Of a stretch of DNA of 64,000 nucleotides, positions 1-64,000 are shown one piece after another (positions within the stretch are counted from its first letter, which is position 1; each line of letters begins with the position of its first letter). Under the pieces are notes generated by a model. That model was not told where the DNA came from and made no database searches. It saw only the letters and a program-made list of their open reading frames with translations. This DNA comes from an uncultured delta proteobacterium (GTDB lineage Bacteria > Desulfobacterota > RBG-13-43-22). A program made the position numbers and the translations under genes. The DNA is taken from NCBI GenBank assembly GCA_963790475.1, contig CAWBOS010000015.1, forward strand, positions 512,001 to 576,000. Direction: 5' to 3'.

Positions 1-170
1 GCGTCTTCGTAATCTATAGAGACGAAATAGGCTTGTGTGGAATTGCTGTTTAGCATAACCTCACAACTTTTAGGCCACTTAATTTTATCCGAAATTCGAC
101 CCTCGCCATTAGTTGGCGCAAGACATCCGATTAATAAGACTAATACCGTTATGATCACTATCGTCTTCAT
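1..170 (-). CDS. Partial secreted/lipoprotein-like hypothetical protein (runs off window)
   Basis: ATG at 170 opens MKTIVIITVLVLLIGCLAPTNGEGRISDKIKWPKSCEVML..., with no stop before position 1; hydrophobic signal peptide with LLIGC. Confidence 0.55.
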   Translation of the reverse strand, partial: MKTIVIITVLVLLIGCLAPTNGEGRISDKIKWPKSCEVMLNSNSTQAYFVSIDYED

Positions 171-547
171 TATTTCTTTTTTTTGCCTGGACCTTTAGTG
201 TCCATTGTAAATTGATAGGCAACAAGCCGGTTCTATCCAGTGGAGGAGGAGTTATTTTGAAAAATCAGAGCATAGCAATGCAAACCTGATGTGTCTTTTT
301 TTTTGGAATTTCAAAGATCCGTTGGCCTAATTTCGGTGACCCATTCTTCTTGACTAATTTTTTTTAAAATTCATTTTATCAGCGGTCCTGTAGGCATCAT
401 ACATTCCCCAAATCCACAAAATCGGAGTCGTTATAAAACCTACCAGGACATACATAAGCAGGATAGAAATACTGTAGGTTACAAACATCAAAATGCCTTT
501 GAGTATTTGTCCGTTATAAATCTGTCTAAGACCACAATAGAAAAAAG

Positions 548-1997
548 GCCGCATCCGGCTTTTTCATGGGTATCCCCAATATGTTGTGTTTATTGAGGTT
601 TGAATCTTAATGTTGGACAAGTTGGCTGTAGGGGAAATAACTTCAATCCACCACAATGAAAATATATTGCTGTTCGGTAGTGGGATCGATTTCGAAATCC
701 ACAGGCCAATCGCTTGACCTTTTCTATTTTAGCATTGATACTTTCTCCCAGAGCATTGGTGATTCGATGTCTGGCATAAGTGACGATATTGTCGATATGA
801 GTTTTTAGAGTATTGGCTGCTTTGATGACCGGGGCTAACCGTGAATGGGTTGCCCAAAAATACCATCGCTGAAAATAATGACGCATATGCGCCTCATAAC
901 GGTAATCCCACAAATGTCGAATGTTTTCTTTAATAGCCCAAGCTCGGCAAACGCGCAGATCTTTCATCCGAAGCGTTTCAAATTCTTCTCTTCTCCATTC
1001 CGGAATATTCTCTTGACTCCACAACCACAGATACTTGGTCCCCTTCAGCACGGCCTCTCCTTGCTCGGAAAGCAATCGATGTTCATTCTTTCTCACTTTA
1101 TCCACGGCTTCCAGAACGTACTTCATGATGTGAAAACGATCAAAGACGATCTTTTTTTCCGCTCCAGGAATATAGGCCTTGGTGGCCGCAATATAGGGAT
1201 CCCACATGTCCATAGCCACGGCCTGGACTCCGGCCAACTCCTCATGGCTAAACTGCTGATAATAGCTTTCCAGACTTTCCTGTTTCCGATCATCAATAAC
1301 GTACTCAACCGTTCCGTTGTCCAGGTCATATACCAAGGATTCATATTTATGTCCTCGGGCAATAGCCTTTTCATCCACCCCAATACGGGACGGTATGCGA
1401 TGCTCTTTCCGGGACAATCCCCTGATAACAGCTCGTTCCAATGTATTCCAGCTCTGATCCCAGCTCAGACTGCACAGCCTGCCGGTAGCCTCAATACTGC
1501 ATTCTCGGGCTATTCGAATAACAAGGCTTTCAAAGGCATAGGTCATTTCCGAACCATTTTCTCCGAGTTCAGAAGTAATCTGTTTAACTCCATGATCAGG
1601 ACAATTAACCCGAGGCGTCCGAACATGAATATAGGTGGCCATCTGGCAGGTGTCCAGATGCCGATAAATTCTTTCCGGACTATGATCATAAACCCCATAA
1701 AACTGATCACACTCCGGGCATCTTACTTGTATGTCCTTTTCATGATCAAGATAGATGTCCACCCGTTGCTCCGCTTCATTAAGAATCACCCTGGTGATCA
1801 TCCAGGGGGGATGCAGTCCCAGCAGTTTGTAAAAAAAGGTCTTGTCGTCCATCCCTCTTTCTTTGCTAAAGTCTTTATGTTTTATTTTTTAATAAAAAAG
1901 CGGCTGCGAGAATGGGCCCCTAAACGGCTCGTCGGAGCAGTCGTCTTCCATTGTACCACAACATGTTGGGGGCACCCATGAAAAACCCGGGAGCCCC
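548..1997 (-). mobile_element. ISL3-family insertion sequence (~1450 bp)
   Basis: Imperfect ~41-bp terminal inverted repeats (GCCGCATCCGGCTTTTTCATGGGTATCCCCAATATGTTGTG vs GGGGCTCCCGGGTTTTTCATGGGTGCCCCCAACATGTTGTG); 8-bp target duplication GAAAAAAG at 540-547 and 1998-2005. Confidence 0.93.
590..1852 (-). CDS. ISL3-family transposase
   Basis: CPEC/CPDH zinc finger, IGVDEKA, AMDMWDPY, VFDRFH, TNALGESINAKI, GFRN motifs. Confidence 0.95.
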   Translation of the reverse strand: MDDKTFFYKLLGLHPPWMITRVILNEAEQRVDIYLDHEKDIQVRCPECDQFYGVYDHSPERIYRHLDTCQMATYIHVRTPRVNCPDHGVKQITSELGENGSEMTYAFESLVIRIARECSIEATGRLCSLSWDQSWNTLERAVIRGLSRKEHRIPSRIGVDEKAIARGHKYESLVYDLDNGTVEYVIDDRKQESLESYYQQFSHEELAGVQAVAMDMWDPYIAATKAYIPGAEKKIVFDRFHIMKYVLEAVDKVRKNEHRLLSEQGEAVLKGTKYLWLWSQENIPEWRREEFETLRMKDLRVCRAWAIKENIRHLWDYRYEAHMRHYFQRWYFWATHSRLAPVIKAANTLKTHIDNIVTYARHRITNALGESINAKIEKVKRLACGFRNRSHYRTAIYFHCGGLKLFPLQPTCPTLRFKPQ

Positions 1998-2074
1998 GAA
2001 AAAAGAAAGAACCGCAGCTACCCCAGGATTCTTCATAAAATATCCTACTTCTCAAAAATATCCTATCTGGTTGG

Positions 2075-3199
2075 TTAATGTGGGATACTAAAATCATTTG
2101 ATATTGTCTTAATAATATCAGACACTTTAGTTACAGAAATATCAGGATAATAGATATCTGGCTTAATGCCTTTTCCTACACGGGAAATATTGTCAGGGAG
2201 ACGGATGGCAAGGGTGGTCAACCAGAGTTCCCCTCCCTCGGAAAGGGGAAAAATCGTCTGTGATACGAATTTACCAAAACTCTGTTCCCCTGCCACGTGA
2301 GCTAGTTTGTAGTATTGTAAAATTCCGACGATAATTTCTGCGGCGCTAGCGGTACGACTATCGATGAGCAACCATACAGGATTGGAAAGTTTTTTCCCTT
2401 GTGGCGCCCGATATGTTTTAACTACTCCAGTGCGATTATACGTACTGGCTAAACGACGGCCTGCGGGAACAAACAACCCTGCAACATCCAGGGATTCATA
2501 AAAATCGCCCCCGGAGCATCCGCGGAGATCAATCACAACCCGAGTGCCAGGTCGGACCAGCGTTGTGCACAGGGCAGACAGGCTGGGCGCTGTGTCATGG
2601 GAAACAAAATTCCTTATGCGCACAATAATATCAGTGCCTATGCGGTTCCATGTTATCGAAGATGGCCGATATGGAACAGGCATAATCTTGTAATTTTTCC
2701 CTTTGCTTTCCGGGGAGGTGGAAACGGTAAGTATCACTCGCTCCTCTTGTACTGCTCTATCAAGTAAGGATGAAATCCTGGATAAATTATCATTTTCGAC
2801 ATTTATGTTATTGATTGCCAGCAATAGGCCAATTTCAGGAATCCCGGCCTGGTCTGCAGGTCCGTTGGGGTCCGATCGTATCCATAATCTGGATTTATAA
2901 GCAAAAACTTCCATTCCCAAATGAAAGGAGGAAGATGAATTTCCTGGGTAGAAGGGTGGTGGAACATAGCGGGCGTATGGATCGATCGCAAGCAAACCTG
3001 TCGCTAAATGGTTGGTGTCCAGTGCTGCCAGTAATTTGGCGGACGGTGGCCGCAAGGACTTTTTAGCAATGATTGAACGTAGTTCAACAATGGAGGGAGC
3101 TGGCTGTGCTACTGACACAATAAGCGTCAAGTCAATTGTGGACAATAGAAGCAAAATTGCCCATGACTTTGAACACAAACCAATATTAACGTGACGCAT
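2075..3199 (-). CDS. S41-family (CtpA-like) C-terminal processing peptidase
   Basis: IDLRGCSGG, LIDSRTASAAEI (catalytic Ser), GEQSFGK (Lys), GIKPD; PDZ-like segment; probable start ATG 3199 overlapping the upstream gene end; N-terminal hydrophobic stretch. Confidence 0.85.
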   Translation of the reverse strand: MRHVNIGLCSKSWAILLLLSTIDLTLIVSVAQPAPSIVELRSIIAKKSLRPPSAKLLAALDTNHLATGLLAIDPYARYVPPPFYPGNSSSSFHLGMEVFAYKSRLWIRSDPNGPADQAGIPEIGLLLAINNINVENDNLSRISSLLDRAVQEERVILTVSTSPESKGKNYKIMPVPYRPSSITWNRIGTDIIVRIRNFVSHDTAPSLSALCTTLVRPGTRVVIDLRGCSGGDFYESLDVAGLFVPAGRRLASTYNRTGVVKTYRAPQGKKLSNPVWLLIDSRTASAAEIIVGILQYYKLAHVAGEQSFGKFVSQTIFPLSEGGELWLTTLAIRLPDNISRVGKGIKPDIYYPDISVTKVSDIIKTISNDFSIPH

Positions 3200-3731
3200 C
3201 GGAAAGGGCTTGCAAATATTTGACCAACCTCCTGTACTCTTCAGCAAGGCGATCTCTTTCCCTCTTGAGCATTTGGTAGCGACCAGGGTCAGCAGCACTA
3301 CCACCAGCGCGATCCAATTCGGCAAGAGCGTATTGCTGTGATTTTAATCGAAGTCGATGATCTTCAATCTTACGGTTTAGTATGGCTATTTCAGATTTCT
3401 GCTTATCAGATTTAGCATTAAGCTGTTTTATGTCAGACTCCAGACTGGAAAGATCCGCCTCCATCTTGGCCATATGTTCCTGTTCCGATGCGAGCGCAAG
3501 GTCACGATCCTGAGCGGTGCTTTGCAAAGTCTGGGACTGTTCATTTAAATCTTGGTTGAGGCGCTGCTGACCTGACAATTCTTCCTGCCGCTGGTGAATA
3601 CGGGAGTCATAGGCACCTGTACTAAGACCATGCAAGCCTCCAAACAGTCCGCCCTTTCTGGGGTCGTTGCTTACTGCACAGGCTGTCAAGGTAATTGAGA
3701 GTAAGAGAGTGATCACAAACCATCTACACAT
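3186..3731 (-). CDS. Coiled-coil lipoprotein
   Basis: Lipobox LTAC, DPRKGGLFGG motif, long heptad-rich Q/E/K region. Confidence 0.75.
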   Translation of the reverse strand: MCRWFVITLLLSITLTACAVSNDPRKGGLFGGLHGLSTGAYDSRIHQRQEELSGQQRLNQDLNEQSQTLQSTAQDRDLALASEQEHMAKMEADLSSLESDIKQLNAKSDKQKSEIAILNRKIEDHRLRLKSQQYALAELDRAGGSAADPGRYQMLKRERDRLAEEYRRLVKYLQALSDASR

Positions 3732-3733
3732 AA

Positions 3734-4408
3734 CTATCTCCTCACTTTAAGCGATTCAACCAGTTGCGCCATTTGTTTATTGTTACTATCGAGCAGTGCA
3801 ATATTATTTCTTAATGCACTGACTTCCTGATCGAGTTTTGCTACATTCGACTGGCTCTGCGTTTCGCTGATGCTTTTCTGATACTCGGTCAGTGCAATCA
3901 ATTCCTTGCTTTTATCGTCTTTGATTTTATCAGCATCTCTAATCAACTTAATAATTTGACCTTGTTTATTTTTCAAGGCAATCTCCGTAACCCTTCTTGC
4001 CTTATAGAGGGATTTGAGGTTAGAAATTTCTTTGTCCAGGGTATTGATCCGATTGGTTGTTGCCACATTATATTCTTCCAATTGTTTGTTATATTGCATG
4101 ACAACTTGGATCTCGCCATTCAGACGATCCTCCTCATTGGCATATTTCTGCTTCCGATCTGCGACCGTACTTCCTATTGCATAACCTGTACCAGCACCTA
4201 GAAGCCCGCCGATGCCCGCTCCTATGGCTGCCCCCTGTTTACCACCCAGAAGGGCGCCGGCGACGGCGCCTGCTGCAGCTCCAACTCCTGCGCCTAGCAA
4301 TGTTCCCTCCGTTTTGGTTCGGGTTGCATCATTGCTTATGTTAGCACATCCTGAAAACATTGCTAATACAATACCCATGGCTATCAGTTTATTCAATATC
4401 CGCATCAT
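3734..4408 (-). CDS. Glycine-zipper coiled-coil lipoprotein
   Basis: RBS AAGGAG; lipobox FSGC; GAGVGAAAGAVAGALLGG...GAAIGAGIGGLLGAGTG zipper followed by coiled coil. Confidence 0.8.
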   Translation of the reverse strand: MMRILNKLIAMGIVLAMFSGCANISNDATRTKTEGTLLGAGVGAAAGAVAGALLGGKQGAAIGAGIGGLLGAGTGYAIGSTVADRKQKYANEEDRLNGEIQVVMQYNKQLEEYNVATTNRINTLDKEISNLKSLYKARRVTEIALKNKQGQIIKLIRDADKIKDDKSKELIALTEYQKSISETQSQSNVAKLDQEVSALRNNIALLDSNNKQMAQLVESLKVRR

Positions 4409-4441
4409 GACGTCAAGCTCCTTTGTTGGTATGGTATAAAA

Positions 4442-5434
4442 TCAGTCAACAAAATTGTTAAAACGATGTGTGAAATTCGAGAGCATTTTTACTGGATCAG
4501 GTTTAGGGTTGTTGCGCAAGTCATTCACATGACTGGCAAGCAACTCGGCAACAATCTTTTCACGAGGTGCTGGGTCTCCGTTCTTGATTGTATCCATTGC
4601 ATAGGAGACCTGTTCAGGCGTATAACGACCAAGTTCAAGGACTTTGTTGACATAGGCCATCAGGCTTTGATCTCTTGCGTTTCGTGCATTGCTAATCGTA
4701 CTTTCTGCAGATACCACCTGGTCCTGATAGCGGGGGGAAATCGCCTGCAATTGTTTTGCGGCTTGAAGCACCTTCTCGAACTTAGGCAGATTGCAAATCG
4801 TAACTGAAAGATTAGTACCCTGGCGTAGCGCCTCCAACGCTAAAATGCGGGCAGTCTCACGTTTAGAATCTCCTTGTGTAGTCGGTACGGGTGGAGTCGG
4901 AGGGGGAGAAGGAGCTTTTTCAGTTCCACCTGTTCCAGGGGCATACCCCTCTGGGGGGGGCTTGGGTTTATCACGGATGCCAAAATAGACAACAATAACA
5001 ACTAACAATAGGATAGCAACCGCCGCCCATTTCCATTTTCCCCAAATTGCATTACCCTTAGATATAGGGCTATCTATCGGTAAAGATCCATCCTTGAGTT
5101 TTGTCGTTGCGGGTATAGGTTCAGCATGTGATCCTGCCGATTTATTCTCCTCTGAGAGTATTTTCTCCGTATCTGTATTCGGTGTATCGTTTGGAGGTTC
5201 AACATGCTTTTTGGAAGGCTGATTCTCTAGTGAAGGGCTTCCAGGGCTAGCCATCCCAACACTGGCTTCCTCCAAGACCTGTTCCCGAGTTTGCCCGGTA
5301 TCGCGCAACTCGCCAGTCGCTTTTATGACTGGAACGACCACTATCAGAATACCGCAGTAAGGGCAATATGTTACCGGTCCATACAGAAACTTACCGCAAG
5401 CTCGGCATGAAACGGGGTAAGATTGCTCAAGCAT
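4442..5434 (-). CDS. Zinc-ribbon / single-TM / Pro-rich membrane protein
   Basis: CRACG...CPYCG N-terminus, disordered linker, TM WAAVAILLLVVIVVYFGI, PSPPPTPPVP, helical C-terminal domain. Confidence 0.75.
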   Translation of the reverse strand: MLEQSYPVSCRACGKFLYGPVTYCPYCGILIVVVPVIKATGELRDTGQTREQVLEEASVGMASPGSPSLENQPSKKHVEPPNDTPNTDTEKILSEENKSAGSHAEPIPATTKLKDGSLPIDSPISKGNAIWGKWKWAAVAILLLVVIVVYFGIRDKPKPPPEGYAPGTGGTEKAPSPPPTPPVPTTQGDSKRETARILALEALRQGTNLSVTICNLPKFEKVLQAAKQLQAISPRYQDQVVSAESTISNARNARDQSLMAYVNKVLELGRYTPEQVSYAMDTIKNGDPAPREKIVAELLASHVNDLRNNPKPDPVKMLSNFTHRFNNFVD

Positions 5435-5539
5435 GAGGGATTATGTCCTTTATAGACCTAAGGCCGATATTCCTACCCATGCCGTCTTGAGCAATAAAAA
5501 TATTTGCCTGGGTTCTTCTCATCGTGTTCTCATGCTCAT

Positions 5540-6031
5540 TTACTTAAATGCGGTTTTCCTGGTAATCCTGACTTTGTTAGAGGGCACATTTTTCATAGAT
5601 ATTTCCTGTTTAGCGCGACGTTTTGTGCCATCTCCCTTGATGTCAGATTGTTTGTATTGGTCTGGTTTATAAAAGCCACTAACCAACTCTTTTTTCGTAT
5701 GTTTTTGTGGAATTCCCATATTCTTTTTATATGTATTCTCACTTGGCGTCGGGCCTTTCAAGTGCCCGGAAAACAAATACTTACCTTTTTTTATTCCTTT
5801 TTTGCTTATATTTTCTCCAGGATTGGTAGCCCTTGTAAACGGCCGCCATCTTCCGCTATTCCTTGTTTCCGCTTTTTTCATTTCGACTTTATTCTGTTTC
5901 AAGTTCTCTTTTCCGGTTTTTGTCTCTCCCTTGCAGTAAGCAATTTCCGACATTGGGAAGATCAACCCGATTACCATACAGGATATAAAAGTTAGGAGTT
6001 TTATGTCCCGATTAAAGCCTTTTCTGCCCAT
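5540..6031 (-). CDS. Lys-rich hypothetical protein with N-terminal signal/anchor
   Basis: Strong RBS AGGAGG before ATG; hydrophobic LLTFISCMVIGLIFP followed by a very basic low-complexity body. Confidence 0.55.
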   Translation of the reverse strand: MGRKGFNRDIKLLTFISCMVIGLIFPMSEIAYCKGETKTGKENLKQNKVEMKKAETRNSGRWRPFTRATNPGENISKKGIKKGKYLFSGHLKGPTPSENTYKKNMGIPQKHTKKELVSGFYKPDQYKQSDIKGDGTKRRAKQEISMKNVPSNKVRITRKTAFK

Positions 6032-6103
6032 AATTGCCTCCTGGAATCAGTAGCTTGGTATTATAAACGTCCATGCTGATCTACGCGAACCATTCCTGCG
6101 TCA

Positions 6104-9100
6104 CTATACCGTTGGAAGCGGTGGTGGAACCACTCCGAATACAGATGCTATCCCGGCCACAGTTGATGCAGCCGCCCACGAAACCATCCCATCCATCCAG
6201 ACCAATGAATCTTTCGTCAACTGACCTGAGTATACCATTTGACGTAGGATGGGCATATCGAAAGGGCCAGCTTGTTGACCATTCACTGCCACAAATACCT
6301 GGATTTGCTGCTGCGGAAGCGGCGGAGGCCCACCCGGCAAAGTGCCCGCCTGCACCTTTGGCTGTTGCTCAGCCACCACAGCCTGCGGTAGTTTCCAGCC
6401 CGGTTGTAATACTGCATTAAGTAACACTCTCTTGGTCTGGATATTACGCATATTGACCTCATATTGATAAACATCCGAAGCTGACTTGGGGATCTCGATC
6501 GTCCAATCGTGCACCAAATCACTAGCTGTCCGCAACAAACGTTCAGCTGTTCCCTGCCCTAACTTCAGCTCCAATCTCCTGGTCCAATCCTCCACCAACT
6601 TCTCGCACATCAAGGTTGGGAGTGATTTCCGATCCACGTCTACTCCATCACTCCGGAATGTCGCTATGGGGTAAACCGACGATGCATAGTACTCAAGTAA
6701 TGCAATCCACATCGCAAGTTGGTCCGGTGAATTTAATTTTTCCAGATCTTCATCAACCTGTTCCTGTATAATGGGCCGATACACCTCCGGTATTCCGATA
6801 AGCCGGAGTTTTTTCTCATCACCAATTGATTGGGTTCTGCCACGCTTCGTCACACTGTAAAGACCCGCATCCTCCCCTCTCTCTGTGCGTTTAAGCACAC
6901 CCAAAGCGACCGCCTGTACGAATAATTTAAAGTCCTCGGCGCGGGAGGACAATTCATCGAGAGTCAATTCACGGGCATGCACAAATGTACTGGTTGAGCG
7001 ATGGGTATGAACCGGAATTTTATCCTCGCTACGATAGCTGACATACCACTGATCTAATGACTTTAGGGATGGTAACGGTAATCCGGATAGTTCCGTATAG
7101 CAAACCACCTTACCTGGCGTGTCTATATCGACAAATCCGACTTCCTTAGCAGTCATCATGGTCATTGGAGGCAAACGATTCAATAGCAATTTTCCATACT
7201 TGTCCTCAAATTTTTTGGCGTCCTTCACACCGATAAGGCACTTATATTGATCTTTAGGGTTCTGCGGTTTAAGGTAGCCCTCAACCTTTGCTCCCACCCA
7301 CGGCATGGCACGCTGCAGAAAGTCGGTAAACAATTGTGACAGACTTGCATGATTTGCATACTCATCCAAAGCAGCGAACAGAGGGTTCTCTTCATCAGTC
7401 TCCGCATCCCCCCCAATTAGGCTAAGCGCACGGTTGCGAAGCTTGCTCAGAAGCTCGGACCGGCCATCGTCCTCCTTCAACAACGAAAAGAGTTGTTGAG
7501 TTCCTCCAAAATCCTGGAAGGCTTCTTCAGCCCATCGGCGTGCCTGGTCTCGCGGCAATAGTTCCAGTCCATCAAGTCGGCTTTTCGGCGCTGGCAAGAC
7601 AAAGTACATGGCATGACCCTGTTTCATCGCCTCATTGGTGCGGGCAATCTGATCCTCCGCATCGTTAATGATTGCGCGTACCAAGCTCCGCCCTGTTTCC
7701 ATCTCACCAATAAACCCGCCCCAGATAGGGTTGCCATCGGCATCAGTCCCTTGTTGCTTGCCCAAAGCTTCCGATAGGGCATGCACAAGCACTGCTGCCT
7801 CACGGCTTGCTGCGGCATACAGGTGGTAGCGCACATACAATTTGACCGCTTCGGATATCTGCTTGAGCTTCATCTCAGACTGTGTTTGCGCGGATGTCCA
7901 TTTGCCGGTGGCTTGCAGCAGGTGTTCTTGCAGTCTTGCTGTTTCCTCATTGCGTAGCAAGCCCGATAGATCAGAGAACCATTTTGCGTTTTCTTCAAGA
8001 GCCTTAACAATCCCAGTGTTTGCGTTTTCCAGCCTGTCCTTAATACGCTGGATAAGCTCTATCGTATAGTCAAGGCCTCCTCGTTCTTTATTGTCCACTC
8101 TCATCCATAGTGCCCTTAGCAAACCATGGTCTGGAGTGGGATCAAGTAATTCCATAAGCATCTCTGTGCGACGCTTACGAATTGCATCCTCATGAAGACC
8201 ACTGCCTGATTCCACAGCTTTAAAAGTATCATGATTAATATTAGTGAGAGCTTCTGCTACTTTCGAAGGCCACTCCTTGTAGTTACCGCCGGTTCGAATT
8301 TCTTCAAAACGATCAACTATCCGTTTCTCCACATCGTCCAATTTGGAGATGCCATTTACCCTCAGAAGTTCCATGGCCAAGGGATATGTGGTGCGTTCAG
8401 CGCCCTTTTTGTAGAGATCGTTTTTGACAACGAAATCGTAATCGATAATTTCATTATCCACGCCAAGATGCATTCGGTTAGCCAGGATATCATCTCGCTC
8501 ACCCTCCGTTGGGATATTGCTTTTGGGATCGTCGGATGCTACACCAAAAAAAGCCTTTAGCATCCCATTGACTTGACGGAACAACAGAACGTTTTTTTTC
8601 TGCTCCAGGTGAGTGTCTATGGTCGCTTGAGCGAACGATGAGAATGCACGGGAAAAGGTAAGACTCATATCACCGTAAGTTTCCTTCGGCAATGGCATCT
8701 CGTAAGGGACAATCTTGTATTGATTCTGATTGACCGAAATCGAGCGCTTTCTGTTTGCGAAATCCGCCGTCGAGAAATCCTCAAACAGGGAATCGGCAAT
8801 CATGTCGTACAGGTCTTTTATATCACCAGTTTTGGCACCGGCGAGGTTGGCCGTGTCGAGAAGATAGACATCACTGTATGGAGAATTTGACATATCGCGT
8901 GGTATTTCGCCTGCGGTCCACTGTTTAATGTAAGACGACCCTTGGCGCATGCAGGTCTCTAATTCCATCAAAGCGGCATAAGTATTCGCTTCCGTACGCG
9001 TTAAACCCGCCCCTTTGTAACCCGACGGCAGCATGAGTACCAGATTGGTCGTCACGCCTTGATTGGCAGCATCCCTACCAAGCCATCCGGAAAGATACCC

Positions 9101-9745
9101 TAAATCCAAAAAGCTTCCAGATCCGGTACCACCGGCTGTCGAGGCAACCACAACAATTTTGAGTGCGCCTATCTGTACTCTGAAGCCTAAACGTTTTTGT
9201 GCCAGATCTGATTGAACGTTATCCAACAAAGAGTCGGCTTTTGAACGAATGGCGCTCTTTATTTCCTGGTATTTATCAAAAAAATAGAGTCTGGAAATAG
9301 CGCGGATCTGCCCCGCGCCTTTCTCTGGATCAATGTTAAGCTCATTTATAGTTTTCCGGGACAGCGGGAACCACTCTTTAATCAGTGGATAACGATCAAG
9401 ATCCTCATCGCTTTTTGTGTATTTGTTAAGATCCAGCTTTTTGACAAGCTTTTCCGATTCCTTAAACTGTACCTTGTTAGCTAATATGTCACTTTTTTGA
9501 GCAATCCCCTGTTCAGTTTCAAAGGTACTCAAATCAATATAGAGGAACTCAGCAAATGGGAACTCGGTAAGGCTTTCAAGTCGTACCGAATTTCCTGTTC
9601 CGGCGCCCCACAAAGTGTTCAGAATTCGTCTCCGAATCCTCCAAAGAACCTGAGCTCCGGTTCCCCCTAAAGCGATAAACAATGTAGGCACCACCTCCGT
9701 AAGTATAACTTCGGTTTTCTTCCCTTCTTTTGATTCTTCTGCCAT
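6104..9745 (-). CDS. Large tubulin/FtsZ-like GTPase (Tubulin_2 / FtsZl1-type) with C-terminal GYF_2 (DUF4339) domain
   Basis: LFIALGGTGAQV, KGAGQIR, STAGGTGSGS (tubulin GGGTGSG signature), EANTYAALMEL; long helical middle; C-terminal VAVNGQQAGPF...SLVWMDGMVSW...PPPLP; RBS AGGAGG. Confidence 0.88.
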   Translation of the reverse strand: MAEESKEGKKTEVILTEVVPTLFIALGGTGAQVLWRIRRRILNTLWGAGTGNSVRLESLTEFPFAEFLYIDLSTFETEQGIAQKSDILANKVQFKESEKLVKKLDLNKYTKSDEDLDRYPLIKEWFPLSRKTINELNIDPEKGAGQIRAISRLYFFDKYQEIKSAIRSKADSLLDNVQSDLAQKRLGFRVQIGALKIVVVASTAGGTGSGSFLDLGYLSGWLGRDAANQGVTTNLVLMLPSGYKGAGLTRTEANTYAALMELETCMRQGSSYIKQWTAGEIPRDMSNSPYSDVYLLDTANLAGAKTGDIKDLYDMIADSLFEDFSTADFANRKRSISVNQNQYKIVPYEMPLPKETYGDMSLTFSRAFSSFAQATIDTHLEQKKNVLLFRQVNGMLKAFFGVASDDPKSNIPTEGERDDILANRMHLGVDNEIIDYDFVVKNDLYKKGAERTTYPLAMELLRVNGISKLDDVEKRIVDRFEEIRTGGNYKEWPSKVAEALTNINHDTFKAVESGSGLHEDAIRKRRTEMLMELLDPTPDHGLLRALWMRVDNKERGGLDYTIELIQRIKDRLENANTGIVKALEENAKWFSDLSGLLRNEETARLQEHLLQATGKWTSAQTQSEMKLKQISEAVKLYVRYHLYAAASREAAVLVHALSEALGKQQGTDADGNPIWGGFIGEMETGRSLVRAIINDAEDQIARTNEAMKQGHAMYFVLPAPKSRLDGLELLPRDQARRWAEEAFQDFGGTQQLFSLLKEDDGRSELLSKLRNRALSLIGGDAETDEENPLFAALDEYANHASLSQLFTDFLQRAMPWVGAKVEGYLKPQNPKDQYKCLIGVKDAKKFEDKYGKLLLNRLPPMTMMTAKEVGFVDIDTPGKVVCYTELSGLPLPSLKSLDQWYVSYRSEDKIPVHTHRSTSTFVHARELTLDELSSRAEDFKLFVQAVALGVLKRTERGEDAGLYSVTKRGRTQSIGDEKKLRLIGIPEVYRPIIQEQVDEDLEKLNSPDQLAMWIALLEYYASSVYPIATFRSDGVDVDRKSLPTLMCEKLVEDWTRRLELKLGQGTAERLLRTASDLVHDWTIEIPKSASDVYQYEVNMRNIQTKRVLLNAVLQPGWKLPQAVVAEQQPKVQAGTLPGGPPPLPQQQIQVFVAVNGQQAGPFDMPILRQMVYSGQLTKDSLVWMDGMVSWAAASTVAGIASVFGVVPPPLPTV

Positions 9746-9778
9746 ATTTCAACCTCCTATAAGGTTTGCCGCGCTCAA

Positions 9779-10189
9779 CTATTTCTTGGATGCCACCACA
9801 AAAGCTATTACAAAGCAAATGAGCGAAAGAACTGACAGCGCTATAATCAGTGGCATCGTCATATAAGTCTTGCTAACCAAGGCTGTGCAACCAATAGCCC
9901 CGCCGAAGAACAGGCCTCCAAAAAGGCCCCATCCAGCCATTCCGGCATTGTTCGGTGATCGCTTCATACTTGAGCCGGTTAGATAATTTACAAAGGAAAT
10001 ACGAATAAAAAAGAACACTATCGCCAATACCAACAATGCACCGCCCCCAATCATTATATCTTTAGACGTGGGGCCAACCACTATCTCAGGGCCGGTCGGT
10101 ATTTGTTGGATTTGACTACTACCTTGTTGAGGTGTTTCCGGTGAAGAAATGGGGGGCAATGCAGGACTGTTTTGATCAGCCATGGTCAA
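9779..10189 (-). CDS. Small 3-TM membrane protein with Pro-rich N-terminus
   Basis: RBS AAGGAG; three hydrophobic segments. Confidence 0.7.
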   Translation of the reverse strand: MTMADQNSPALPPISSPETPQQGSSQIQQIPTGPEIVVGPTSKDIMIGGGALLVLAIVFFFIRISFVNYLTGSSMKRSPNNAGMAGWGLFGGLFFGGAIGCTALVSKTYMTMPLIIALSVLSLICFVIAFVVASKK

Positions 10190-10238
10190 TTCTCCTTTGA
10201 TTTTTCTATTATATTTACGATCTTCAACTCTTAATGTT

Positions 10239-11735
10239 TTACATCACTCGCACACTACAATTCTTTCCTTTATCCAATATAGGGACAGGTTTTCCGAATC
10301 CACGCTTGAGCACGCCAACTCGTTCACCCTGCGAATTTTTTATCACTGCGTCAGCAAATGGCCTTAACCCATAGGATTTCTGTGTACCATCAACTGATAC
10401 ACGGTAGATTTTTTCACGACGCAGAACGACTATCCCAGTAATGGCTGTTCCAATAATCAAAAGAAATAATACGCCAATTACAATGGCTGGCCAACTTGGA
10501 TACACGACCTGAATAAGCAAGGGTTGCATCGTCACAGAATTTTTAGCGGACACTCCCGGGACAAATAAATCAGGCAAAGGATCATTTGGAAAAAGGTCAG
10601 ACATTGCCCTGACGAAGTCCCTGGAAATTTCCAGGTGTTGATCCTTCAGTTCGAATCGGATTATCCCATTTGCCCGATACCCCGCGCCAAAAATAACCTC
10701 CGGACTCCAGGGAGATGGAATTGGCGGCACGCTAATTTTTACCAGGATATCTGAAGACAGACCGGCAGCAGGAATATTGGAGATTTTGTCAGTGGAAAGT
10801 TGTGAGGTAATTCCTTCTTTGCCTCCTCGGAACCCGGAAGTCATTGCGACGCTAGCCGAACGAATATCATAAGGAAAGAAATCATTGCGAAACTGCCCGA
10901 TGATTTCCGCGACCTCCGGCTTGCTTGCGGCGTCAAAGCTCAACACCAGTGTCTTGTGGTCAGGCACGCTTGCTTTGACGTTGTTGCTTCCCTTGACACC
11001 TTTGGGAATAAAAGTCAGTGCCTCAGCATTCAGTGGTTTAAGCCTCGCGGCTTTCTTGCCAAACGGCGCATTGACGGAAATCATCTGCTGAAGAAGCTGA
11101 TCTGCCGCGTCACCATAGGCCAACGCATATATCATCAACCCATTAGCATGAAAATTTAACTGGGAGCGGCTCTGGACCTTCGAGGGGTAAGGAAAGGCAA
11201 CAATGCGCTTAATTTCGGCTGAGTCCTGGAGGAAGTGATAAAACTCCTTATTCTTTTCAACCGTTTCGGGACTATTGTCGGGGCTGTTCTTGTTATTAGT
11301 CACAATCCATAGCAAGCAAGACTTCCCGGGAGAGAAATTGCTAATTGCTCCAATAATCGCCTCCTTAAAATCAGTATCCGCATAGGTTGTCCTGCCCGGC
11401 TTGTGCGCCGGCTCAATGGCCCGTATTGCCTCGTTGATCTTGTTCTGGTCGTTTCCCTTATAGTACAAACGGGGGGACTTGTTTTCCCCCCAAGTTTGGT
11501 TGAAACTTGCAACTACCTGCTGTTCACCACCATATTTACGGACGCGATCAGAAAGTTCTGCAACGATGTCTTTCAGCCGCGAACCCGGATCATCATAGAA
11601 GGGCAGCATCCAACCCGAATTCTGCACCAGAAATACTTGTGGGACAGATGATGCAGCCCACAGCGGCGCACTACTGCACAGCAAGGTGATTACCACAAAA
11701 ACAAAAGATCGAAAGGCCGTATAAATTCCGGACAT
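10239..11735 (-). CDS. Exported vWA-like protein with C-terminal membrane anchor
   Basis: Signal peptide; VFLVQNSGWM (DxSxS-like), YADTD, LLWIVTNN beta-alpha pattern; TM AIVIGVLFLLIIGTAITGIVVL followed by a short basic tail. Confidence 0.65.
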   Translation of the reverse strand: MSGIYTAFRSFVFVVITLLCSSAPLWAASSVPQVFLVQNSGWMLPFYDDPGSRLKDIVAELSDRVRKYGGEQQVVASFNQTWGENKSPRLYYKGNDQNKINEAIRAIEPAHKPGRTTYADTDFKEAIIGAISNFSPGKSCLLWIVTNNKNSPDNSPETVEKNKEFYHFLQDSAEIKRIVAFPYPSKVQSRSQLNFHANGLMIYALAYGDAADQLLQQMISVNAPFGKKAARLKPLNAEALTFIPKGVKGSNNVKASVPDHKTLVLSFDAASKPEVAEIIGQFRNDFFPYDIRSASVAMTSGFRGGKEGITSQLSTDKISNIPAAGLSSDILVKISVPPIPSPWSPEVIFGAGYRANGIIRFELKDQHLEISRDFVRAMSDLFPNDPLPDLFVPGVSAKNSVTMQPLLIQVVYPSWPAIVIGVLFLLIIGTAITGIVVLRREKIYRVSVDGTQKSYGLRPFADAVIKNSQGERVGVLKRGFGKPVPILDKGKNCSVRVM

Positions 11736-13312
11736 TACCCCTCCATCAATTCAAGTGGCCAGCAGAAACAGTCGTTTCTTTCTGGAAAATATACATACAA
11801 TGAGTCGCCATAAACAAAGGCCGAAAGTTCAGGCAATTGTGATAGCCCAACACGGAACAAACTGCCGCCAATCCCACCATGAACCCCATCCACTCCATCT
11901 GCATACAAGGCTTTTTCTGAAACACCAGAACCTTCAACGACAAATCGCACGAAAGTAGTAATTCTTAAATCACGTTTGAAGAAGATATCTGAGAACAATC
12001 CCAATTCATCACGTCCCTCCCAAGGGCTCACTTTGGCGATCAATGCCAAGCCCTTTTCACCGAACTGAAGAAGCGGAAAACGCAATTCTCTATGTTCACT
12101 TATTCTTGGATTGCGTTTGTGAATATCATCCCAGTAATCATCACTCCAGGAAAAACTCGCTCTGCCAGTCGTCACAAACTGGCCACAATCAACATTCTCA
12201 GCATCAATTCTTGAGTCCCCATCCAGCTTGATGATTTTATTGACTATTCCATCTCGTACCGAATAGTCGCGATCCTCACAGAGTTGCCAGAATCCAGAAT
12301 AAGAACCGGTTCTGTGATAGGGTGGACCCAATTCAATGAGCGCAATTGCAGGATGCTCATCGGTTTCCCACGGCCTGAATTCCCAACTCAAGCCGGCTGC
12401 CGAATTAGCGCCAAAAACCCGGACATATCCACCACGGCCAGGCCAATACACAATCTGCTTGTTTTCATCAATGATAGGAATGCCGAAGTAGGCATCGTAG
12501 CCAGAACTCCCACGTAACTGTGGAAACACACACGAAGGATCACAGACTGAACAACATTCAGACCAGGTTATATCGCCCTCTTTCCTGCTGACCATCGCGA
12601 AATTATCTCCGCGCAATACTGGCGCCAACAGATATTTCCCAACGCGTATGGCGCCACCGACCGAGCGCCCTACAGCTTGGTCAACATTAATGCTACTGGA
12701 GGCCCAATTAACAGTTATCCACACAGGGCCTTGGTCAGTAGGGAGACACAAGCCAGATTCTGAAGAATCGCCCGCCAGAGACCACGACCAAGCGGGAAGT
12801 GTATCTTCTCCCGCGTTCCCGATTAGCACTTCCCATTTTTTGGTTTCACCCGGACGAAATATCCACAATTGCCCACTGTCTCTCTGCACCGCTACCAGCA
12901 AACGTCGTTGACCCCCTAATTTAGCTGAACAAAATGCAAAGCGACCATCTCGAGAAGGCAATGGGAACGGACTAGCCTGTTCATTATACGTTCCCGGCTT
13001 ATTATTGTGTATCGATCTTATTGGAAACAATTTCAAACCGTTCCCTGTACCATAAGGAGGAAGCCATAAGTCAGCTACACTGTCATTTGCATCCAACAAA
13101 ATAGAGCCACAATAAGGACAGTTCTTAAATTGAGATGGGAACACACTCTGGTCACAGGGTACCCCCGAGATAGGATGACTTTTCGCCCCAATCAACATAC
13201 AAAGCGGTGCAACCGGCGCTGCCTCGCACTTTTGCCCGAAGATGCTTTGAATTTTGAATGTTTTAGAGTTCTCATCTTGCTCCCAAGATGAATCTTTAAA
13301 CGGCCACAACAT
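11735..13312 (-). CDS. Hypothetical protein with N-terminal zinc ribbon and Trp-rich beta body
   Basis: GGAGG RBS before ATG 13312 (MLWPFK); C-x11-CPYCG; stop overlaps the start of the vWA-like gene. Confidence 0.65.
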   Translation of the reverse strand: MLWPFKDSSWEQDENSKTFKIQSIFGQKCEAAPVAPLCMLIGAKSHPISGVPCDQSVFPSQFKNCPYCGSILLDANDSVADLWLPPYGTGNGLKLFPIRSIHNNKPGTYNEQASPFPLPSRDGRFAFCSAKLGGQRRLLVAVQRDSGQLWIFRPGETKKWEVLIGNAGEDTLPAWSWSLAGDSSESGLCLPTDQGPVWITVNWASSSINVDQAVGRSVGGAIRVGKYLLAPVLRGDNFAMVSRKEGDITWSECCSVCDPSCVFPQLRGSSGYDAYFGIPIIDENKQIVYWPGRGGYVRVFGANSAAGLSWEFRPWETDEHPAIALIELGPPYHRTGSYSGFWQLCEDRDYSVRDGIVNKIIKLDGDSRIDAENVDCGQFVTTGRASFSWSDDYWDDIHKRNPRISEHRELRFPLLQFGEKGLALIAKVSPWEGRDELGLFSDIFFKRDLRITTFVRFVVEGSGVSEKALYADGVDGVHGGIGGSLFRVGLSQLPELSAFVYGDSLYVYFPERNDCFCWPLELMEG

Positions 13313-13770
13313 TTTGTTTTCCTCCAAACCTATGGAGATTGTCACCAGGGAGGCTTCCTGTTATCGCCTCCTGGCTTTCATCTCCTTAAAAATGGACTTA
13401 CACTGGAGATCAAATCAGGTTGGGAGGGTGCTCAACAACCTCCCCTTCTTTAAAAATTTCACACAAAATATTGACAGTGTCATCACAATGATTAGTACAT
13501 CTCAAGAAATTAAATCACACTTGAACTTCAATTTTATGTCGTTTTCAGTTATCTTGGCTACTACTCCATATATGTGCCCATTTTCCTGAATAACAACTCA
13601 ATAATACAGCGTGTCAGGTTTCATGTTGCTCAGGAAACACTATGTTTTTTCAGAAAAAGATAAAGTTTTTCAAGAGTGATTGAGTACTTATTTGCGACCA
13701 CTCCCCTGCTTTGTGATTCATATTTCTTAACAAGTTAGTGGGCGGAGGGTTCTTTCCGTTTTAATCTTTA

Positions 13771-14130
13771 TCATTGTGAATTCTCAATAATCACGGTCAA
13801 GCTCTTATCTCCAATGGCAAACGCATTCTTAACCTCACCTCTTATGGTCACCTCTTCCCCCGTTTTGGGAAAGGTCTTCGATGGGATAACTGCAATTGCC
13901 CCGGTTTCATCCGCGATCATGAAATAGCCATGCCCAAAAACGATGAACGACTTTGTAACATTACCTTTGACGTGCACTAATCGGTCTCCATATTGGGTAG
14001 GTGAAGCAAGAATGTCAGTAATTTTATCCGTCCTTGACAAAGGACTATCTGTGCAGGCGGGCAGTAACGAAAACAAGATAAACGTAAGAATAACGCTGAG
14101 TCCCTTAAATGGGAGGTTCATCGTCATCAT
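13771..14130 (-). CDS. OB-fold lipoprotein
   Basis: Lipobox LPAC; VHVKGNV...FMIADETGAIAV...GEEVTIRGEV OB-fold pattern; start uncertain. Confidence 0.65.
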   Translation of the reverse strand: MMTMNLPFKGLSVILTFILFSLLPACTDSPLSRTDKITDILASPTQYGDRLVHVKGNVTKSFIVFGHGYFMIADETGAIAVIPSKTFPKTGEEVTIRGEVKNAFAIGDKSLTVIIENSQ

Positions 14131-14639
14131 ATACTTGCAACTCACTTTCGTTCTTCATTTGACAAGAATTTGGAAAGAACTTCCTTGATTATCAGCAAAT
14201 TATAGCAGGGAAAATAGATAGTCAAGGGAAAAAAGATTAAGGCAATAGACCTCAAAGAGTTTTTGATAGAATTTCCTTTTTAATTAAAAAGTTATGTAAT
14301 AATAAGGTTTCTAAGAAATATTAATCATTAAACAATTTTTGCAGTTTTTATGCCAACTTTTAATATTTTATAACATCTTGTATTACTTTGATAATTATTG
14401 GGGGCGATTGGGGTCCTACCATAAAGTAGAAAAGATTTTCTATTTATTGCTAATGAATTTCTTCTTTTGTAGGGGAATTTTATTCCCCTTTTTAACTCTT
14501 TCGTTTCTCACAAGATCAAGAAAATAACGAGGATTAAAATTTCAACCGACTTGATAACGAATACCTTAGCCTCTACAGGATAAACCACTTTGGTCTCCCG
14601 ATCATTAACAAGAGGACATTTATCCAAATCTTGCCCAGC

Positions 14640-14849
14640 TTAATCTTCAACATCTCGGGAAATATTTGTTTTTATTTTTCCCCCGATTGGGGTCTGAAAA
14701 TATTCCGAAGAGAGTTTCCCTTCTTTAAGTTGCCCCAAGACTTTTTCAAGCTCATGAGTTAGGTTAAGGCATTCCTTTCCCTTGACTCCTTTGACCCTGA
14801 AAGCGACTTTACCCTTTGTTTGAATGGTTACTTCTACTTCCTCCGACAT
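14640..14849 (-). CDS. DUF2997-family small protein
   Basis: RBS AGGAGG; MSEEVEVTIQTKGKVAFRVKGVKGKECLNLTHELEKVLG...SSEYF pattern. Confidence 0.75.
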   Translation of the reverse strand: MSEEVEVTIQTKGKVAFRVKGVKGKECLNLTHELEKVLGQLKEGKLSSEYFQTPIGGKIKTNISRDVED

Positions 14850-14860
14850 AAACAGTCCTC

Positions 14861-15252
14861 CTATAGGTCTCCAATGGTCAGTTTTTTTAGAACCAAACGA
14901 ATATCCCCTCTCTCGGTCCTCCGTTGAAATATCAGGGAAAAGCCTTTTTTTGCGCCTCCAGAAGAACCTTGCGACGGGCATATCCTGATAGATTTTATCA
15001 ATCAGGTTTTTTGTTTCCTTTTTTTCAAGGCTTTCCCACATACCAAGAATCTCATAAGCCGCTGCGGGAGAAGTCTTTCTGAATCCCAGCTTAAGCCCTC
15101 CCTTCCAGGTTATATCTAAATCGACAGGCTTTGAGGACCCCAGCGATTTAATATAACCCCCTTTGATAATCGGAATGTTTAACCCCTTGTAGGGTTTCAA
15201 TCAAAATATCCTGGTCTCTAATCTCTGTCTTTAAGGTGGTCAGATGTGACAT
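14861..15252 (-). pseudogene. DUF1257 (Ycf35-like) gene with about 3 frameshifts
   Basis: MSHLTTLKTEIRDQDILIETL / KGLNIPIIKGGY...IDKIYQ / YARRKVLLEAQK / KGFSLIF...GDIRLVLKK pieces lie in different frames. Confidence 0.7.
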
Positions 15253-15490
15253 CTCTCCTGCTTTTTATATCCTCTCTTATTAACTGCAGTCGATCCCAAA
15301 AAAATATTCCCCTGGAGACCTTTAGATCTGCGTCGAGATCAGATTAAACTGCAAGTTTCCATCATCGTGCTTTTGGCCTTGTTGCGACATGAGATTTAAA
15401 CGAAATTTAAACCAGTTGTTGAAGCAGACATTTCCTAGAAGACTTGGGTTTCTCTTCCTTGATGTTTGAGTTTAAACAGGGCCATAGGGT

Positions 15491-15775
15491 TTGGGGATTT
15501 ATGGTGGCCATTTCCGGATATCGATATATTTCTGGGAGGCTGGAAAGAAGGTCAAACCTTTTGGGTTCCATGGAATTAGGCATTTGACTGTTTCGATACT
15601 CTATCAGAAAGGATACCCCTTATCAGTTATTCAGACCATATTGAGACATGCGAGTCCGAATACAACAGCCCGTTACATACATAGTCTTGGATTGGAAGAA
15701 ACAAGAAGGGCGCTTGAAGAAGGTCTTAAAGAACCTGGTCAAGTGATTGAATTCAACAAGGAGAGTGTGGCATAA
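15491..15775 (+). pseudogene. Tyrosine recombinase/integrase C-terminal remnant
   Basis: FGFHGIRH (HxxR), ILRHAS, TTARY (catalytic Tyr); N-terminal domains absent; adjacent to a tRNA 3' end. Confidence 0.8.
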
Positions 15776-15808
15776 AAAAACCTCAGAAGGATTATTTCTG
15801 AGGTTTTT
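15774..15808. terminator. Bidirectional intrinsic terminator
   Basis: AAAAACCTCAGAA-ggattat-TTCTGAGGTTTTT hairpin between the convergent integrase remnant and tRNAs. Confidence 0.7.
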
Positions 15809-15849
15809 GTGTCCGAATTTGTGTCCAGGATATATAATAGAATGTTTTA

Positions 15850-15927
15850 TGGCGTCCCCAACGGGATTTGAACCCGTGTTGCCGGCGTGAAAGGCCGGTG
15901 TCCTGGGCCAGGCTAGACGATGGGGAC
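15850..15927 (-). tRNA. tRNA-Glu (TTC)
   Basis: GTCCCCATCGTCTAGCCTGGCCCAGGACACCGGCCTTTCACGCCGGCAACACGGGTTCAAATCCCGTTGGGGACGCCA cloverleaf with CCA. Confidence 0.97.
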
Positions 15928-15933
15928 TTGAAG

Positions 15934-16009
15934 TGGTGGGCCGTGCTGGACTTGAACCAGCGACTCTCTGCTTAAAAGGCAGATACTCTACCTCCTGAGT
16001 TAACGGCCC
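15934..16009 (-). tRNA. tRNA-Lys (TTT)
   Basis: GGGCCGTTAACTCAGGAGGTAGAGTATCTGCCTTTTAAGCAGAGAGTCGCTGGTTCAAGTCCAGCACGGCCCACCA. Confidence 0.97.
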
Positions 16010-16014
16010 GCTGC

Positions 16015-16156
16015 GAGAGCTTTGGAAAATGTTCCCTTTTGCTCAATCTCTGCGTCAGACTCAAATTTTAATCCTCAAAATACTAAATGTATTCCTGTGG
16101 TTAAAATTATCCTCTTCCTTGACCTTGAACAAAATTGGATATTTTTCAAAGCTCTC
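16015..16156. mobile_element. MITE-like element (~142 bp)
   Basis: Imperfect ~32-bp terminal inverted repeats GAGAGCTTTGGAAAATGTTCCCTTTTGCTCAA / GAGAGCTTTGAAAAATATCCAATTTTGTTCAA; no transposase. Confidence 0.65.
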
Positions 16157-16187
16157 ATTTAAACAATAAGCTTTAAAGGAAAAATTC

Positions 16188-16937
16188 TTGAGGAAATTTC
16201 TGAAAATTTGGATATTCGCCACCCTCTTGGCCTTGGGATGGATCATTCTGCCCGCCTCCGGGTTCGGGGCTGACAAGGTTCCTTTAAAAGCCGACGGGTC
16301 TACCAATGGTATGCCGGTTCGGTGGGATCAGGCTTTTTTTAGGCTCATCCCCACCCCTGATAGAGGCAAGCTTGAACGGGGAGAAATTCTTTGCGAAATA
16401 AGAAAAACAGGGAGTGATACTGTATTGGCCCAGACCATCGGCCTAATCAAGGCGAAGGCTGAAGACTGTTTTAAAGTAGTCCGGAACTATAATCAATATA
16501 TCAATCTGATGCCCTGTACGGTAGAAAGTAAGGTGATCCGGTCGTTTCATTTGGAAGGAGAGAATGCCGGCGCCGAGGCAGTTGACTTTTGGACCCGGAT
16601 AAGGGTTCTTGGTTTTAACACCCGTTATCTGCTCCGTATCGTCCATCTCACGGAGTCCGATAAGCAACGATTTCGCAGCTACTGGACTTTGGTGGACCAC
16701 CCGGATCAACTGCCGGCCTGCCTCGATAGGGGGGAAAAGTCCTGCCGGAACGACCTGGCGGTCGATCTGGGGTCACACCAGTTTGAGCCTTTCCCCGGGA
16801 ACCCCAATTACACCCTGCATACCTACACCCTGACTGTTTCCGGGAAAAGCTGGTTGCAACGGATGGCCTTCCGTCTGGGAGGGACAAAAGCAATGGAGGA
16901 TGTCACCCTTGCGATCAGACGTGTTTTGGAGAAATAA
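16188..16937 (+). CDS. Exported START/SRPBCC (polyketide cyclase-like) protein
   Basis: Signal peptide; IKAKAEDCFKVVRNYNQYINLMP pattern, C-terminal helix. Confidence 0.6.
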   Translation: MRKFLKIWIFATLLALGWIILPASGFGADKVPLKADGSTNGMPVRWDQAFFRLIPTPDRGKLERGEILCEIRKTGSDTVLAQTIGLIKAKAEDCFKVVRNYNQYINLMPCTVESKVIRSFHLEGENAGAEAVDFWTRIRVLGFNTRYLLRIVHLTESDKQRFRSYWTLVDHPDQLPACLDRGEKSCRNDLAVDLGSHQFEPFPGNPNYTLHTYTLTVSGKSWLQRMAFRLGGTKAMEDVTLAIRRVLEK

Positions 16938-17673
16938 GGACATCCCGCCATCTTAAAAAGAGGACACATTCATTGGGGGGCTTAAAGGCCCGCACTTCGA
17001 CGACCCTCGTTTCCGTATCGATAGAAACGTAACGCATATAATCACGAGAACAGGCCCCCGAATTGACATAGATCCCTTTTCCGAAGGGACGGCAGGTCAT
17101 CCGGTGGGAATGACCCATCACAATAATATTATTTTTCCCAAGGATCAAGGACTGTCGGGCGGCCATATCCAGCCTTTCAAAAAGTCGTTGTCCGAAGTCA
17201 TAAAACGGTCCTTCTAAAAAATCGGCCAGCCGGCCTAGACCCTTTCGCCTCATTCCACCGATGACCCAGGTGATGAAATAAGGCAGCCGCCCTTTTTCAC
17301 CGATGAAAGGATCGAATTGATGACCATGGATCAGCCATATTCGCCAGCCGTCTTTTTTCAGCCGGATCTGTTTTAAAGTTCCCATAAGTTTTTGGGTGAT
17401 TTGATCGTGATTCCCAAAAATACTTTCGTAGCGTGCAGATTTCCAGCGCCGGACTACTCGGGAATAGCGTTTCAAAATGGCCTCAAGGACATCCGACCGG
17501 GAGCCTGGAAAAGGCCCATAATCGGTTTGGTAAATATCCCCCATCAGAATGATCCGGTCATGGGTCCGGGAGAGATGATCGTCAAACCGGAGCAGACCCT
17601 CTTCTTTCCCCTGGAATTTATCCAAAACCGGGATATGGCCAAGATGGAGATCGCCAAAGGAGGCTATGCGCAT
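16915..17673 (-). CDS. Calcineurin-like metallophosphoesterase (LpxH-like)
   Basis: GDLHLG, MGD, GNHD, HGH, MGHSH, VNSG motifs. Confidence 0.85.
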   Translation of the reverse strand: MRIASFGDLHLGHIPVLDKFQGKEEGLLRFDDHLSRTHDRIILMGDIYQTDYGPFPGSRSDVLEAILKRYSRVVRRWKSARYESIFGNHDQITQKLMGTLKQIRLKKDGWRIWLIHGHQFDPFIGEKGRLPYFITWVIGGMRRKGLGRLADFLEGPFYDFGQRLFERLDMAARQSLILGKNNIIVMGHSHRMTCRPFGKGIYVNSGACSRDYMRYVSIDTETRVVEVRAFKPPNECVLFLRWRDVLISPKHV

Positions 17674-17844
17674 CAGTTGATTTCAGTTTGGGTTCTTAGT
17701 GGCAAGATCCAAATTGTCACCCTGGTGGAAAAGGGAGCCCATAACAAATCTAATATTTAATAATTCCGGCTTTTGCCGATATCGAAAAGGGGATATTAAA
17801 ATTGTTTCTTTCTGAATTCTGACACTGTATTCTGAAAGCTCTTT

Positions 17845-19134
17845 TTAATGTTTAAACGCCCTTTGACCGGTGAAGACCATAGCGGCCGGAGGATTAGCCT
17901 GATTGCAGGCTTCGATCACCTCGTAATCCCTTAAGGACCCTCCAGGTTGCACCACAGAGGTGATTCCCTGTTTCAAACCTACATCCACCCCGTCGCGGAA
18001 AGGGAAAAAGGCATCGGAAATCATGGCCGATCCTGGCAGACCGGCTTTGTCCTCTTTGGTCTTTTGGTCAATCTCTTCCTTGCCCTTAACTTTGCGTTTG
18101 CCCTGCTCGATTTCCAGTTCCAAATCTTTATAGGGAAGTCCGAAACGGTCGAAGCACAGGGCATCGGCATATTTGGTATAGGCCTTATAAACGGCGATCT
18201 CAGCCACACCCACCCGGTCCTGTTCGCCGGTGCCGATTCCCACGGTACATTGATCTTTAACATAGAGGACAGAGTTGGAGGTCACTCCCTGTTCCACGGA
18301 CCAACCGAAGTACAGGTCGTCTAATTCCTTTTCCGTCGGTTGCCGTAAAATCCGGTACTCGCGATTCTGATAGGTGGAAACCGCTGGCAAGAAATCTTTT
18401 TTATTCTGAATGACATTGACAGGAGATTGCTGAAGGACCAAGCCACCGTCCTGCAATCCCTTAAAATCCAGAAACCGGACCTGGCGAAGGCCTTCCAAAT
18501 GATCCATGCGGGGCACCTTTAAAATCCTCAAATTCCCCCGTTTGGCCAAAATGGGCACAGCACCCTCCTCAAAATCCGGTGCGGCTACGACCTCGAGATA
18601 ATTTGAGGCGATCAATTCAGCTGTGGCTTTGTCTAAAGGGCGGTTGAAAACAGCAGCTCCGCCGAAAGCGGCGATTCGGTCGGCCCGGTTGGCTCGAAAG
18701 TAGGCCTCCGATAAGCTAGTCCCATAGGCTACCCCGCAAGGGTTATTATGTTTGACGATGACTGCCGCCGGCTTGGCCAAAAGAAATTTCAGAATGTTCA
18801 GGGCATTATCCACATCGGTCAGATTGGTCTTGCCGGGATGCTTTCCCTCTTGAATCATCTCGGCCTCGGTGATGGCCGAAACCATGCCCTGGCCTGGCCG
18901 AATGAATTGACATTCCCCCAAAACAAGATTGCCGTTGATCAATTCATATAAGGCCGCTTCCTGTCCCGGGTTTTCCCCGTAACGGAGGCCCTTTTCTTCC
19001 AAGACCCCATCGGCCTGGGGAAGTTTCCAGGTCCTCTTCCGATAAATCAGGGATTGATCCCCTAAGGTGATGGTCAAGGTTGGTGGAAAATGATCGGCCA
19101 TGACCGTGCGGTACTTTTTTTTTAGATCATCCAT
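17845..19134 (-). CDS. purH: PurH-like AICAR transformylase domain protein (no N-terminal IMPCH/MGS domain)
   Basis: LRYGENPGQ, KHNNPCG, SDAFFPFRDG, QPGGSLRD, FTGQRAFKH; only 429 aa. Confidence 0.85.
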   Translation of the reverse strand: MDDLKKKYRTVMADHFPPTLTITLGDQSLIYRKRTWKLPQADGVLEEKGLRYGENPGQEAALYELINGNLVLGECQFIRPGQGMVSAITEAEMIQEGKHPGKTNLTDVDNALNILKFLLAKPAAVIVKHNNPCGVAYGTSLSEAYFRANRADRIAAFGGAAVFNRPLDKATAELIASNYLEVVAAPDFEEGAVPILAKRGNLRILKVPRMDHLEGLRQVRFLDFKGLQDGGLVLQQSPVNVIQNKKDFLPAVSTYQNREYRILRQPTEKELDDLYFGWSVEQGVTSNSVLYVKDQCTVGIGTGEQDRVGVAEIAVYKAYTKYADALCFDRFGLPYKDLELEIEQGKRKVKGKEEIDQKTKEDKAGLPGSAMISDAFFPFRDGVDVGLKQGITSVVQPGGSLRDYEVIEACNQANPPAAMVFTGQRAFKH

Positions 19135-19145
19135 AAAAACTCCAG

Positions 19146-19230
19146 GCGTGAGGGGTGAGGCATTAGGCGTGAGTTGCGAGACAAGAGAACACTAGACAAA
19201 CTCATGCCTCGTGCCTCTCGTCTCGTGCCT
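19146..19230. repeat. Heptamer-repeat imperfect palindrome
   Basis: GCGTGAG-type units, then CTCGTGC-type units overlapping the folE2 3' end. Confidence 0.65.
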
Positions 19231-19999
19231 TATCTCTTTCAATATAGGCGTAGGCGCTGTGATTGTGAATGGATTCGAAATTCTCCGAATCCACGGAAAA
19301 CCAGGTGATATTGGGGTCGGCTTCCAGTTTTCTGGCTACTTCGCGGACCACATCCTCGACGAACATAGGATTTTCAAAACTCCTCTCGGTTACATATTTT
19401 TCATCTTCCCGCTTTAAAACGGAAAAGACCTCAGCCGATCCGGACTCTTCCACCAGACGGATGATATCCTCAATCCAGATGAATTTCTTGAACCGAAAGC
19501 TTACCCGGACCTCTCCCCTTTGATTATGAGCCCCATATTCACTGATTTCCTTGGAACAGGGACACACCGTGGTTATGGGAACCTTGAGTTCAATCAACAG
19601 ATCCCTGCCCTTGGTGCTTTTGGACGATGCCTTAAAGGTACAAATATATTCCATCAGACCTTCGACCTGGGTTATCGGGGCCTTTTTGGTGATAAAGTAG
19701 GGGAAAGTGACCTCTAAATGGGCGGATTCGGCATCCAGACGTTTTTTAAGTTCATCCAGAATGGTATTTAGATTTTCCATGGTGACCTGACGGCGGTATT
19801 CGCTCAAGACTTCTATAAAGCGGCTCATATGAGTCCCTTTATGATCATGGGGCAGGTCAACATACATATTGATGCTGGCCACAGTCTGCTGAAAGCCGTT
19901 TTCCTTGTCCCGAACCGTAATGGGGTAACGAATGTTTTTGACCCCTACCTTGTCGATCGGAATCTGTCGATTATCTTTTTGGCTTTGAACGTCAATCAT
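19202..19999 (-). CDS. folE2: GTP cyclohydrolase IB
   Basis: IDKVGVK, KGTHMSRF, VCPCSKEIS, GAHNQR, NPMFVEDVVR, NFESIHNHSAYA. Confidence 0.95.
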   Translation of the reverse strand: MIDVQSQKDNRQIPIDKVGVKNIRYPITVRDKENGFQQTVASINMYVDLPHDHKGTHMSRFIEVLSEYRRQVTMENLNTILDELKKRLDAESAHLEVTFPYFITKKAPITQVEGLMEYICTFKASSKSTKGRDLLIELKVPITTVCPCSKEISEYGAHNQRGEVRVSFRFKKFIWIEDIIRLVEESGSAEVFSVLKREDEKYVTERSFENPMFVEDVVREVARKLEADPNITWFSVDSENFESIHNHSAYAYIERDKARDERHEA

Positions 20000-20001
20000 A
20001 A

Positions 20002-20085
20002 GAGTTGCGAGTTGCAAGTTGCGAGTTGCGCGTTACGCGTCAAAGAAATTTCAACCCGTAACCCGTAACCCGGAACCCGTAACTG
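20002..20085. repeat. Heptamer-repeat imperfect palindrome
   Basis: (GAGTTGC)n-like arm and (AACCCGT)n arm. Confidence 0.65.
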
Positions 20086-20091
20086 GTTTTT

Positions 20092-21504
20092 TCACCATCC
20101 TATCGTCAAATATTCATGCATGGAGTTGGCGGCGATACGTCCGGCTCCCATGGCCAGGATGACTGTAGCCGAACCGGTGACGATGTCCCCGCCGGCCCAG
20201 ACCCCCTTCTTAAATGTTTTTCCGGTCTTAGGATCAGCCATGATGTAGCCCCTCCGGTTGGTCTGCAAGCCAGGGGTGGTTGCTGTGATCAGAGGATTGG
20301 CCCCGGCACCGATGGAAATGACTACCAGATCGGTCTCCATAGTGAATTCCGAACCCTCTATCGGAATGGGTCTCCTTCGACCGGAGGAATCGGGTTCACC
20401 CAGTTCCATTTTAATACACTCCATGGCTGTCACGCGGCCCTGGTCATCTCCGATAAAGCGGGTGGGGTTGGTCAGCAGGTGCATCTCCACCCCTTCCTGT
20501 TCGGCATGGTGTATTTCTTCCCCCCGGGCCGGCATTTCATCCCGGGAACGGCGGTAAACGATCTTTACGCTGTCCGCACCCAAACGTAAGGCAGTCCGGG
20601 CCGAGTCCATGGCCACATTACCAGCCCCCAGGACCACCACATTTTTCCCCAAAACAATAGGGGTGTCGTACTCGGGAAATTTATAGGCCTTCATCAAATT
20701 GGAACGGGTCAGGTATTCATTGGCTGAATAGATGCCTATCAGGTTCTCTCCGGGGATATTCATAAATATCGGAAGTCCGGCTCCGACTCCGATATAAACG
20801 GCATCGAACCCCTCATCAAAAAGTTCGTCAATGGTAGAGGTTCGGCCGATAACGGCATTACAGACGATCTTGGCCCCCAGCTTTTCCAGGATATCCACCT
20901 CGGCCTGAACAATGGCCTTGGGCAGTCGAAACTCCGGGATCCCATAAATTAATACCCCTCCGGTCTTGTGGAAGGCTTCGAAGATGGTGACCTCGTGACC
21001 TTTAAGGATCAGGTCCCCGGCCACCGTAAGACCGGATGGGCCGGAACCCACTACGGCCACTTTTTTGCCGGTTGGGGCGGCTTTTTGAGGGAGTTTAAAT
21101 TCCCCCTGAGTCCGTTGCCGGTCGGCGGCAAAACGTTCCAAACGACCAACCGCTACCGGTTCTTCTTTCTTACCTAAGATACACAGAGCTTCACATTGGG
21201 CCTCCTGGGGACAGACCCGGCCGCATACGGCAGGCAGACTGGTCTTTTCCCAAAGCTTCATAATCGCCCCGGAAAAATCCCCTTCTTTGATGTGTCTGAT
21301 GAATCCCGGGATGTCAATTTGTACAGGACATCCTTCCACACAGGATGGTTTTTTACATTGAAGACAACGGCTCGCTTCCAACTGCGCGGTGTCTGGAGAA
21401 TACCCCAGGGGAACTTCATCAAAATTCCTGGCCCGGACCTTTGGGTCCTGCTCAGGCATCGTCTGCCTGGTTATTTTTTCTTTTTTTTTGATTTCCTCGG
21501 CCAC
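20092..21504 (-). CDS. nfnB: NfnB (GltD/SudA-like large subunit of NADH-dependent ferredoxin:NADP+ oxidoreductase)
   Basis: RCLQCKKPSCVEGCPV, CGRVCPQE, GSGPSG, GAGNVAMD, VYRRSR; adjacent to nfnA. Confidence 0.85.
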   Translation of the reverse strand: MAEEIKKKEKITRQTMPEQDPKVRARNFDEVPLGYSPDTAQLEASRCLQCKKPSCVEGCPVQIDIPGFIRHIKEGDFSGAIMKLWEKTSLPAVCGRVCPQEAQCEALCILGKKEEPVAVGRLERFAADRQRTQGEFKLPQKAAPTGKKVAVVGSGPSGLTVAGDLILKGHEVTIFEAFHKTGGVLIYGIPEFRLPKAIVQAEVDILEKLGAKIVCNAVIGRTSTIDELFDEGFDAVYIGVGAGLPIFMNIPGENLIGIYSANEYLTRSNLMKAYKFPEYDTPIVLGKNVVVLGAGNVAMDSARTALRLGADSVKIVYRRSRDEMPARGEEIHHAEQEGVEMHLLTNPTRFIGDDQGRVTAMECIKMELGEPDSSGRRRPIPIEGSEFTMETDLVVISIGAGANPLITATTPGLQTNRRGYIMADPKTGKTFKKGVWAGGDIVTGSATVILAMGAGRIAANSMHEYLTIGW

Positions 21505-21523
21505 GTTTATTCCTCCACTATAT

Positions 21524-21601
21524 AGTTCGGCGTTCGGAGTTTTTTAGTTCGGAGTAAAAATTATGAATCAGAAGCCTCACTCTGAACTCTTAACTCCGAA
21601 C
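21524..21601. repeat. Heptamer-repeat imperfect palindrome
   Basis: GTTCGGCGTTCGGAGT...ACTCTGAACTCTTAACTCCGAAC. Confidence 0.6.
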
Positions 21602-22450
21602 GTATCTCTTACATTGACACCCTGACCCCTGAAACCGGTCCAGGGACTGTTTTTCCTGTTCCAGGTAGGCCCGCTGCCTCTGGATCAGTTCATCAAAATT
21701 AACCTGATGGCCGTCAAATTCAGGGCCTTCCACGCAGGCAAACCGAGTCGTCCCATCGACTGTCACCCGGCAGCAGCCACACATTCCGGTGCCGTCCACC
21801 ATAATGGGATTCAAGCTGACCATAGTTTTGACTCCATATCCTTCAGTCAGCTTGCAGGTGAATTTCATCATCGGGACCGGACCTATGGCCACAATCAGGA
21901 CAATGGGTTCTTTTTTGTCTAAGTATTCCTTTAGGACCTCAGTGACAAATCCATGATGCCCGTAGGATCCATCGTCTGTACAGACCCGAAGCTCATTGGA
22001 AGCCTGGGCCATCTTGTCTTCCAGTATAAGCAGATCCCTGGTCCGGGCACCGATAATGGCCACAACATGATTGCCGGCCTCCTTCATGCCTTTGGTGATA
22101 GGATGTAAGACCGCCACTCCAGTGCCCCCGCCGACGCAAATAACGGTCCCCCCTAACTTCTCGATATGGGTCGGCAGGCCTAAGGGTCCGCAGATGTCCT
22201 GGAGAACATCTCCCACATTGAGGGACTTCATCAAGGCAGTTGATTTTCCTACCACTTGGTAAATAAGGGTAATCGTTCCCGCCTGGGGATCCGTATCGGC
22301 CATGGTCAGCGGGATCCGTTCGCCAGTTTCATTAACCCGGAGTATGACAAACTGACCGGGCTTGGCCTTCCGGGCTATCAGGGGGGCTTTGATTACGTTA
22401 CTAATTACGGTACCTTGGGCCAATTCTGCTTTCTCTATTATCTCAAACAC
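21590..22450 (-). CDS. nfnA: NfnA (PyrK/SudB-like FAD/NAD and 2Fe-2S subunit)
   Basis: KPGQFVI, ERIPLT, GGGTG, IGPVPMM, MVDGTGMCGCCRV...CVEGPEFD. Confidence 0.88.
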   Translation of the reverse strand: MFEIIEKAELAQGTVISNVIKAPLIARKAKPGQFVILRVNETGERIPLTMADTDPQAGTITLIYQVVGKSTALMKSLNVGDVLQDICGPLGLPTHIEKLGGTVICVGGGTGVAVLHPITKGMKEAGNHVVAIIGARTRDLLILEDKMAQASNELRVCTDDGSYGHHGFVTEVLKEYLDKKEPIVLIVAIGPVPMMKFTCKLTEGYGVKTMVSLNPIMVDGTGMCGCCRVTVDGTTRFACVEGPEFDGHQVNFDELIQRQRAYLEQEKQSLDRFQGSGCQCKRYVRS

Positions 22451-22869
22451 GCCAAGTCTCCTTCTTGCTGATTAAACGATCAAATCCCTTAGGAAAACTA
22501 AAGGGAAAAAATAGATTCAATGGTCCGATATCAAAAAGAGCTTTTTAGTTTTAAAAGCCTCTTTTCTTTCGTCTATCGCTTCATTTTTTTAATAACTTGT
22601 GATTGTTAGCATAGTTGTCTCGTTCTGTCAAAAAAAATAAAAAAGGATTATGACGGAAGAATCCCCTTGAAGCATCATCCAGGGCAGACGTGAGTCAATT
22701 CTGGAACGGTCGAAGAGGCCTGAAACTTTTTAATAAAACCGGACTTCGTCAAGATTTCACGCCTCTCTTAGCATGGAGATGGGATATCTATGATTTCTTT
22801 TTTCCACTTATTGTTAATCCATAAAAAAGAACTATTAGTCATGTTTAAAAGCTTGACGGTAATTAATCG

Positions 22870-22887
22870 TTGTGATAAATAACACAA
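22870..22887. promoter_or_regulatory. Probable Rex operator overlapping the fhs promoter
   Basis: TTGTGATAAATAACACAA resembles TTGTGAA-N4-TTCACAA; TTGACG -35-like hexamer at 22853-22858. Confidence 0.6.
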
Positions 22888-22889
22888 GT

Positions 22890-22910
22890 TTAATTGTAAG
22901 TTACAATTAA
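22890..22910. promoter_or_regulatory. Perfect palindromic operator candidate
   Basis: TTAATTGTAA-G-TTACAATTAA. Confidence 0.5.
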
Positions 22911-22969
22911 GCCTATATAATATAGACGAGACCCAACGGGTTCAAAATACCTTAAAGGAGGATGTTTGT

Positions 22970-24733
22970 ATGGCGTATAATGCAGTAAAAATGAAAGACT
23001 GGCAGATTTCTGAAGCTTCGGAAAAAAACATGCCCAGCCCCGATCAATGGCGGGACAAATTAGGGCTCCAGAAAGACGAGGTGATCCCTTTTGGCCGGCT
23101 GGCCCGGCTCGACTTCATGAAAATCACGGAACGGCTCAAGGACAAACCGGACGGAAAATATATTGAAGTTACGGCCATCACCCCTACTCCCTTAGGGGAA
23201 GGGAAAAGTACTACCTCCTGCGGTCTTATGGAAGGCTTGGGAAAACGGGGGGTCAGCGTGGGGGGTGCCCTGCGTCAGCCTTCCGGCGGACCGACCATGA
23301 ACATCAAAGGGACGGCTGCCGGGGGCGGAAATGCCCTGTTAATCCCCATGACCGAATTCTCTATGGGTCTCACTGGTGATATTAACAACATCATGAACGC
23401 CCACAACTTGGCCATGGTGGCCATGACGGCCCGGATGCAGCATGAACGGAATTACAATGATGAACAGTTGAAAAGGTTGACCAAGATGCGACGGCTGGAT
23501 ATCGATCCCACCCGGGTGGAGATGGGCTGGATTATGGATTTCTGCGCCCAGGCCATGCGCAATATCATTATCGGTATCGGCGGTCGTATGGACGGATATA
23601 TGATGCAATCCAAATTCGGGATCGCCGTCTCCTCCGAGGTCATGGCCATTTTATCCATCGTTAATGACCTGGCCGATATGCGCAAACGATTGGATGAAAT
23701 CACCGTGGCCTTTGACAAAAAAGGGAATCCCGTAACCACCGGAGACCTGGAAGTAGGTGGGGCTATGACCGCTTTTATGGTTCAATCCATCAACCCCACG
23801 CTGTTGTGTACGGCCGAGTACCAGCCCTGCATGGTCCACGCCGGTCCCTTCGCCAATATCGCCGTGGGCCAGTCCTCCATCATTGCCGACCGGGTCGGCT
23901 TGAAATTATTTGATTATCATGTGACCGAAAGCGGTTTTGCGGCTGATATCGGTTTTGAAAAATTCTGGAATGTAAAATCACGTTACAGCGGACTGAAGCC
24001 CCACGTTTCGGTTTTGACCACCACCATCCGGGCCTTGAAGATGCACGGCGGCGGACCAAAAGTCGTTGCCGGATTGGCCTTGCCCGAGGAGTACACCAAG
24101 GAAAACGTAGGCCTGGTGGAAAAAGGCGTAGCCAACATGGTCCATTGTATCGAAATCATCCGAAAATCCGGCATGAACCCGGTGGTCTGCATCAATGCCT
24201 TCCATACCGATACCAAGGATGAAATCGCCGCGGTGCGTAAGGCTGCTGAAAAGGCTGGAGCCCGCTGCGCCCTATCGACCCATTGGGCCGACGGCGGTGA
24301 AGGGGCCCTGGAACTGGCTGATGCGGTTATTGACGCCTGTAAAGAAAAATCTAAGTTCAAGTTTTTATATCCCCTGGAAATGAAGCTCCGGGACCGGGTG
24401 GCCAAAATTGCCAAGGAAGTCTATGGGGCCGATGGGGTTTCCTGGACAGCGGAGGCCGAGGCCAAGGCCAAGATGCTCGAGGGAGACCCTAAATATGATG
24501 ATTATGCCACTATGATGGTCAAGACCCATTTGAGCCTTACCCATGATCCGACCTTGAAGGGAGTGCCTAAGAGTTGGAAGCTTCCGGTTCGGGATGTCTT
24601 GATCTATTCCGGGGCTAAATTCCTCTGCCCGGTGGCCGGGGCCATCACCCTCATGCCTGGAACATCCTCCGATCCGGCCTTCCGCCGCATCGACGTGGAT
24701 GTCAAAACCGGCAAGACCAAAGGATTATTCTAA
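22970..24733 (+). CDS. fhs: Formate--tetrahydrofolate ligase
   Basis: [56 protein letters not shown]. Confidence 0.97.
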
Positions 24734-24794
24734 CCAACGAATTAAAAGTCCAGATATGTTATTCCTGGGTTTTTGTTTATTTTGTTTTCCCTCT

Positions 24795-24830
24795 CGCCTT
24801 CCCGCGAAATGCTAAGGGAAGGCGTTTTTT
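24795..24830 (+). terminator. Intrinsic terminator after fhs
   Basis: CGCCTTCCC...GGGAAGGCG followed by TTTTTT. Confidence 0.7.
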
Positions 24831-24863
24831 ATATAATCTATTTGAGGAGAAGGATATAAATCA

Positions 24864-27800
24864 ATGGCAGGAACAGAACAAGAAAAAGTCGGAGCGGTCA
24901 TGGTCGTCGGGGGAGGGATCGCCGGTATTCAAGCCTCCTTGGACCTGGCCGAATCCGGATATTATGTTTATTTAGTGGAAAAGAAATCGGCTATCGGCGG
25001 GGTCATGGCCCAATTGGACAAGACCTTTCCGACCAACGACTGTTCCATGTGCATCATCTCCCCCAAGTTGGTGGAATGTGGCCGGCACTTGAACATCGAA
25101 CTTTTGACTCTGAGCGAGATCGAGGAGGTTTCCGGAGGACCGGGGCGGTTTCAAATCAAGGTCCGACAAAATCCCCGCTTTGTGGACCCCGCGAAATGCA
25201 CGTCCTGCGGTGAATGTACCAAGGTCTGCCCGATTGATGTGCCTAACCAATTTGACGAAGAGTTACGTGCCCGTAAGGCGGCCTACAAACTCTATCCCCA
25301 GGCCATGCCCGGAGCCTTTGCCATTGAAAAAAGGGGTACCGCCCCCTGTAAAGCCACCTGTCCGGCCCATATCAGCATTCAGGGATTTATCGCCCTCATC
25401 GCCCAAGGAAAGGACAAGGAAGCCTTAAAACTGATAAAACAGGAAATGCCCTTCCCGGCCATTTGTGGACGGGTCTGTCATCACCCTTGTGAGGCCCAAT
25501 GTACCCGCGGTCAGGTGGACGAGCCCTTGGCCATCGAATATTTGAAACGGTTTGTGGCTGACAAAGATCTTAAGGACAGCGAACGCTATGTCCCTTTGGT
25601 TGCCCCCCCGAGGCCGGAAAAGGTCGCCATAGTGGGCGGAGGGCCCTCGGGGTTAACAGCTGCCTATTATCTGGCCCAGAAGGGGTATCCGGTTACCATC
25701 TTTGAAAAGCTGCCTGTCCTGGGTGGCATGATGGCCGTAGGGATCCCAGCCTACCGTCTGCCCCGTGAAACCTTGCAGGCTGAAGTCCAGGTCATCAAAG
25801 ATCTGGGCGTGGAGATGAAAACCGGCCTGGCCTTCGGTCAGGATTTCAACCTGGATGACTTGAAAAACCAGGGCTTTCAATCCATCTATCTGGCCCTTGG
25901 TCTCCATAAGAGCCGCCGGCTCGGGGTCCCCGGAGAGGATTTGCCCAATGTCTTGCAAGGGGTGAACTTTCTCCGCTCGGCCGCCCTGGGGGAGGATATC
26001 CGGGTCGGGAAAAGAACTCTGGTCATCGGTGGAGGCAACGTGGCCATCGACGTGGCCCTTACCGCCCTCAGGCAAGGGGCTGAGGAAGTACGGCTGGTCT
26101 GCCTGGAACAACGCGATGAAATGCCGGCCTGGGAGTATGAAATTGAAGAGGCCTTATCTGAGGGAGTCATCATCGAAAACGGCTGGGGGCCCTTGCAGTT
26201 TTCCGAAAAGGGAGGGAATTTATCCACGATTTCCTTTAAGAAATGTGTATCCGTCTTTGACGATCAGAAACGGTTCAACCCCAGTTATGATGAGAAGATA
26301 ACCACTTCCTGGGAGGCGGATACGGCCATTGTAGCCATCGGCCAGCAGTCAGACCTCGAGGGCCTATCCTCACAAGGATTGAAAATCACTCCCAGGGGGT
26401 CTTTTGAGGCCGATACCCTGACCTTGGAGACCAACCTCCCTGGTGTCTTTACCGGCGGTGATTTTTTCTATGGGCCGAAATCGGTGGTCGAGGCCGTGGC
26501 CTGCGGCAAAGAGGCGGCCGAAAGTATCCACCGCTACCTCAACAACCTGGACCTTAAGGCCGATCGGCAAAAAGACTGGTCCTTTACCAAGCCGGAAACG
26601 GAGGGGGAGAACCTTAAGCCCCGGCAGTCCATGCCAACCCGGGATCTATCCGAGCGCCGCGGGACCTATCAAGAGATGGCCCTGGGGTTCACCGAGGAGC
26701 GAGCCAGGAGAGAGGCCGAACGCTGCCTAAAGTGCGGGATCTGTTCCGAATGTTATCAGTGCGTCGAGGCCTGTCTCGCCAAGGCCATCGATCATGAGAT
26801 GAAGCCCTTTGAAAGGACTATCGAAGTCGGTTCAGTGGTCATGGCCCCGGGCTTTCAGCCTTTTGATCCTTCCCTCTATGAAGCCTATGGCTATATCAAT
26901 TATCCCAACGTGGTCACCAGCATGGAATTTGAGCGCATTCTGTCGGCCTCGGGTCCTTTTGAAGGGCACTTGGTCCGTCCTTCGGATCATCAGGAGCCGA
27001 AAAAAATCGCCTGGCTTCAGTGTGTGGGATCTCGGGACATCAACCACTGCGATCATGGTTACTGTTCGGCCGTTTGCTGCATGTACGCTATAAAAGAAGC
27101 GGTCATTGCCAAGGAACACAGCCCTGCCCCCCTGGATACGGCCATATTCTTTATGGATATGCGGACCCATGGGAAAGAGTTTGAAAAATATTATAATCGG
27201 GCCAAGGACGAACGGGGGGTCCGCTTTGTCCGTTCCCGGATCCATTCAATCGACCCGATTCCGGAAACCAACAACCTCGTGATTCAGTACGTCTCTGAAT
27301 CCGGAGAAGTCTTGACTGAAGAATTTGATATGGTGGTCCTTTCCGTGGGTCTGGAGACTTCACCGGAGGCCATTGCCCTGGCCGAGAAGCTCGGGGTCCC
27401 CCTGGACCATAACCGCTTCGCCAAGGTCAGCAGCTTTTCACCGGTGACCACGGAAACGCCGGGAATTTATGCCTGCGGGGCCTTTGACGGGCCTAAGGAT
27501 ATTCCCCAGGCGGTCATGGAAGCCTCGGCAGCGGCCTGTGCGGCCACCGAATCCCTGGCCGATGCCCGGGGACAGCTCATCCGCCATCAGGAACTCCCGC
27601 CGGAAATCGATGTACTCGGACAGGACGCCCGGGTGGGCGTGTTTGTCTGTAATTGCGGTATCAATATCGGGGGGGTAGCCGATGTCCCGGCTGTCCGGGA
27701 ATATGCCAGATCTTTGCCCAATGTAGTTCACGTGGAGGATAACCTCTTTACCTGTTCCCAGGACACCCAGGAAAAGATGAAGGCGGCCATCAAAGAAAAA

Positions 27801-29285
27801 GGGATTAACCGGGTAGTCGTCGCCTCCTGTTCGCCCCGGACTCATGAACCACTTTTTCAGCAGACCATCCGCGAGGCCGGCTTAAATCAATATCTTTTTG
27901 ACATGGCCAATATCCGGGATCAGGACACTTGGGTCCATCAAGGGGACCATGAAGCGGCCACGGCCAAGGCCAAGGATTTGGTGCGTATGGCCGTAGCCCG
28001 GGTCTCTTTACTCGAACCTTTACATAAGATCTCTTTTGGTTTGACCAAGTCTGTCATGGTCATCGGTGGCGGAGTAGCCGGCATGACGGCCGCCCTGAAC
28101 CTGGCCCAGCAGGGATTCCCCGTCCATCTGGTGGAAAAAAGCGATGTCCTGGGAGGAAATGCCCTTAAACTTCGGCATACCTGGCGGGGGGAGGATATCC
28201 CGGCTTATGTCAAGACCCTGGCTTCTTCGGTCTCCGGTCATTCCCTGATCCAGGTCTACTATAATACTGAAGTAGCCCGTTCTTCGGGCTTTATCGGTAA
28301 TTATACCACCACCCTGAACCAGGGCGGACAGGACCTGGAAATCGCCCATGGGGCGGTTGTCTTAGCTACCGGCGGCCACGAATGGACTCCGGACGTCTAC
28401 GCCTACGGACAGGACCCCCGGATCATGACCGCCCTGGAATTGGACCAGGCCATCATTGGGAAGGAGGAAAGGGTTTCCAAGGCCCAGACCGCCGTTTTTA
28501 TCCAGTGTGTGGGCTCAAGGGAACCTCAGCGTCCTTATTGCAGCCGGCTCTGTTGCACCCACAGCGTAGAAAGCGCCCTGACCTTAAAGAAGCTCAACCC
28601 CGAGATGGACGTCTTTATCCTCTATCGGGATATGAGGACCTTTGGGGTCCGGGAGGACCTTTACCGGGAAGCCAGGAATCAAGGGGTCATTTTTATCCGT
28701 TTTGACCTGGAAAGCAAACCCCAGGTCCAGGTAGAGAATGGCCAGGTGACCGTAAATGTTATCGATCACGTGCTGGGCCGGCCCATCGCCCTGGCCGCCG
28801 ACCTGGTGACCCTGGCCGCGGCGATTATTCCCAACCCGGTGAAAGACTTGACCGAAGTCTTCAAGGTTTCTTTGAATAATGAAGGTTTCCTTCTGGAAGC
28901 CCACATGAAACTGCGGCCGGTTGATTTCGCCACCGACGGGATATATCTCTGTGGTCTGGCCCATTACCCTAAACCTATTGATGAAAGCATCGCCCAGGCC
29001 CAGGCTGCGGCCGGCCGGGCCTTGACCCTTATGGCCAAGGATTCTATCAAGGTTGGCGGCGTGGTGGCCGTGGTGCAAGAGGAACTCTGCGCCGTTTGCC
29101 TGACCTGTGTCCGGGTCTGCCCTTTCCGGGTCCCGGTTATCGGAGAACGGGGGGCGGCGGAAATCGATGTCACCAAGTGTCAGGGCTGCGGAGTTTGTGT
29201 TTCCGAGTGTCCGGCTAAGGCCATCAGCCTGCAACACTTTACCGATAAGCAGGTCCTGGCTAAAGTCCACGCCTTGGCGGCATAA
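24864..29285 (+). CDS. HdrL-type protein: HdrA-like flavoprotein with inserted GltD/NfnB-like NAD(P)H-binding domain
   Basis: GGGIAG, LDKTFPTNDCSMC, CGRVCHHPCE insert, QCVGSR twice, CSAVCC/CSRLCC, LRPVDF, C-terminal ferredoxin motifs. Confidence 0.9.
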   Translation: MAGTEQEKVGAVMVVGGGIAGIQASLDLAESGYYVYLVEKKSAIGGVMAQLDKTFPTNDCSMCIISPKLVECGRHLNIELLTLSEIEEVSGGPGRFQIKVRQNPRFVDPAKCTSCGECTKVCPIDVPNQFDEELRARKAAYKLYPQAMPGAFAIEKRGTAPCKATCPAHISIQGFIALIAQGKDKEALKLIKQEMPFPAICGRVCHHPCEAQCTRGQVDEPLAIEYLKRFVADKDLKDSERYVPLVAPPRPEKVAIVGGGPSGLTAAYYLAQKGYPVTIFEKLPVLGGMMAVGIPAYRLPRETLQAEVQVIKDLGVEMKTGLAFGQDFNLDDLKNQGFQSIYLALGLHKSRRLGVPGEDLPNVLQGVNFLRSAALGEDIRVGKRTLVIGGGNVAIDVALTALRQGAEEVRLVCLEQRDEMPAWEYEIEEALSEGVIIENGWGPLQFSEKGGNLSTISFKKCVSVFDDQKRFNPSYDEKITTSWEADTAIVAIGQQSDLEGLSSQGLKITPRGSFEADTLTLETNLPGVFTGGDFFYGPKSVVEAVACGKEAAESIHRYLNNLDLKADRQKDWSFTKPETEGENLKPRQSMPTRDLSERRGTYQEMALGFTEERARREAERCLKCGICSECYQCVEACLAKAIDHEMKPFERTIEVGSVVMAPGFQPFDPSLYEAYGYINYPNVVTSMEFERILSASGPFEGHLVRPSDHQEPKKIAWLQCVGSRDINHCDHGYCSAVCCMYAIKEAVIAKEHSPAPLDTAIFFMDMRTHGKEFEKYYNRAKDERGVRFVRSRIHSIDPIPETNNLVIQYVSESGEVLTEEFDMVVLSVGLETSPEAIALAEKLGVPLDHNRFAKVSSFSPVTTETPGIYACGAFDGPKDIPQAVMEASAAACAATESLADARGQLIRHQELPPEIDVLGQDARVGVFVCNCGINIGGVADVPAVREYARSLPNVVHVEDNLFTCSQDTQEKMKAAIKEKGINRVVVASCSPRTHEPLFQQTIREAGLNQYLFDMANIRDQDTWVHQGDHEAATAKAKDLVRMAVARVSLLEPLHKISFGLTKSVMVIGGGVAGMTAALNLAQQGFPVHLVEKSDVLGGNALKLRHTWRGEDIPAYVKTLASSVSGHSLIQVYYNTEVARSSGFIGNYTTTLNQGGQDLEIAHGAVVLATGGHEWTPDVYAYGQDPRIMTALELDQAIIGKEERVSKAQTAVFIQCVGSREPQRPYCSRLCCTHSVESALTLKKLNPEMDVFILYRDMRTFGVREDLYREARNQGVIFIRFDLESKPQVQVENGQVTVNVIDHVLGRPIALAADLVTLAAAIIPNPVKDLTEVFKVSLNNEGFLLEAHMKLRPVDFATDGIYLCGLAHYPKPIDESIAQAQAAAGRALTLMAKDSIKVGGVVAVVQEELCAVCLTCVRVCPFRVPVIGERGAAEIDVTKCQGCGVCVSECPAKAISLQHFTDKQVLAKVHALAA

Positions 29286-29291
29286 AAAAAA

Positions 29292-29368
29292 CAGGTCAAG
29301 GCCTGAGGTCCGAGGTATAAGGAAAGCCTTTTTTACCCTGAACCTTATACCGCACACCTTGAACCTTG
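29292..29368. repeat. Heptamer-repeat imperfect palindrome
   Basis: AGGTCAAGGCCTGAGGTCCGAGGTATAAGG...CCTGAACCTTATACCGCACACCTTGAACCTT. Confidence 0.6.
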
Positions 29369-29401
29369 TACCATTAATTCTTATATTAAAAGGAGTTTTC
29401 A

Positions 29402-29830
29402 ATGACCCAACCATTTGAACCCAGAATTGTGGCCTTCTGCTGCCAGTATTGAGCTTACAGCGCGGCGGACCTGGCAGGTTCGATGAGGCTGCAATATCCA
29501 ACCAATATTCGGGTGATCATGGTCCCCTGCACCGGACGGGTTGACGTGATCCACCTCCTCAATGCCATTGAGGAAGGGGCGGACGGCGTCTATGTGGCCG
29601 GTTGTCTGGAAGGGGACTGCCACTATATCAGTGGAAATCTCAAGGCACGAAAAAGGGTCGGACAGGTTAAAAAGATATTGACTGAATTGGGTCTGGAACC
29701 GGAACGGGTAGAGATGTATAACCTGTCAGCCGCCCAGGGCCCCCGTTTTGCGGAGATCGCCCGGGAAATGACCGAGAAGATCAGGGCCCTGGGGCCCAGT
29801 CCGATTAGGACCATGGGAAAGGCGGCCTAA
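29402..29830 (+). CDS. mvhD: MvhD [2Fe-2S] subunit, probable selenoprotein (in-frame TGA at 29450-29452)
   Basis: RBS AAGGAG, then MTQPFEPRIVAFCCQY-TGA-AYSAADLAGSMRLQYP...VPCTGRV...GCLEGDCHY; TGA sits at a conserved Cys position. Confidence 0.9.
29453..29492 (+). promoter_or_regulatory. Putative bacterial SECIS stem-loop
   Basis: GGACCT-GGC-AGGTTC hairpin about 15-30 nt 3' of the TGA. Confidence 0.55.
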
Positions 29831-29842
29831 GAAGCTTTTAGG

Positions 29843-29942
29843 TTTGGAGTAATTAGTTCGGAGTGTGGCGTTGGGAGTTTATAGTCGGCGTTTTAATAAT
29901 ACTGTCTCAAAATACTTACTCCGAACTCTAAACTCCGAACTT
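29843..29942. repeat. Heptamer-repeat imperfect palindrome
   Basis: AGTTCGGAGT-type left arm and ACTCCGAACTCTAAACTCCGAACT right arm. Confidence 0.6.
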
Positions 29943-29993
29943 TATTTTTGTTTTTAAAATACAAAGCTAATAATCAATTTTGGGAGGACTACC

Positions 29994-30662
29994 ATGGTTG
30001 TAGCGGAAAGAAAACCCTTAAGCGAAATTCTGGCCATGCTCCAGCCTTACAAAAAGATCCTGGTCGCCGGGTGTAAGGGGTGCGTTACCGTTTGCACTAC
30101 CGGCGGGAAAAAGGAGGTCGAAATACTGGCCTCGGAAATTCGAATCTCCCGGAAAAAGGACGGACAGGAAGCCGATGTTCAGGAAATTACCCTGGAACGC
30201 CAATGTGACCCTGAATATATCGATGAATTGGAAACTATGATCAAGGATCGTGACGCCGTTATTTCCATAGCCTGCACGGTAGGGCCCCAGTATATTGCCG
30301 CCCGGTATATGGATAAGATGGTCTTTCCCGGTCTCAATACAACCTTCATTGGGGGTTCCCGGGAACATGGGGTCTTTGCCGAATTTTGCCAGGCCTGCGG
30401 CTCCTGTATCATCCATAATTTTGGGACCCTCTGCCCCATAACCCGATGCTCCAAAAGTCTGTTAAACGGCCCTTGCGGTGGATCAGCCAACGGAAAGTGC
30501 GAGATCAGCAAAGAGGTGGATTGCGTCTGGCAACTCATCTATGACCGTCTCAAAGGCTTAGGACAACTGGATCAGATGACCCAGGTTGTCCCCTGCAAGG
30601 ATTGGACGACCAGCCGGGACGGCGGCCCCAGGAAAATGATCAGGGAGGATTTAAGGCTATGA
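29994..30662 (+). CDS. metV: MetV (methylene-THF reductase FeS/Zn subunit)
   Basis: GCKGCVTVC, ERQC, CQACGSC...CPITRCSKSLLNGPCGG...CVW. Confidence 0.9.
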   Translation: MVVAERKPLSEILAMLQPYKKILVAGCKGCVTVCTTGGKKEVEILASEIRISRKKDGQEADVQEITLERQCDPEYIDELETMIKDRDAVISIACTVGPQYIAARYMDKMVFPGLNTTFIGGSREHGVFAEFCQACGSCIIHNFGTLCPITRCSKSLLNGPCGGSANGKCEISKEVDCVWQLIYDRLKGLGQLDQMTQVVPCKDWTTSRDGGPRKMIREDLRL

Positions 30663-31582
30663 AATCGGGAAGCAGATTAGAAAAGATATTATCCGGCGGT
30701 CACTTCGCCGTAACCGGTGAATGCGGTCCTCCGAGGAATGCCAATCCGGATGTAGTCCGGCAAAAAGCGGCTCACCTGAAAGGTATGGTCGATTCCGTCA
30801 ATGTGACCGATAATCAAACGGCCGTAGTTCGCATGTCCAGTCTGGCCGGCTGTTTGATTTTGATACAGGAAGGGTTGGAACCTAATTTACAGATGGTGGT
30901 CCGGGACCGGAACCGGATTGCCCTTCAAAGCGACATTTTAGGAGCCTATGCCTTAGGGGTTCGTAATATGCTCTGCCTCTCCGGAGATCATCAGAAATTC
31001 GGGGACCATCCCTCGTCCAAAAACGTCTTTGATTTGGATTCGATGCAGCTTATTCAGACCGTCAAGAAAATGCGGGACGAAGGAAAATTCATAAACGATC
31101 AGGCTATTGAATATCCTCCCAAGATGTTTATCGGCGCCGCGGCCAATCCCTTTGCCGACCCGGCAGAATTCCGGGCGGTCCGCCTGGGGAAAAAAGTGGC
31201 CGCCGGGGTGGATTTCGTCCAGACCCAATGTATCTATAATTTAGACCGCTTTGAAAAATTCATGCAGCAGGTTCGGGATATGGGAATTGATGAAAAAGTT
31301 TATATCCTGGGCGGTGTAACCCCTATGAAATCGGTTGGTATGGCCAACTACATGAAGAACCTGGTGCCCGGCATGGATGTGCCGGAGGAGGTTATCAACC
31401 GGATGAAAGGCGTGGCCAAAAAAGACCAGACCAAAGAGGGGATCGCCATAGCCATTGAGACCATCCAGCGCCTGAAGGCCATGAAAGGTATTGCCGGGGT
31501 CCATATCATGGCCATTGAATGGGAAGAACGGGTTCCCGAGATCGTCGAGATGGCCGGATTGCTTCCCAGACCCGAAGTCTGA
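30659..31582 (+). CDS. metF: Methylenetetrahydrofolate reductase
   Basis: VTGECGPP, VNVTDN, RDRNRIALQSD, LSGDH, FVQTQ; ATGA overlap with metV. Confidence 0.93.
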   Translation: MKSGSRLEKILSGGHFAVTGECGPPRNANPDVVRQKAAHLKGMVDSVNVTDNQTAVVRMSSLAGCLILIQEGLEPNLQMVVRDRNRIALQSDILGAYALGVRNMLCLSGDHQKFGDHPSSKNVFDLDSMQLIQTVKKMRDEGKFINDQAIEYPPKMFIGAAANPFADPAEFRAVRLGKKVAAGVDFVQTQCIYNLDRFEKFMQQVRDMGIDEKVYILGGVTPMKSVGMANYMKNLVPGMDVPEEVINRMKGVAKKDQTKEGIAIAIETIQRLKAMKGIAGVHIMAIEWEERVPEIVEMAGLLPRPEV

Positions 31583-31680
31583 TTTCTGACTACGGAATTC
31601 GGAATCGAATGGATTAAAGCCTTCGGTCGCAATGCCTGCAGGCCGTTGAATGGGGTCGGAGCGAAATCCGGAAAGAATAA

Positions 31681-31712
31681 AAAAGCCGCCTGGTAACGGG
31701 CGGCTTTTTTTG
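31681..31712. terminator. Bidirectional intrinsic terminator
   Basis: AAAAGCCGCC-tggtaacg-GGCGGCTTTTTTT between convergent metF and cpoB. Confidence 0.85.
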
Positions 31713-31741
31713 TTCAAATCAAGCAAAAGAAAAAAGTTTCT

Positions 31742-32649
31742 TTATAAAGATTTCAATTTTTTCCGGGCTATTTTGGCCTGGCTGGATTTAGGGAAATCCT
31801 TGACGATTTTTTCCAGAAGGAGCCGGGCACTGCCGCTGGTGTCCTTCAGGCTGAGGAATGATAGGGCCTGTTTATAAAGGGCTTCGGGGATATGTCTGCT
31901 TTTGGGATAGGACTTGATCAAATTCTGGTAAGTCAGGATGGCTTCTTCATAATCTTTTGTCCCGTAAATGGATTCGGCTAATCCGAATCGGGCTTCTTCA
32001 ACATATTTTCCTTTCGGAGCTGTCTTTAGATATTCTTCATATTTTTTTCTGGCCCCTTCGTAGGCCTGTTTAGCTAACAGGGCATCGGCTTCCTTGTAAA
32101 TTTCATCCGCTGTTGGCTTGGCCTTCTCTTTTTCTTTGACCGGTTCTTTAACTTCTTTCTGATCCTCTTTGGGTTCGCGCGTTATTTCTTTGGCCTTTTC
32201 CGGTTTAGGCCCCGAATCGGTTGGCGTAGAAGGGGGGGAGGCGGCGGCGGAGAGGGTTTTTCCAGCCGCTGCAGGCGGGCCTGGAGGTCCTTCATCTCCT
32301 TGGCCAAGGAGTCGCTAAGATAGGTCTGCTCTTTTTTTTGGTTATGTTCCAGGGCTTCGATTCGGCCTTGTAAGGTTTCAATCTGACTTCTGATGGACTC
32401 CCCTTGGACAGTAGCATCGGCTTGATTCTGAAGGATGGGCTGGAATTGGGAATCCAACTTTCTTTCAGTTTGGTCTATCTTTTTGGACAAAACGGCCTTG
32501 TTTTCTTCTTGGGAATCTCTAACCTGAGCCAGGGACCGTTCCAAGGAAGAGGTCCTGTTGGCCAGAATGATGGCATCCTCCCTGGTAGCACAACCGGAGA
32601 GAACCATGAAAAGGAACCCCACCAATATCCAATTTTTTTTTATTTTCAC
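31742..32649 (-). pseudogene. cpoB: CpoB/YbgF (Tol-Pal TPR lipoprotein), frameshifted at a C7 tract (32232-32238)
   Basis: N-part MKIKKNW...LSGC coiled coil; TPR C-part (EIYKEAD...ARFGLAESIY...YPKSRHIPEALYK...FPKS) in another frame; one extra C restores the ORF. Confidence 0.85.
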
Positions 32650-32868
32650 TCTCCAACCTCCCTGGGGAAAAATCCGTTCGTCGTTGATCGTTCGGCGTTC
32701 GGAGAACCCCACGCTGCGCGCCTAAAAAGATCATTTCGGTTTTAAAATAAAAACAGGGTTTAAGGATCCCAGAAAGTTAATAGTTTGATGCACAGTATTA
32801 AGGTTTGCGATTCTCCTTAGAAATTGAACTTTTTCTGATCCTTTGTCAGAGGCCTCTCTTTTATCGTT

Positions 32869-33459
32869 CTATTTCAGGACAAAATGCGCCCGGCGGTTTT
32901 TGGCCCAGGCGGCCTCGTTGGATCCCGTATCTAATGGTTTTTCTTTGCCGTAACTGACCGTTGAAATCCGGTCGGCGCTGATCCCCAGAGAAACCAGGTA
33001 TTGCATAGCGGCATCGGCCCTTTTCTGCCCCAGGGCCAGGTTGTATTCGGCGCTTCCCCTTTCGTCACAATGGCCTTCAATCAGGGCCTTGGCTGCCGGG
33101 AAGTTCTTTAACCATTGGGCTTTTTTATTCAGATTTTGTTTGGCCGTATCGGAAAGAATATATTGGTCAAATTCGAAATAGATGTCCTCGGATTCAAAGT
33201 GAGACTTATCGGAAGCTTCCTTCAAACGCCGGGCCTCTTCTTCCCTCAAGGCCTTTTCCCTTAAGGCCTGTTCGGAGGCCTCCTGTTCTTTAATGCGGAC
33301 ACGCTTTTTGGTTTTTTCCGCCTCGTCCTCCGTGGCGCTCGGGGGTTTGGAAACAATCCCTTCACTTTTAATTGCCTTTTTGCCGCAGGAAAAAAGAAAA
33401 AGACTGGAAACAAGAAATAGGATAATCAATAGTCCGAAACCGGCTTGTTTTGCTTTCAC
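32869..33459 (-). CDS. pal: Peptidoglycan-associated lipoprotein
   Basis: FSCG lipobox, IYFEFD, EGHCDERGSAEYNLALGQKRA, SYGKEKP, NRRAHF. Confidence 0.96.
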   Translation of the reverse strand: MKAKQAGFGLLIILFLVSSLFLFSCGKKAIKSEGIVSKPPSATEDEAEKTKKRVRIKEQEASEQALREKALREEEARRLKEASDKSHFESEDIYFEFDQYILSDTAKQNLNKKAQWLKNFPAAKALIEGHCDERGSAEYNLALGQKRADAAMQYLVSLGISADRISTVSYGKEKPLDTGSNEAAWAKNRRAHFVLK

Positions 33460-33545
33460 AGCACTATCCTCCTCTTTGAAATAAAAATAGGCTCTCTTTA
33501 TTTTATTATGAATGAGTTTATACTATCTCTGAATAATACCAAAGC

Positions 33546-33593
33546 GTCATTCCCGAAAGCTTGGGCCCCGACCGGATCGGGGAAAGGGAATCC
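33546..33593. repeat. REP-like GTCATTCC...GGAATCC palindrome
   Basis: GTCATTCCCG-[CCCCGA..TCGGGG hairpin]-GGGAATCC; related to the element at 60795. Confidence 0.5.
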
Positions 33594-33728
33594 GGCAGTT
33601 CAAGCAGTGTTAATCGACCCGGAACCCACCTTGGCGGAGATGGTTGTTTTTTTATCTTTTTAGAAATCGTCTTATTGTATCTTATTTTCTAAGGGAATTA
33701 TAGAAAAAAGTAAAAAAAAACAAAAAAC

Positions 33729-35048
33729 TTACTCATCAAATTTCTTGGGACACCAGGAAGGACTGAACTGTTCCCCGGGTAAAAAGGTAATCCTTTTTTG
33801 ATTGGCCCCATTGGAATTCATGACATAAACAGCAGACTTGCCGTGTCTATTGGAACTAAAGACAATCATCCCTCCTTCCGGGGAGAAATCGGGAGACTCA
33901 TTATTTCCTGAAGCGGTCAACTGTTGGAGATCCCCCCCGGAAGCGGAAATGGTGAAAATTTGGAAGTGGTTTCCAACCCTTCCGGCATAGGCGATCAGGT
34001 TGCCTTTAGGTGACCAGACCGGGCCAACATTATAATTACCCTGAAACGTCAGTCGTCTCACTTCTCGGGTGCCGACATTCAAAATATAAATCTGTGGACT
34101 TCCGGAGCGATTGGAGACAAAGGCCAATTGTTTCCCGTCCGGAGACCAGGAGGGAGAGACGTCGATTCCCCAACTCTGGATCAATTGGCGGATCGAAGTT
34201 CCATTGCGGCTCAACTGGAGGATCTGGGAATTGCCTTTATAGTTCAAAGCCACCGCCAGAGATTCCCCGTCCGGATACCAGGCTGGGGTGATATTGACCC
34301 CGGGACGACTGGAGATCCTGCTGGATTGCAACCCTGGAAGACGGAGCAGATATACGGCCGGGGTCCCGTCTTTATAAGAAGTATAAGCGATTTCATCCCC
34401 TCGAGGAGACCAGCGTGGGGTAAGGGTAATGGAATTGTGATGCGTCAATCTTTTGGAATTACTGCCATCAAAATCAGCGGAATAGATTTCTTTCTTTCCC
34501 GCGATGGTGGAGACAAAGGCGATCCGGGTTTGGAAAGGGCCGTGTTCTCCGGTCAGCAGGAAAAGGATCTCGTCGGCAAAGCGATGGATCGCTCTGGGGT
34601 ATTCCTGGGTTGCAACCATAAATTCTTTTCCCAGAATTGATTTGCCCTGAAGAAGATCGTAAAGACGCATCTCCATCTTTAGTTGGGACCCTTCCTGACG
34701 GTAAGTCCCTTTGACCAACAAATCGGCGCCGGTCATGGTCCAGGCATTGAAATCGACCGATCCCGGTTCTTCGGAACGGCCCAAAAACCCTTTGGGGTCT
34801 ATCATTTGGAAATAGCCGGTAAAATCAAGATCCTTCATTAAGAGGTTCGCTGCCGTATTCCCCAGGGCGGCATCAGGGGCTCCCTGATTTATCAAACCCG
34901 GGATAACGATCGGGATCTTTTTGGCGGTGGGAGAATCGATGTCAATATAAACCTTGGCGAAAAGGGGATAAGGGAAGGCCCAAGAAACCAGTCCGCTTAT
35001 AATCAGCATCCCCAGGAACAGGTAAAATTTAAACAATAATTTGCACAT
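33729..35048 (-). CDS. tolB: TolB
   Basis: HRFADEI, TRIAFVS, repeated PxWSPDG PD40 units. Confidence 0.95.
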   Translation of the reverse strand: MCKLLFKFYLFLGMLIISGLVSWAFPYPLFAKVYIDIDSPTAKKIPIVIPGLINQGAPDAALGNTAANLLMKDLDFTGYFQMIDPKGFLGRSEEPGSVDFNAWTMTGADLLVKGTYRQEGSQLKMEMRLYDLLQGKSILGKEFMVATQEYPRAIHRFADEILFLLTGEHGPFQTRIAFVSTIAGKKEIYSADFDGSNSKRLTHHNSITLTPRWSPRGDEIAYTSYKDGTPAVYLLRLPGLQSSRISSRPGVNITPAWYPDGESLAVALNYKGNSQILQLSRNGTSIRQLIQSWGIDVSPSWSPDGKQLAFVSNRSGSPQIYILNVGTREVRRLTFQGNYNVGPVWSPKGNLIAYAGRVGNHFQIFTISASGGDLQQLTASGNNESPDFSPEGGMIVFSSNRHGKSAVYVMNSNGANQKRITFLPGEQFSPSWCPKKFDE

Positions 35049-35903
35049 TTATTTTCCAGACAAGTCTTTGGAGTGAAAAGTTAAAAAAAACTCGTAACTA
35101 TTTTTTGGATATCCTTCCGGTAATGGAGGTAAGGGAGAGGATTTCTTTAAAGTGCGCAGCACTTCCTGGTCAAAAACCTCTATCCCGGATTTTCGCTCGA
35201 ACCGGAAATCTTCTATCTGGCCGTTCCGGTTGACTCGAACCATAAGATCGGCAGAGATATCATTTCCTTTTCGGAGCCCCTCAGGCAAGCCCCAGTTTCT
35301 TTTAATCCGGCTGACCATTGAGGCTTGATACAGTTGGAATTGAATTCCCAAACTGTCCGATCCTCCCGGCACGGAAGAAGTGACGTTCCCCGGCCCCCCA
35401 GAGCCGGTTCCTGTCCCGGTTGCGGAAGACGACTGCCTTTTTTTCTCAAGTTGAGCCAGGGCCTTGTCAAGGTTCAGTTCATCTTTTACTTTGTTTTCCA
35501 GACGATTTATATTTTTTTCCAGGGATCTTTCCTTCTGCACCTTTTGTTTTAATTTTTCCATGGCCTGATCCAAAGTCTTAGATCGGTCTTCAACCGGGAG
35601 GGGCTTTTCCGGAACCGGTTTGGGTATAGGAATAGGTTTGGGTTCCGATCGAGGGGGCGGAGGGGAAGGGGCGGCGACAGCTTCTTTTATCTTTGAGTTA
35701 TTGCCGATCGCTCCGCCGGCGGGCAAGGAGACCAGATCGACGTAATAGGCCGGTTCCAGCTTTTTTCCCGCCCCGCCTTTTGGAAAAACGTTCAGAAAAA
35801 GTCCCAGGATCAAAAGATGCAGTCCAAGAGAAATAAAGACCATTTTCATCCATTGGTTTTCCCAGGAAGGGGCTTTCCAGGAGGAAAATGTTTTGGGGGT
35901 CAT
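35049..35903 (-). CDS. tolA: TolA (TonB-like)
   Basis: SLGLH TM motif, Pro/Lys linker, KRNW...SG..FD...PLPPLP C-terminal domain. Confidence 0.85.
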   Translation of the reverse strand: MTPKTFSSWKAPSWENQWMKMVFISLGLHLLILGLFLNVFPKGGAGKKLEPAYYVDLVSLPAGGAIGNNSKIKEAVAAPSPPPPRSEPKPIPIPKPVPEKPLPVEDRSKTLDQAMEKLKQKVQKERSLEKNINRLENKVKDELNLDKALAQLEKKRQSSSATGTGTGSGGPGNVTSSVPGGSDSLGIQFQLYQASMVSRIKRNWGLPEGLRKGNDISADLMVRVNRNGQIEDFRFERKSGIEVFDQEVLRTLKKSSPLPPLPEGYPKNSYEFFLTFHSKDLSGK

Positions 35904-36313
35904 TTTTTTTCTTCACCCGGTTCAGTTACCATTCCCAATTTTTCAATTCCTGCATTTTTGATATCGCTCATAATTTGAATAACAAAACCGTAGGGAAGGG
36001 ATCGGTCGGCCCGCAAAAAAACCTCTCCTTCCTTTTTGTTTTGGTAAAGGATTTTTAATTTTTCCTGCAGTTCACTGCGGTTGACCCGATATTCATTGAT
36101 AAATATCTCCTGATTTTTATTCAAGGAGACCACCAGACGTTCATCCCGGGAGGAGATCGCCTTGGCCTTGGTTTGGGGGAGTTGGACATCCATGCCCTGC
36201 ATCATCATGGGTGCCGCCACCATAAAGATGATCAGCAGGACCAACATAACGTCTACCAAGGGCGTTACGTTGATTTCCGACATCAATTTTTTATCTCCGC
36301 CGCCGACATCCAT
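35900..36313 (-). CDS. tolR: TolR
   Basis: EINVTPLVDVMLVLLIIFMV, LRADRSLPYG. Confidence 0.95.
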   Translation of the reverse strand: MDVGGGDKKLMSEINVTPLVDVMLVLLIIFMVAAPMMMQGMDVQLPQTKAKAISSRDERLVVSLNKNQEIFINEYRVNRSELQEKLKILYQNKKEGEVFLRADRSLPYGFVIQIMSDIKNAGIEKLGMVTEPGEEKK

Positions 36314-36322
36314 AAGTCAACC

Positions 36323-37060
36323 TTATTTCTTTAACCCGGCCTTTTTGTATTGGTCCCTCTCAATAATGTTTAAAAAATCGGAGGAAAAATTATTCATTTC
36401 CGATTCCAGGACCCTTACCTGGTTGGAAAAATAGTTATAGGCGATTACCGATGGTATGGCGGCCGCTAACCCGGCGGCTGTGGCGATCAGGGCCTCGGAG
36501 ATCCCCGGGGCGACCACAGCCAGGTTGGCCCCTCCCCGGAGACCGATGCTATGGAAGGAATTCATGATCCCCCACACCGTACCGAAGAGCCCGATGAAAG
36601 GGGCGGTATTTCCGGTAGTGGCCAGAAAAGTCAGGGCGTAACCCAGACGGGTGACCTGAGAATTCATGGCCGCCCGCATGGCCCGGGGAATATTTTCAAA
36701 GCGAATCAAACTGGTGGACAGAATATCCGGGGACTCCCTTTGGGAGTTCTCCCCGGTTTCCTGCTGCATCTTATACAATCTCCCCAATTCCTGATACCCG
36801 ACCCGAAAAACTTCAGCGACAGGACTGTATTGGAGATCCTTGGACTCGGTATAGGCTACGGCCAGACTTTTGCTTTTCCAAAAAATATCCTGAAAGAGAT
36901 TGGTCTCCCTCCTGGCCCGGTGGACGACCCGGTATTTCATAAAGATAATGGACCAGGAGATGATGGAAAAAGCCAGCAGTAAAAAAAGGACCAGCTTGAC
37001 TATGGGTCCGGCGTTCCAGACCATGGAAAAAATTTCATTTTGACTAACGATAGAAAACAT
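36323..37060 (-). CDS. tolQ: TolQ
   Basis: APFIGLFGTVWGIM, APGISEALIATAAGLAAAIP. Confidence 0.95.
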   Translation of the reverse strand: MFSIVSQNEIFSMVWNAGPIVKLVLFLLLAFSIISWSIIFMKYRVVHRARRETNLFQDIFWKSKSLAVAYTESKDLQYSPVAEVFRVGYQELGRLYKMQQETGENSQRESPDILSTSLIRFENIPRAMRAAMNSQVTRLGYALTFLATTGNTAPFIGLFGTVWGIMNSFHSIGLRGGANLAVVAPGISEALIATAAGLAAAIPSVIAYNYFSNQVRVLESEMNNFSSDFLNIIERDQYKKAGLKK

Positions 37061-37329
37061 GGATTCACTTTCTGGAAATCAGATCGAACATCTTACCGTT
37101 ATTCTTAAATACATTTAGTCGATAGCGGCCTAGTAGAAGTTAAATAAAGAGTGAATAAAAATTTTCAAGTCCTTTGAGATCCAAAGCACGACCTTAAAAT
37201 GAACCTTGAATAAAATTGAACCTTTTCAAAGCCTTCAATTGATCATCGGATAGGGTCCCCGGTAGAAGACGAGTCCTAAAAAAAGGGACCTCCAGGTTCC
37301 AAGATTTTCCCTGAAGTCCAAACACGTTA

Positions 37330-37767
37330 TTACTCCTCTTCCTCCTCCTCTTCCATTTCTACTTCTATCGGCTCCTCTCCAACAATTTCCTTGAGGTATT
37401 CACCATATTCTTCGGCCGTCAGCATTTCATAATAATCCGTGGTGGCCGATACGTCAATACGGAGGATCCAACCGTCCTGATAAGGGTCTTCATTAATGAT
37501 TTCCGGAGAATCCAGGAGTTCCTGGTTAATCTCGACAATTTCTCCGTTCAGAGGAGAAAAGAGGTCCGTCACCTCTCCCTGGGATTCTAAGGAACCAAAA
37601 GACTCATCTTTGACCACCTCATCCCCTTCTTCGGGGAGGTTAATCCCAGAAATATCCCCCAGCTCTTCCTGGGCAAAATCACTGATTCCGATGGTGATGC
37701 GGTTGTCGTCATCCAAGCGAGCCCAGGCATGATCCTTACTGTATCTTAGCTCTTCTAAGATAACCAA
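37330..37767 (-). CDS. Glycine cleavage H-protein-like protein lacking the lipoyl lysine
   Basis: YSKDHAW, IGISDFAQEELGD, INEDPYQDGW; FGSLESQGEVTD replaces ESVKA. Confidence 0.85.
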   Translation of the reverse strand: MVILEELRYSKDHAWARLDDDNRITIGISDFAQEELGDISGINLPEEGDEVVKDESFGSLESQGEVTDLFSPLNGEIVEINQELLDSPEIINEDPYQDGWILRIDVSATTDYYEMLTAEEYGEYLKEIVGEEPIEVEMEEEEEEE

Positions 37768-38044
37768 AATGTTCCCCCTTCTTTACGTGGATTAAATTCT
37801 TTCCATCGCTTAACTCCGAGAATTTAATTCTTATTTATTATCAAACCTTATCCTGTCCGACTGATGAACGGTCCAAACGAAAAATGATAGGGTTTTCGCC
37901 GAATCCCATTTAACGGGACCTAAAGACAAACATTTTTTCTTTTTAAACTGAGGTCTAATATAACCAAGTAAAATTAGCAAGTTTTTTTTTAGCTGTGACG
38001 GATTTTTCTGTTATTTAAATAACAAGTCAGAATTATTGGAAAAA

Positions 38045-38412
38045 AGACCAGGAAAATACTGACCTACTGCCTAATAGATTCCCCGGTTGTCTCCTCTGTG
38101 GAATTCCAAGACCCAAAGACCTATGCCGTATAAAAAAAGTTAGAAAAGGAAGATCATTTAGAAATCCAAACTTCCTCCTCAAACCTTGAAAAAATTTAGG
38201 GGGTGTCAAGATAATGGGGATAATTGGTTATTACAAAAAGGAGTCGAGACCCGACGATGGCCGAAAGGATGATATAAAAGGTCCCGGACTCTCGGCTGGA
38301 ATCCCTTTTCGGCGGACTTCTTTGACGTCCAGCTCCTGCAGAAAGCTGACAGCAATAAAAAGGGCATAACTGTGAACGGTAACGCCCCGACATGAAAGAG
38401 AACCGGGAACAC
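38045..38412 (-). pseudogene. lgt: Decayed lgt (prolipoprotein diacylglyceryl transferase) fragment
   Basis: FPVLFHVG, SAIVGSRLLFVITNYPHY and GESI-like pieces in shifting frames directly after lspA. Confidence 0.6.
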
Positions 38413-38414
38413 TA

Positions 38415-38897
38415 TCACCCCTCTTTCATAAACAAATAACCAAAGGCCAGGAAAAGAACTCCCAGGGTGATGGCTGAGTCGGCCACGTTAAAGGCCGGCC
38501 AGTGATAATTCCCCCAGTAGATATCTAAGAAGTCGATTACCCCTCGAAACCGGAGACGGTCGATCAAATTTCCCAGGGCGCCTCCCAGGATCCCGCCTAA
38601 AGATAACAAAATTCCGGCTTTTTTTTGAGGATAACTAAAAGTGAAGATCAGGATACCGGACATGGCGACGATAGGGAACAGCAGCAATAAGATATCTCTC
38701 CAGACCGGGGCCGCCCCCCCCAAGATTCCAAAAGCCACACCTTTGTTTTGAATATGGATTAAATTGAACAGGCCGGGGATTACGGGTCGGGAGGAATATA
38801 AGGGAATATGGGTGATGATATATCCCTTAGTCAGTATATCCAGGATAAGCACTCCGAGAAAAGAAAGGCCTAAAAACCAGTACTTTTTTATGCCCAT
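38415..38897 (-). CDS. lspA: Lipoprotein signal peptidase II
   Basis: NKGVAFG, GALGNLIDR, VIDFLD, WPAFNVADSAI. Confidence 0.96.
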   Translation of the reverse strand: MGIKKYWFLGLSFLGVLILDILTKGYIITHIPLYSSRPVIPGLFNLIHIQNKGVAFGILGGAAPVWRDILLLLFPIVAMSGILIFTFSYPQKKAGILLSLGGILGGALGNLIDRLRFRGVIDFLDIYWGNYHWPAFNVADSAITLGVLFLAFGYLFMKEG

Positions 38898-38967
38898 GAG
38901 GATCCTTTGATCTCCTTAGAATATTCCTTTATTTTCGATGCAGAGAATTCGTTTCCAACTTTTTCAA

Positions 38968-39030
38968 TTGGAGTGATGGAGTATTGGATTTTTCCAAGCC
39001 ATTATTCCAGTACTCCAATACTCCAATCTA
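38968..39030. repeat. Short tandem-repeat imperfect palindrome
   Basis: TTGGAGTGATGGAGTATTGGA...TCCAGTACTCCAATACTCCAA (8-nt units). Confidence 0.6.
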
Positions 39031-39083
39031 ATTGGGCTAATGTAATTTACTCCGGATTTAAAAACATAAATTATAAATGGCCG

Positions 39084-41873
39084 CTAGCTGTTAATGGCCT
39101 TATGACACCGGGAACAGATGGTCGGATGTTCCGGAAAACTGCCGACCTCGGTTCGAAAATTCCAGCATCGTTCGCATTTTTCTCCACTGGCCTTTTCGAT
39201 CCGGATGATTAGACCGGGCAATTCCGAACTGGAGAACCCTTCCAACAGCACAGATTGAGAATGGATCTCGACTTGAGAGACAATAAAAAGAGTCGGCAGA
39301 AACTCGGCATAAGGCTTGAGGGCCGGTTTCAGGGAATCCGGCAGGAGAAGAATCACTCGGGCATCCAGGGGATTGCCGATGAGCTGGGAACGACGGGCTT
39401 GTTCCAGGGCCTTGGTCACCTCGGCCCGCACGGCAAGCAGGACCGACCATCGTTGATCCAATTCTTCATCTCCCAGAGTCAGGTTAAAATCCGGGAACTG
39501 AGTCAGATGGACACTTTCGGCCTCTTTATCGGCCTCAGGAAGACAGGACCAGACCTCCTCGGCAGTAAAGGATAAGACAGGGGCCATCAATCGTACTAAG
39601 GCCTTAAGGATGATCAGCAGGGCCGTTTGGGCCGACCTTCGTTCCCGGGACTTGGGGGCCGAAGTATAGAGACGGTCTTTGAGAATATCCAGATAAAAGG
39701 CGCTTAGTTCATTGGTACAGAATTGATAGAGGGTGTGATAGACCACATGAAAATCATAGTGCTCATAGGCCCGTCTGACCCGGGTGGTCACTTTCTGCAA
39801 TTGAAGCAAGGCCCATCGATCCAGCTCTTCCATGTCTTTGATGAGCACCTGGTCCCGGGAAGATTGAAAATCGGAAATATTTCCCAAAAGAAAGCGGCAG
39901 GTGTTACGGATACGGCGATAGGCCTCGGTCAGTTGCTGGAGGATATTCTGGGAAATGCGGATGTCATCCCGATAATCTTCGGAGGAAACCCAAAGTCGTA
40001 TTATTTCCGCCCCGTATTTTTTAATGACTTCCTCGGGATGGGTGACATTGCCCAGAGATTTGGATTCTTTCTTGCCCTGGACGTCCACCAAAAAACCGTG
40101 GGTCAACACCGCCTCATAGGGGGCTTCGCCCCGGGTCCCCACTGCAGCCAGCAGGGAACTGTGAAACCAGCCCCGGTGTTGATCGCTCCCTTCCAGATAT
40201 AGATCGGCCGGTGCACCCAGGTAGGGACGTGCCTCGAGGACCGCGGCATAACTAACCCCGGAATCGAACCAGACATCCAGGATATCGGTTTCTTTTCGAA
40301 ACCGGGTACCCTGACAATGGGGGCAAATGGTCCCGGCCGGGAGGAGTTGTTCTTCCGAGGCAGAAAACCAGATATCGGTTCCATGCTTCAAGACCTGGGC
40401 CTCCAGGTGGTTGAGGATCTCTCTGGTGATGATCCAGTTGTTGCAGTCTTGGCAATAAAAGACCGGAATAGGGACCCCCCAGGACCGCTGGCGGGACAGG
40501 CACCAGTCCGGGCGGTTTTCCATCATGCTGTAAATCCGGTTACGACCCCAGGCCGGCATCCAGGTCACCCGATCGATCTCGGCCAAAGCCTTTTTTCTAA
40601 GATCGTTGGTTTCCATGGAAAGAAACCATTGTTCGGTGGCCCGAAAGATCACCGGCCTTTTACAACGCCAGCAATGGGGATAGCTGTGGGTGATGGTTTC
40701 TTCACCCTTTAGTGAACCGACTTCCCGCAGTTTTTCTTTTACCGTGTCATTAGCCTCGAAGACGAATTGGCCGGCGAAAAATCCGACCTCGGGCAAAAAC
40801 CGGCCTCCATCGTCTAACGGAGAATAGACGTCCAGATGATAGCGCAGCCCACTTTCGTAGTCTTCCTGACCGTGACCGGGGGCGGTATGGACGATCCCGG
40901 TGCCTTCTTCCAGGGTCACATAAGGGGCCAGGATCATCAGGGACTCCCGGTCATAAAGGGGGTGCCGGGCTTTTTTGCCCTCTAAAACCCGTGGTTCCAG
41001 TCCGGTCAAAATCTGGGGATTTTTCCAGGAAAGCTTAGGCCCCACCCTTTCTAAAAGCTCCCTGGCCAGGATATAGACCTCGTCACCTTCCTGAACGGCC
41101 ACGTACTCAATGTCAGGATGGAAGGCCAGGGCCAGGTTGGCCGGAATGGTCCAGGGGGTCGTGGTCCAGATCAGGACCGAGACCTTTTTGTTCTTTAAGA
41201 CCGGATAAGTCCCGGTCAAATCGGAGAGCAGAGGAAAAGCGACAAAGATCGATGGTGATGTATGGGATTCGTATTCCACTTCCGCCTCGGCCAGGGCCGT
41301 TCTGCAGGAGGTACACCAATAGATGGGTTTTTTACTTTTGTAGATACTTCCCTGCAAGGCAAAGCGTCCGAACTCACGGATGATAACCGCCTCATAAGCA
41401 TAGTTCATGGTCAGATAGGGGTTGTCCCATTCCCCCAAAACCCCTAGCCTTTTAAATTCCTCCCGCTGGATGTCGATGAATTTCTCGGCATAGGCCCGGC
41501 AACGCTGCCGGATTTCCGTTTGGGAAAGGGTCTTTCTTTTCGGCCCCAATTCTTTGTCCACCTTATGTTCAATGGGCAGACCATGACAGTCCCAGCCCGG
41601 CACATAAGGGGCGTCAAAGCCCGACATCTGTTTGGATTTAATAATGATATCTTTTAATATTTTGTTGAGGGCCGTGCCCATATGGATATGGCCGTTGGCA
41701 TAGGGGGGACCGTCATGAAGGATGAATTTTTTCCGGCCTTCGGAAGATTCCCGGATTTTCCGATATAACTGCATACCTTCCCAATGCTTCAGCCATTCCG
41801 GCTCCTTTTGGGCCAGGTTGGCTTTCATGGGAAAATTGGTTTTTGGCAGATTTAAGGTTTCTTTGTATTCCAT
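39084..41873 (-). CDS. ileS: Isoleucine--tRNA ligase (type 1)
   Basis: [42 protein letters not shown] (KMSKS variant), C-terminal CERCW/CSRC. Confidence 0.97.
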
Positions 41874-41953
41874 ACAGCCTCCAGTAAAATGTCTCTTGCT
41901 TTTCCTTATCATAACAGAGGGATAAGTCAAGGAGAAAGCAAATAATTCTTGAT

Positions 41954-43282
41954 TTAGCCCATCAGCCCTTTGGACTTAACCTGTTGGATATGTTTTATAT
42001 TGTTTTTCCTGAAGACCACTCCTTCCAGAAAGAAGGCGGTGAAGATACCGGTGACAAACCCGTTTCCCAAAAGGGGTCGCAAAGTCACAGGGAAGGTGTC
42101 GATGATTCCGACCGGCAAAAAGGCCACAATCGTTCCCAGAAGAAGGGGCAGGCCGATGACCAGTCCTGTCTCAACCTGAGACCCGCCTTCCGATTTCGAC
42201 ACCAGGACTATTCCGGCTCCAACCTGAAAACAGAGGATGTAGAGCAGAACGCTTCCGATGATCACCGGAGGGACGATTCCGATCACCCCTATTGCCGCTG
42301 GTGAAAAAGATAACAGAAAAAGCAAGATGGAGGTCGGGATAAGGGTATACCTGGAAGCACAATGGGTAGACAAAATCACTCCGGGGCTCATGGAAAAATT
42401 AACCGGTCCGATAACCCCGAAAAAACCGGCCAGGATATTAGCTATCCCGGTAAAGGTGATCCCTCGATTTATTCTTTGCGGCATGAGGGAGGGATTCAGA
42501 ATATCTTCCAGCGATTCAATCGAACCCAGGTCATTGATCGAAAGGGCCAGGAAACAAAAGAGGACCGAAATAAGGACCCCCGGCTCGAAAGAAAGGTTTG
42601 TGACGAGATGTTGGCCGAAGAAGGAAACAGGGGCTAAGCCGGCAATGTTTCCGATGGTCCATTCCTCGGGGAAGATGAGAAAATAAGCAATGCTGCCAAA
42701 AAACATGGCCCAGATAATAAGGGTCGACTTCCAGATTCCTTCCAGTTTTTTTTGAAGAACAATCATTCCCAGAGTAAGCCCGAAGGCAAAAAAGAGGGTG
42801 GCCGATGGTGCGGACCGGCCACTTGATCTGGTGATCAGATTCATGACCGTGGGCAGTAAGGTGAAGCCGATAAGCAAAAGGACAACGGCCACGACCCGAG
42901 GGGTGAAAAGCTTCCGAAGATGACCGAAAAGCCCGGTTGCGCTGCAAAGGGCCAGGACCAAACCCCCGATCATCATGGAGGTGTAAACGGCCTCAAAGGC
43001 AAAACCTCTGCTGGCGATAACGCCGATGAGCAAGACGGTCGAAGGTCCGGCGATGAGGGGCAGTCGATGGCCCCAAAGAACCTGGAAGAAGATGGTCAGG
43101 GCCATGACAAAAGACATTTTTTGCAGATAAATGACCTGATCCAGAGGACTGGTGAAGTGGACCCCGCCGACGATCTTCCCAATAATGAGAATGGAAGGGA
43201 GGGCGATAAAAAGCCATTGAAGGCCCAAAAGCCAATTTTCTGCAACAGGAAGTTTATCGTCAAGACCATATTTGAACTGCAC
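41954..43282 (-). CDS. NCS2 xanthine/uracil permease family protein
   Basis: GLQW, GHRLP, LFTPRV, many TM helices; GGAGG RBS before GTG 43282. Confidence 0.85.
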
Positions 43283-43626
43283 GAGTCCTCCTTTACAGCG
43301 TTGTACCATTGATCGTGGGCATTAACTCATCCAGTATTAATCAGGCCACCAAGGACGCTTTTAGCGACTTCTAATTCGTTTGTCAATAGGTTGGAGATCG
43401 GGGACCGGAGATAAAGAGTCCACCCGAACGTGTTTTTGGGAAAAAAATCTGAATAAGAGAGGTAGACTGGAAAAAGTGCCTTTGTCTGATTTGGAGTGTT
43501 ACACAACACTAGGTCTAAATTTAAGAGGTCCATTTATTTTGCACGGACGGTGATAGGCTTGTGGCCTACTGTAGGTCAATAAGTCCTCCGGGACGGGGTT
43601 CCCGTTCAATAAAAGCAAGGGAGCGA

Positions 43627-44976
43627 CTAATGATCCGGGGTCAGCAGTCCTGCTTCTTTCAGATTTCCCACGATAACCTGGAGGGACTGCTCCGGATGGA
43701 GATATTCTTGAGCCACTCGAAGCACATCTTCCCGACTGACCGATTTGATAAGGGCAGGATACTTTTCCGGATAATCAAGACCGAGTCCGAAATATTCCAC
43801 CTGGGAAAGAAAATTGACCAGTTTCCCCTGGGTATCGAATCGCATTGGGAAACTGCCGATCAGATAATTTTTGGCCCGCTGAAGGGCTTCCGCGGAGACG
43901 GTTTCTTTGCGGATCCGTTCTATTTGTTTCATGGCCAGAGATATCGCCTCTAAAGCCGAGGCATTCTTGGTCTGTAAGACCACCTGAAAAGTCCCTTGAA
44001 ATTTCTTGGGATCGAAGAAGCTACCTACCGAATAGGCCAGGCCTCGCTTAACGCGAATCTCATCCATTAACCTCGAACCAAACCCCCCGCCACCTAGAAT
44101 ATAGTTCATGACCGTTAAGGCATAATAATCCGGATTGGACCTGGCCACGCCGATCCCCCCGATAATGATATTGGCCTGGGCCAAGTCACGATTGATTTTG
44201 ACGATCTCGCCCTTCTTGGCACCCCCCGGGCTAAGGTCTGATTTTGGAATTGGGCCTGCAGGCCATTCGGCGAAAAGGGGAATGATTTTGGTTTTCACCT
44301 CTTCTTGGGTAATATCCCCGGCGATCGACAACAGGGCATTATTAGGGTGGTAAAAGGTTTTATAAAAACGGACGACATCCTCCCGGGTCAGTTTCGGGAC
44401 AGACTCCTTCGTCCCTTCTACCGGATGACTGTAGGGACTGTCCTGGAAAACAATCCGATTAAAAGCCTTCTCGGCCACTTCACCGGGGTCCTCTTCGGCG
44501 GATTTAATGGCCCCGAGAATTTTATGGGCTTCTTTTCGCAGCTCTTCCTCGGGAAAAATCGGCTGGGTGATCGTTTCCGCCAAAAGACCAAGCCCTTTTT
44601 CCAGATCTTTTTTCAGAACGCGGAGACTGATTGTGGCATAATCTTTGTTGGCCGAGACATTAAGAGAAGCCCCCATGAAATCAAGGGCCTCGTTTATAGA
44701 GATCAACGTCTGCTTTGATGTCCCCAGGAGCAAGCCCTTGGCGGTTAGAAAGGCTAACCCTTCTTTTCCCTTGGAGTCCTGTCGTGATCCCGCGTCAATG
44801 ACTACCTGAATGGTTACAAAGGGGAGGGAATGTTCCTCGGTAAGGAGTAAAACCATCTGATTGGGTAAGGATAATCGGTTAATCGGTGGTATCGCAGCTG
44901 CAGGCCCACTCGACCAGCTCCAAAAGGTAAAGACCAAGAGGGCGGTTGAAATCAGTCTAATCGGTATGCCGGCCAT
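43627..44976 (-). CDS. M16B peptidase, non-catalytic subunit
   Basis: No HxxEH; ILGGGGFGSRL..EIRVKRGLAY. Confidence 0.88.
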   Translation of the reverse strand: MAGIPIRLISTALLVFTFWSWSSGPAAAIPPINRLSLPNQMVLLLTEEHSLPFVTIQVVIDAGSRQDSKGKEGLAFLTAKGLLLGTSKQTLISINEALDFMGASLNVSANKDYATISLRVLKKDLEKGLGLLAETITQPIFPEEELRKEAHKILGAIKSAEEDPGEVAEKAFNRIVFQDSPYSHPVEGTKESVPKLTREDVVRFYKTFYHPNNALLSIAGDITQEEVKTKIIPLFAEWPAGPIPKSDLSPGGAKKGEIVKINRDLAQANIIIGGIGVARSNPDYYALTVMNYILGGGGFGSRLMDEIRVKRGLAYSVGSFFDPKKFQGTFQVVLQTKNASALEAISLAMKQIERIRKETVSAEALQRAKNYLIGSFPMRFDTQGKLVNFLSQVEYFGLGLDYPEKYPALIKSVSREDVLRVAQEYLHPEQSLQVIVGNLKEAGLLTPDH

Positions 44977-44991
44977 AACGAGTTATCCTCC

Positions 44992-46383
44992 TCATCTGAT
45001 AATGCGCCCCGGTCCGGAAGGGATGTCTTTAACCGGCCCACCCTCCTTGGGAGGGAGCGGAATAAGAACGCCCACGGTCCGGTTTTCGGGAAGAAGATAT
45101 TTCTTGGCCACCCGTTGAATATCCTCCGGGGTGACCTTCCTGATGGATGGGATATAGTCCTCAACCATTTTCCAATTTCCGACCATCTCATATTGAGCCA
45201 GGATCATACCTTGATAGAATAGAGAATCCTGGCCATAAATAAAAGAGGCTTCCAATTGATTCTTGGCTTTCTGCAGTTCGGGGAACCCCACCCCTTCTTT
45301 CTGGAGATGTTCTATTTCCAAATCCAGGGCTTTCTCCAATTCGCCGACTTCTTTTCCGGGAAAGGGTTGAGCCGAAATCGTAAAAAGGTTGGGATCCTTG
45401 GAGACCAGGGCATTGTCGGCCTCGGCACTCAGGGCCAGTTGCTTCTCTCTGACCAGATTTTGGTAAAACCTTGAACTTCTCCCGCCGGATAGAATAGCCG
45501 CAATGACCTCCAAGGCATAGCTGTCTTGATGACGCAAGTTCGGCACATGATATCCCATAATAATATAAGGCAGCTCAGCTTCCCGGGTGACCGTAATTCT
45601 TCTTTCACCCGTCTGCGGTGGATCAATCCCCATTTTCTCTTCAGCAACATCTCTTTTTATGATTGATCCGAAGGCCTTTTCCAGACGGGGTAAAAGGTCA
45701 TCCTTTTTGAAGTCTCCCACGATCACGAGTACGGCGTTGGCCGGATTATAATGGATTTTGCAGTATATTTTGAGATCCTCCAGAGTAAAGCGCTCGATAT
45801 CTTCATACCAGCCGATGGTCGGCCAGTGATAAGGAGAGGTTTGAAAGGCCGTAGCTTCGACCTGTTCGGCCAGATAGGCTTGGGGACTGTCCTCGGTGCG
45901 CATCCTCCGCTCCTCCAGGACCACCATCCGTTCCGTCCGGAAATCTTCCTCCTTAAGTTGGAGATTCTCCATACGGTCCGCTTCCAGGTCGATGGGTACC
46001 TGAACCCGGCCGGAGCTGACATTTTCAAAATAGGCGGTAAAGTCGCTGGAGGTAAAGGCATTGTCATTACCGCCGATCTCCTCAACGGCCCGGGTGAACT
46101 CCTCCCCTTTGACTTTCTTGGTCCCCTTGAACATCATATGTTCCAGCATATGGGAAAGACCGGTCTTTCCCCAGGTTTCATTCCTGGACCCGACCCGATA
46201 CCAGACCTGAAAGGTTACTTCGGGGACTTTATGATTTTCAACAAGAATCACTTTTAGCCCGTTGGATAAAACCGTCTCCTGAACTTTTTCGGCTATCGCC
46301 CCTTGGGAACCGACTGAAAATATGAACGGCGCGAGCAAAATAAATGAATATATCCTCCAATTGAAACCCCGGTTAGGCTTCAA
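44992..46383 (-). CDS. M16B zinc peptidase, catalytic subunit
   Basis: GLSHMLEHMMFKG (HxxEH), NAFTS, VVLEERR; signal peptide. Confidence 0.92.
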   Translation of the reverse strand: MKPNRGFNWRIYSFILLAPFIFSVGSQGAIAEKVQETVLSNGLKVILVENHKVPEVTFQVWYRVGSRNETWGKTGLSHMLEHMMFKGTKKVKGEEFTRAVEEIGGNDNAFTSSDFTAYFENVSSGRVQVPIDLEADRMENLQLKEEDFRTERMVVLEERRMRTEDSPQAYLAEQVEATAFQTSPYHWPTIGWYEDIERFTLEDLKIYCKIHYNPANAVLVIVGDFKKDDLLPRLEKAFGSIIKRDVAEEKMGIDPPQTGERRITVTREAELPYIIMGYHVPNLRHQDSYALEVIAAILSGGRSSRFYQNLVREKQLALSAEADNALVSKDPNLFTISAQPFPGKEVGELEKALDLEIEHLQKEGVGFPELQKAKNQLEASFIYGQDSLFYQGMILAQYEMVGNWKMVEDYIPSIRKVTPEDIQRVAKKYLLPENRTVGVLIPLPPKEGGPVKDIPSGPGRIIR

Positions 46384-46586
46384 GGGCTACCTCCTATTAG
46401 TTTTTATGGCACTTAATTCAGATAAGGCCGATCAGGCTCCAGGTCAAGAAAAATTTACCTGGTTTTCTTTAACCCATCAAAACATCAGGGAACTCCTTAT
46501 GAAAGAGGAAGTGGGTATTTCGAATAAAAGCACCTCACCACCTGTTCTTTTCCGACTATCTCCAGGATAATTCAGCATAAGAGTCT

Positions 46587-47693
46587 TTATTGGGGAATAA
46601 AGTCTTCAATAGGACGCAGTTTTTTATTCAGGATCTGTAAAATGTCTTTCTCCTCCCGGTAGGCGGATAAATAAGCCCTGATCGAGATACCCATGGTGAC
46701 CATACCGGTCAGGATAAGCGCGGCGTCCATGATCGTCCACAACCCCAACCCGAAATAACGTATCAGAGAAATGCCTAAGGCAATGAGAGCTATACCCGTG
46801 CGGATGAAAGCAAGCATCGTTCTTTCCTTGGCCAAAACAGTTCGATGAGAAGATAAATAATTCCGGGCAACGGCGAGGTGGTTCCGGTCTTTGGCTAATT
46901 GGGTTCTCAGCACCGAATACTCGGTTCGAGTGGCAGCCCATACTGTTCGCTTATCCGCTAATTCAGTCCGCCTGGAAGCCAAAGTAGTCCGCTGATCGGC
47001 CAAGTCGGTACGCCTGCCAGCCAACTTTGTCCGATCATCGGCTAACATCGTTCTCCGGTCGGCTAACTGGGTACGTCGGGCAGCGAGACTGGTCCGCTCA
47101 TCGGCCAAATCGGTTCGTCTATCCGCCAAATCAGTTCTTCGGCCTGCCAGGTCGGTACGTCTATTAGCTAATGCGGTCCGTTGTTCGGCCAACTCAGTAC
47201 TTTTGAGCGATAGTTTGGTCTGATCCTGCATCAATCTTGTACGCACATCGGCCTGTATTGTACGTTGTTCGGCCAGCTCGGTTCGTTTATTGGAAGTATC
47301 CACCAGATTGGCCGACATCTCGGTGCGTTTTTCGGCTAAGTTGGTCCGTTGATCGGAATTCTTGACCAACTGTTTGTCCAATTCCATGCGCTGGGCCGAC
47401 ATCTCGGTGCGTTTTTCGGCTAACTGGGTCCGTTGATCGGAATTCTTGACCAGTTGTTTGTTCAGTTCGGTGCTTTGTGCTGCCAGATCAGTACGGAGGG
47501 CCGAATTCTTGACCAGATCCGAGGTCAGGGAAGTTCGGCTTCGGGCTAATTCGATTTGTTCTTCTTCGAGCTTGTTTTCCTGATCAGCAAACTTGAGGAG
47601 GCCCTCAAAGACCGGCTTTTCTTCTTCCAGGACTTGGAGGATTTCTTTTAAGAAAACGGGACTTCCCTGTTCGTTATTGGTTTCTGCACTCAT
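46587..47693 (-). CDS. DUF202 membrane protein with very long R-T-x-L-A heptad repeat
   Basis: C-terminal LAKERTMLAFIRTG plus two TM helices; Arg at every 7th position from 172 to 298, with the register extending back to residue 53. Confidence 0.85.
   Translation of the reverse strand: MSAETNNEQGSPVFLKEILQVLEEEKPVFEGLLKFADQENKLEEEQIELARSRTSLTSDLVKNSALRTDLAAQSTELNKQLVKNSDQRTQLAEKRTEMSAQRMELDKQLVKNSDQRTNLAEKRTEMSANLVDTSNKRTELAEQRTIQADVRTRLMQDQTKLSLKSTELAEQRTALANRRTDLAGRRTDLADRRTDLADERTSLAARRTQLADRRTMLADDRTKLAGRRTDLADQRTTLASRRTELADKRTVWAATRTEYSVLRTQLAKDRNHLAVARNYLSSHRTVLAKERTMLAFIRTGIALIALGISLIRYFGLGLWTIMDAALILTGMVTMGISIRAYLSAYREEKDILQILNKKLRPIEDFIPQ
47311..47460. repeat. Internal 84-bp-period duplication in the DUF202 gene
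   Basis: GCCGACATCTCGGTGCGTTTTTCGGCTAA...GATCGGAATTCTTGACCA at 47311 and 47395. Confidence 0.85.
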
Positions 47694-47717
47694 TCGTTTA
47701 TCCTTTCATCCCATTGC

Positions 47718-48554
47718 TTAGTCTAAGGCAACAGGTCTATCTTCAAGGCCAATTTGAACCTCTTTCACACCGGCCACCTGCCGGGCTACCTCGATCAGAT
47801 CGTTCTTGATTCTATGTTTTCCGCTGGGAAAAATTCCTCCCGTTTCAAAGGTTCCGGAAATTTTAACCGTTCCCTTTTCCGCCGACACTTTAAGTTCCAA
47901 CCCCTTTGTACGGTCATGACCCGCCAACTCGGCCTTTACCCTGCTGGCCAAAAGGAAATCTTCAATAATAATTTGAGATTCTGGAGATTCCACGAATTCT
48001 TTTTGATTTAGAGTACAAACGATCATTTCACAAGCACTTTCTATCCCGATGGAATCCAAGTTAATGACTAAGTCATATAGAGAGGGATCCCGCCAGTCCA
48101 CGTCGTATAAAAACCGTGTCCACTTGACCCGGCTTTCATCCATCTTTTCAATGGTTTTTTTCGCATCTTCTAAAGACATATTTTGGGTTTCGGCAAGCTT
48201 CTGGGCGCGTCGAGTCAACGGGGCAATGACCCTGACCTTTAAAACCCCGGGGATACCTTTCATCAGCAGATGTCCAGCATGCCCATAATAAGCAAAAGGC
48301 CCCCTCTGGGCCCTTTCGGCCAAAGCCAGTTGGATGGCCGTTAAATAAAGGCTTCGTTCCGTCGAAGGACCGCGAATTAATCCTTTGGTCTTTTCCAACT
48401 GTTGAAGGAGAAGGGATTGGGATATCCCAAAACGATCCGAAGCTTCCTGTAAAATTTCCTGGCTGACCGCAGGAATGCCTAATCTTCCCGACAGGCATTT
48501 CGCCAAAGCTTCCCCTCCGCTCATCGTACCTCTGGAAATGGTTATTATGGCCAT
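47718..48554 (-). CDS. Cytidylate kinase-like protein with C-terminal BON-like domain
   Basis: MAIITISRGTMSGG, VLKVRVIA, WRDPSLYDLVIN. Confidence 0.85.
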   Translation of the reverse strand: MAIITISRGTMSGGEALAKCLSGRLGIPAVSQEILQEASDRFGISQSLLLQQLEKTKGLIRGPSTERSLYLTAIQLALAERAQRGPFAYYGHAGHLLMKGIPGVLKVRVIAPLTRRAQKLAETQNMSLEDAKKTIEKMDESRVKWTRFLYDVDWRDPSLYDLVINLDSIGIESACEMIVCTLNQKEFVESPESQIIIEDFLLASRVKAELAGHDRTKGLELKVSAEKGTVKISGTFETGGIFPSGKHRIKNDLIEVARQVAGVKEVQIGLEDRPVALD

Positions 48555-48616
48555 CTTTCCTCCTTATTACCTAAGATAATTATTTCATCCTTTTCCCTCG
48601 AATCCCTTCTCCAAAA

Positions 48617-48991
48617 TCACCCGGAAAGCCCCAGGGCTTTTATGACCAGATCCCGCAACTGGCTTAGTTTAAACGGTTTGGCAATAAAATCGTAGGCCCC
48701 TATTTTTAAGGCTTCCCTGGCCTTTTCCACAGTGGCAAACCCGGTGATGATAATCACTTTGGTTTCGGGAGAAACCTTTTGAACCAGTTTTAACACCTCA
48801 ATACCATCCAACTCTTTCATTTTTAGGTCGGTGATTAAAATCTGAAATTTTTTTTCAGCAAATCGTTTAATAGCTTCGTTGGGATCGATAAACGTCTCAA
48901 TATCCAGATTGACCTTTTCCAGGGTGGACCTCAACCTTTCACAAACGATCGGCTCATCATCCAAAATCATCACGCTGTAGGCTTTTTCCAT
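48617..48991 (-). CDS. Stand-alone response regulator receiver
   Basis: ILDDEP, ITDLKM, ITGFAT, IAKPF. Confidence 0.92.
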   Translation of the reverse strand: MEKAYSVMILDDEPIVCERLRSTLEKVNLDIETFIDPNEAIKRFAEKKFQILITDLKMKELDGIEVLKLVQKVSPETKVIIITGFATVEKAREALKIGAYDFIAKPFKLSQLRDLVIKALGLSG

Positions 48992-49025
48992 AGGACCTCC
49001 ATTCAAGGAGCACATCCTTTCCGGG

Positions 49026-49397
49026 TTATTTAAATTTTTTGGCGGCCTTATCCACCAGTTTGACGATCTGTTCCAATTTAAAAGGTTTGGTAACAAATTC
49101 CGCATCCAGTATTTGCGCTTCTCTGGCCCTTTCGATCGTGGCATAGCCGGTAATCACGATGGCCTTGGTATCCAGAGCCCGATCCTTAAGAAATTTTAAA
49201 ATGTCCAACCCGCTGGGACCGCTCATCTTGAGATCGGTTACCAAGACCTGAAAATTTTTTTCCTCCAGGCGGTTTAATGCCTTTTGACTGTCGGTGAAAA
49301 CTTCCACCGCGTATCCCTCTTTTTCCAGGACCGGCTGTAACCGTTCCCCGACAATGGGTTCGTCATCAAGAACCATAACTGAAATATTTTTTTTCAT
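49026..49397 (-). CDS. Stand-alone response regulator receiver
   Basis: VLDDEP, VTDLKM, ITGYAT, VTKPF. Confidence 0.92.
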   Translation of the reverse strand: MKKNISVMVLDDEPIVGERLQPVLEKEGYAVEVFTDSQKALNRLEEKNFQVLVTDLKMSGPSGLDILKFLKDRALDTKAIVITGYATIERAREAQILDAEFVTKPFKLEQIVKLVDKAAKKFK

Positions 49398-49454
49398 CGA
49401 AACCTCCTTCTTCGGTCGCTTACTCTTTCATTCTTTTAGCATAATAAAATGCCT

Positions 49455-52013
49455 TTACAATGCCGGTGTACTTTGCGACGGTTCTTCTTTCAAAAATTTA
49501 TCGGCAAAAAAATCAATATCTTTTTCATTGCGCAACAAGACATCCAACTGCCGGGTGAACCCTATTAATCGGCCGATCAACCGAAATTTGTCTTCCATCA
49601 GGGACTGTTCGATCTTTTTTATTCTGGCGGTGATCAATTCCCCCTTACTTTCCACGGCAAAGTCATTCTTTTCCAGTATCTGGGCCAACAGTTTTACCCT
49701 TCGGGTCCGCCGGTTAACCTCGGTAACCCCTCCAAAAAACCGGAAATAAATATAATTGCTGTCCCGGTCCTCGGACATATTCCCGTCAATCAGGTTAAAA
49801 TGATATCCCAGACCCAGATTCAGGTTGAGGTATTCCTTGGAGACAATGGCCAGGTTTATATTGAGCCTTTCTGTGGAAAGGGCCTCCGTGGAGGGGTTGC
49901 GGGTAAAGCTGGACATGAATCCTTTGAGATCCAAATCGACCGGCTGGGACTGCCACACGCCGGGGGCAACCAGGGCCCGAAGCAGAATCGACAGAGGCCG
50001 ACAGTCGACTTCATCGAGGATTATTTCATTAGAAGAAATTCCCTTTTTAATACCTCCGCCAATATCGAGGACCGTCAAATTAAGGGGGATGGGCAGTTTA
50101 AGTTTGGTCAAGGAATGAATAAAACTCAATTGACTGGGATGTATACCTTGGGCGATTTTTCGAACGGCCATTTCATGGGCAAATCGGATGATATCATGAA
50201 ACGTTTTACAATGGGCCGGATCGAATTCATTGGATTGAGGGTCGGTAATATTCAAAGTGGATATCTTCTTGAGCAACCTGCGGAGCAGCTTAAACTCATA
50301 GGTTTCTTCATAGGGTATTTTTTCGATCAGCTGGGCGGTTAGAAGTTCCTTGACAATTCCCTGGTAAATCACATTCTCCTCGGCATCAACGGTCACTTCC
50401 ATACCGGACTTTAAGACCTGAGTGGCCGAATTGGTATCCACGATGGTTGGAACCCGGAATTCCCTGCAGATAGTCGCCATATGGCCGGTAACCGCCCCTA
50501 TATCGGTGACCACCGCACTGGCCTGGGGGACCAGTTTGGACATCCGGGGAGAGGTATGTTTTAAGACCAGAACCGCACCGCGGGGAAAAAGCTGACTTTC
50601 TTCCTCTGATTGAACTTGAAAAACAGCCCCGGCCCCGATTCCCCTGCTGGCAATTACCCCTTGGTTTTTTAAGAGGACCGGATATTTTTGGGCGGCGGTA
50701 ATCAGCCGGCTTTTATCCATTTTCAGTTTTCCTGAAAATTGAAGAGGCCGGGCCTGGAGATAGGTGACCTGTCCCTTTTGATCGATAGACCATTCAATGT
50801 CTTGAAAGGATTTCATATATTGTTCAATCCGGAGGGCCCCTTCGATAATCTCCCGCATGATTGATTCATCCAGGCAAGGCACTTCCTGTTTATCCGGAGG
50901 GACTGAAACCAGAGAAATCCCCTTTCCTTTCTCCAGGACGTACTGTTTGGTTTTTTTCCCAATATGCTGCCATAAAATCGGATAAGGATCGACTTTAGAA
51001 ACCTTATATTGATCTACTTCCCCTTCGCCATCCACCACCAGCTTCCCCAACCCCCAAGAAGCCGCCAAGATCATCTCCTCCCCCTCCAATCCATTGGGAT
51101 CAGCGGTATAAATAACCCCGCTGACCTGGGGGGAGATCATGGGCAAACATCCCACGGCCATAGCCATTTCCTTTTGTTTGATGCCTCTCTCATTTCTATA
51201 ACTCATGACCTGGGGAGAAAACAAACTGGCCACGACTTGTTTGTATCCGGAGTCTATTTGAGAGGAAGGAACATTTAGAACGGTGGTATATTGACCGGCA
51301 TAACTGATTTGGCTGTCTTCTCCCAGGGCGCTGCTGCGAACCGCCCAGCCGCCGAGAGGGGTATTATTCCAGGAAGAGAGGGCCTTTCGAATGGCCTTTT
51401 TGAGTTCCGGAGGCGTTTTGGCCCTGAGGATCAGTTCTTTCAGTTCTTTGGCCTTTTCCTCCATGACCTCTTGCTTAAACTTTCCTTCGCTTAAAGGGGC
51501 CACCCATTCTTCCAGTTTATTAAACTCAATGAATTGTTTAAAGGCATAGGTGGATATGACAAATCCCTCGGGAACCTTTAGCCCCAAACGATTTTGGAGT
51601 TCCCCCAGGGTGGCCATTTTTTCCCCCACATAATCGGACATTTCTTTGGTCAGCTCCCTTAGAGGATAAACATATTCCCCTTTGGGGAGTGTAAACCGGG
51701 AATCCAGTTCCCCATGGATTTCCATTTTTGCCTTTTCAAAAACATCAAAAAGGTCCAAATATTTTTTAGGGGTGATCAAATTGAGGTCATAGACGACCTT
51801 GTAGACCACCTCCTCCAACTGATTGGTCACGGTTTCAATATATTGTTTGTCGAAAAGATAATCGCCCCCGAGTTTTTCGCCCATATCGGCCATGAGGTCC
51901 AAGGCCTGGTTATTGTAATCCAAGAGCTCCCTGAAGGTCTGAAAAAGGAACTGGAGGGATAGCTCTTCCTCATTTTTTTTACGTCCCAAAAAATATTTAA
52001 TGGGGTTTAACAT
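49455..52013 (-). CDS. PEP synthase/PPDK-like protein (ATP-grasp and phospho-His domains, no pyruvate-binding barrel)
   Basis: VGEKMATL, WAVRSSALGED, QDIEW, QARPL, GAVTGHMATICREF. Confidence 0.85.
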   Translation of the reverse strand: MLNPIKYFLGRKKNEEELSLQFLFQTFRELLDYNNQALDLMADMGEKLGGDYLFDKQYIETVTNQLEEVVYKVVYDLNLITPKKYLDLFDVFEKAKMEIHGELDSRFTLPKGEYVYPLRELTKEMSDYVGEKMATLGELQNRLGLKVPEGFVISTYAFKQFIEFNKLEEWVAPLSEGKFKQEVMEEKAKELKELILRAKTPPELKKAIRKALSSWNNTPLGGWAVRSSALGEDSQISYAGQYTTVLNVPSSQIDSGYKQVVASLFSPQVMSYRNERGIKQKEMAMAVGCLPMISPQVSGVIYTADPNGLEGEEMILAASWGLGKLVVDGEGEVDQYKVSKVDPYPILWQHIGKKTKQYVLEKGKGISLVSVPPDKQEVPCLDESIMREIIEGALRIEQYMKSFQDIEWSIDQKGQVTYLQARPLQFSGKLKMDKSRLITAAQKYPVLLKNQGVIASRGIGAGAVFQVQSEEESQLFPRGAVLVLKHTSPRMSKLVPQASAVVTDIGAVTGHMATICREFRVPTIVDTNSATQVLKSGMEVTVDAEENVIYQGIVKELLTAQLIEKIPYEETYEFKLLRRLLKKISTLNITDPQSNEFDPAHCKTFHDIIRFAHEMAVRKIAQGIHPSQLSFIHSLTKLKLPIPLNLTVLDIGGGIKKGISSNEIILDEVDCRPLSILLRALVAPGVWQSQPVDLDLKGFMSSFTRNPSTEALSTERLNINLAIVSKEYLNLNLGLGYHFNLIDGNMSEDRDSNYIYFRFFGGVTEVNRRTRRVKLLAQILEKNDFAVESKGELITARIKKIEQSLMEDKFRLIGRLIGFTRQLDVLLRNEKDIDFFADKFLKEEPSQSTPAL

Positions 52014-52119
52014 GGAACATCTTTCTCTTTTTACAAACGATACGAATTACCAAAGATTTTTGAAATCTTGAATTTAGAATTCAGGTGTCAGAATTCTAAA
52101 TATCATGGATTACCGGAGT

Positions 52120-52914
52120 CTAATGCCCGCCTTTAGAGCTGAAAACGATCCCTATGAACAAGCCGCTGACCATGGCAATGAGAACGGACAGGATCCCATA
52201 CCACAATCCTTTCCGCGTGGCCAACCCGGATATCAAGGCCGGAAATCCCACCAATTGCACCTCAAGATGACTGGAATGGAGCAACCGGCCATTTCCCTCC
52301 TTAAAAGCCAGCAGTTCAAGCACATAGGAACCCGGATATATTTTAGGCGGCAGCTCCAGCACGGCATCCGCTTGATCCCAGACCCCTTTCTCCAGGGGTT
52401 TTATCCGGACCGTTCCTTCAAAGATATGGTAGAGATTATCCTTCTCTTTTAACTTAATCAATTCCTTGAGCAGGAGGGATTCCTCTTCCTGATTTTTAGT
52501 ATTCAGGCTGCCGGAGAGGGCTGACAGGTAATTCAGCTTCATCGCCTGGGGCGCCCCTCCCTCTTCCATGGAAGCCAATTTTTCGGAAGTCCACAGAAGA
52601 TAGACCTTGGGCAAATTTTTAAAATGGATCTCTTGGACATTCATCCATAAGCCGCCCACCCGGCCCTTGCGCATCAGGGCCAACTCTTCCCGGGGTCCAA
52701 GGATCCTGAAGGCGATGTGATCTCCGGAAGGCACCACCGCCCTGACGGTTACTTTTCCTCCGGGGAAAAAACTGCCGATCCGGATAGTATGGGGTTGAAT
52801 GACATCAATACCGATCGGGGAAGTCGCCCCATAAACTCCGGATATGAAAAAAACCAAAATAAAGACCCCCAGGATAAATGGATAGCCGAATCCCTTGAGC
52901 CTATGCCGGTTCAT
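52120..52914 (-). CDS. TIGR02186-like TSUP-associated membrane protein
   Basis: RKGRVGGLWMN; signal peptide and C-terminal TM; follows a TSUP gene. Confidence 0.8.
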   Translation of the reverse strand: MNRHRLKGFGYPFILGVFILVFFISGVYGATSPIGIDVIQPHTIRIGSFFPGGKVTVRAVVPSGDHIAFRILGPREELALMRKGRVGGLWMNVQEIHFKNLPKVYLLWTSEKLASMEEGGAPQAMKLNYLSALSGSLNTKNQEEESLLLKELIKLKEKDNLYHIFEGTVRIKPLEKGVWDQADAVLELPPKIYPGSYVLELLAFKEGNGRLLHSSHLEVQLVGFPALISGLATRKGLWYGILSVLIAMVSGLFIGIVFSSKGGH

Positions 52915-52916
52915 GA

Positions 52917-53852
52917 TTAATGGCCTCCTTTATAGGATAACAGTAGCTTGGGATTTAGGACAAGCCCTAATAACATCTGAACCATGACCACCAGGATAAT
53001 GACGGCCAGCAGAATTTTTATTTGATCGCCTTTCAGCCGTTTACTGATACGCGCCCCGATTTGGGCCCCGCAGGAAGATCCTACCAGGAGGATGAGGGCC
53101 AGGATAAAGTCCACCGTATGATTGAACGTGGCTTGCATGACGGTCACATTGACACAGGTAAAAAAAATCTGAAATAGACTGGTCCCAACCACCACATGCA
53201 TCGGCATCCGGAGCATGTAGACCATGATGGGGACCATAATAAAGCCGCCCCCGACACCCATAATGGCCGCCAATACGCCAACCAGGGTTCCTAACAGAAG
53301 GGGGATAATAAAAGAAATATGGATCCCGGATTTATCAAAATTCATCTTGAACGGTAAACCGGTTATCAAGCGAGCATAAAAGGAAGGAGGTTTTTGAACG
53401 GAGGTGGAAATTTCTTCAGCCAGGGGGGCTTTCTTCAGGCTTTGCAGACTCTCCATAAACATGTAGCCGCCGATAATCCCCAACATGGCCACATAAGTTA
53501 TTTTGATGACAAAATCGGCATTGCCCGAGGCCCTGAGTATTTTGACCAATTGAACCCCCAGGGTTCCCCCGATCACACCACCAATGAGCAGGACAACCCC
53601 CATTTTAAAATCCACATTGCCCAGGCGATAATGAGCATAGGTCCCGGAGGCCGAGGCGGCCACGATTTGGTTGGAGTCCGAAGCCGCTGCTACGGTGGGC
53701 GGGATGCCGAACATAATTAATAAGGGGGTCAGCAGAAATCCTCCCCCGACCCCGAAGAGTCCCGACAAAAAACCAACCAGGCCGCCTAAACCCAATAAAA
53801 GGAAAACGTTAATGCTGTTGGCGGCGATGGGCAAATAAATGGAAAAATTCAT
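52917..53852 (-). CDS. TSUP (TauE/SafE) family transporter
   Basis: GLFGVGGGFLLTP and IMGVGGGFIMVP repeats, VVGTSL. Confidence 0.92.
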   Translation of the reverse strand: MNFSIYLPIAANSINVFLLLGLGGLVGFLSGLFGVGGGFLLTPLLIMFGIPPTVAAASDSNQIVAASASGTYAHYRLGNVDFKMGVVLLIGGVIGGTLGVQLVKILRASGNADFVIKITYVAMLGIIGGYMFMESLQSLKKAPLAEEISTSVQKPPSFYARLITGLPFKMNFDKSGIHISFIIPLLLGTLVGVLAAIMGVGGGFIMVPIMVYMLRMPMHVVVGTSLFQIFFTCVNVTVMQATFNHTVDFILALILLVGSSCGAQIGARISKRLKGDQIKILLAVIILVVMVQMLLGLVLNPKLLLSYKGGH

Positions 53853-53855
53853 ATC

Positions 53856-55403
53856 CTATCTCTCCTTAGCTTTTGGAAGATAAACCGAAAAAGTGGAGCC
53901 TTGATTGATTTGGCTGGCGACTAAAATTTTTCCACCATGCTTTTTAACGATACTGTAACTGGTGGAGAGACCCAGTCCGGTCCCATTTTCTTTGGTGGTG
54001 AAAAAGGGATCGAATATCTGGGCGATGACGGCTTGCGGTATGCCCACCCCGGTATCGGTCACCTCTATCCGGGTAAATTGTTCGTCTTCATCATTCACCC
54101 GAAGGCTCAATATCCCGGCCTGGGGCATGGCCTGGATGGCGTTGATCAGGAGATTGAGAAAGACCTGTTGGAGCTGGCTGAAATCCCCCAGAATCTTTGA
54201 ATCTTGGGTTTCAGGGGTATACTGCAATTTGATGTTGTTCAATTCCATTTCATGCCGGGCCAGTTTTATCGTGGAGCCTATCAATTCCCGAGTTGAAACC
54301 GGCACAAAGGCCGGCGGTCCCATACGGGTGAAATCCAATAGATTCCGAACCGTGCCGCTGGCCCGCTCCGCCTGGGTATAGATATCCTGAAGGCGTTTTC
54401 TTTTTTCTTCATCGGTGATGTTTTCCAATTCATCGATCAGGGATTCGGTGGTAATACAGATATTATTTAAGGGATTGTTCAGCTCATGGGCGATACCGGA
54501 AGTCAGGGTCCCTATGGAAGCCATTTTCCGGGTTTGGAGGTATTGTTCCTGATTTTTTTGCAGTTGATCCATCATTAAATTAATGGCTATGGCCAGCCGG
54601 GAAAATTCATCCTTATATTTTTTGGCCGGGGTAATGGGGGTATAATCTCCCTGGGCGATTCTCAAGGTATAGTCGACAAATCGGTTTAAGGGCAGGACAA
54701 TCTGTTGGGCTAAAAACCGGGTCAGGTAGGCCATGACCAAAAGGAGGATAGCCAGAAAAATCAGTGGGACTTGACGGGACCATTGGGTCATGGCCTCTAC
54801 ATCTTTCCGTTCTTTTTCTACCAGATTGGCGGCCATAAAGATCATTTCAGCCCCATGCTGCCTCAGTTCTCCCTCGATCTTACCCAGGACCACTGGATTT
54901 TCCGCCGATCCCGGCATTAGCTCTCTTAAGCTGCCCAAGAGGTTTTCGTAACGGCTGAGATGGGACAGCATAAGATTCAATTTTTCCTGACTGATAACCG
55001 CAGTGATATTCTTTCCTTCCTTCTTGAGAATTTCCCGGGCGTTTTGCGTGGTTTCCAAAGCATCGGGCAGATTGGTTTTATAAAGAAAAAAGTTTTTCTC
55101 ATAACGGCGGGCTTGTTGAATTTCAAAGGAGTAATTGTTGAGGGTTTCCATAAATCTTACTTTTTTATCCACCTGCCCCCCCATGATGATATAGGTGATA
55201 CTGGCTGCGGCGCATAAGACGAACAACAGGGAAAAGCCCATGATGATTTTGGTCCTGATATTCATGGTGGGTCTTTCCACCAAACCTTTTTGGGCTTCTT
55301 TCAGGGCGGCTTCATCCAGAACCAGCCCCGGGGTCGACCGATCGGGAACACCCTTCATCAGGCCCTCTTCCGGAAAGGCATCCTCTTTATGATCCATGGT
55401 CAT
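53856..55403 (-). CDS. Membrane sensor histidine kinase (HAMP)
   Basis: Two TMs, GIAHELNNPL, QVFLNLLINA, DTGVGI, FDPFFTTK, GTGLGL. Confidence 0.95.
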   Translation of the reverse strand: MTMDHKEDAFPEEGLMKGVPDRSTPGLVLDEAALKEAQKGLVERPTMNIRTKIIMGFSLLFVLCAAASITYIIMGGQVDKKVRFMETLNNYSFEIQQARRYEKNFFLYKTNLPDALETTQNAREILKKEGKNITAVISQEKLNLMLSHLSRYENLLGSLRELMPGSAENPVVLGKIEGELRQHGAEMIFMAANLVEKERKDVEAMTQWSRQVPLIFLAILLLVMAYLTRFLAQQIVLPLNRFVDYTLRIAQGDYTPITPAKKYKDEFSRLAIAINLMMDQLQKNQEQYLQTRKMASIGTLTSGIAHELNNPLNNICITTESLIDELENITDEEKRKRLQDIYTQAERASGTVRNLLDFTRMGPPAFVPVSTRELIGSTIKLARHEMELNNIKLQYTPETQDSKILGDFSQLQQVFLNLLINAIQAMPQAGILSLRVNDEDEQFTRIEVTDTGVGIPQAVIAQIFDPFFTTKENGTGLGLSTSYSIVKKHGGKILVASQINQGSTFSVYLPKAKER

Positions 55404-57913
55404 GCAAAGGCCTCATAATCACTGGCGAGAAACCGGTCCACATAATGTCGCACGGTCGCTTCATTTTCCATCAACATGTCCATTTGACGAGCACAGCCCA
55501 TGAGTTTTCCCAAAAGTTCCAGCCCTGCCTCCGAAGAGGCTTCGGGATAACCCCGAAGCCAGGCCGTGACCAGGTCTCCCCGCTGGTCCACACTGAACCG
55601 GGAGGATAGTAAAACCTCCTTCAAAAACCTGGCCCGCAGGTCGCGGCGCTGAAGGCTCCCGCCACCGCCGCGAAAACGAAAATTGACATAATTATTTTCG
55701 GTAACCGGGCTGATCAGACTGTCGACCATAGCGTAATGGTAGGCCAGCCGGATATTTAAACTCATATAATCCGGGGCCACCAACAAATAATTAGGGTCTC
55801 CCATTTTTCTCATGGCCCCCATATCCTGACTCAAAGAAGAGGACATGACCGAAGCGAAACCCTTGAGATCGATCTCCGTTCTGCCGGCCCAACTGACCCG
55901 GGGATCCATCATGCCCTTCCACAAGGCCTGGAAGGGTGTGGAACGAATCTGTTCCGGGGCGACCTCTTTTTGAGTCGGTCCCCCGTTGTGAAACGCCCCC
56001 CCTAAATCCAGGACAAAGAGGTACAGGGGGATCGGTGAGGATAACCGGCGGGAGGAAATTCCTTTTTTTCGGGTCTCCTTATCCCCTACTGCAAATAGAG
56101 AGGCGATTCCTTTTTCGTGAACAAAACGAATCAGGTCATGAATGGATTCGGCCGCTTCAGGCCGGAAATTGCGGGCCTGAGGATCGGTCAGTTTTAGTTT
56201 GAGGATCAGATCATGTAAGGGTCCGGCCTCCGGTTTGATCTTGGGTTTGACCAAACGGGCCATGGTCCTTTCCCGTACGTCCGGCCAGGGATTCCCTTCA
56301 AAAATTTGACGATGCGTGGCGTCCAATCCTATCAGATCGCCGGACCGGAGTTTTACTGTCGCCGCCGGAACATCAAATATGGAGGGGACCGCAAATTCCC
56401 GGAGCAGGGTGGCGGCATGCCCGGTAGGCTGGCCCTGTTCGGCAATACAACCGGCCAAATGAGGCAGGACGGTCCCTATTTCAGGAACAGCCTGAGGAAC
56501 AACCAGGATCACCCCGTGAGGAAGGGATGACAGTCCTTGCCCCGGGGTAACGATTTGAACCGGGGCCACCGCCCGACCTGGAAAAATCGTAATCCCTCCG
56601 GAAAGAAGAGGGCGTTCTCCGGGAGAGGTACTTCCAGATTCCTGGGGTTCGATTAAACGCAGGGGGCGGCATTGGAGGATCCAGATTTTTCCTGTCTGGT
56701 CAATAGCCCATTCGATATCCTGGGGCGCCCCAAATTGTTTTTCTATCTTGACCGCCCATCCGGCCAGAAGAGACCTCTCTTCATCCGATATCGAGGGGGC
56801 AGCCTGCACCTCCGGCGTATTGGCCTGCCTTTCCATTTGACCCGGTTGTCCCTGAATCAGTCGCTCCTTTTTGAAGGCGATCCGGCTCTCTTTGGCCTGA
56901 CCGGGGTTCCGGTAATCCATTCGGAAGAAATCGGCTGGGGCTTGTCCCCCAACCAAATCTGCTGCCAGTCCCCAGGTGGAGCTGATCAGGATATCCTTAT
57001 TGGCCGGTTGCCCCGGGTCCTGGGTATAAAGGACTCCGGAGCTCCGGGCCTGAATAAGAGGGAGGAACAAAACAGCCATGGGTGTTTCCACCTCAGTTAT
57101 TCCACTGGACAGCCGATAAGCGATAGCCCGGTCACTAAACCGGCTGGCCACGACTTTCTGATAGGTCTTAGCCAGAAATTCGCTGGGGATATTCAAAAAG
57201 CTGGCAAATTGTCCGGCAAAGGTCAGGGAGGTGTCCTCCCCGACGGCACTGGATCGGACCGCCCAATGTTGCTCTTGCGGCCATCGGCCTTGAACAAATG
57301 TCCGGATGGTCTCCTCAATAACTTGGGGCAGGGAAGAATGCTCAATCATTTCTCGGATTCGGCCGGCCTTTTCTCGAAACCGTTCCGGATCGCTACTGAC
57401 CTCCAGGGTATCCAGAAGGATACGAATTTCCGAGGCCAGACGCGGTTCGGAAACCCAGTTTTCATAGGCGCCGATAGTTACCGCAAATCCATCAGGGACC
57501 AGGTCCGGAAATCTCTTTTTCAGTTCACCCAGGCGGGCCGCCTTACCCCCCACCAATCGCTCTTGGGTCAAATCCATTTCGGAAATGGGGATCAACTGCA
57601 CCTTCGGGGACTTGGCTGAGGGCCTTCTCAACTGTTGCATGATCTGCTCTTCGATTTTGACAAAAGCCGAATACAATCCCTGATAATGGCTTTCGGCAAT
57701 TTGGTTCAGGTCTTCAATCATTAACAGGGTCCCCTCTAAGAGACTTCGGATTTGATGTTCCAAAGAGGCTGACCCGAGGGGCAAAAAACGGAGATCGGCC
57801 TCCAGGTCGGCCATGACCTCCAATAGACGGCTGTTTTCTCCTAAGAGGGACTGAAGCCCCTGGTATTTTTGGCGGATGATCCCCGAAGTCGCCGGTTGGT
57901 TGTTCATGTTCAT
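55400..57913 (-). CDS. Second PEP synthase/PPDK-like protein (no pyruvate-binding barrel)
   Basis: VGGKAARL, WAVRSSAVGED, PQDIEW, GQPTGHAATLLREF. Confidence 0.85.
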   Translation of the reverse strand: MNMNNQPATSGIIRQKYQGLQSLLGENSRLLEVMADLEADLRFLPLGSASLEHQIRSLLEGTLLMIEDLNQIAESHYQGLYSAFVKIEEQIMQQLRRPSAKSPKVQLIPISEMDLTQERLVGGKAARLGELKKRFPDLVPDGFAVTIGAYENWVSEPRLASEIRILLDTLEVSSDPERFREKAGRIREMIEHSSLPQVIEETIRTFVQGRWPQEQHWAVRSSAVGEDTSLTFAGQFASFLNIPSEFLAKTYQKVVASRFSDRAIAYRLSSGITEVETPMAVLFLPLIQARSSGVLYTQDPGQPANKDILISSTWGLAADLVGGQAPADFFRMDYRNPGQAKESRIAFKKERLIQGQPGQMERQANTPEVQAAPSISDEERSLLAGWAVKIEKQFGAPQDIEWAIDQTGKIWILQCRPLRLIEPQESGSTSPGERPLLSGGITIFPGRAVAPVQIVTPGQGLSSLPHGVILVVPQAVPEIGTVLPHLAGCIAEQGQPTGHAATLLREFAVPSIFDVPAATVKLRSGDLIGLDATHRQIFEGNPWPDVRERTMARLVKPKIKPEAGPLHDLILKLKLTDPQARNFRPEAAESIHDLIRFVHEKGIASLFAVGDKETRKKGISSRRLSSPIPLYLFVLDLGGAFHNGGPTQKEVAPEQIRSTPFQALWKGMMDPRVSWAGRTEIDLKGFASVMSSSLSQDMGAMRKMGDPNYLLVAPDYMSLNIRLAYHYAMVDSLISPVTENNYVNFRFRGGGGSLQRRDLRARFLKEVLLSSRFSVDQRGDLVTAWLRGYPEASSEAGLELLGKLMGCARQMDMLMENEATVRHYVDRFLASDYEAFA

Positions 57914-58038
57914 TTCTTTATCCCCTGGCGAATATAAACATTCATGCCCCTTAAAGCTCCACCAAAATGAAAATGGAAGTCCCTGAAATTGCCAATGTGA
58001 AACTCGGCAACCCTAATCCCAATTTTGCGCTCAATCCC

Positions 58039-58446
58039 TCATTCGCCGGCATTGACCCTTGAAAGTCCTTTGAACCCCAAGGCCTCAGCCGCCCGGTAAA
58101 CAACCTCTCGTAAATCGTTCGGTTTAAAGGGCTTGGCGATAAAATCAAAGGCGCCTTTGCCCAAGGCCTCCCGGGCCACCTCAACCGTGGCATAGCCGGT
58201 GATCATGATGACCTTGGTATGGTCAGACCTGGCCTTTACTTTTTCCAGGATCTCGATCCCGTCAATATCTTCCATGCGAATATCGGTCACCACGACATCA
58301 AAGGTCTTTTCCTCAATCCGCTGCAAGGCCTTTTTAGGATCCTCAAAGGATTCCACCTCACAACCCATCTTCATCAAAGCCGGACCTAATCGCTTGCCGA
58401 CAATCGGTTCGTCATCCAGAATAAGGACCTGCATTTTTTGCTCCAT
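58039..58446 (-). CDS. Stand-alone response regulator receiver
   Basis: ILDDEP, VTDIRM, ITGYAT, IAKPF. Confidence 0.92.
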   Translation of the reverse strand: MEQKMQVLILDDEPIVGKRLGPALMKMGCEVESFEDPKKALQRIEEKTFDVVVTDIRMEDIDGIEILEKVKARSDHTKVIMITGYATVEVAREALGKGAFDFIAKPFKPNDLREVVYRAAEALGFKGLSRVNAGE

Positions 58447-58527
58447 GATTTACCTCCAATCCGTTATTACCAAAATACCATGGTCGAACCATTTTCATAC
58501 TGCAGGGGTGCCCTCAGGACTCGCGCC

Positions 58528-59616
58528 TTACCAGAGAGCCAATCCCTGCCCGAGTTGGGTCAGATATTTTTCAATCTCCATCGGCGGCCTTTGGAAGGCA
58601 GCCAGTTCGTAAACCTTTTGGCCCTGTTGACCGGTCCAATCCCAAAGCGTGGAGAGATTCCGGATAAAAAGGGAATCGACGGGGCCCGCCTGCCAACGAA
58701 AAAAGAAATGATTTAATTCACGGACATTGGTCAAAACCATATCCAGGATGAGTGTGCCCTCTAGGGAAACCCCATATAAAAAAAGCGAATTCTCGGAGAC
58801 TATCAAAAACAAAGGAGGATCTTCCTTTCTCTGTTTTTCATGGTAGGTGATTAAGGAATCGGAAACACCCTTATGAAACAGGGTCCATGGTTTGTAAGAC
58901 GCCAAACTTTCTTCGAGTAGGTTGGGCTCCCTGAGATTATTTTTGTTCAAACTCGACCTTCCCCCCAGACCAACCACATACCAAGGAAAATCCTCGGCTA
59001 CGGTAATAGGAAGGGCCAGGCCTGTTGTGATCCAGTGTTGCCAAGACTCCGGCTCAAAAAATTGCCCCAGGACTTGTTCGTGAGCGAAGTGCAGGGCCAT
59101 CCGAAGATTTAGAACCTCTTCAATTTTTTCCGGCCAGGGGTTTCCGGTGTTCGGTCCTGAAGGGTCCAGCAGCTCAATCACCCCTTTAAGCATTTGGAAT
59201 TCAGGTTCCTGTTCCAGATCTTCACTTGCTTGCTGGAGCCCTCCTGTCTCTGTAGGTTTGGAGACCGGAGAAACAGCAGGGGTTCCCCCGCCTTTGCTAA
59301 AACCGGACAGATAGGCCTGAGCGTTTTCTTTCATTTGATCCAACTTCAGGTAAAGACCCGTTTCCGCTTCTTCCCTCAGAATCATTCCGTCATAGGTCAT
59401 TTGATAGGTCTTTTGAAAAAGCTGACCCACGGTTGAGAAGACATACTGGCGGTCGAAAATATATTCCCCCTGGACCTTTTCCTTCAAATCAGACAAAAGC
59501 CGGTCGCAGGCCCATTCGGTTTTTAAAAAATGCCGCCAGCGATTCAGACGGATTTTAAGGGAAAGGACCGTATCTCCCTTTTTGCCCACACCCAGAAATT
59601 TCTGAAACCAGGACAT
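58528..59616 (-). CDS. Degenerate paralogue of the PEP synthase-like proteins lacking catalytic domains
   Basis: KVQGEYIFDRQYV matches KLGGDYLFDKQYI; LHFAHEQ and NHFFFRW match IRFAHEM and NYIYFRF; no VRSS, DIEW or TGH. Confidence 0.7.
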   Translation of the reverse strand: MSWFQKFLGVGKKGDTVLSLKIRLNRWRHFLKTEWACDRLLSDLKEKVQGEYIFDRQYVFSTVGQLFQKTYQMTYDGMILREEAETGLYLKLDQMKENAQAYLSGFSKGGGTPAVSPVSKPTETGGLQQASEDLEQEPEFQMLKGVIELLDPSGPNTGNPWPEKIEEVLNLRMALHFAHEQVLGQFFEPESWQHWITTGLALPITVAEDFPWYVVGLGGRSSLNKNNLREPNLLEESLASYKPWTLFHKGVSDSLITYHEKQRKEDPPLFLIVSENSLFLYGVSLEGTLILDMVLTNVRELNHFFFRWQAGPVDSLFIRNLSTLWDWTGQQGQKVYELAAFQRPPMEIEKYLTQLGQGLALW

Positions 59617-59646
59617 GCTCCGCCCCTTTTCTTAGCGCCAAAGACT

Positions 59647-60735
59647 TTAGGGATTTGCCCGGCCATAGGACAAAGTCAGGTGGATTTTCTTGCGAGCCCG
59701 GTAGGCCCGGATAACATTGTAAAGGATCATTACCACCCCGGTGATACCGCTGGCAAAAAGCAGATACTTGCTTCCATTGTTGAACCAGGGATCCAGCGAG
59801 GGGCTGATATCCAGGAACCCCAATTGACGAAGATACATGGGAACGGCAATAGCCCGGCTTATAACGCAGAACAGGATGATCAGACAGGTGACCATTCGAA
59901 TGTACCGCTCACCGACTACTTTCACGCCATAGGCCCCGAGATAAACCCCTATTAAAGACCCGGTCATCAATAAAACGGTCAGTCGAATATCAACAAACCC
60001 TTCCCAGGCATAGTTCAAGGCCCCCCAGGCCCCCATAAACATAGCCAAATACAACTCCGTCCCGGCGGCCACGGCGGTAGGAACGCCGAAAACATAAATC
60101 ATAGCCGGTACTCCGACAAACCCCCCAACCCCGATCGTGCCGGCCAGATAACCGGTAGCCAGACCGACCGGCAGTAAGAACCATAAGGAAACCTTGACAT
60201 CGGCCACTTTAAAATGGATAAAGGGAGGAATCTTCATCCGGGCCAGGGATTCGGAAATTTTCTTGGAAGGTCCCGTCCCTTCTTCCGTATTTTTCATCAG
60301 GTCCCGAAGCATGGAGATGGCCACCAGGGTCAAGATGCCGATGAAAACAGCGCTGATATATAAATTGGCCCCGGCTCCGGAAGCGGCCCCGTGCCCATCT
60401 CCTCCTCCATGAAATAACAGACTGTTGATCCAGACGGCCAGACGGATACCGAGCAAGCTGGTGACGAGCAGGAACATGCCCAACCTTTTGTCGACATTTC
60501 CCATTTCTCCATGTTTCTTGGACCCCATCATGGCCTTGCCGAATTTGTGAGTTATATTGCTGGCTACGGCCACCACGCCGTTGACCCCCAGGTTCATCAT
60601 CCCCGGGGTCATAAAAAAGGCCCCCCCGCTCCCGATAAACCCGCTTAATACCCCACCGATAAACCCCAGAACGATTACCTGTAAGGCAGAAGAGAGATCT
60701 AGAGAAATAAACATACTCGCTATTTCGTTGGTCAT
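59647..60735 (-). CDS. TSUP (TauE/SafE) family transporter
   Basis: SGFIGSGGAFFMTP, TIGVGGFVGVP, AAGTEL. Confidence 0.9.
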   Translation of the reverse strand: MTNEIASMFISLDLSSALQVIVLGFIGGVLSGFIGSGGAFFMTPGMMNLGVNGVVAVASNITHKFGKAMMGSKKHGEMGNVDKRLGMFLLVTSLLGIRLAVWINSLLFHGGGDGHGAASGAGANLYISAVFIGILTLVAISMLRDLMKNTEEGTGPSKKISESLARMKIPPFIHFKVADVKVSLWFLLPVGLATGYLAGTIGVGGFVGVPAMIYVFGVPTAVAAGTELYLAMFMGAWGALNYAWEGFVDIRLTVLLMTGSLIGVYLGAYGVKVVGERYIRMVTCLIILFCVISRAIAVPMYLRQLGFLDISPSLDPWFNNGSKYLLFASGITGVVMILYNVIRAYRARKKIHLTLSYGRANP

Positions 60736-60756
60736 AGGAACGCTCCTTTTTCATTT

Positions 60757-60903
60757 TTGATGAACTCGTAAAAAGTCGCCAAAAGACGTATTTAGTCATT
60801 CCGGTCCCGTATCAAGTACGGGATAGACTCCAGCCGTAATCCAGTGTTTTTAATTAGTTATATTCTCCTGGACCCCGGCTTTCGCCGGGGTGACGCTTTT
60901 TAC
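60757..60903. mobile_element. MITE/REP-like palindromic element
   Basis: GTAAAAAG...CTTTTTAC ends enclosing GTCATTCCGG-(CCCGTA..TACGGG)-AATCCAG and CTGGACCCCGGCTTTCGCCGGGGTGAC hairpins. Confidence 0.6.
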
Positions 60904-60974
60904 CTGTCCATCTTTTTTAACTATTACATCCGGCAAAACGGATTTCGCTGAACGCCGAATGGCAGTTTCCCCGT

Positions 60975-62486
60975 TCAATCCAGCTTGATTAACTTCAGAA
61001 TCACATGAGCGATGGTCCCATAAAGATAAGCAAACACAGGGGCCAAGAGGCCGACTGCGACTACGGCGAGAAACTTCGACCCTTTGTATTGTTGTAAAAA
61101 AGACAAGATGCTCTCCTGGTTGGTAAAAAGGCCCCAATAAATTCCGAGAACCAGGAGAATAAAGACAAAAAACTTGACCAATTGTTTGCCGCCTAAAAAA
61201 TATTTCTTTTGAAGTTCGTCCGCCGAAATCACCGGAATGCGGATGTGTTCTCCCAGGAAGACCTTTAAATCATTAAGCATGCGGATTTGAACGGCCCTGG
61301 ACCTGGTCTGGAAAAGATCGCCGATGACCACTAAGCTGTAGTTTACGTTTCGACTGATGGTCTTGGAAAGGCTGGGAAAGGTCCCCTGCAAGAGGTGTCC
61401 CCCTCCGGAACGTCCCTGCCGGATGAGTTCATCCAGGGTTTTATTCAATCCTCCATCATCAATGCCCGAGGTTTCGGGGGTATCCTCTTCAATACCGCCG
61501 TTATAGGAGGCTTTTCCCCTGGGCGGTGGAGGCGTGGCCGAAAGGCCTTCTTCCTCCTCTCCGACAATCAGTTGATCGGAAGGGGTAAAGCGCAGCAATT
61601 CGATGGCGGCCCCCCAACGCTGGGCGATCTGATTGATTTGAGTGAAGGTCTCCGATTGAGGATTGAAGATCTCCTGGATCCAAAGGATATTGGTTTCGGC
61701 CATGGTGGCCAGGACTTCCTTGACCCCCTTTAATCCGGATACGACCTCCGGGATGGATTGGGCTACTTGGACTTGCCTGGGCATGTAGGTGACAGTGATG
61801 ACTCCCTGGTTAGCCGAGACGGTCAAGTCGGCCCAGGAGGTTCGCTCATCCAGGGCCAATCGCATCCTGGCCCGGGCGGCCAGACAATAGTTACCCATAA
61901 CGGCCAGGGAGGCCGGGGTGGGCCGAAAATCAGGAAGGTCCACCATAGAGCACAGGGCCGCGCCGGTATTGGCAATACCCATGTTTTCAAGATTCAGAAC
62001 CATATCGTATTGTTTGGGATCATTCATGTCCTGGCTATGGATGACATGGACCCACCGTTCGATATCCTCGTTAACCTGTTGGTCATATTTCTCGGCCTTG
62101 GGCCGATCCATGCGGAGCTTCTGCATATTGCTCTGTATCTGGTATTCGCGATTGGGTACCAGGCGAACCCGAAATACATGGGAAACATTCGGCAGGAGCA
62201 AATGACCTCCCCGGCCGTGATAAACCAGGTTTCCTCCGCCGGCCCGTTCACAAATCCCGGCGGTGATAAAGGCCAGATATCTTTCCTTCAGACGAGCCAG
62301 ACCTTCGGACTGAGCCGGGCTCTTGATAACCGACATTTCCAATTTTCCGACCGGTATCCCCGCTTCCGTCGCCTGATCGACCAGCTCTTCCCGGCCCAGA
62401 CAGGGATATCCTAATTTCCCGGCCAGGTTTTCAGCCACTTCCTTTCTAAGAGCGGCCGAAGTACTTGAAATGATGACAATGGCCAT
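60975..62486 (-). CDS. Cytidylate kinase-like / BON-like / USP-like fusion with C-terminal TM pair
   Basis: VFRVRLVP, DPKQYDMVLN; P-loop degenerate (SSTSAALR); two C-terminal TMs. Confidence 0.75.
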   Translation of the reverse strand: MAIVIISSTSAALRKEVAENLAGKLGYPCLGREELVDQATEAGIPVGKLEMSVIKSPAQSEGLARLKERYLAFITAGICERAGGGNLVYHGRGGHLLLPNVSHVFRVRLVPNREYQIQSNMQKLRMDRPKAEKYDQQVNEDIERWVHVIHSQDMNDPKQYDMVLNLENMGIANTGAALCSMVDLPDFRPTPASLAVMGNYCLAARARMRLALDERTSWADLTVSANQGVITVTYMPRQVQVAQSIPEVVSGLKGVKEVLATMAETNILWIQEIFNPQSETFTQINQIAQRWGAAIELLRFTPSDQLIVGEEEEGLSATPPPPRGKASYNGGIEEDTPETSGIDDGGLNKTLDELIRQGRSGGGHLLQGTFPSLSKTISRNVNYSLVVIGDLFQTRSRAVQIRMLNDLKVFLGEHIRIPVISADELQKKYFLGGKQLVKFFVFILLVLGIYWGLFTNQESILSFLQQYKGSKFLAVVAVGLLAPVFAYLYGTIAHVILKLIKLD

Positions 62487-62488
62487 AG

Positions 62489-62986
62489 TTATATTCCTTC
62501 CTTGTCAGTGATATTCTTTAAACTCACAGGGTCGATGTTTCCATCTTTATTTCTCTTCCTATCCCCGGTCATACTCCTATCCTCCTTGGGCCTGACAATA
62601 ACGATTTGGCTTTCCACACTGCTTCGCAAAGATTCGATCTGCTGGTTCAAGGTGTTATAAATCGGTTCCTGAGCCGGTGGGACGGCAATGATAATCTCCG
62701 AAATATGATGGTCCCGGGCAAAACGGGGTATGGTGTCCAGGTATCCTTCGTTAGAAAAAAACAGATCTATGTTGATCTTTTCAGCCCTGGCCTGCTGAAT
62801 AAGGTCATCAAAGGATTTCGGCCAGGGTTTAGAATTCTTACCCGGAACTGGTTCACCTTCCCCGGAAGGAGAAAATATTAAAAACAGAATTTTGGTGGGA
62901 TTTCGTTTGGAAAATTCGACGGCAAAATAAGCGGCCGATAAAGAAAGCCAGGAAAAGTCTTTAATAGGCACTAAGATTTTGTTCAT
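62489..62986 (-). CDS. Universal stress protein-like
   Basis: MNKILVPI, FARDHHISEIIIA, QIVIVRP. Confidence 0.6.
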   Translation of the reverse strand: MNKILVPIKDFSWLSLSAAYFAVEFSKRNPTKILFLIFSPSGEGEPVPGKNSKPWPKSFDDLIQQARAEKINIDLFFSNEGYLDTIPRFARDHHISEIIIAVPPAQEPIYNTLNQQIESLRSSVESQIVIVRPKEDRSMTGDRKRNKDGNIDPVSLKNITDKEGI

Positions 62987-63010
62987 AGGGAGTCCTCATC
63001 CGAAGGGGAC

Positions 63011-63026
63011 TACAAATTCCATGCCG
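63011..63026 (-). promoter_or_regulatory. Putative sigma-54 -24/-12 promoter
   Basis: CGGCAT-GGAAT-TTGTA vs TGGCAC-N5-TTGCW, about 25 nt upstream of the operon start. Confidence 0.55.
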
Positions 63027-63100
63027 TTTATCGGACATAAATAAAATCCAATGGTTATAAAAGCTGGAGAGGGAAGGAATAGATAGGAGGCCGATAAATT

Positions 63101-63227
63101 GGTTCAAAATGAAACGCTAAAGAAGGGCAAATACAGGGTGTCTTCCGAATACATTTCAAATAAATTAATAATTATAATAGTTTAATTTAAGGAAACTATC
63201 GTCGAGGGGAAATTTTCAAAATGGAAC
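63101..63227. promoter_or_regulatory. Two palindromic enhancer (UAS) candidates
   Basis: GGTTCAAAATGAAAC (63101-63115) and TTTTCAAAATGGAAC (63213-63227). Confidence 0.5.
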
Positions 63228-63272
63228 AAATGGTTCTGAAAAAAATCGATAGAGGTTCGGTGCAGGGATCAC

Positions 63273-64000
63273 TTACTCTTTATCCAGCCCGTAGCGCAAA
63301 ATCTTCCTCCATAAGGTGGTGCGAGACATTTTTAGGATGCGGGCGGTTTCCATTTTATTATATTGCGTGGTCTCCAATAATTTCCGGATATATTCTTTTT
63401 CATTTTCCTCCCAGGACAGCCATTGGATGGATCCATAGGTTTCCACATCAAACTGCCTCAAGTCTTCAGGAAGATCCGCAGGGCCGATGAGCACTCCTTC
63501 CGACAAGGCCACGGCGCTGGCCACAATATTTTCCAATTCGCGGACATTGCCCGGGAAGGAGTACTTCATTAAGGTTTCCAGGGTTTCCCGGGCAAACCCC
63601 TGGACCTTTTTTTTGTAAGCGCGATTGTATTTGAGCAGAAAATGATTCAGCAACAGGGGGATATCTTCTTTGCGTTCCCTTAAAGGGGGGACCTTTATAA
63701 GAACCACCTTCAATCGGTAGAAAAGGTCCTGACGGAAGCGGCCCAACTCCACCTCCTTTTCCAATTCCCGGTTGGTGGCACTGATGATCCGGATATCCAG
63801 ATCAATCGGTTTGGTACTGCCCAGGCGAAGTAATTTTTTCTCCTGAATCACCCGCAGGAGTTTTACCTGCATGGTCGGGGGCATTTCACCGATTTCATCC
63901 ATGAAAAGGGTCCCCCTCTGGGCCGCCTCCATAAGTCCTATTTTGGTGGAATCGGCCCCGGTAAAGGCCCCTTTTTCATGACCGAAGAGTTCATTGGCGA
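63273..64000 (-). CDS. Sigma-54-dependent Fis-family transcriptional activator (5' end outside window)
   Basis: [49 protein letters not shown]-terminal HTH. Confidence 0.95.

What the first reader, a model, noticed from the sequence alone, without database searches (positions are those of the whole stretch)
46587..47693. DUF202 protein whose first helix is extended by ~35 in-register Arg heptads: possible polyanion conduit
Seen: the DUF202 start motif (LAxERTxLA) is amplified. Arg occurs at 19 consecutive heptad positions (172-298), and the same register holds back to residue 53. That is about 245 residues, or roughly 36 nm if one continuous helix, and includes a recent 84-bp duplication. Established: DUF202 is the membrane domain of eukaryotic VTC subunits, whose basic first helices line the polyphosphate channel. 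Inference: an oligomeric coiled coil with a continuous Arg stripe leading into a membrane pore, suited to binding or threading polyphosphate or another polyanion. It is the last gene of an operon rich in phosphotransfer enzymes.
Basis: partly seen in the sequence, partly recalled or inferred. Interest (0 to 1): 0.78.

Follow-up and report, generated by a model that had tools for sequence, protein, structure and literature searches.

The report
Arginine-ladder stalk on a DUF202 pore
This bacterial membrane protein repeats, dozens of times, the short arginine motif that lines the mouth of the yeast polyphosphate channel, probably forming a long arginine-cored stalk under the membrane; what it binds or conducts is unknown.

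Summary
ORF 46587-47693 (-) encodes 368 aa with a C-terminal DUF202 domain. It is preceded by 36 in-phase RTxLAxx heptads, 29 with Arg at position 1 and 19 of those consecutive, and contains an 84-bp tandem duplication.

This is a family trait, not a one-off. In 66 relatives the Arg run abutting TM1 spans 2-36 heptads, and 986 of 1001 RT dipeptides are in phase with TM1. The units are old: third-codon identity is 29% and Arg uses five codons.

The heptad Arg aligns with Vtc1 K24/R31, the two pore-lining basic rings of the yeast polyphosphate channel. A four-copy model (ipSAE 0.69, best control 0.00) gives a parallel in-register bundle with Arg and Ala in the core. All 61 arrays tested are net positive.

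Relatives carry a fused C-terminal receiver or an N-terminal MshEN domain, so the array is cytoplasmic. In 24 of 67 loci it lies near both a receiver and a distinctive PEP-synthase-like dikinase, in two gene orders.

I read it as a signal-linked oligomeric DUF202 pore with an anion-binding Arg-ladder stalk. Polyphosphate specifically is unsupported: the genome shows no PPK1, PPK2, VTC or CYTH match. It is a new variant of a known family.

The parts
46587..47693 (-). Whole ORF, 368 aa: N-terminal head, heptad array, DUF202 two-helix membrane hairpin, short C-terminal helix
47538..47693 (-). Residues 1-52: N-terminal head, already heptad-phased, partly low model confidence
47181..47537 (-). Residues 53-171: 17 imperfect in-phase heptads, 10 with Arg at position 1. 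'LVKNSxQ' heptads have Leu at position 1 and Asn at position 4
47310..47468 (-). 84-bp tandem duplication (1.9 copies, 92% matches) = four heptads, residues about 76-128
47181..47222 (-). Residues 158-171, 'QTKLSLK STELAEQ': two Arg-less heptads at the N-terminal edge of the pure Arg run. This landmark occurs in 24 of 67 related loci, always in phase
46782..47180 (-). Residues 172-304: 19 consecutive RTxLAxx heptads (Arg ladder); the last one enters TM1
46662..46844 (-). Residues 284-344: Pfam DUF202 match
46752..46802 (-). Residues 298-314: TM1. Invariant Arg at both ends (R298, R312) only 14 residues apart, with small residues (A302, A305, S309) at the axial heptad positions
46680..46739 (-). 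Residues 319-338: TM2
46590..46679 (-). Residues 339-368: cytoplasmic C-terminal tail. This is where relatives carry a fused receiver domain
47718..48554 (-). Upstream neighbour (24-nt gap): cytidylate-kinase-like (PF13189) + BON protein
48617..49397 (-). Two single-domain response-regulator receiver genes (49026-49397 and 48617-49144; the second probably starts further downstream than its longest ORF)
49455..52013 (-). PEP-synthase-like dikinase (PPDK_N + swivel His domain) with an unassigned conserved C-terminal domain, residues 560-852
52120..55403 (-). Rest of the conserved block: Alph_Pro_TM, TauE-family permease, HAMP histidine kinase

Best explanation
The gene encodes a cytoplasm-facing, homo-oligomeric DUF202 (YidH/VTC-type) membrane protein. 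In the yeast VTC channel, one heptad supplies each of the two basic rings of the pore vestibule; here that heptad has been iterated many times. The resulting RTxLAxx array continues TM1 into the cytoplasm as a parallel, in-register helical bundle. In coiled-coil terms Arg is at d and Ala at a on the axis, while Leu (g) and Thr (e) make the helix-helix seams. The outcome is a long, net-positive Arg ladder in phase with the Arg rings at both ends of the very short pore helix. I infer that the ladder binds anions, whether discrete phosphate-type ions or a polyanion. I also infer that the protein is the membrane effector of a receiver-domain / PEP-synthase-like dikinase signalling module, and of c-di-GMP in MshEN-fused relatives. 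Shown: the repeat, its phase, its age, its family-wide occurrence, the fusions and the linkage. Modelled: the parallel bundle with core Arg. Inferred: anion binding, gating and the partner relationships.
For: Anatomy.

Family trait. In 66 ORFs from 69 genome loci the Arg run abutting TM1 spans 2-36 heptads. Over 906 heptads, position 2 is T 83% / S 8% / N 7%, position 4 is L 80%, and position 5 is A 78% / S 21% / G 1%, so always small. 986 of 1001 RT dipeptides are in phase.

Purifying selection rather than recent slippage. Arg at position 1 uses CGA 6, CGT 6, CGG 9, CGC 4 and AGA 4. Mean pairwise DNA identity of the 19 units is 50.5%, and third-position identity is 28.6%.

Orthologues in 8 relatives keep one register to the N-terminus while heptad number varies from 31 to 49.

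Link to VTC. R284/R291/R298 align with R25/R32/R39 of the canonical DUF202 paralogue. That paralogue aligns with Vtc1 so that R32 = R31 and R25 = K24. K24 and R31 form the two positive rings of the pentameric TM1 pore.

TM1 in 67 of 67 proteins has Arg at 0 and at +14. The axial positions between them are small: A+4 in 64, A+7 in 56, G/A+11 in 61. Thirteen apolar residues between two invariant Arg fit an inner helix facing a polar axis.

Complex model. Four copies of residues 200-368 gave ipSAE 0.69/0.69/0.70 against a best control of 0.00. Runs share at least 94% of contacts and partner pLDDT is at least 77. The tool's calibration: the mark was reached by 20 of 30 proteins solved as pairs of one chain and by 1 of 23 solved as single chains; it holds only roughly here, because I used my own alignment and four copies. 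Positions 1 and 5 touch both neighbours, with same-layer R-R and A-A contacts, and position 3 never touches.

Charge. 61 of 61 arrays are net positive, median +0.63 per heptad; the window has K+R 29 against D+E 16 over 18 heptads.

Topology and signalling. A receiver domain is fused to the C-terminus in 19 of 67 loci (Pfam on P0096). MshEN plus three DUF202 units is seen in 70 of the 120 listed database hits (Pfam on P0023).

Linkage. A receiver and a dikinase both lie within 5 kb in 24 of 67 loci, in two different gene orders. All linked dikinases share the same unassigned C-terminal domain.
Against: No experiment exists on any member. The bundle is a model's own confidence, with the copy number imposed by me; I saw contacts, not coordinates, so I cannot say where the guanidinium groups end. 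Confident contacts fade inside the membrane, at 294/295, 298/299 and 305/306. The AF2 monomer instead breaks the helix at 185-195 and gives pTM 0.35. The small axial residues in TM1 could mean tight packing and no pore. The Vtc1 alignment is weak by E-value (0.37-0.66) and rests on the motif. 30 of 67 loci have no receiver, dikinase or kinase-like neighbour within the available flanks, and those loci share no other neighbour. E. coli YidH was picked in a D-alanine export screen but showed no export, so even the canonical family has no known function. Kin are not independent, so the locus counts overstate the number of independent observations.
Confidence: 0.45

Rival explanations
1. It is an ordinary structural coiled-coil stalk or scaffold. 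The array merely oligomerises the protein and holds the N-terminal head, or docks operon partners, at a distance from the membrane. Arg is kept for solubility or for oligomer-state specification. No anion is bound or conducted.
For: Pfam and NCBIfam give only weak coiled-coil-type matches over the array, such as ATG14, TPR_MLP1_2 and SMC. Heptad number varies from 31 to 49 among close orthologues with an otherwise conserved operon, as expected for a tolerant spacer. The non-core positions are slightly acidic, at -0.1 to -0.9 per heptad in 59 of the 61 arrays (the other two 0.00 and +0.29).
Against: Identity, not just character, is conserved at four of seven positions, over hundreds of old, diverged units. 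The same heptad and phase run into and through the pore helix. All 61 arrays stay net positive. RTxLAxx arrays were not seen apart from a DUF202 domain among the best 150 library representatives: 87 have the TM1 anchor, and the 13 long (590-3946 aa) anchor-less proteins examined showed no RTxLAxx array (P0122, P0161 and P0188 read: other simple repeats); the other 50 were not examined.
Confidence: 0.28
2. One reading: an Arg-lined tube that threads polyphosphate from the cytoplasm into a DUF202 membrane pore, as VTC does.
For: The heptad Arg is homologous in position to the VTC polyphosphate vestibule rings. The ladder is un-neutralised. Arg is at core positions in the model. The gene is linked to ATP-dependent phosphotransfer enzymes. 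The genome has a Ppx/GppA-family gene.
Against: The own genome (100% complete by markers) has no match to PPK1 (PF02503, PF13090), PPK2 (PF03976), the VTC polymerase domain (PF09359) or CYTH (PF01928). PPK1 was found in 1 of 41 and PPK2 in 0 of 41 related genomes, whether or not they carry the gene. A 4- or 5-helix bundle with Arg in the core has no room for a polymer about 6 A wide; the VTC preprint gives a polyP radius of 3 A. No lumen was shown.
Confidence: 0.1
3. It is a fold-back helical hairpin, as in the AF2 monomer, that coats or remodels the membrane or lies in-plane on it, in the manner of PspA/Vipp1 (comparison recalled).
For: The AF2 monomer has helices 32-184 and 196-314 separated by a low-confidence break. 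The adjacent gene carries a BON domain, which by recall is a putative membrane-binding domain.
Against: The break falls in the most regular part of the repeat, at pLDDT below 50. In the 24 proteins with the Q/S landmark, the two arms are uncorrelated in length (Pearson r = 0.12) and differ by up to 15 heptads. There is only one Leu and one Ala per heptad for a membrane face. The four-copy model is parallel.
Confidence: 0.07
4. It is a stable single alpha-helix (ER/K-like) acting as a monomeric ruler.
For: In the regular part (RRTDLAD), D3-R7 (i to i+4) and R7-D3' (i to i+3) could form an intrahelical salt-bridge ladder. This is read directly from the sequence.
Against: The invariant Arg at position 1 has only Leu and Ala at i+/-3 and i+/-4, so it has no intrahelical partner. 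Position 5 is always small, which points to helix-helix packing. The model supports self-association.
Confidence: 0.05

Closest known systems
Yeast VTC polyphosphate polymerase/channel, transmembrane domains of Vtc1/Vtc3/Vtc4 (PDB 7ytj, 8i6v, 9umg)
   Same: It has the DUF202 domain. The heptad-spaced basic residues at the cytoplasmic end of TM1 (K24 and R31 of Vtc1) align with the position-1 Arg of this protein's heptads. TM1 forms the inner ring of the oligomer.
   Different: VTC has two basic rings, whereas this protein has 29 Arg positions in phase plus one at the outer end of TM1. VTC subunits have three TM helices; this one has two. VTC carries or partners a TTM polymerase and SPX sensors, and none was found in this genome. 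The sequence match to Vtc1 is only motif-level (E 0.37-0.66).
Canonical bacterial DUF202/YidH proteins (E. coli YidH; the 149-aa paralogue at G000 contig 12)
   Same: It matches the same Pfam family, with the same LAxERTxLAWxRT start of TM1.
   Different: Canonical members have two heptads and a third TM helix. Their function is unknown: YidH was a screen candidate for D-alanine export but showed no export (passages read).
MshEN-(DUF202)x3 and DUF202-receiver fusion proteins (database relatives such as P0023 and P0096)
   Same: They have the same RTxLAxx heptads abutting the same TM hairpin.
   Different: They have 5-6 heptads per unit and three units per chain (MshEN class), or about 12 heptads plus a fused receiver. 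The window protein has the longer array and separate receiver genes.
Anion-coordinating polar core layers of trimeric coiled coils (N@d layers of trimeric autotransporter adhesins)
   Same: Polar core residues point inward and coordinate ions on the axis (PMC13580157, abstract and three passages read).
   Different: Those are Asn/Thr layers in extracellular trimers that bind single chloride ions. Here Arg occupies every heptad of a cytoplasmic, membrane-anchored bundle. No ion was modelled.
CorA-type channels and the basic pore extension of Orai (recalled, not checked with any tool)
   Same: These are two-TM subunits whose pore helix continues as a long cytoplasmic stalk in a parallel oligomer, with a basic ring or basic stretch near the inner mouth.
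   Different: The families are unrelated, they are cation channels, and they have no repeated heptad.

Membership tests
Pfam PF02656 DUF202 (YidH family) | Match to the family HMM above the curated cut-off | tested here: met
   42 bits against a cut-off of 23.4, residues 284-344, profile positions 1-65 of 68. The whole-genome search gives 46.5 bits.
Pfam PF02656 DUF202 (YidH family) | LAxERTxLAWxRT motif leading directly into TM1, followed by a second TM helix | tested here: met
   'LAKERTMLAFIRTG' at 287-300. It aligns with 'MANERTFLAWIRTS' of the canonical paralogue. Helices 196-314 and 319-358 appear in the model.
Canonical YidH architecture | Third transmembrane helix after the DUF202 hairpin (recalled for YidH; seen in the own-genome paralogue) | tested here: not met
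   The protein ends 30 residues after TM2 with a polar helix. The 149-aa paralogue has a third hydrophobic stretch.
VTC-type polyphosphate channel | Rings of basic residues on TM1 facing the pore axis | tested here: inconclusive
   Positional homology to K24/R31, and Arg at core positions of a four-copy model. No coordinates or experiment.
VTC-type polyphosphate channel | Pentameric assembly with TM1 as the inner ring | not testable with these tools
VTC-type polyphosphate channel | Coupled TTM/CYTH polyphosphate polymerase (Vtc4-type) | tested here: not met
   No PF09359 or PF01928 match in the own genome, 100% complete by markers; none in the operon.
Canonical parallel coiled coil | Heptad periodicity with hydrophobic a and d positions | tested here: not met
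   The periodicity is met. The core pair is Arg/Ala, however, with Leu and Thr on the flanks.
Two-component / receiver-regulated effector | Receiver domain fused or adjacent in a conserved way | tested here: met
   Fused in 19 of 67 loci; a receiver lies within 3 kb in 32 of 67. Two receiver genes lie upstream in 8 of 8 close relatives.

The most novel reading that the evidence does not exclude
The Arg ladder is a cytoplasmic polyanion track feeding a DUF202 pore, and the invariably co-occurring PEP-synthase-like dikinase with its unassigned C-terminal domain makes or loads that polyanion. This would be a bacterial analogue of VTC built from unrelated enzymes, in a lineage where no PPK1, PPK2, VTC or CYTH gene was found.
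Probability: 0.07. Interest if true: 0.95.

Novelty: new variant of a known kind. Interest (0 to 1): 0.66.

Why it matters
Bacterial DUF202/YidH proteins have no known function. Their only characterised relatives are the pore subunits of the eukaryotic polyphosphate polymerase. This family gives a direct handle on what the conserved ERT motif does: nature has iterated exactly the pore-vestibule heptad up to 36 times and kept it in phase with the pore helix. It has also tied the protein to receiver, c-di-GMP-receptor and dikinase partners. If the ladder binds anions, it would be an unusual protein architecture, a coiled coil with a charged core many nanometres long. It would also be a first functional clue for the bacterial family. 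If it does not, it is still a clean natural example of a polar-core helical bundle, and a defined three-part module (dikinase, receiver, DUF202) to test genetically in cultured Desulfobacterota.

Tried and rejected
- **Direct PDB match.** phmmer of the protein against PDB sequences found nothing at E up to 10. A profile of 24 family members hit only unrelated coiled coils and GPCR helices. The link to Vtc1 came only through the canonical paralogue.
- **Array outside DUF202.** The full-library search gave 977 representatives at E<=1e-3, 118 at 1e-10 and 16 at 1e-30. It listed long proteins that looked like stand-alone arrays. The three I read (P0122, P0161, P0188) carry other simple heptad repeats (RVDISGQ, EERTEAT, ERSQLPG), so they are chance periodic matches.
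- **Fold-back hairpin.** I rejected this as a conserved feature because the arm lengths are uncorrelated.
- **Recent slippage.** I rejected this as the origin of the array on codon evidence. Only the 84-bp duplication is recent.
- **Lack of PPK as support for a new polyP route.** The lack is lineage-wide and not tied to carriers, so it gives no correlation.
- **Dikinase C-terminal domain.** No Pfam family at E<=0.01 and no PDB sequence match beyond residue 593. The model has pLDDT 79 and pTM 0.71. Foldseek gave 0 matches at E<=0.001, and VIA-align's best was Z 6.3, within the tool's stated background. Its fold remains unassigned, not shown to be new.
- **Loci without linkage.** The neighbours share only signalling genes (11 loci) and one lineage-specific block (6 loci).
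- **Literature.** 'DUF202' is held in 16 papers (15 listed) and 'YidH' in 21 (15 listed). No listed title or abstract start concerns this repeat or a bacterial function beyond the D-alanine screen. I did not read the unlisted ones. Supplementary figures of the VTC papers (pore radius, TM1 residues) were not seen.
- **Protein atlas.** It returned only DUF202 clusters.
- **Not done.** RNA evidence for the operon, and folding of an MshEN-(DUF202)x3 protein.
Full report
**1. What is there.**
The minus-strand ORF 46587-47693 encodes 368 residues. Pfam places DUF202 at residues 284-344, at 42 bits against a cut-off of 23.4.

Written in rows of seven, the protein keeps one register from the N-terminus into the membrane. 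From residue 53 to 298 there are 36 heptads. Twenty-nine have Arg at position 1, and the last 19 (172-298) are consecutive. The typical unit is R-T-x-L-A-x-x. The register continues through TM1 (A305, R312).

Tandem Repeats Finder finds one recent event: an 84-bp (four-heptad) duplication at 47310-47468 with 92% matches.

An AF2 monomer model (24-row alignment, pLDDT 77, pTM 0.35) is helical over 32-184, 196-314 and 319-358. It has a low-confidence break at 185-195. Helix 196-314 runs unbroken from the array into TM1.

**2. The array is old and under selection.**
The 19 regular units share only 50.5% DNA identity on average, and 28.6% at third codon positions. The position-1 Arg is written with five codons: CGA 6, CGT 6, CGG 9, CGC 4 and AGA 4. 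So Arg, Thr, Leu and Ala have been kept unit by unit. The array is not a recent slippage product.

**3. It is a family trait.**
The word-indexed database search returned 256 proteins at E<=1e-3 among 8000 scored candidates. Of the 120 listed:
- 70 carry MshEN (PF05157) plus DUF202 in the precomputed Pfam column.
- 6 carry a receiver domain (PF00072).
- The rest are short single-DUF202 proteins.

Pfam scans confirmed MshEN plus three DUF202 stretches in P0023, and DUF202 148-209 plus a receiver at 233-340 in P0096. The sequences show the same heptad in all classes, at 5-6 units per DUF202 in the triple proteins and up to 20 in the short ones.

A scan of one genome per species returned 69 loci, mostly Desulfobacterota-type MAGs. 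They also included Ignavibacteria, Zixibacteria, Gemmatimonadales and Myxococcota, and isolates such as strain NaphS2, Desulforhopalus vacuolatus DSM 9700 and Desulfopila sp. IMCC35006.

In 66 ORFs from these loci:
- The Arg run abutting TM1 is 2-36 heptads long; the window's 19 is not the extreme.
- Over 906 heptads, position 2 is T 83% / S 8% / N 7%, position 4 is L 80% / M 8% / F 5%, and position 5 is A 78% / S 21% / G 1%.
- 986 of 1001 RT dipeptides N-terminal of TM1 are in phase with TM1.

An exhaustive phmmer pass over 1.84 billion representatives gave 977 hits at E<=1e-3, 118 at 1e-10 and 16 at 1e-30. Of the 150 listed, 87 have the TM1 anchor pattern. I examined 13 long anchor-less hits (590-3946 aa): none has an RTxLAxx array, and the three I read hold other simple heptad repeats; the other 50 were not examined. 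I therefore did not see the RTxLAxx array apart from DUF202.

**4. Close relatives.**
Fourteen of 41 related genomes matched the protein; within the same family it was 11 of 20. In all 8 relatives whose loci I fetched, the following block is conserved, with this gene last:

histidine kinase - TauE - Alph_Pro_TM - dikinase - receiver - receiver - cytidylate-kinase-like/BON - heptad-DUF202

The downstream M16 peptidase genes are not part of it. Neighbour proteins are 59-95% identical to the window's. The DUF202 protein is only 41-82% identical, because heptads come and go: 31 to 49 heptads lie between the N-terminus and TM1. Every difference is a multiple of seven residues. Start codons are uncertain for some.

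**5. Relation to VTC.**
The genome has a second, canonical DUF202 gene of 149 aa with three hydrophobic helices. BLASTP aligns its 'RRVHMANERTFLAWIRTS' with residues 284-308 of the window protein (R25/R32/R39 = R284/R291/R298). It also aligns with several other stretches of the array, which shows directly that the array is this motif iterated.

The same paralogue aligns with yeast Vtc1 chains (8i6v, 7ytj, 9umg). The match is 'KVFFANERTFLSWLN', at weak E-values of 0.37-0.66 but motif-level identity. This puts R32 on Vtc1 R31 and R25 on K24.

From passages of two structure papers:
- The VTC membrane part is a 3:1:1 pentamer.
- The five TM1 helices form the inner ring.
- K24/K698/K622 and R31/R705/R629 form two positively charged rings in the cytoplasmic vestibule, where phosphates are bound.
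- Mutating these residues lowers or abolishes vacuolar polyphosphate.

The supplementary figures of these papers were not available to me. A table in a diatom paper lists DUF202 as the domain of Vtc subunits. The heptad Arg of this family is, by position, the pore-ring residue.

**6. The membrane helix itself.**
In 67 of 67 family proteins TM1 starts R-T-G and has a second invariant Arg 14 residues later, followed by Y-F-G and W at +21. The positions that continue the Arg/Ala line are small: A+4 in 64, A+7 in 56 and G/A+11 in 61 of 67.

Thirteen apolar residues between two invariant Arg are too few for a lipid-exposed span. This suits an inner helix whose Arg face a polar axis, shielded by TM2. 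It could equally mean very tight packing without an open pore.

**7. Oligomer model.**
The complex tool (ESMFold2) was given four copies of residues 200-368 with the family alignment.
- The score was ipSAE 0.69, 0.69 and 0.70 against 0.00 for the best of three controls.
- The runs share at least 94% of contacts, and partner pLDDT is at least 77.
- By the tool's calibration, the mark was reached by 20 of 30 proteins solved as pairs of one chain and by 1 of 23 solved as single chains. This holds only roughly here, because I used my own alignment and four copies rather than two.

The contact list is informative:
- The scored copy touches one neighbour through that neighbour's positions 7, 1, 4 and 5.
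- It touches the other neighbour through positions 1, 2, 5 and 6.
- Position 3 never touches.
- Same-numbered Arg (228-228, 235-235, 242-242) and Ala (225-225, 232-232, 239-239) of adjacent copies touch.
- The diagonal copy touches only at R270.

This describes a parallel, in-register bundle with Ala at a and Arg at d in the core, and with Leu (g) and Thr (e) on the seams. It agrees with a helical-wheel reading of the sequence, in which L4, R1, A5 and T2 form one 160-degree face with R and A in the middle.

Thr of one helix lies next to Arg of the neighbour (for example 236 with 235). This would explain the conserved R-T pair as an interhelix hydrogen-bond network; that step is inference.

Limits: I chose the copy number, I saw no coordinates, and confident contacts fade within the membrane.

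**8. Charge.**
Over the Arg runs, all 61 arrays of at least four heptads are net positive, with a median of +0.63 per heptad. The other six positions together are net -0.1 to -0.9 per heptad in 59 of the 61 arrays (0.00 and +0.29 in the other two). In the window, 18 heptads hold 29 K+R and 16 D+E.

Position-1 Arg has only Leu and Ala at i+/-3 and i+/-4, so it has no intrahelical acidic partner. A bundle of such helices would need counter-anions.

**9. Topology and partners.**
A receiver domain is fused after TM2 in 19 of 67 loci, and an MshEN domain precedes the array in many database relatives. Both domains are cytoplasmic, so both termini and the whole array lie in the cytoplasm. That is the side of the VTC basic rings.

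Across the 67 loci:

| Feature | Loci |
|---|---|
| Receiver within 3 kb | 32 |
| PEP-synthase-like dikinase within 3 kb | 26 |
| Receiver and dikinase both within 5 kb | 24 |
| No receiver, dikinase or kinase-like gene in the available flanks | 30 |

The linkage comes in two gene orders. One is the window's order, also seen in Desulfobacterium sp. N47. The other, in Desulfobacterales and Desulfobulbia, is DUF202::receiver followed at once by the dikinase. The 30 unlinked loci share no other neighbour.

The linked dikinases of both orders share one C-terminal domain, with 34 tblastn hits at 27-93% identity. That domain has no Pfam family, no PDB sequence match and no clear fold match.

Since DUF202 plus heptads is the only other module in the fusion proteins, it is most simply the output. 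I read it as a membrane effector controlled by phosphorylation or by c-di-GMP. That the dikinase's phospho-His feeds the receiver is a guess.

**10. Polyphosphate.**
The own genome (6.34 Mb, 20 contigs, 100% complete and 9.7% contaminated by markers) gave:
- no match to PPK1 (PF02503, PF13090), PPK2 (PF03976), the VTC polymerase domain (PF09359) or CYTH (PF01928);
- one Ppx/GppA match.

Among 41 related genomes, PPK1 was found in 1 and PPK2 in 0, in carriers and non-carriers alike. There is thus no known source of polyphosphate here and no correlation to lean on. This counts against the specific polyP reading, unless the operon itself makes the polymer. That possibility is the bold case.

**11. 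Rivals.**
- A plain spacer or scaffold remains the main alternative. It is weakened by residue-identity conservation, by the phase continuity into the pore helix and by the uniform positive charge.
- A fold-back hairpin is not conserved. In the 24 proteins with the 'QTxLSxK-STEL' landmark, the two arms are uncorrelated in length (r = 0.12) and differ by up to 15 heptads.
- A single stable helix does not explain the always-small position 5 or the modelled self-association.

**12. Verdict.**
The array is the DUF202 vestibule heptad iterated, it most likely forms a parallel oligomeric stalk with an axial Arg ladder in phase with the pore helix, and it belongs to a conserved receiver/dikinase module. 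Whether anything passes along or through it, and what, is open; polyphosphate has no independent support.

I found no description of this subfamily in the papers searched. Newer Pfam annotation (PF28019 on P0001, P0025 and P0074) may cover part of it. That model is not in the local Pfam copy, and I could not see what it is.

Noticed in passing
window 49458-50336 (-) and 55400-57913 (-): Both PEP-synthase-like dikinases of the window end in a conserved domain of about 290 aa, with invariant H47, D48, H54, E55, H179 and R213 in the 32-row alignment A3. It has no Pfam family, no PDB sequence match and no clear fold match. It is shared by all dikinases linked to heptad-DUF202 genes.
   Followed up: partly
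window 52120-62986 (-): The window holds a second, diverged copy of much of the module upstream: a 503-aa cytidylate-kinase-like protein, TauE, an unassigned 362-aa protein, a receiver, a dikinase and a histidine kinase. The system is therefore duplicated in tandem, but there is only one heptad-DUF202 gene.
   Followed up: partly
database proteins P0005-P0103, e.g. P0023, P0028: A large class of proteins of about 550 aa joins an N-terminal MshEN (c-di-GMP receptor) domain to three DUF202 hairpins. Each hairpin is preceded by 5-6 RT heptads, and the proteins share a conserved C-terminal 'PYCFxDLE...VxFSxDD' tail. Three units per chain may bear on the oligomer number.
   Followed up: partly
window 47181-47222 (-); L040-L081: A conserved pair of Arg-less heptads (QTxLSxK STEL) bounds the pure Arg run in 24 of 67 loci. 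It is always in phase, 10-26 heptads from TM1. Its role is unknown; it could be a gap in the ladder, a hinge or a binding site.
   Followed up: partly
G000 contig 13, 462871-463722 (L109): The only Ppx/GppA-family match in the genome has one in-frame TGA inside the match. No PPK1, PPK2, VTC or CYTH match was found in the genome.
   Followed up: no
window 48617-49144 (-) versus 49026-49397 (-): The longest ORF of the second receiver gene overlaps the first by 119 nt. Its receiver domain starts at residue 58, so the true start is probably near 'MEKAYSVMILDDEP'.
   Followed up: no
G034 contig 127, about 23196-23429 (L013, L023, L027): A weak match to the heptad array in a same-phylum genome contains 7-8 TAG codons in frame. 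This may be chance periodicity or a differently read or broken gene.
   Followed up: no
table (P0001, P0025, P0074): The precomputed Pfam annotation lists PF28019 on three heptad-rich relatives. That accession is absent from the local Pfam copy, so its definition could not be checked.
   Followed up: no
window 47181-47537 (-): In the N-terminal half, every third or fourth heptad reads LVKNSxQ. Position 1 changes Arg to Leu while position 4 changes Leu to Asn, and position 2 changes Thr to Val. This looks like a swapped-polarity layer. It is seen only in the window's own family.
   Followed up: no
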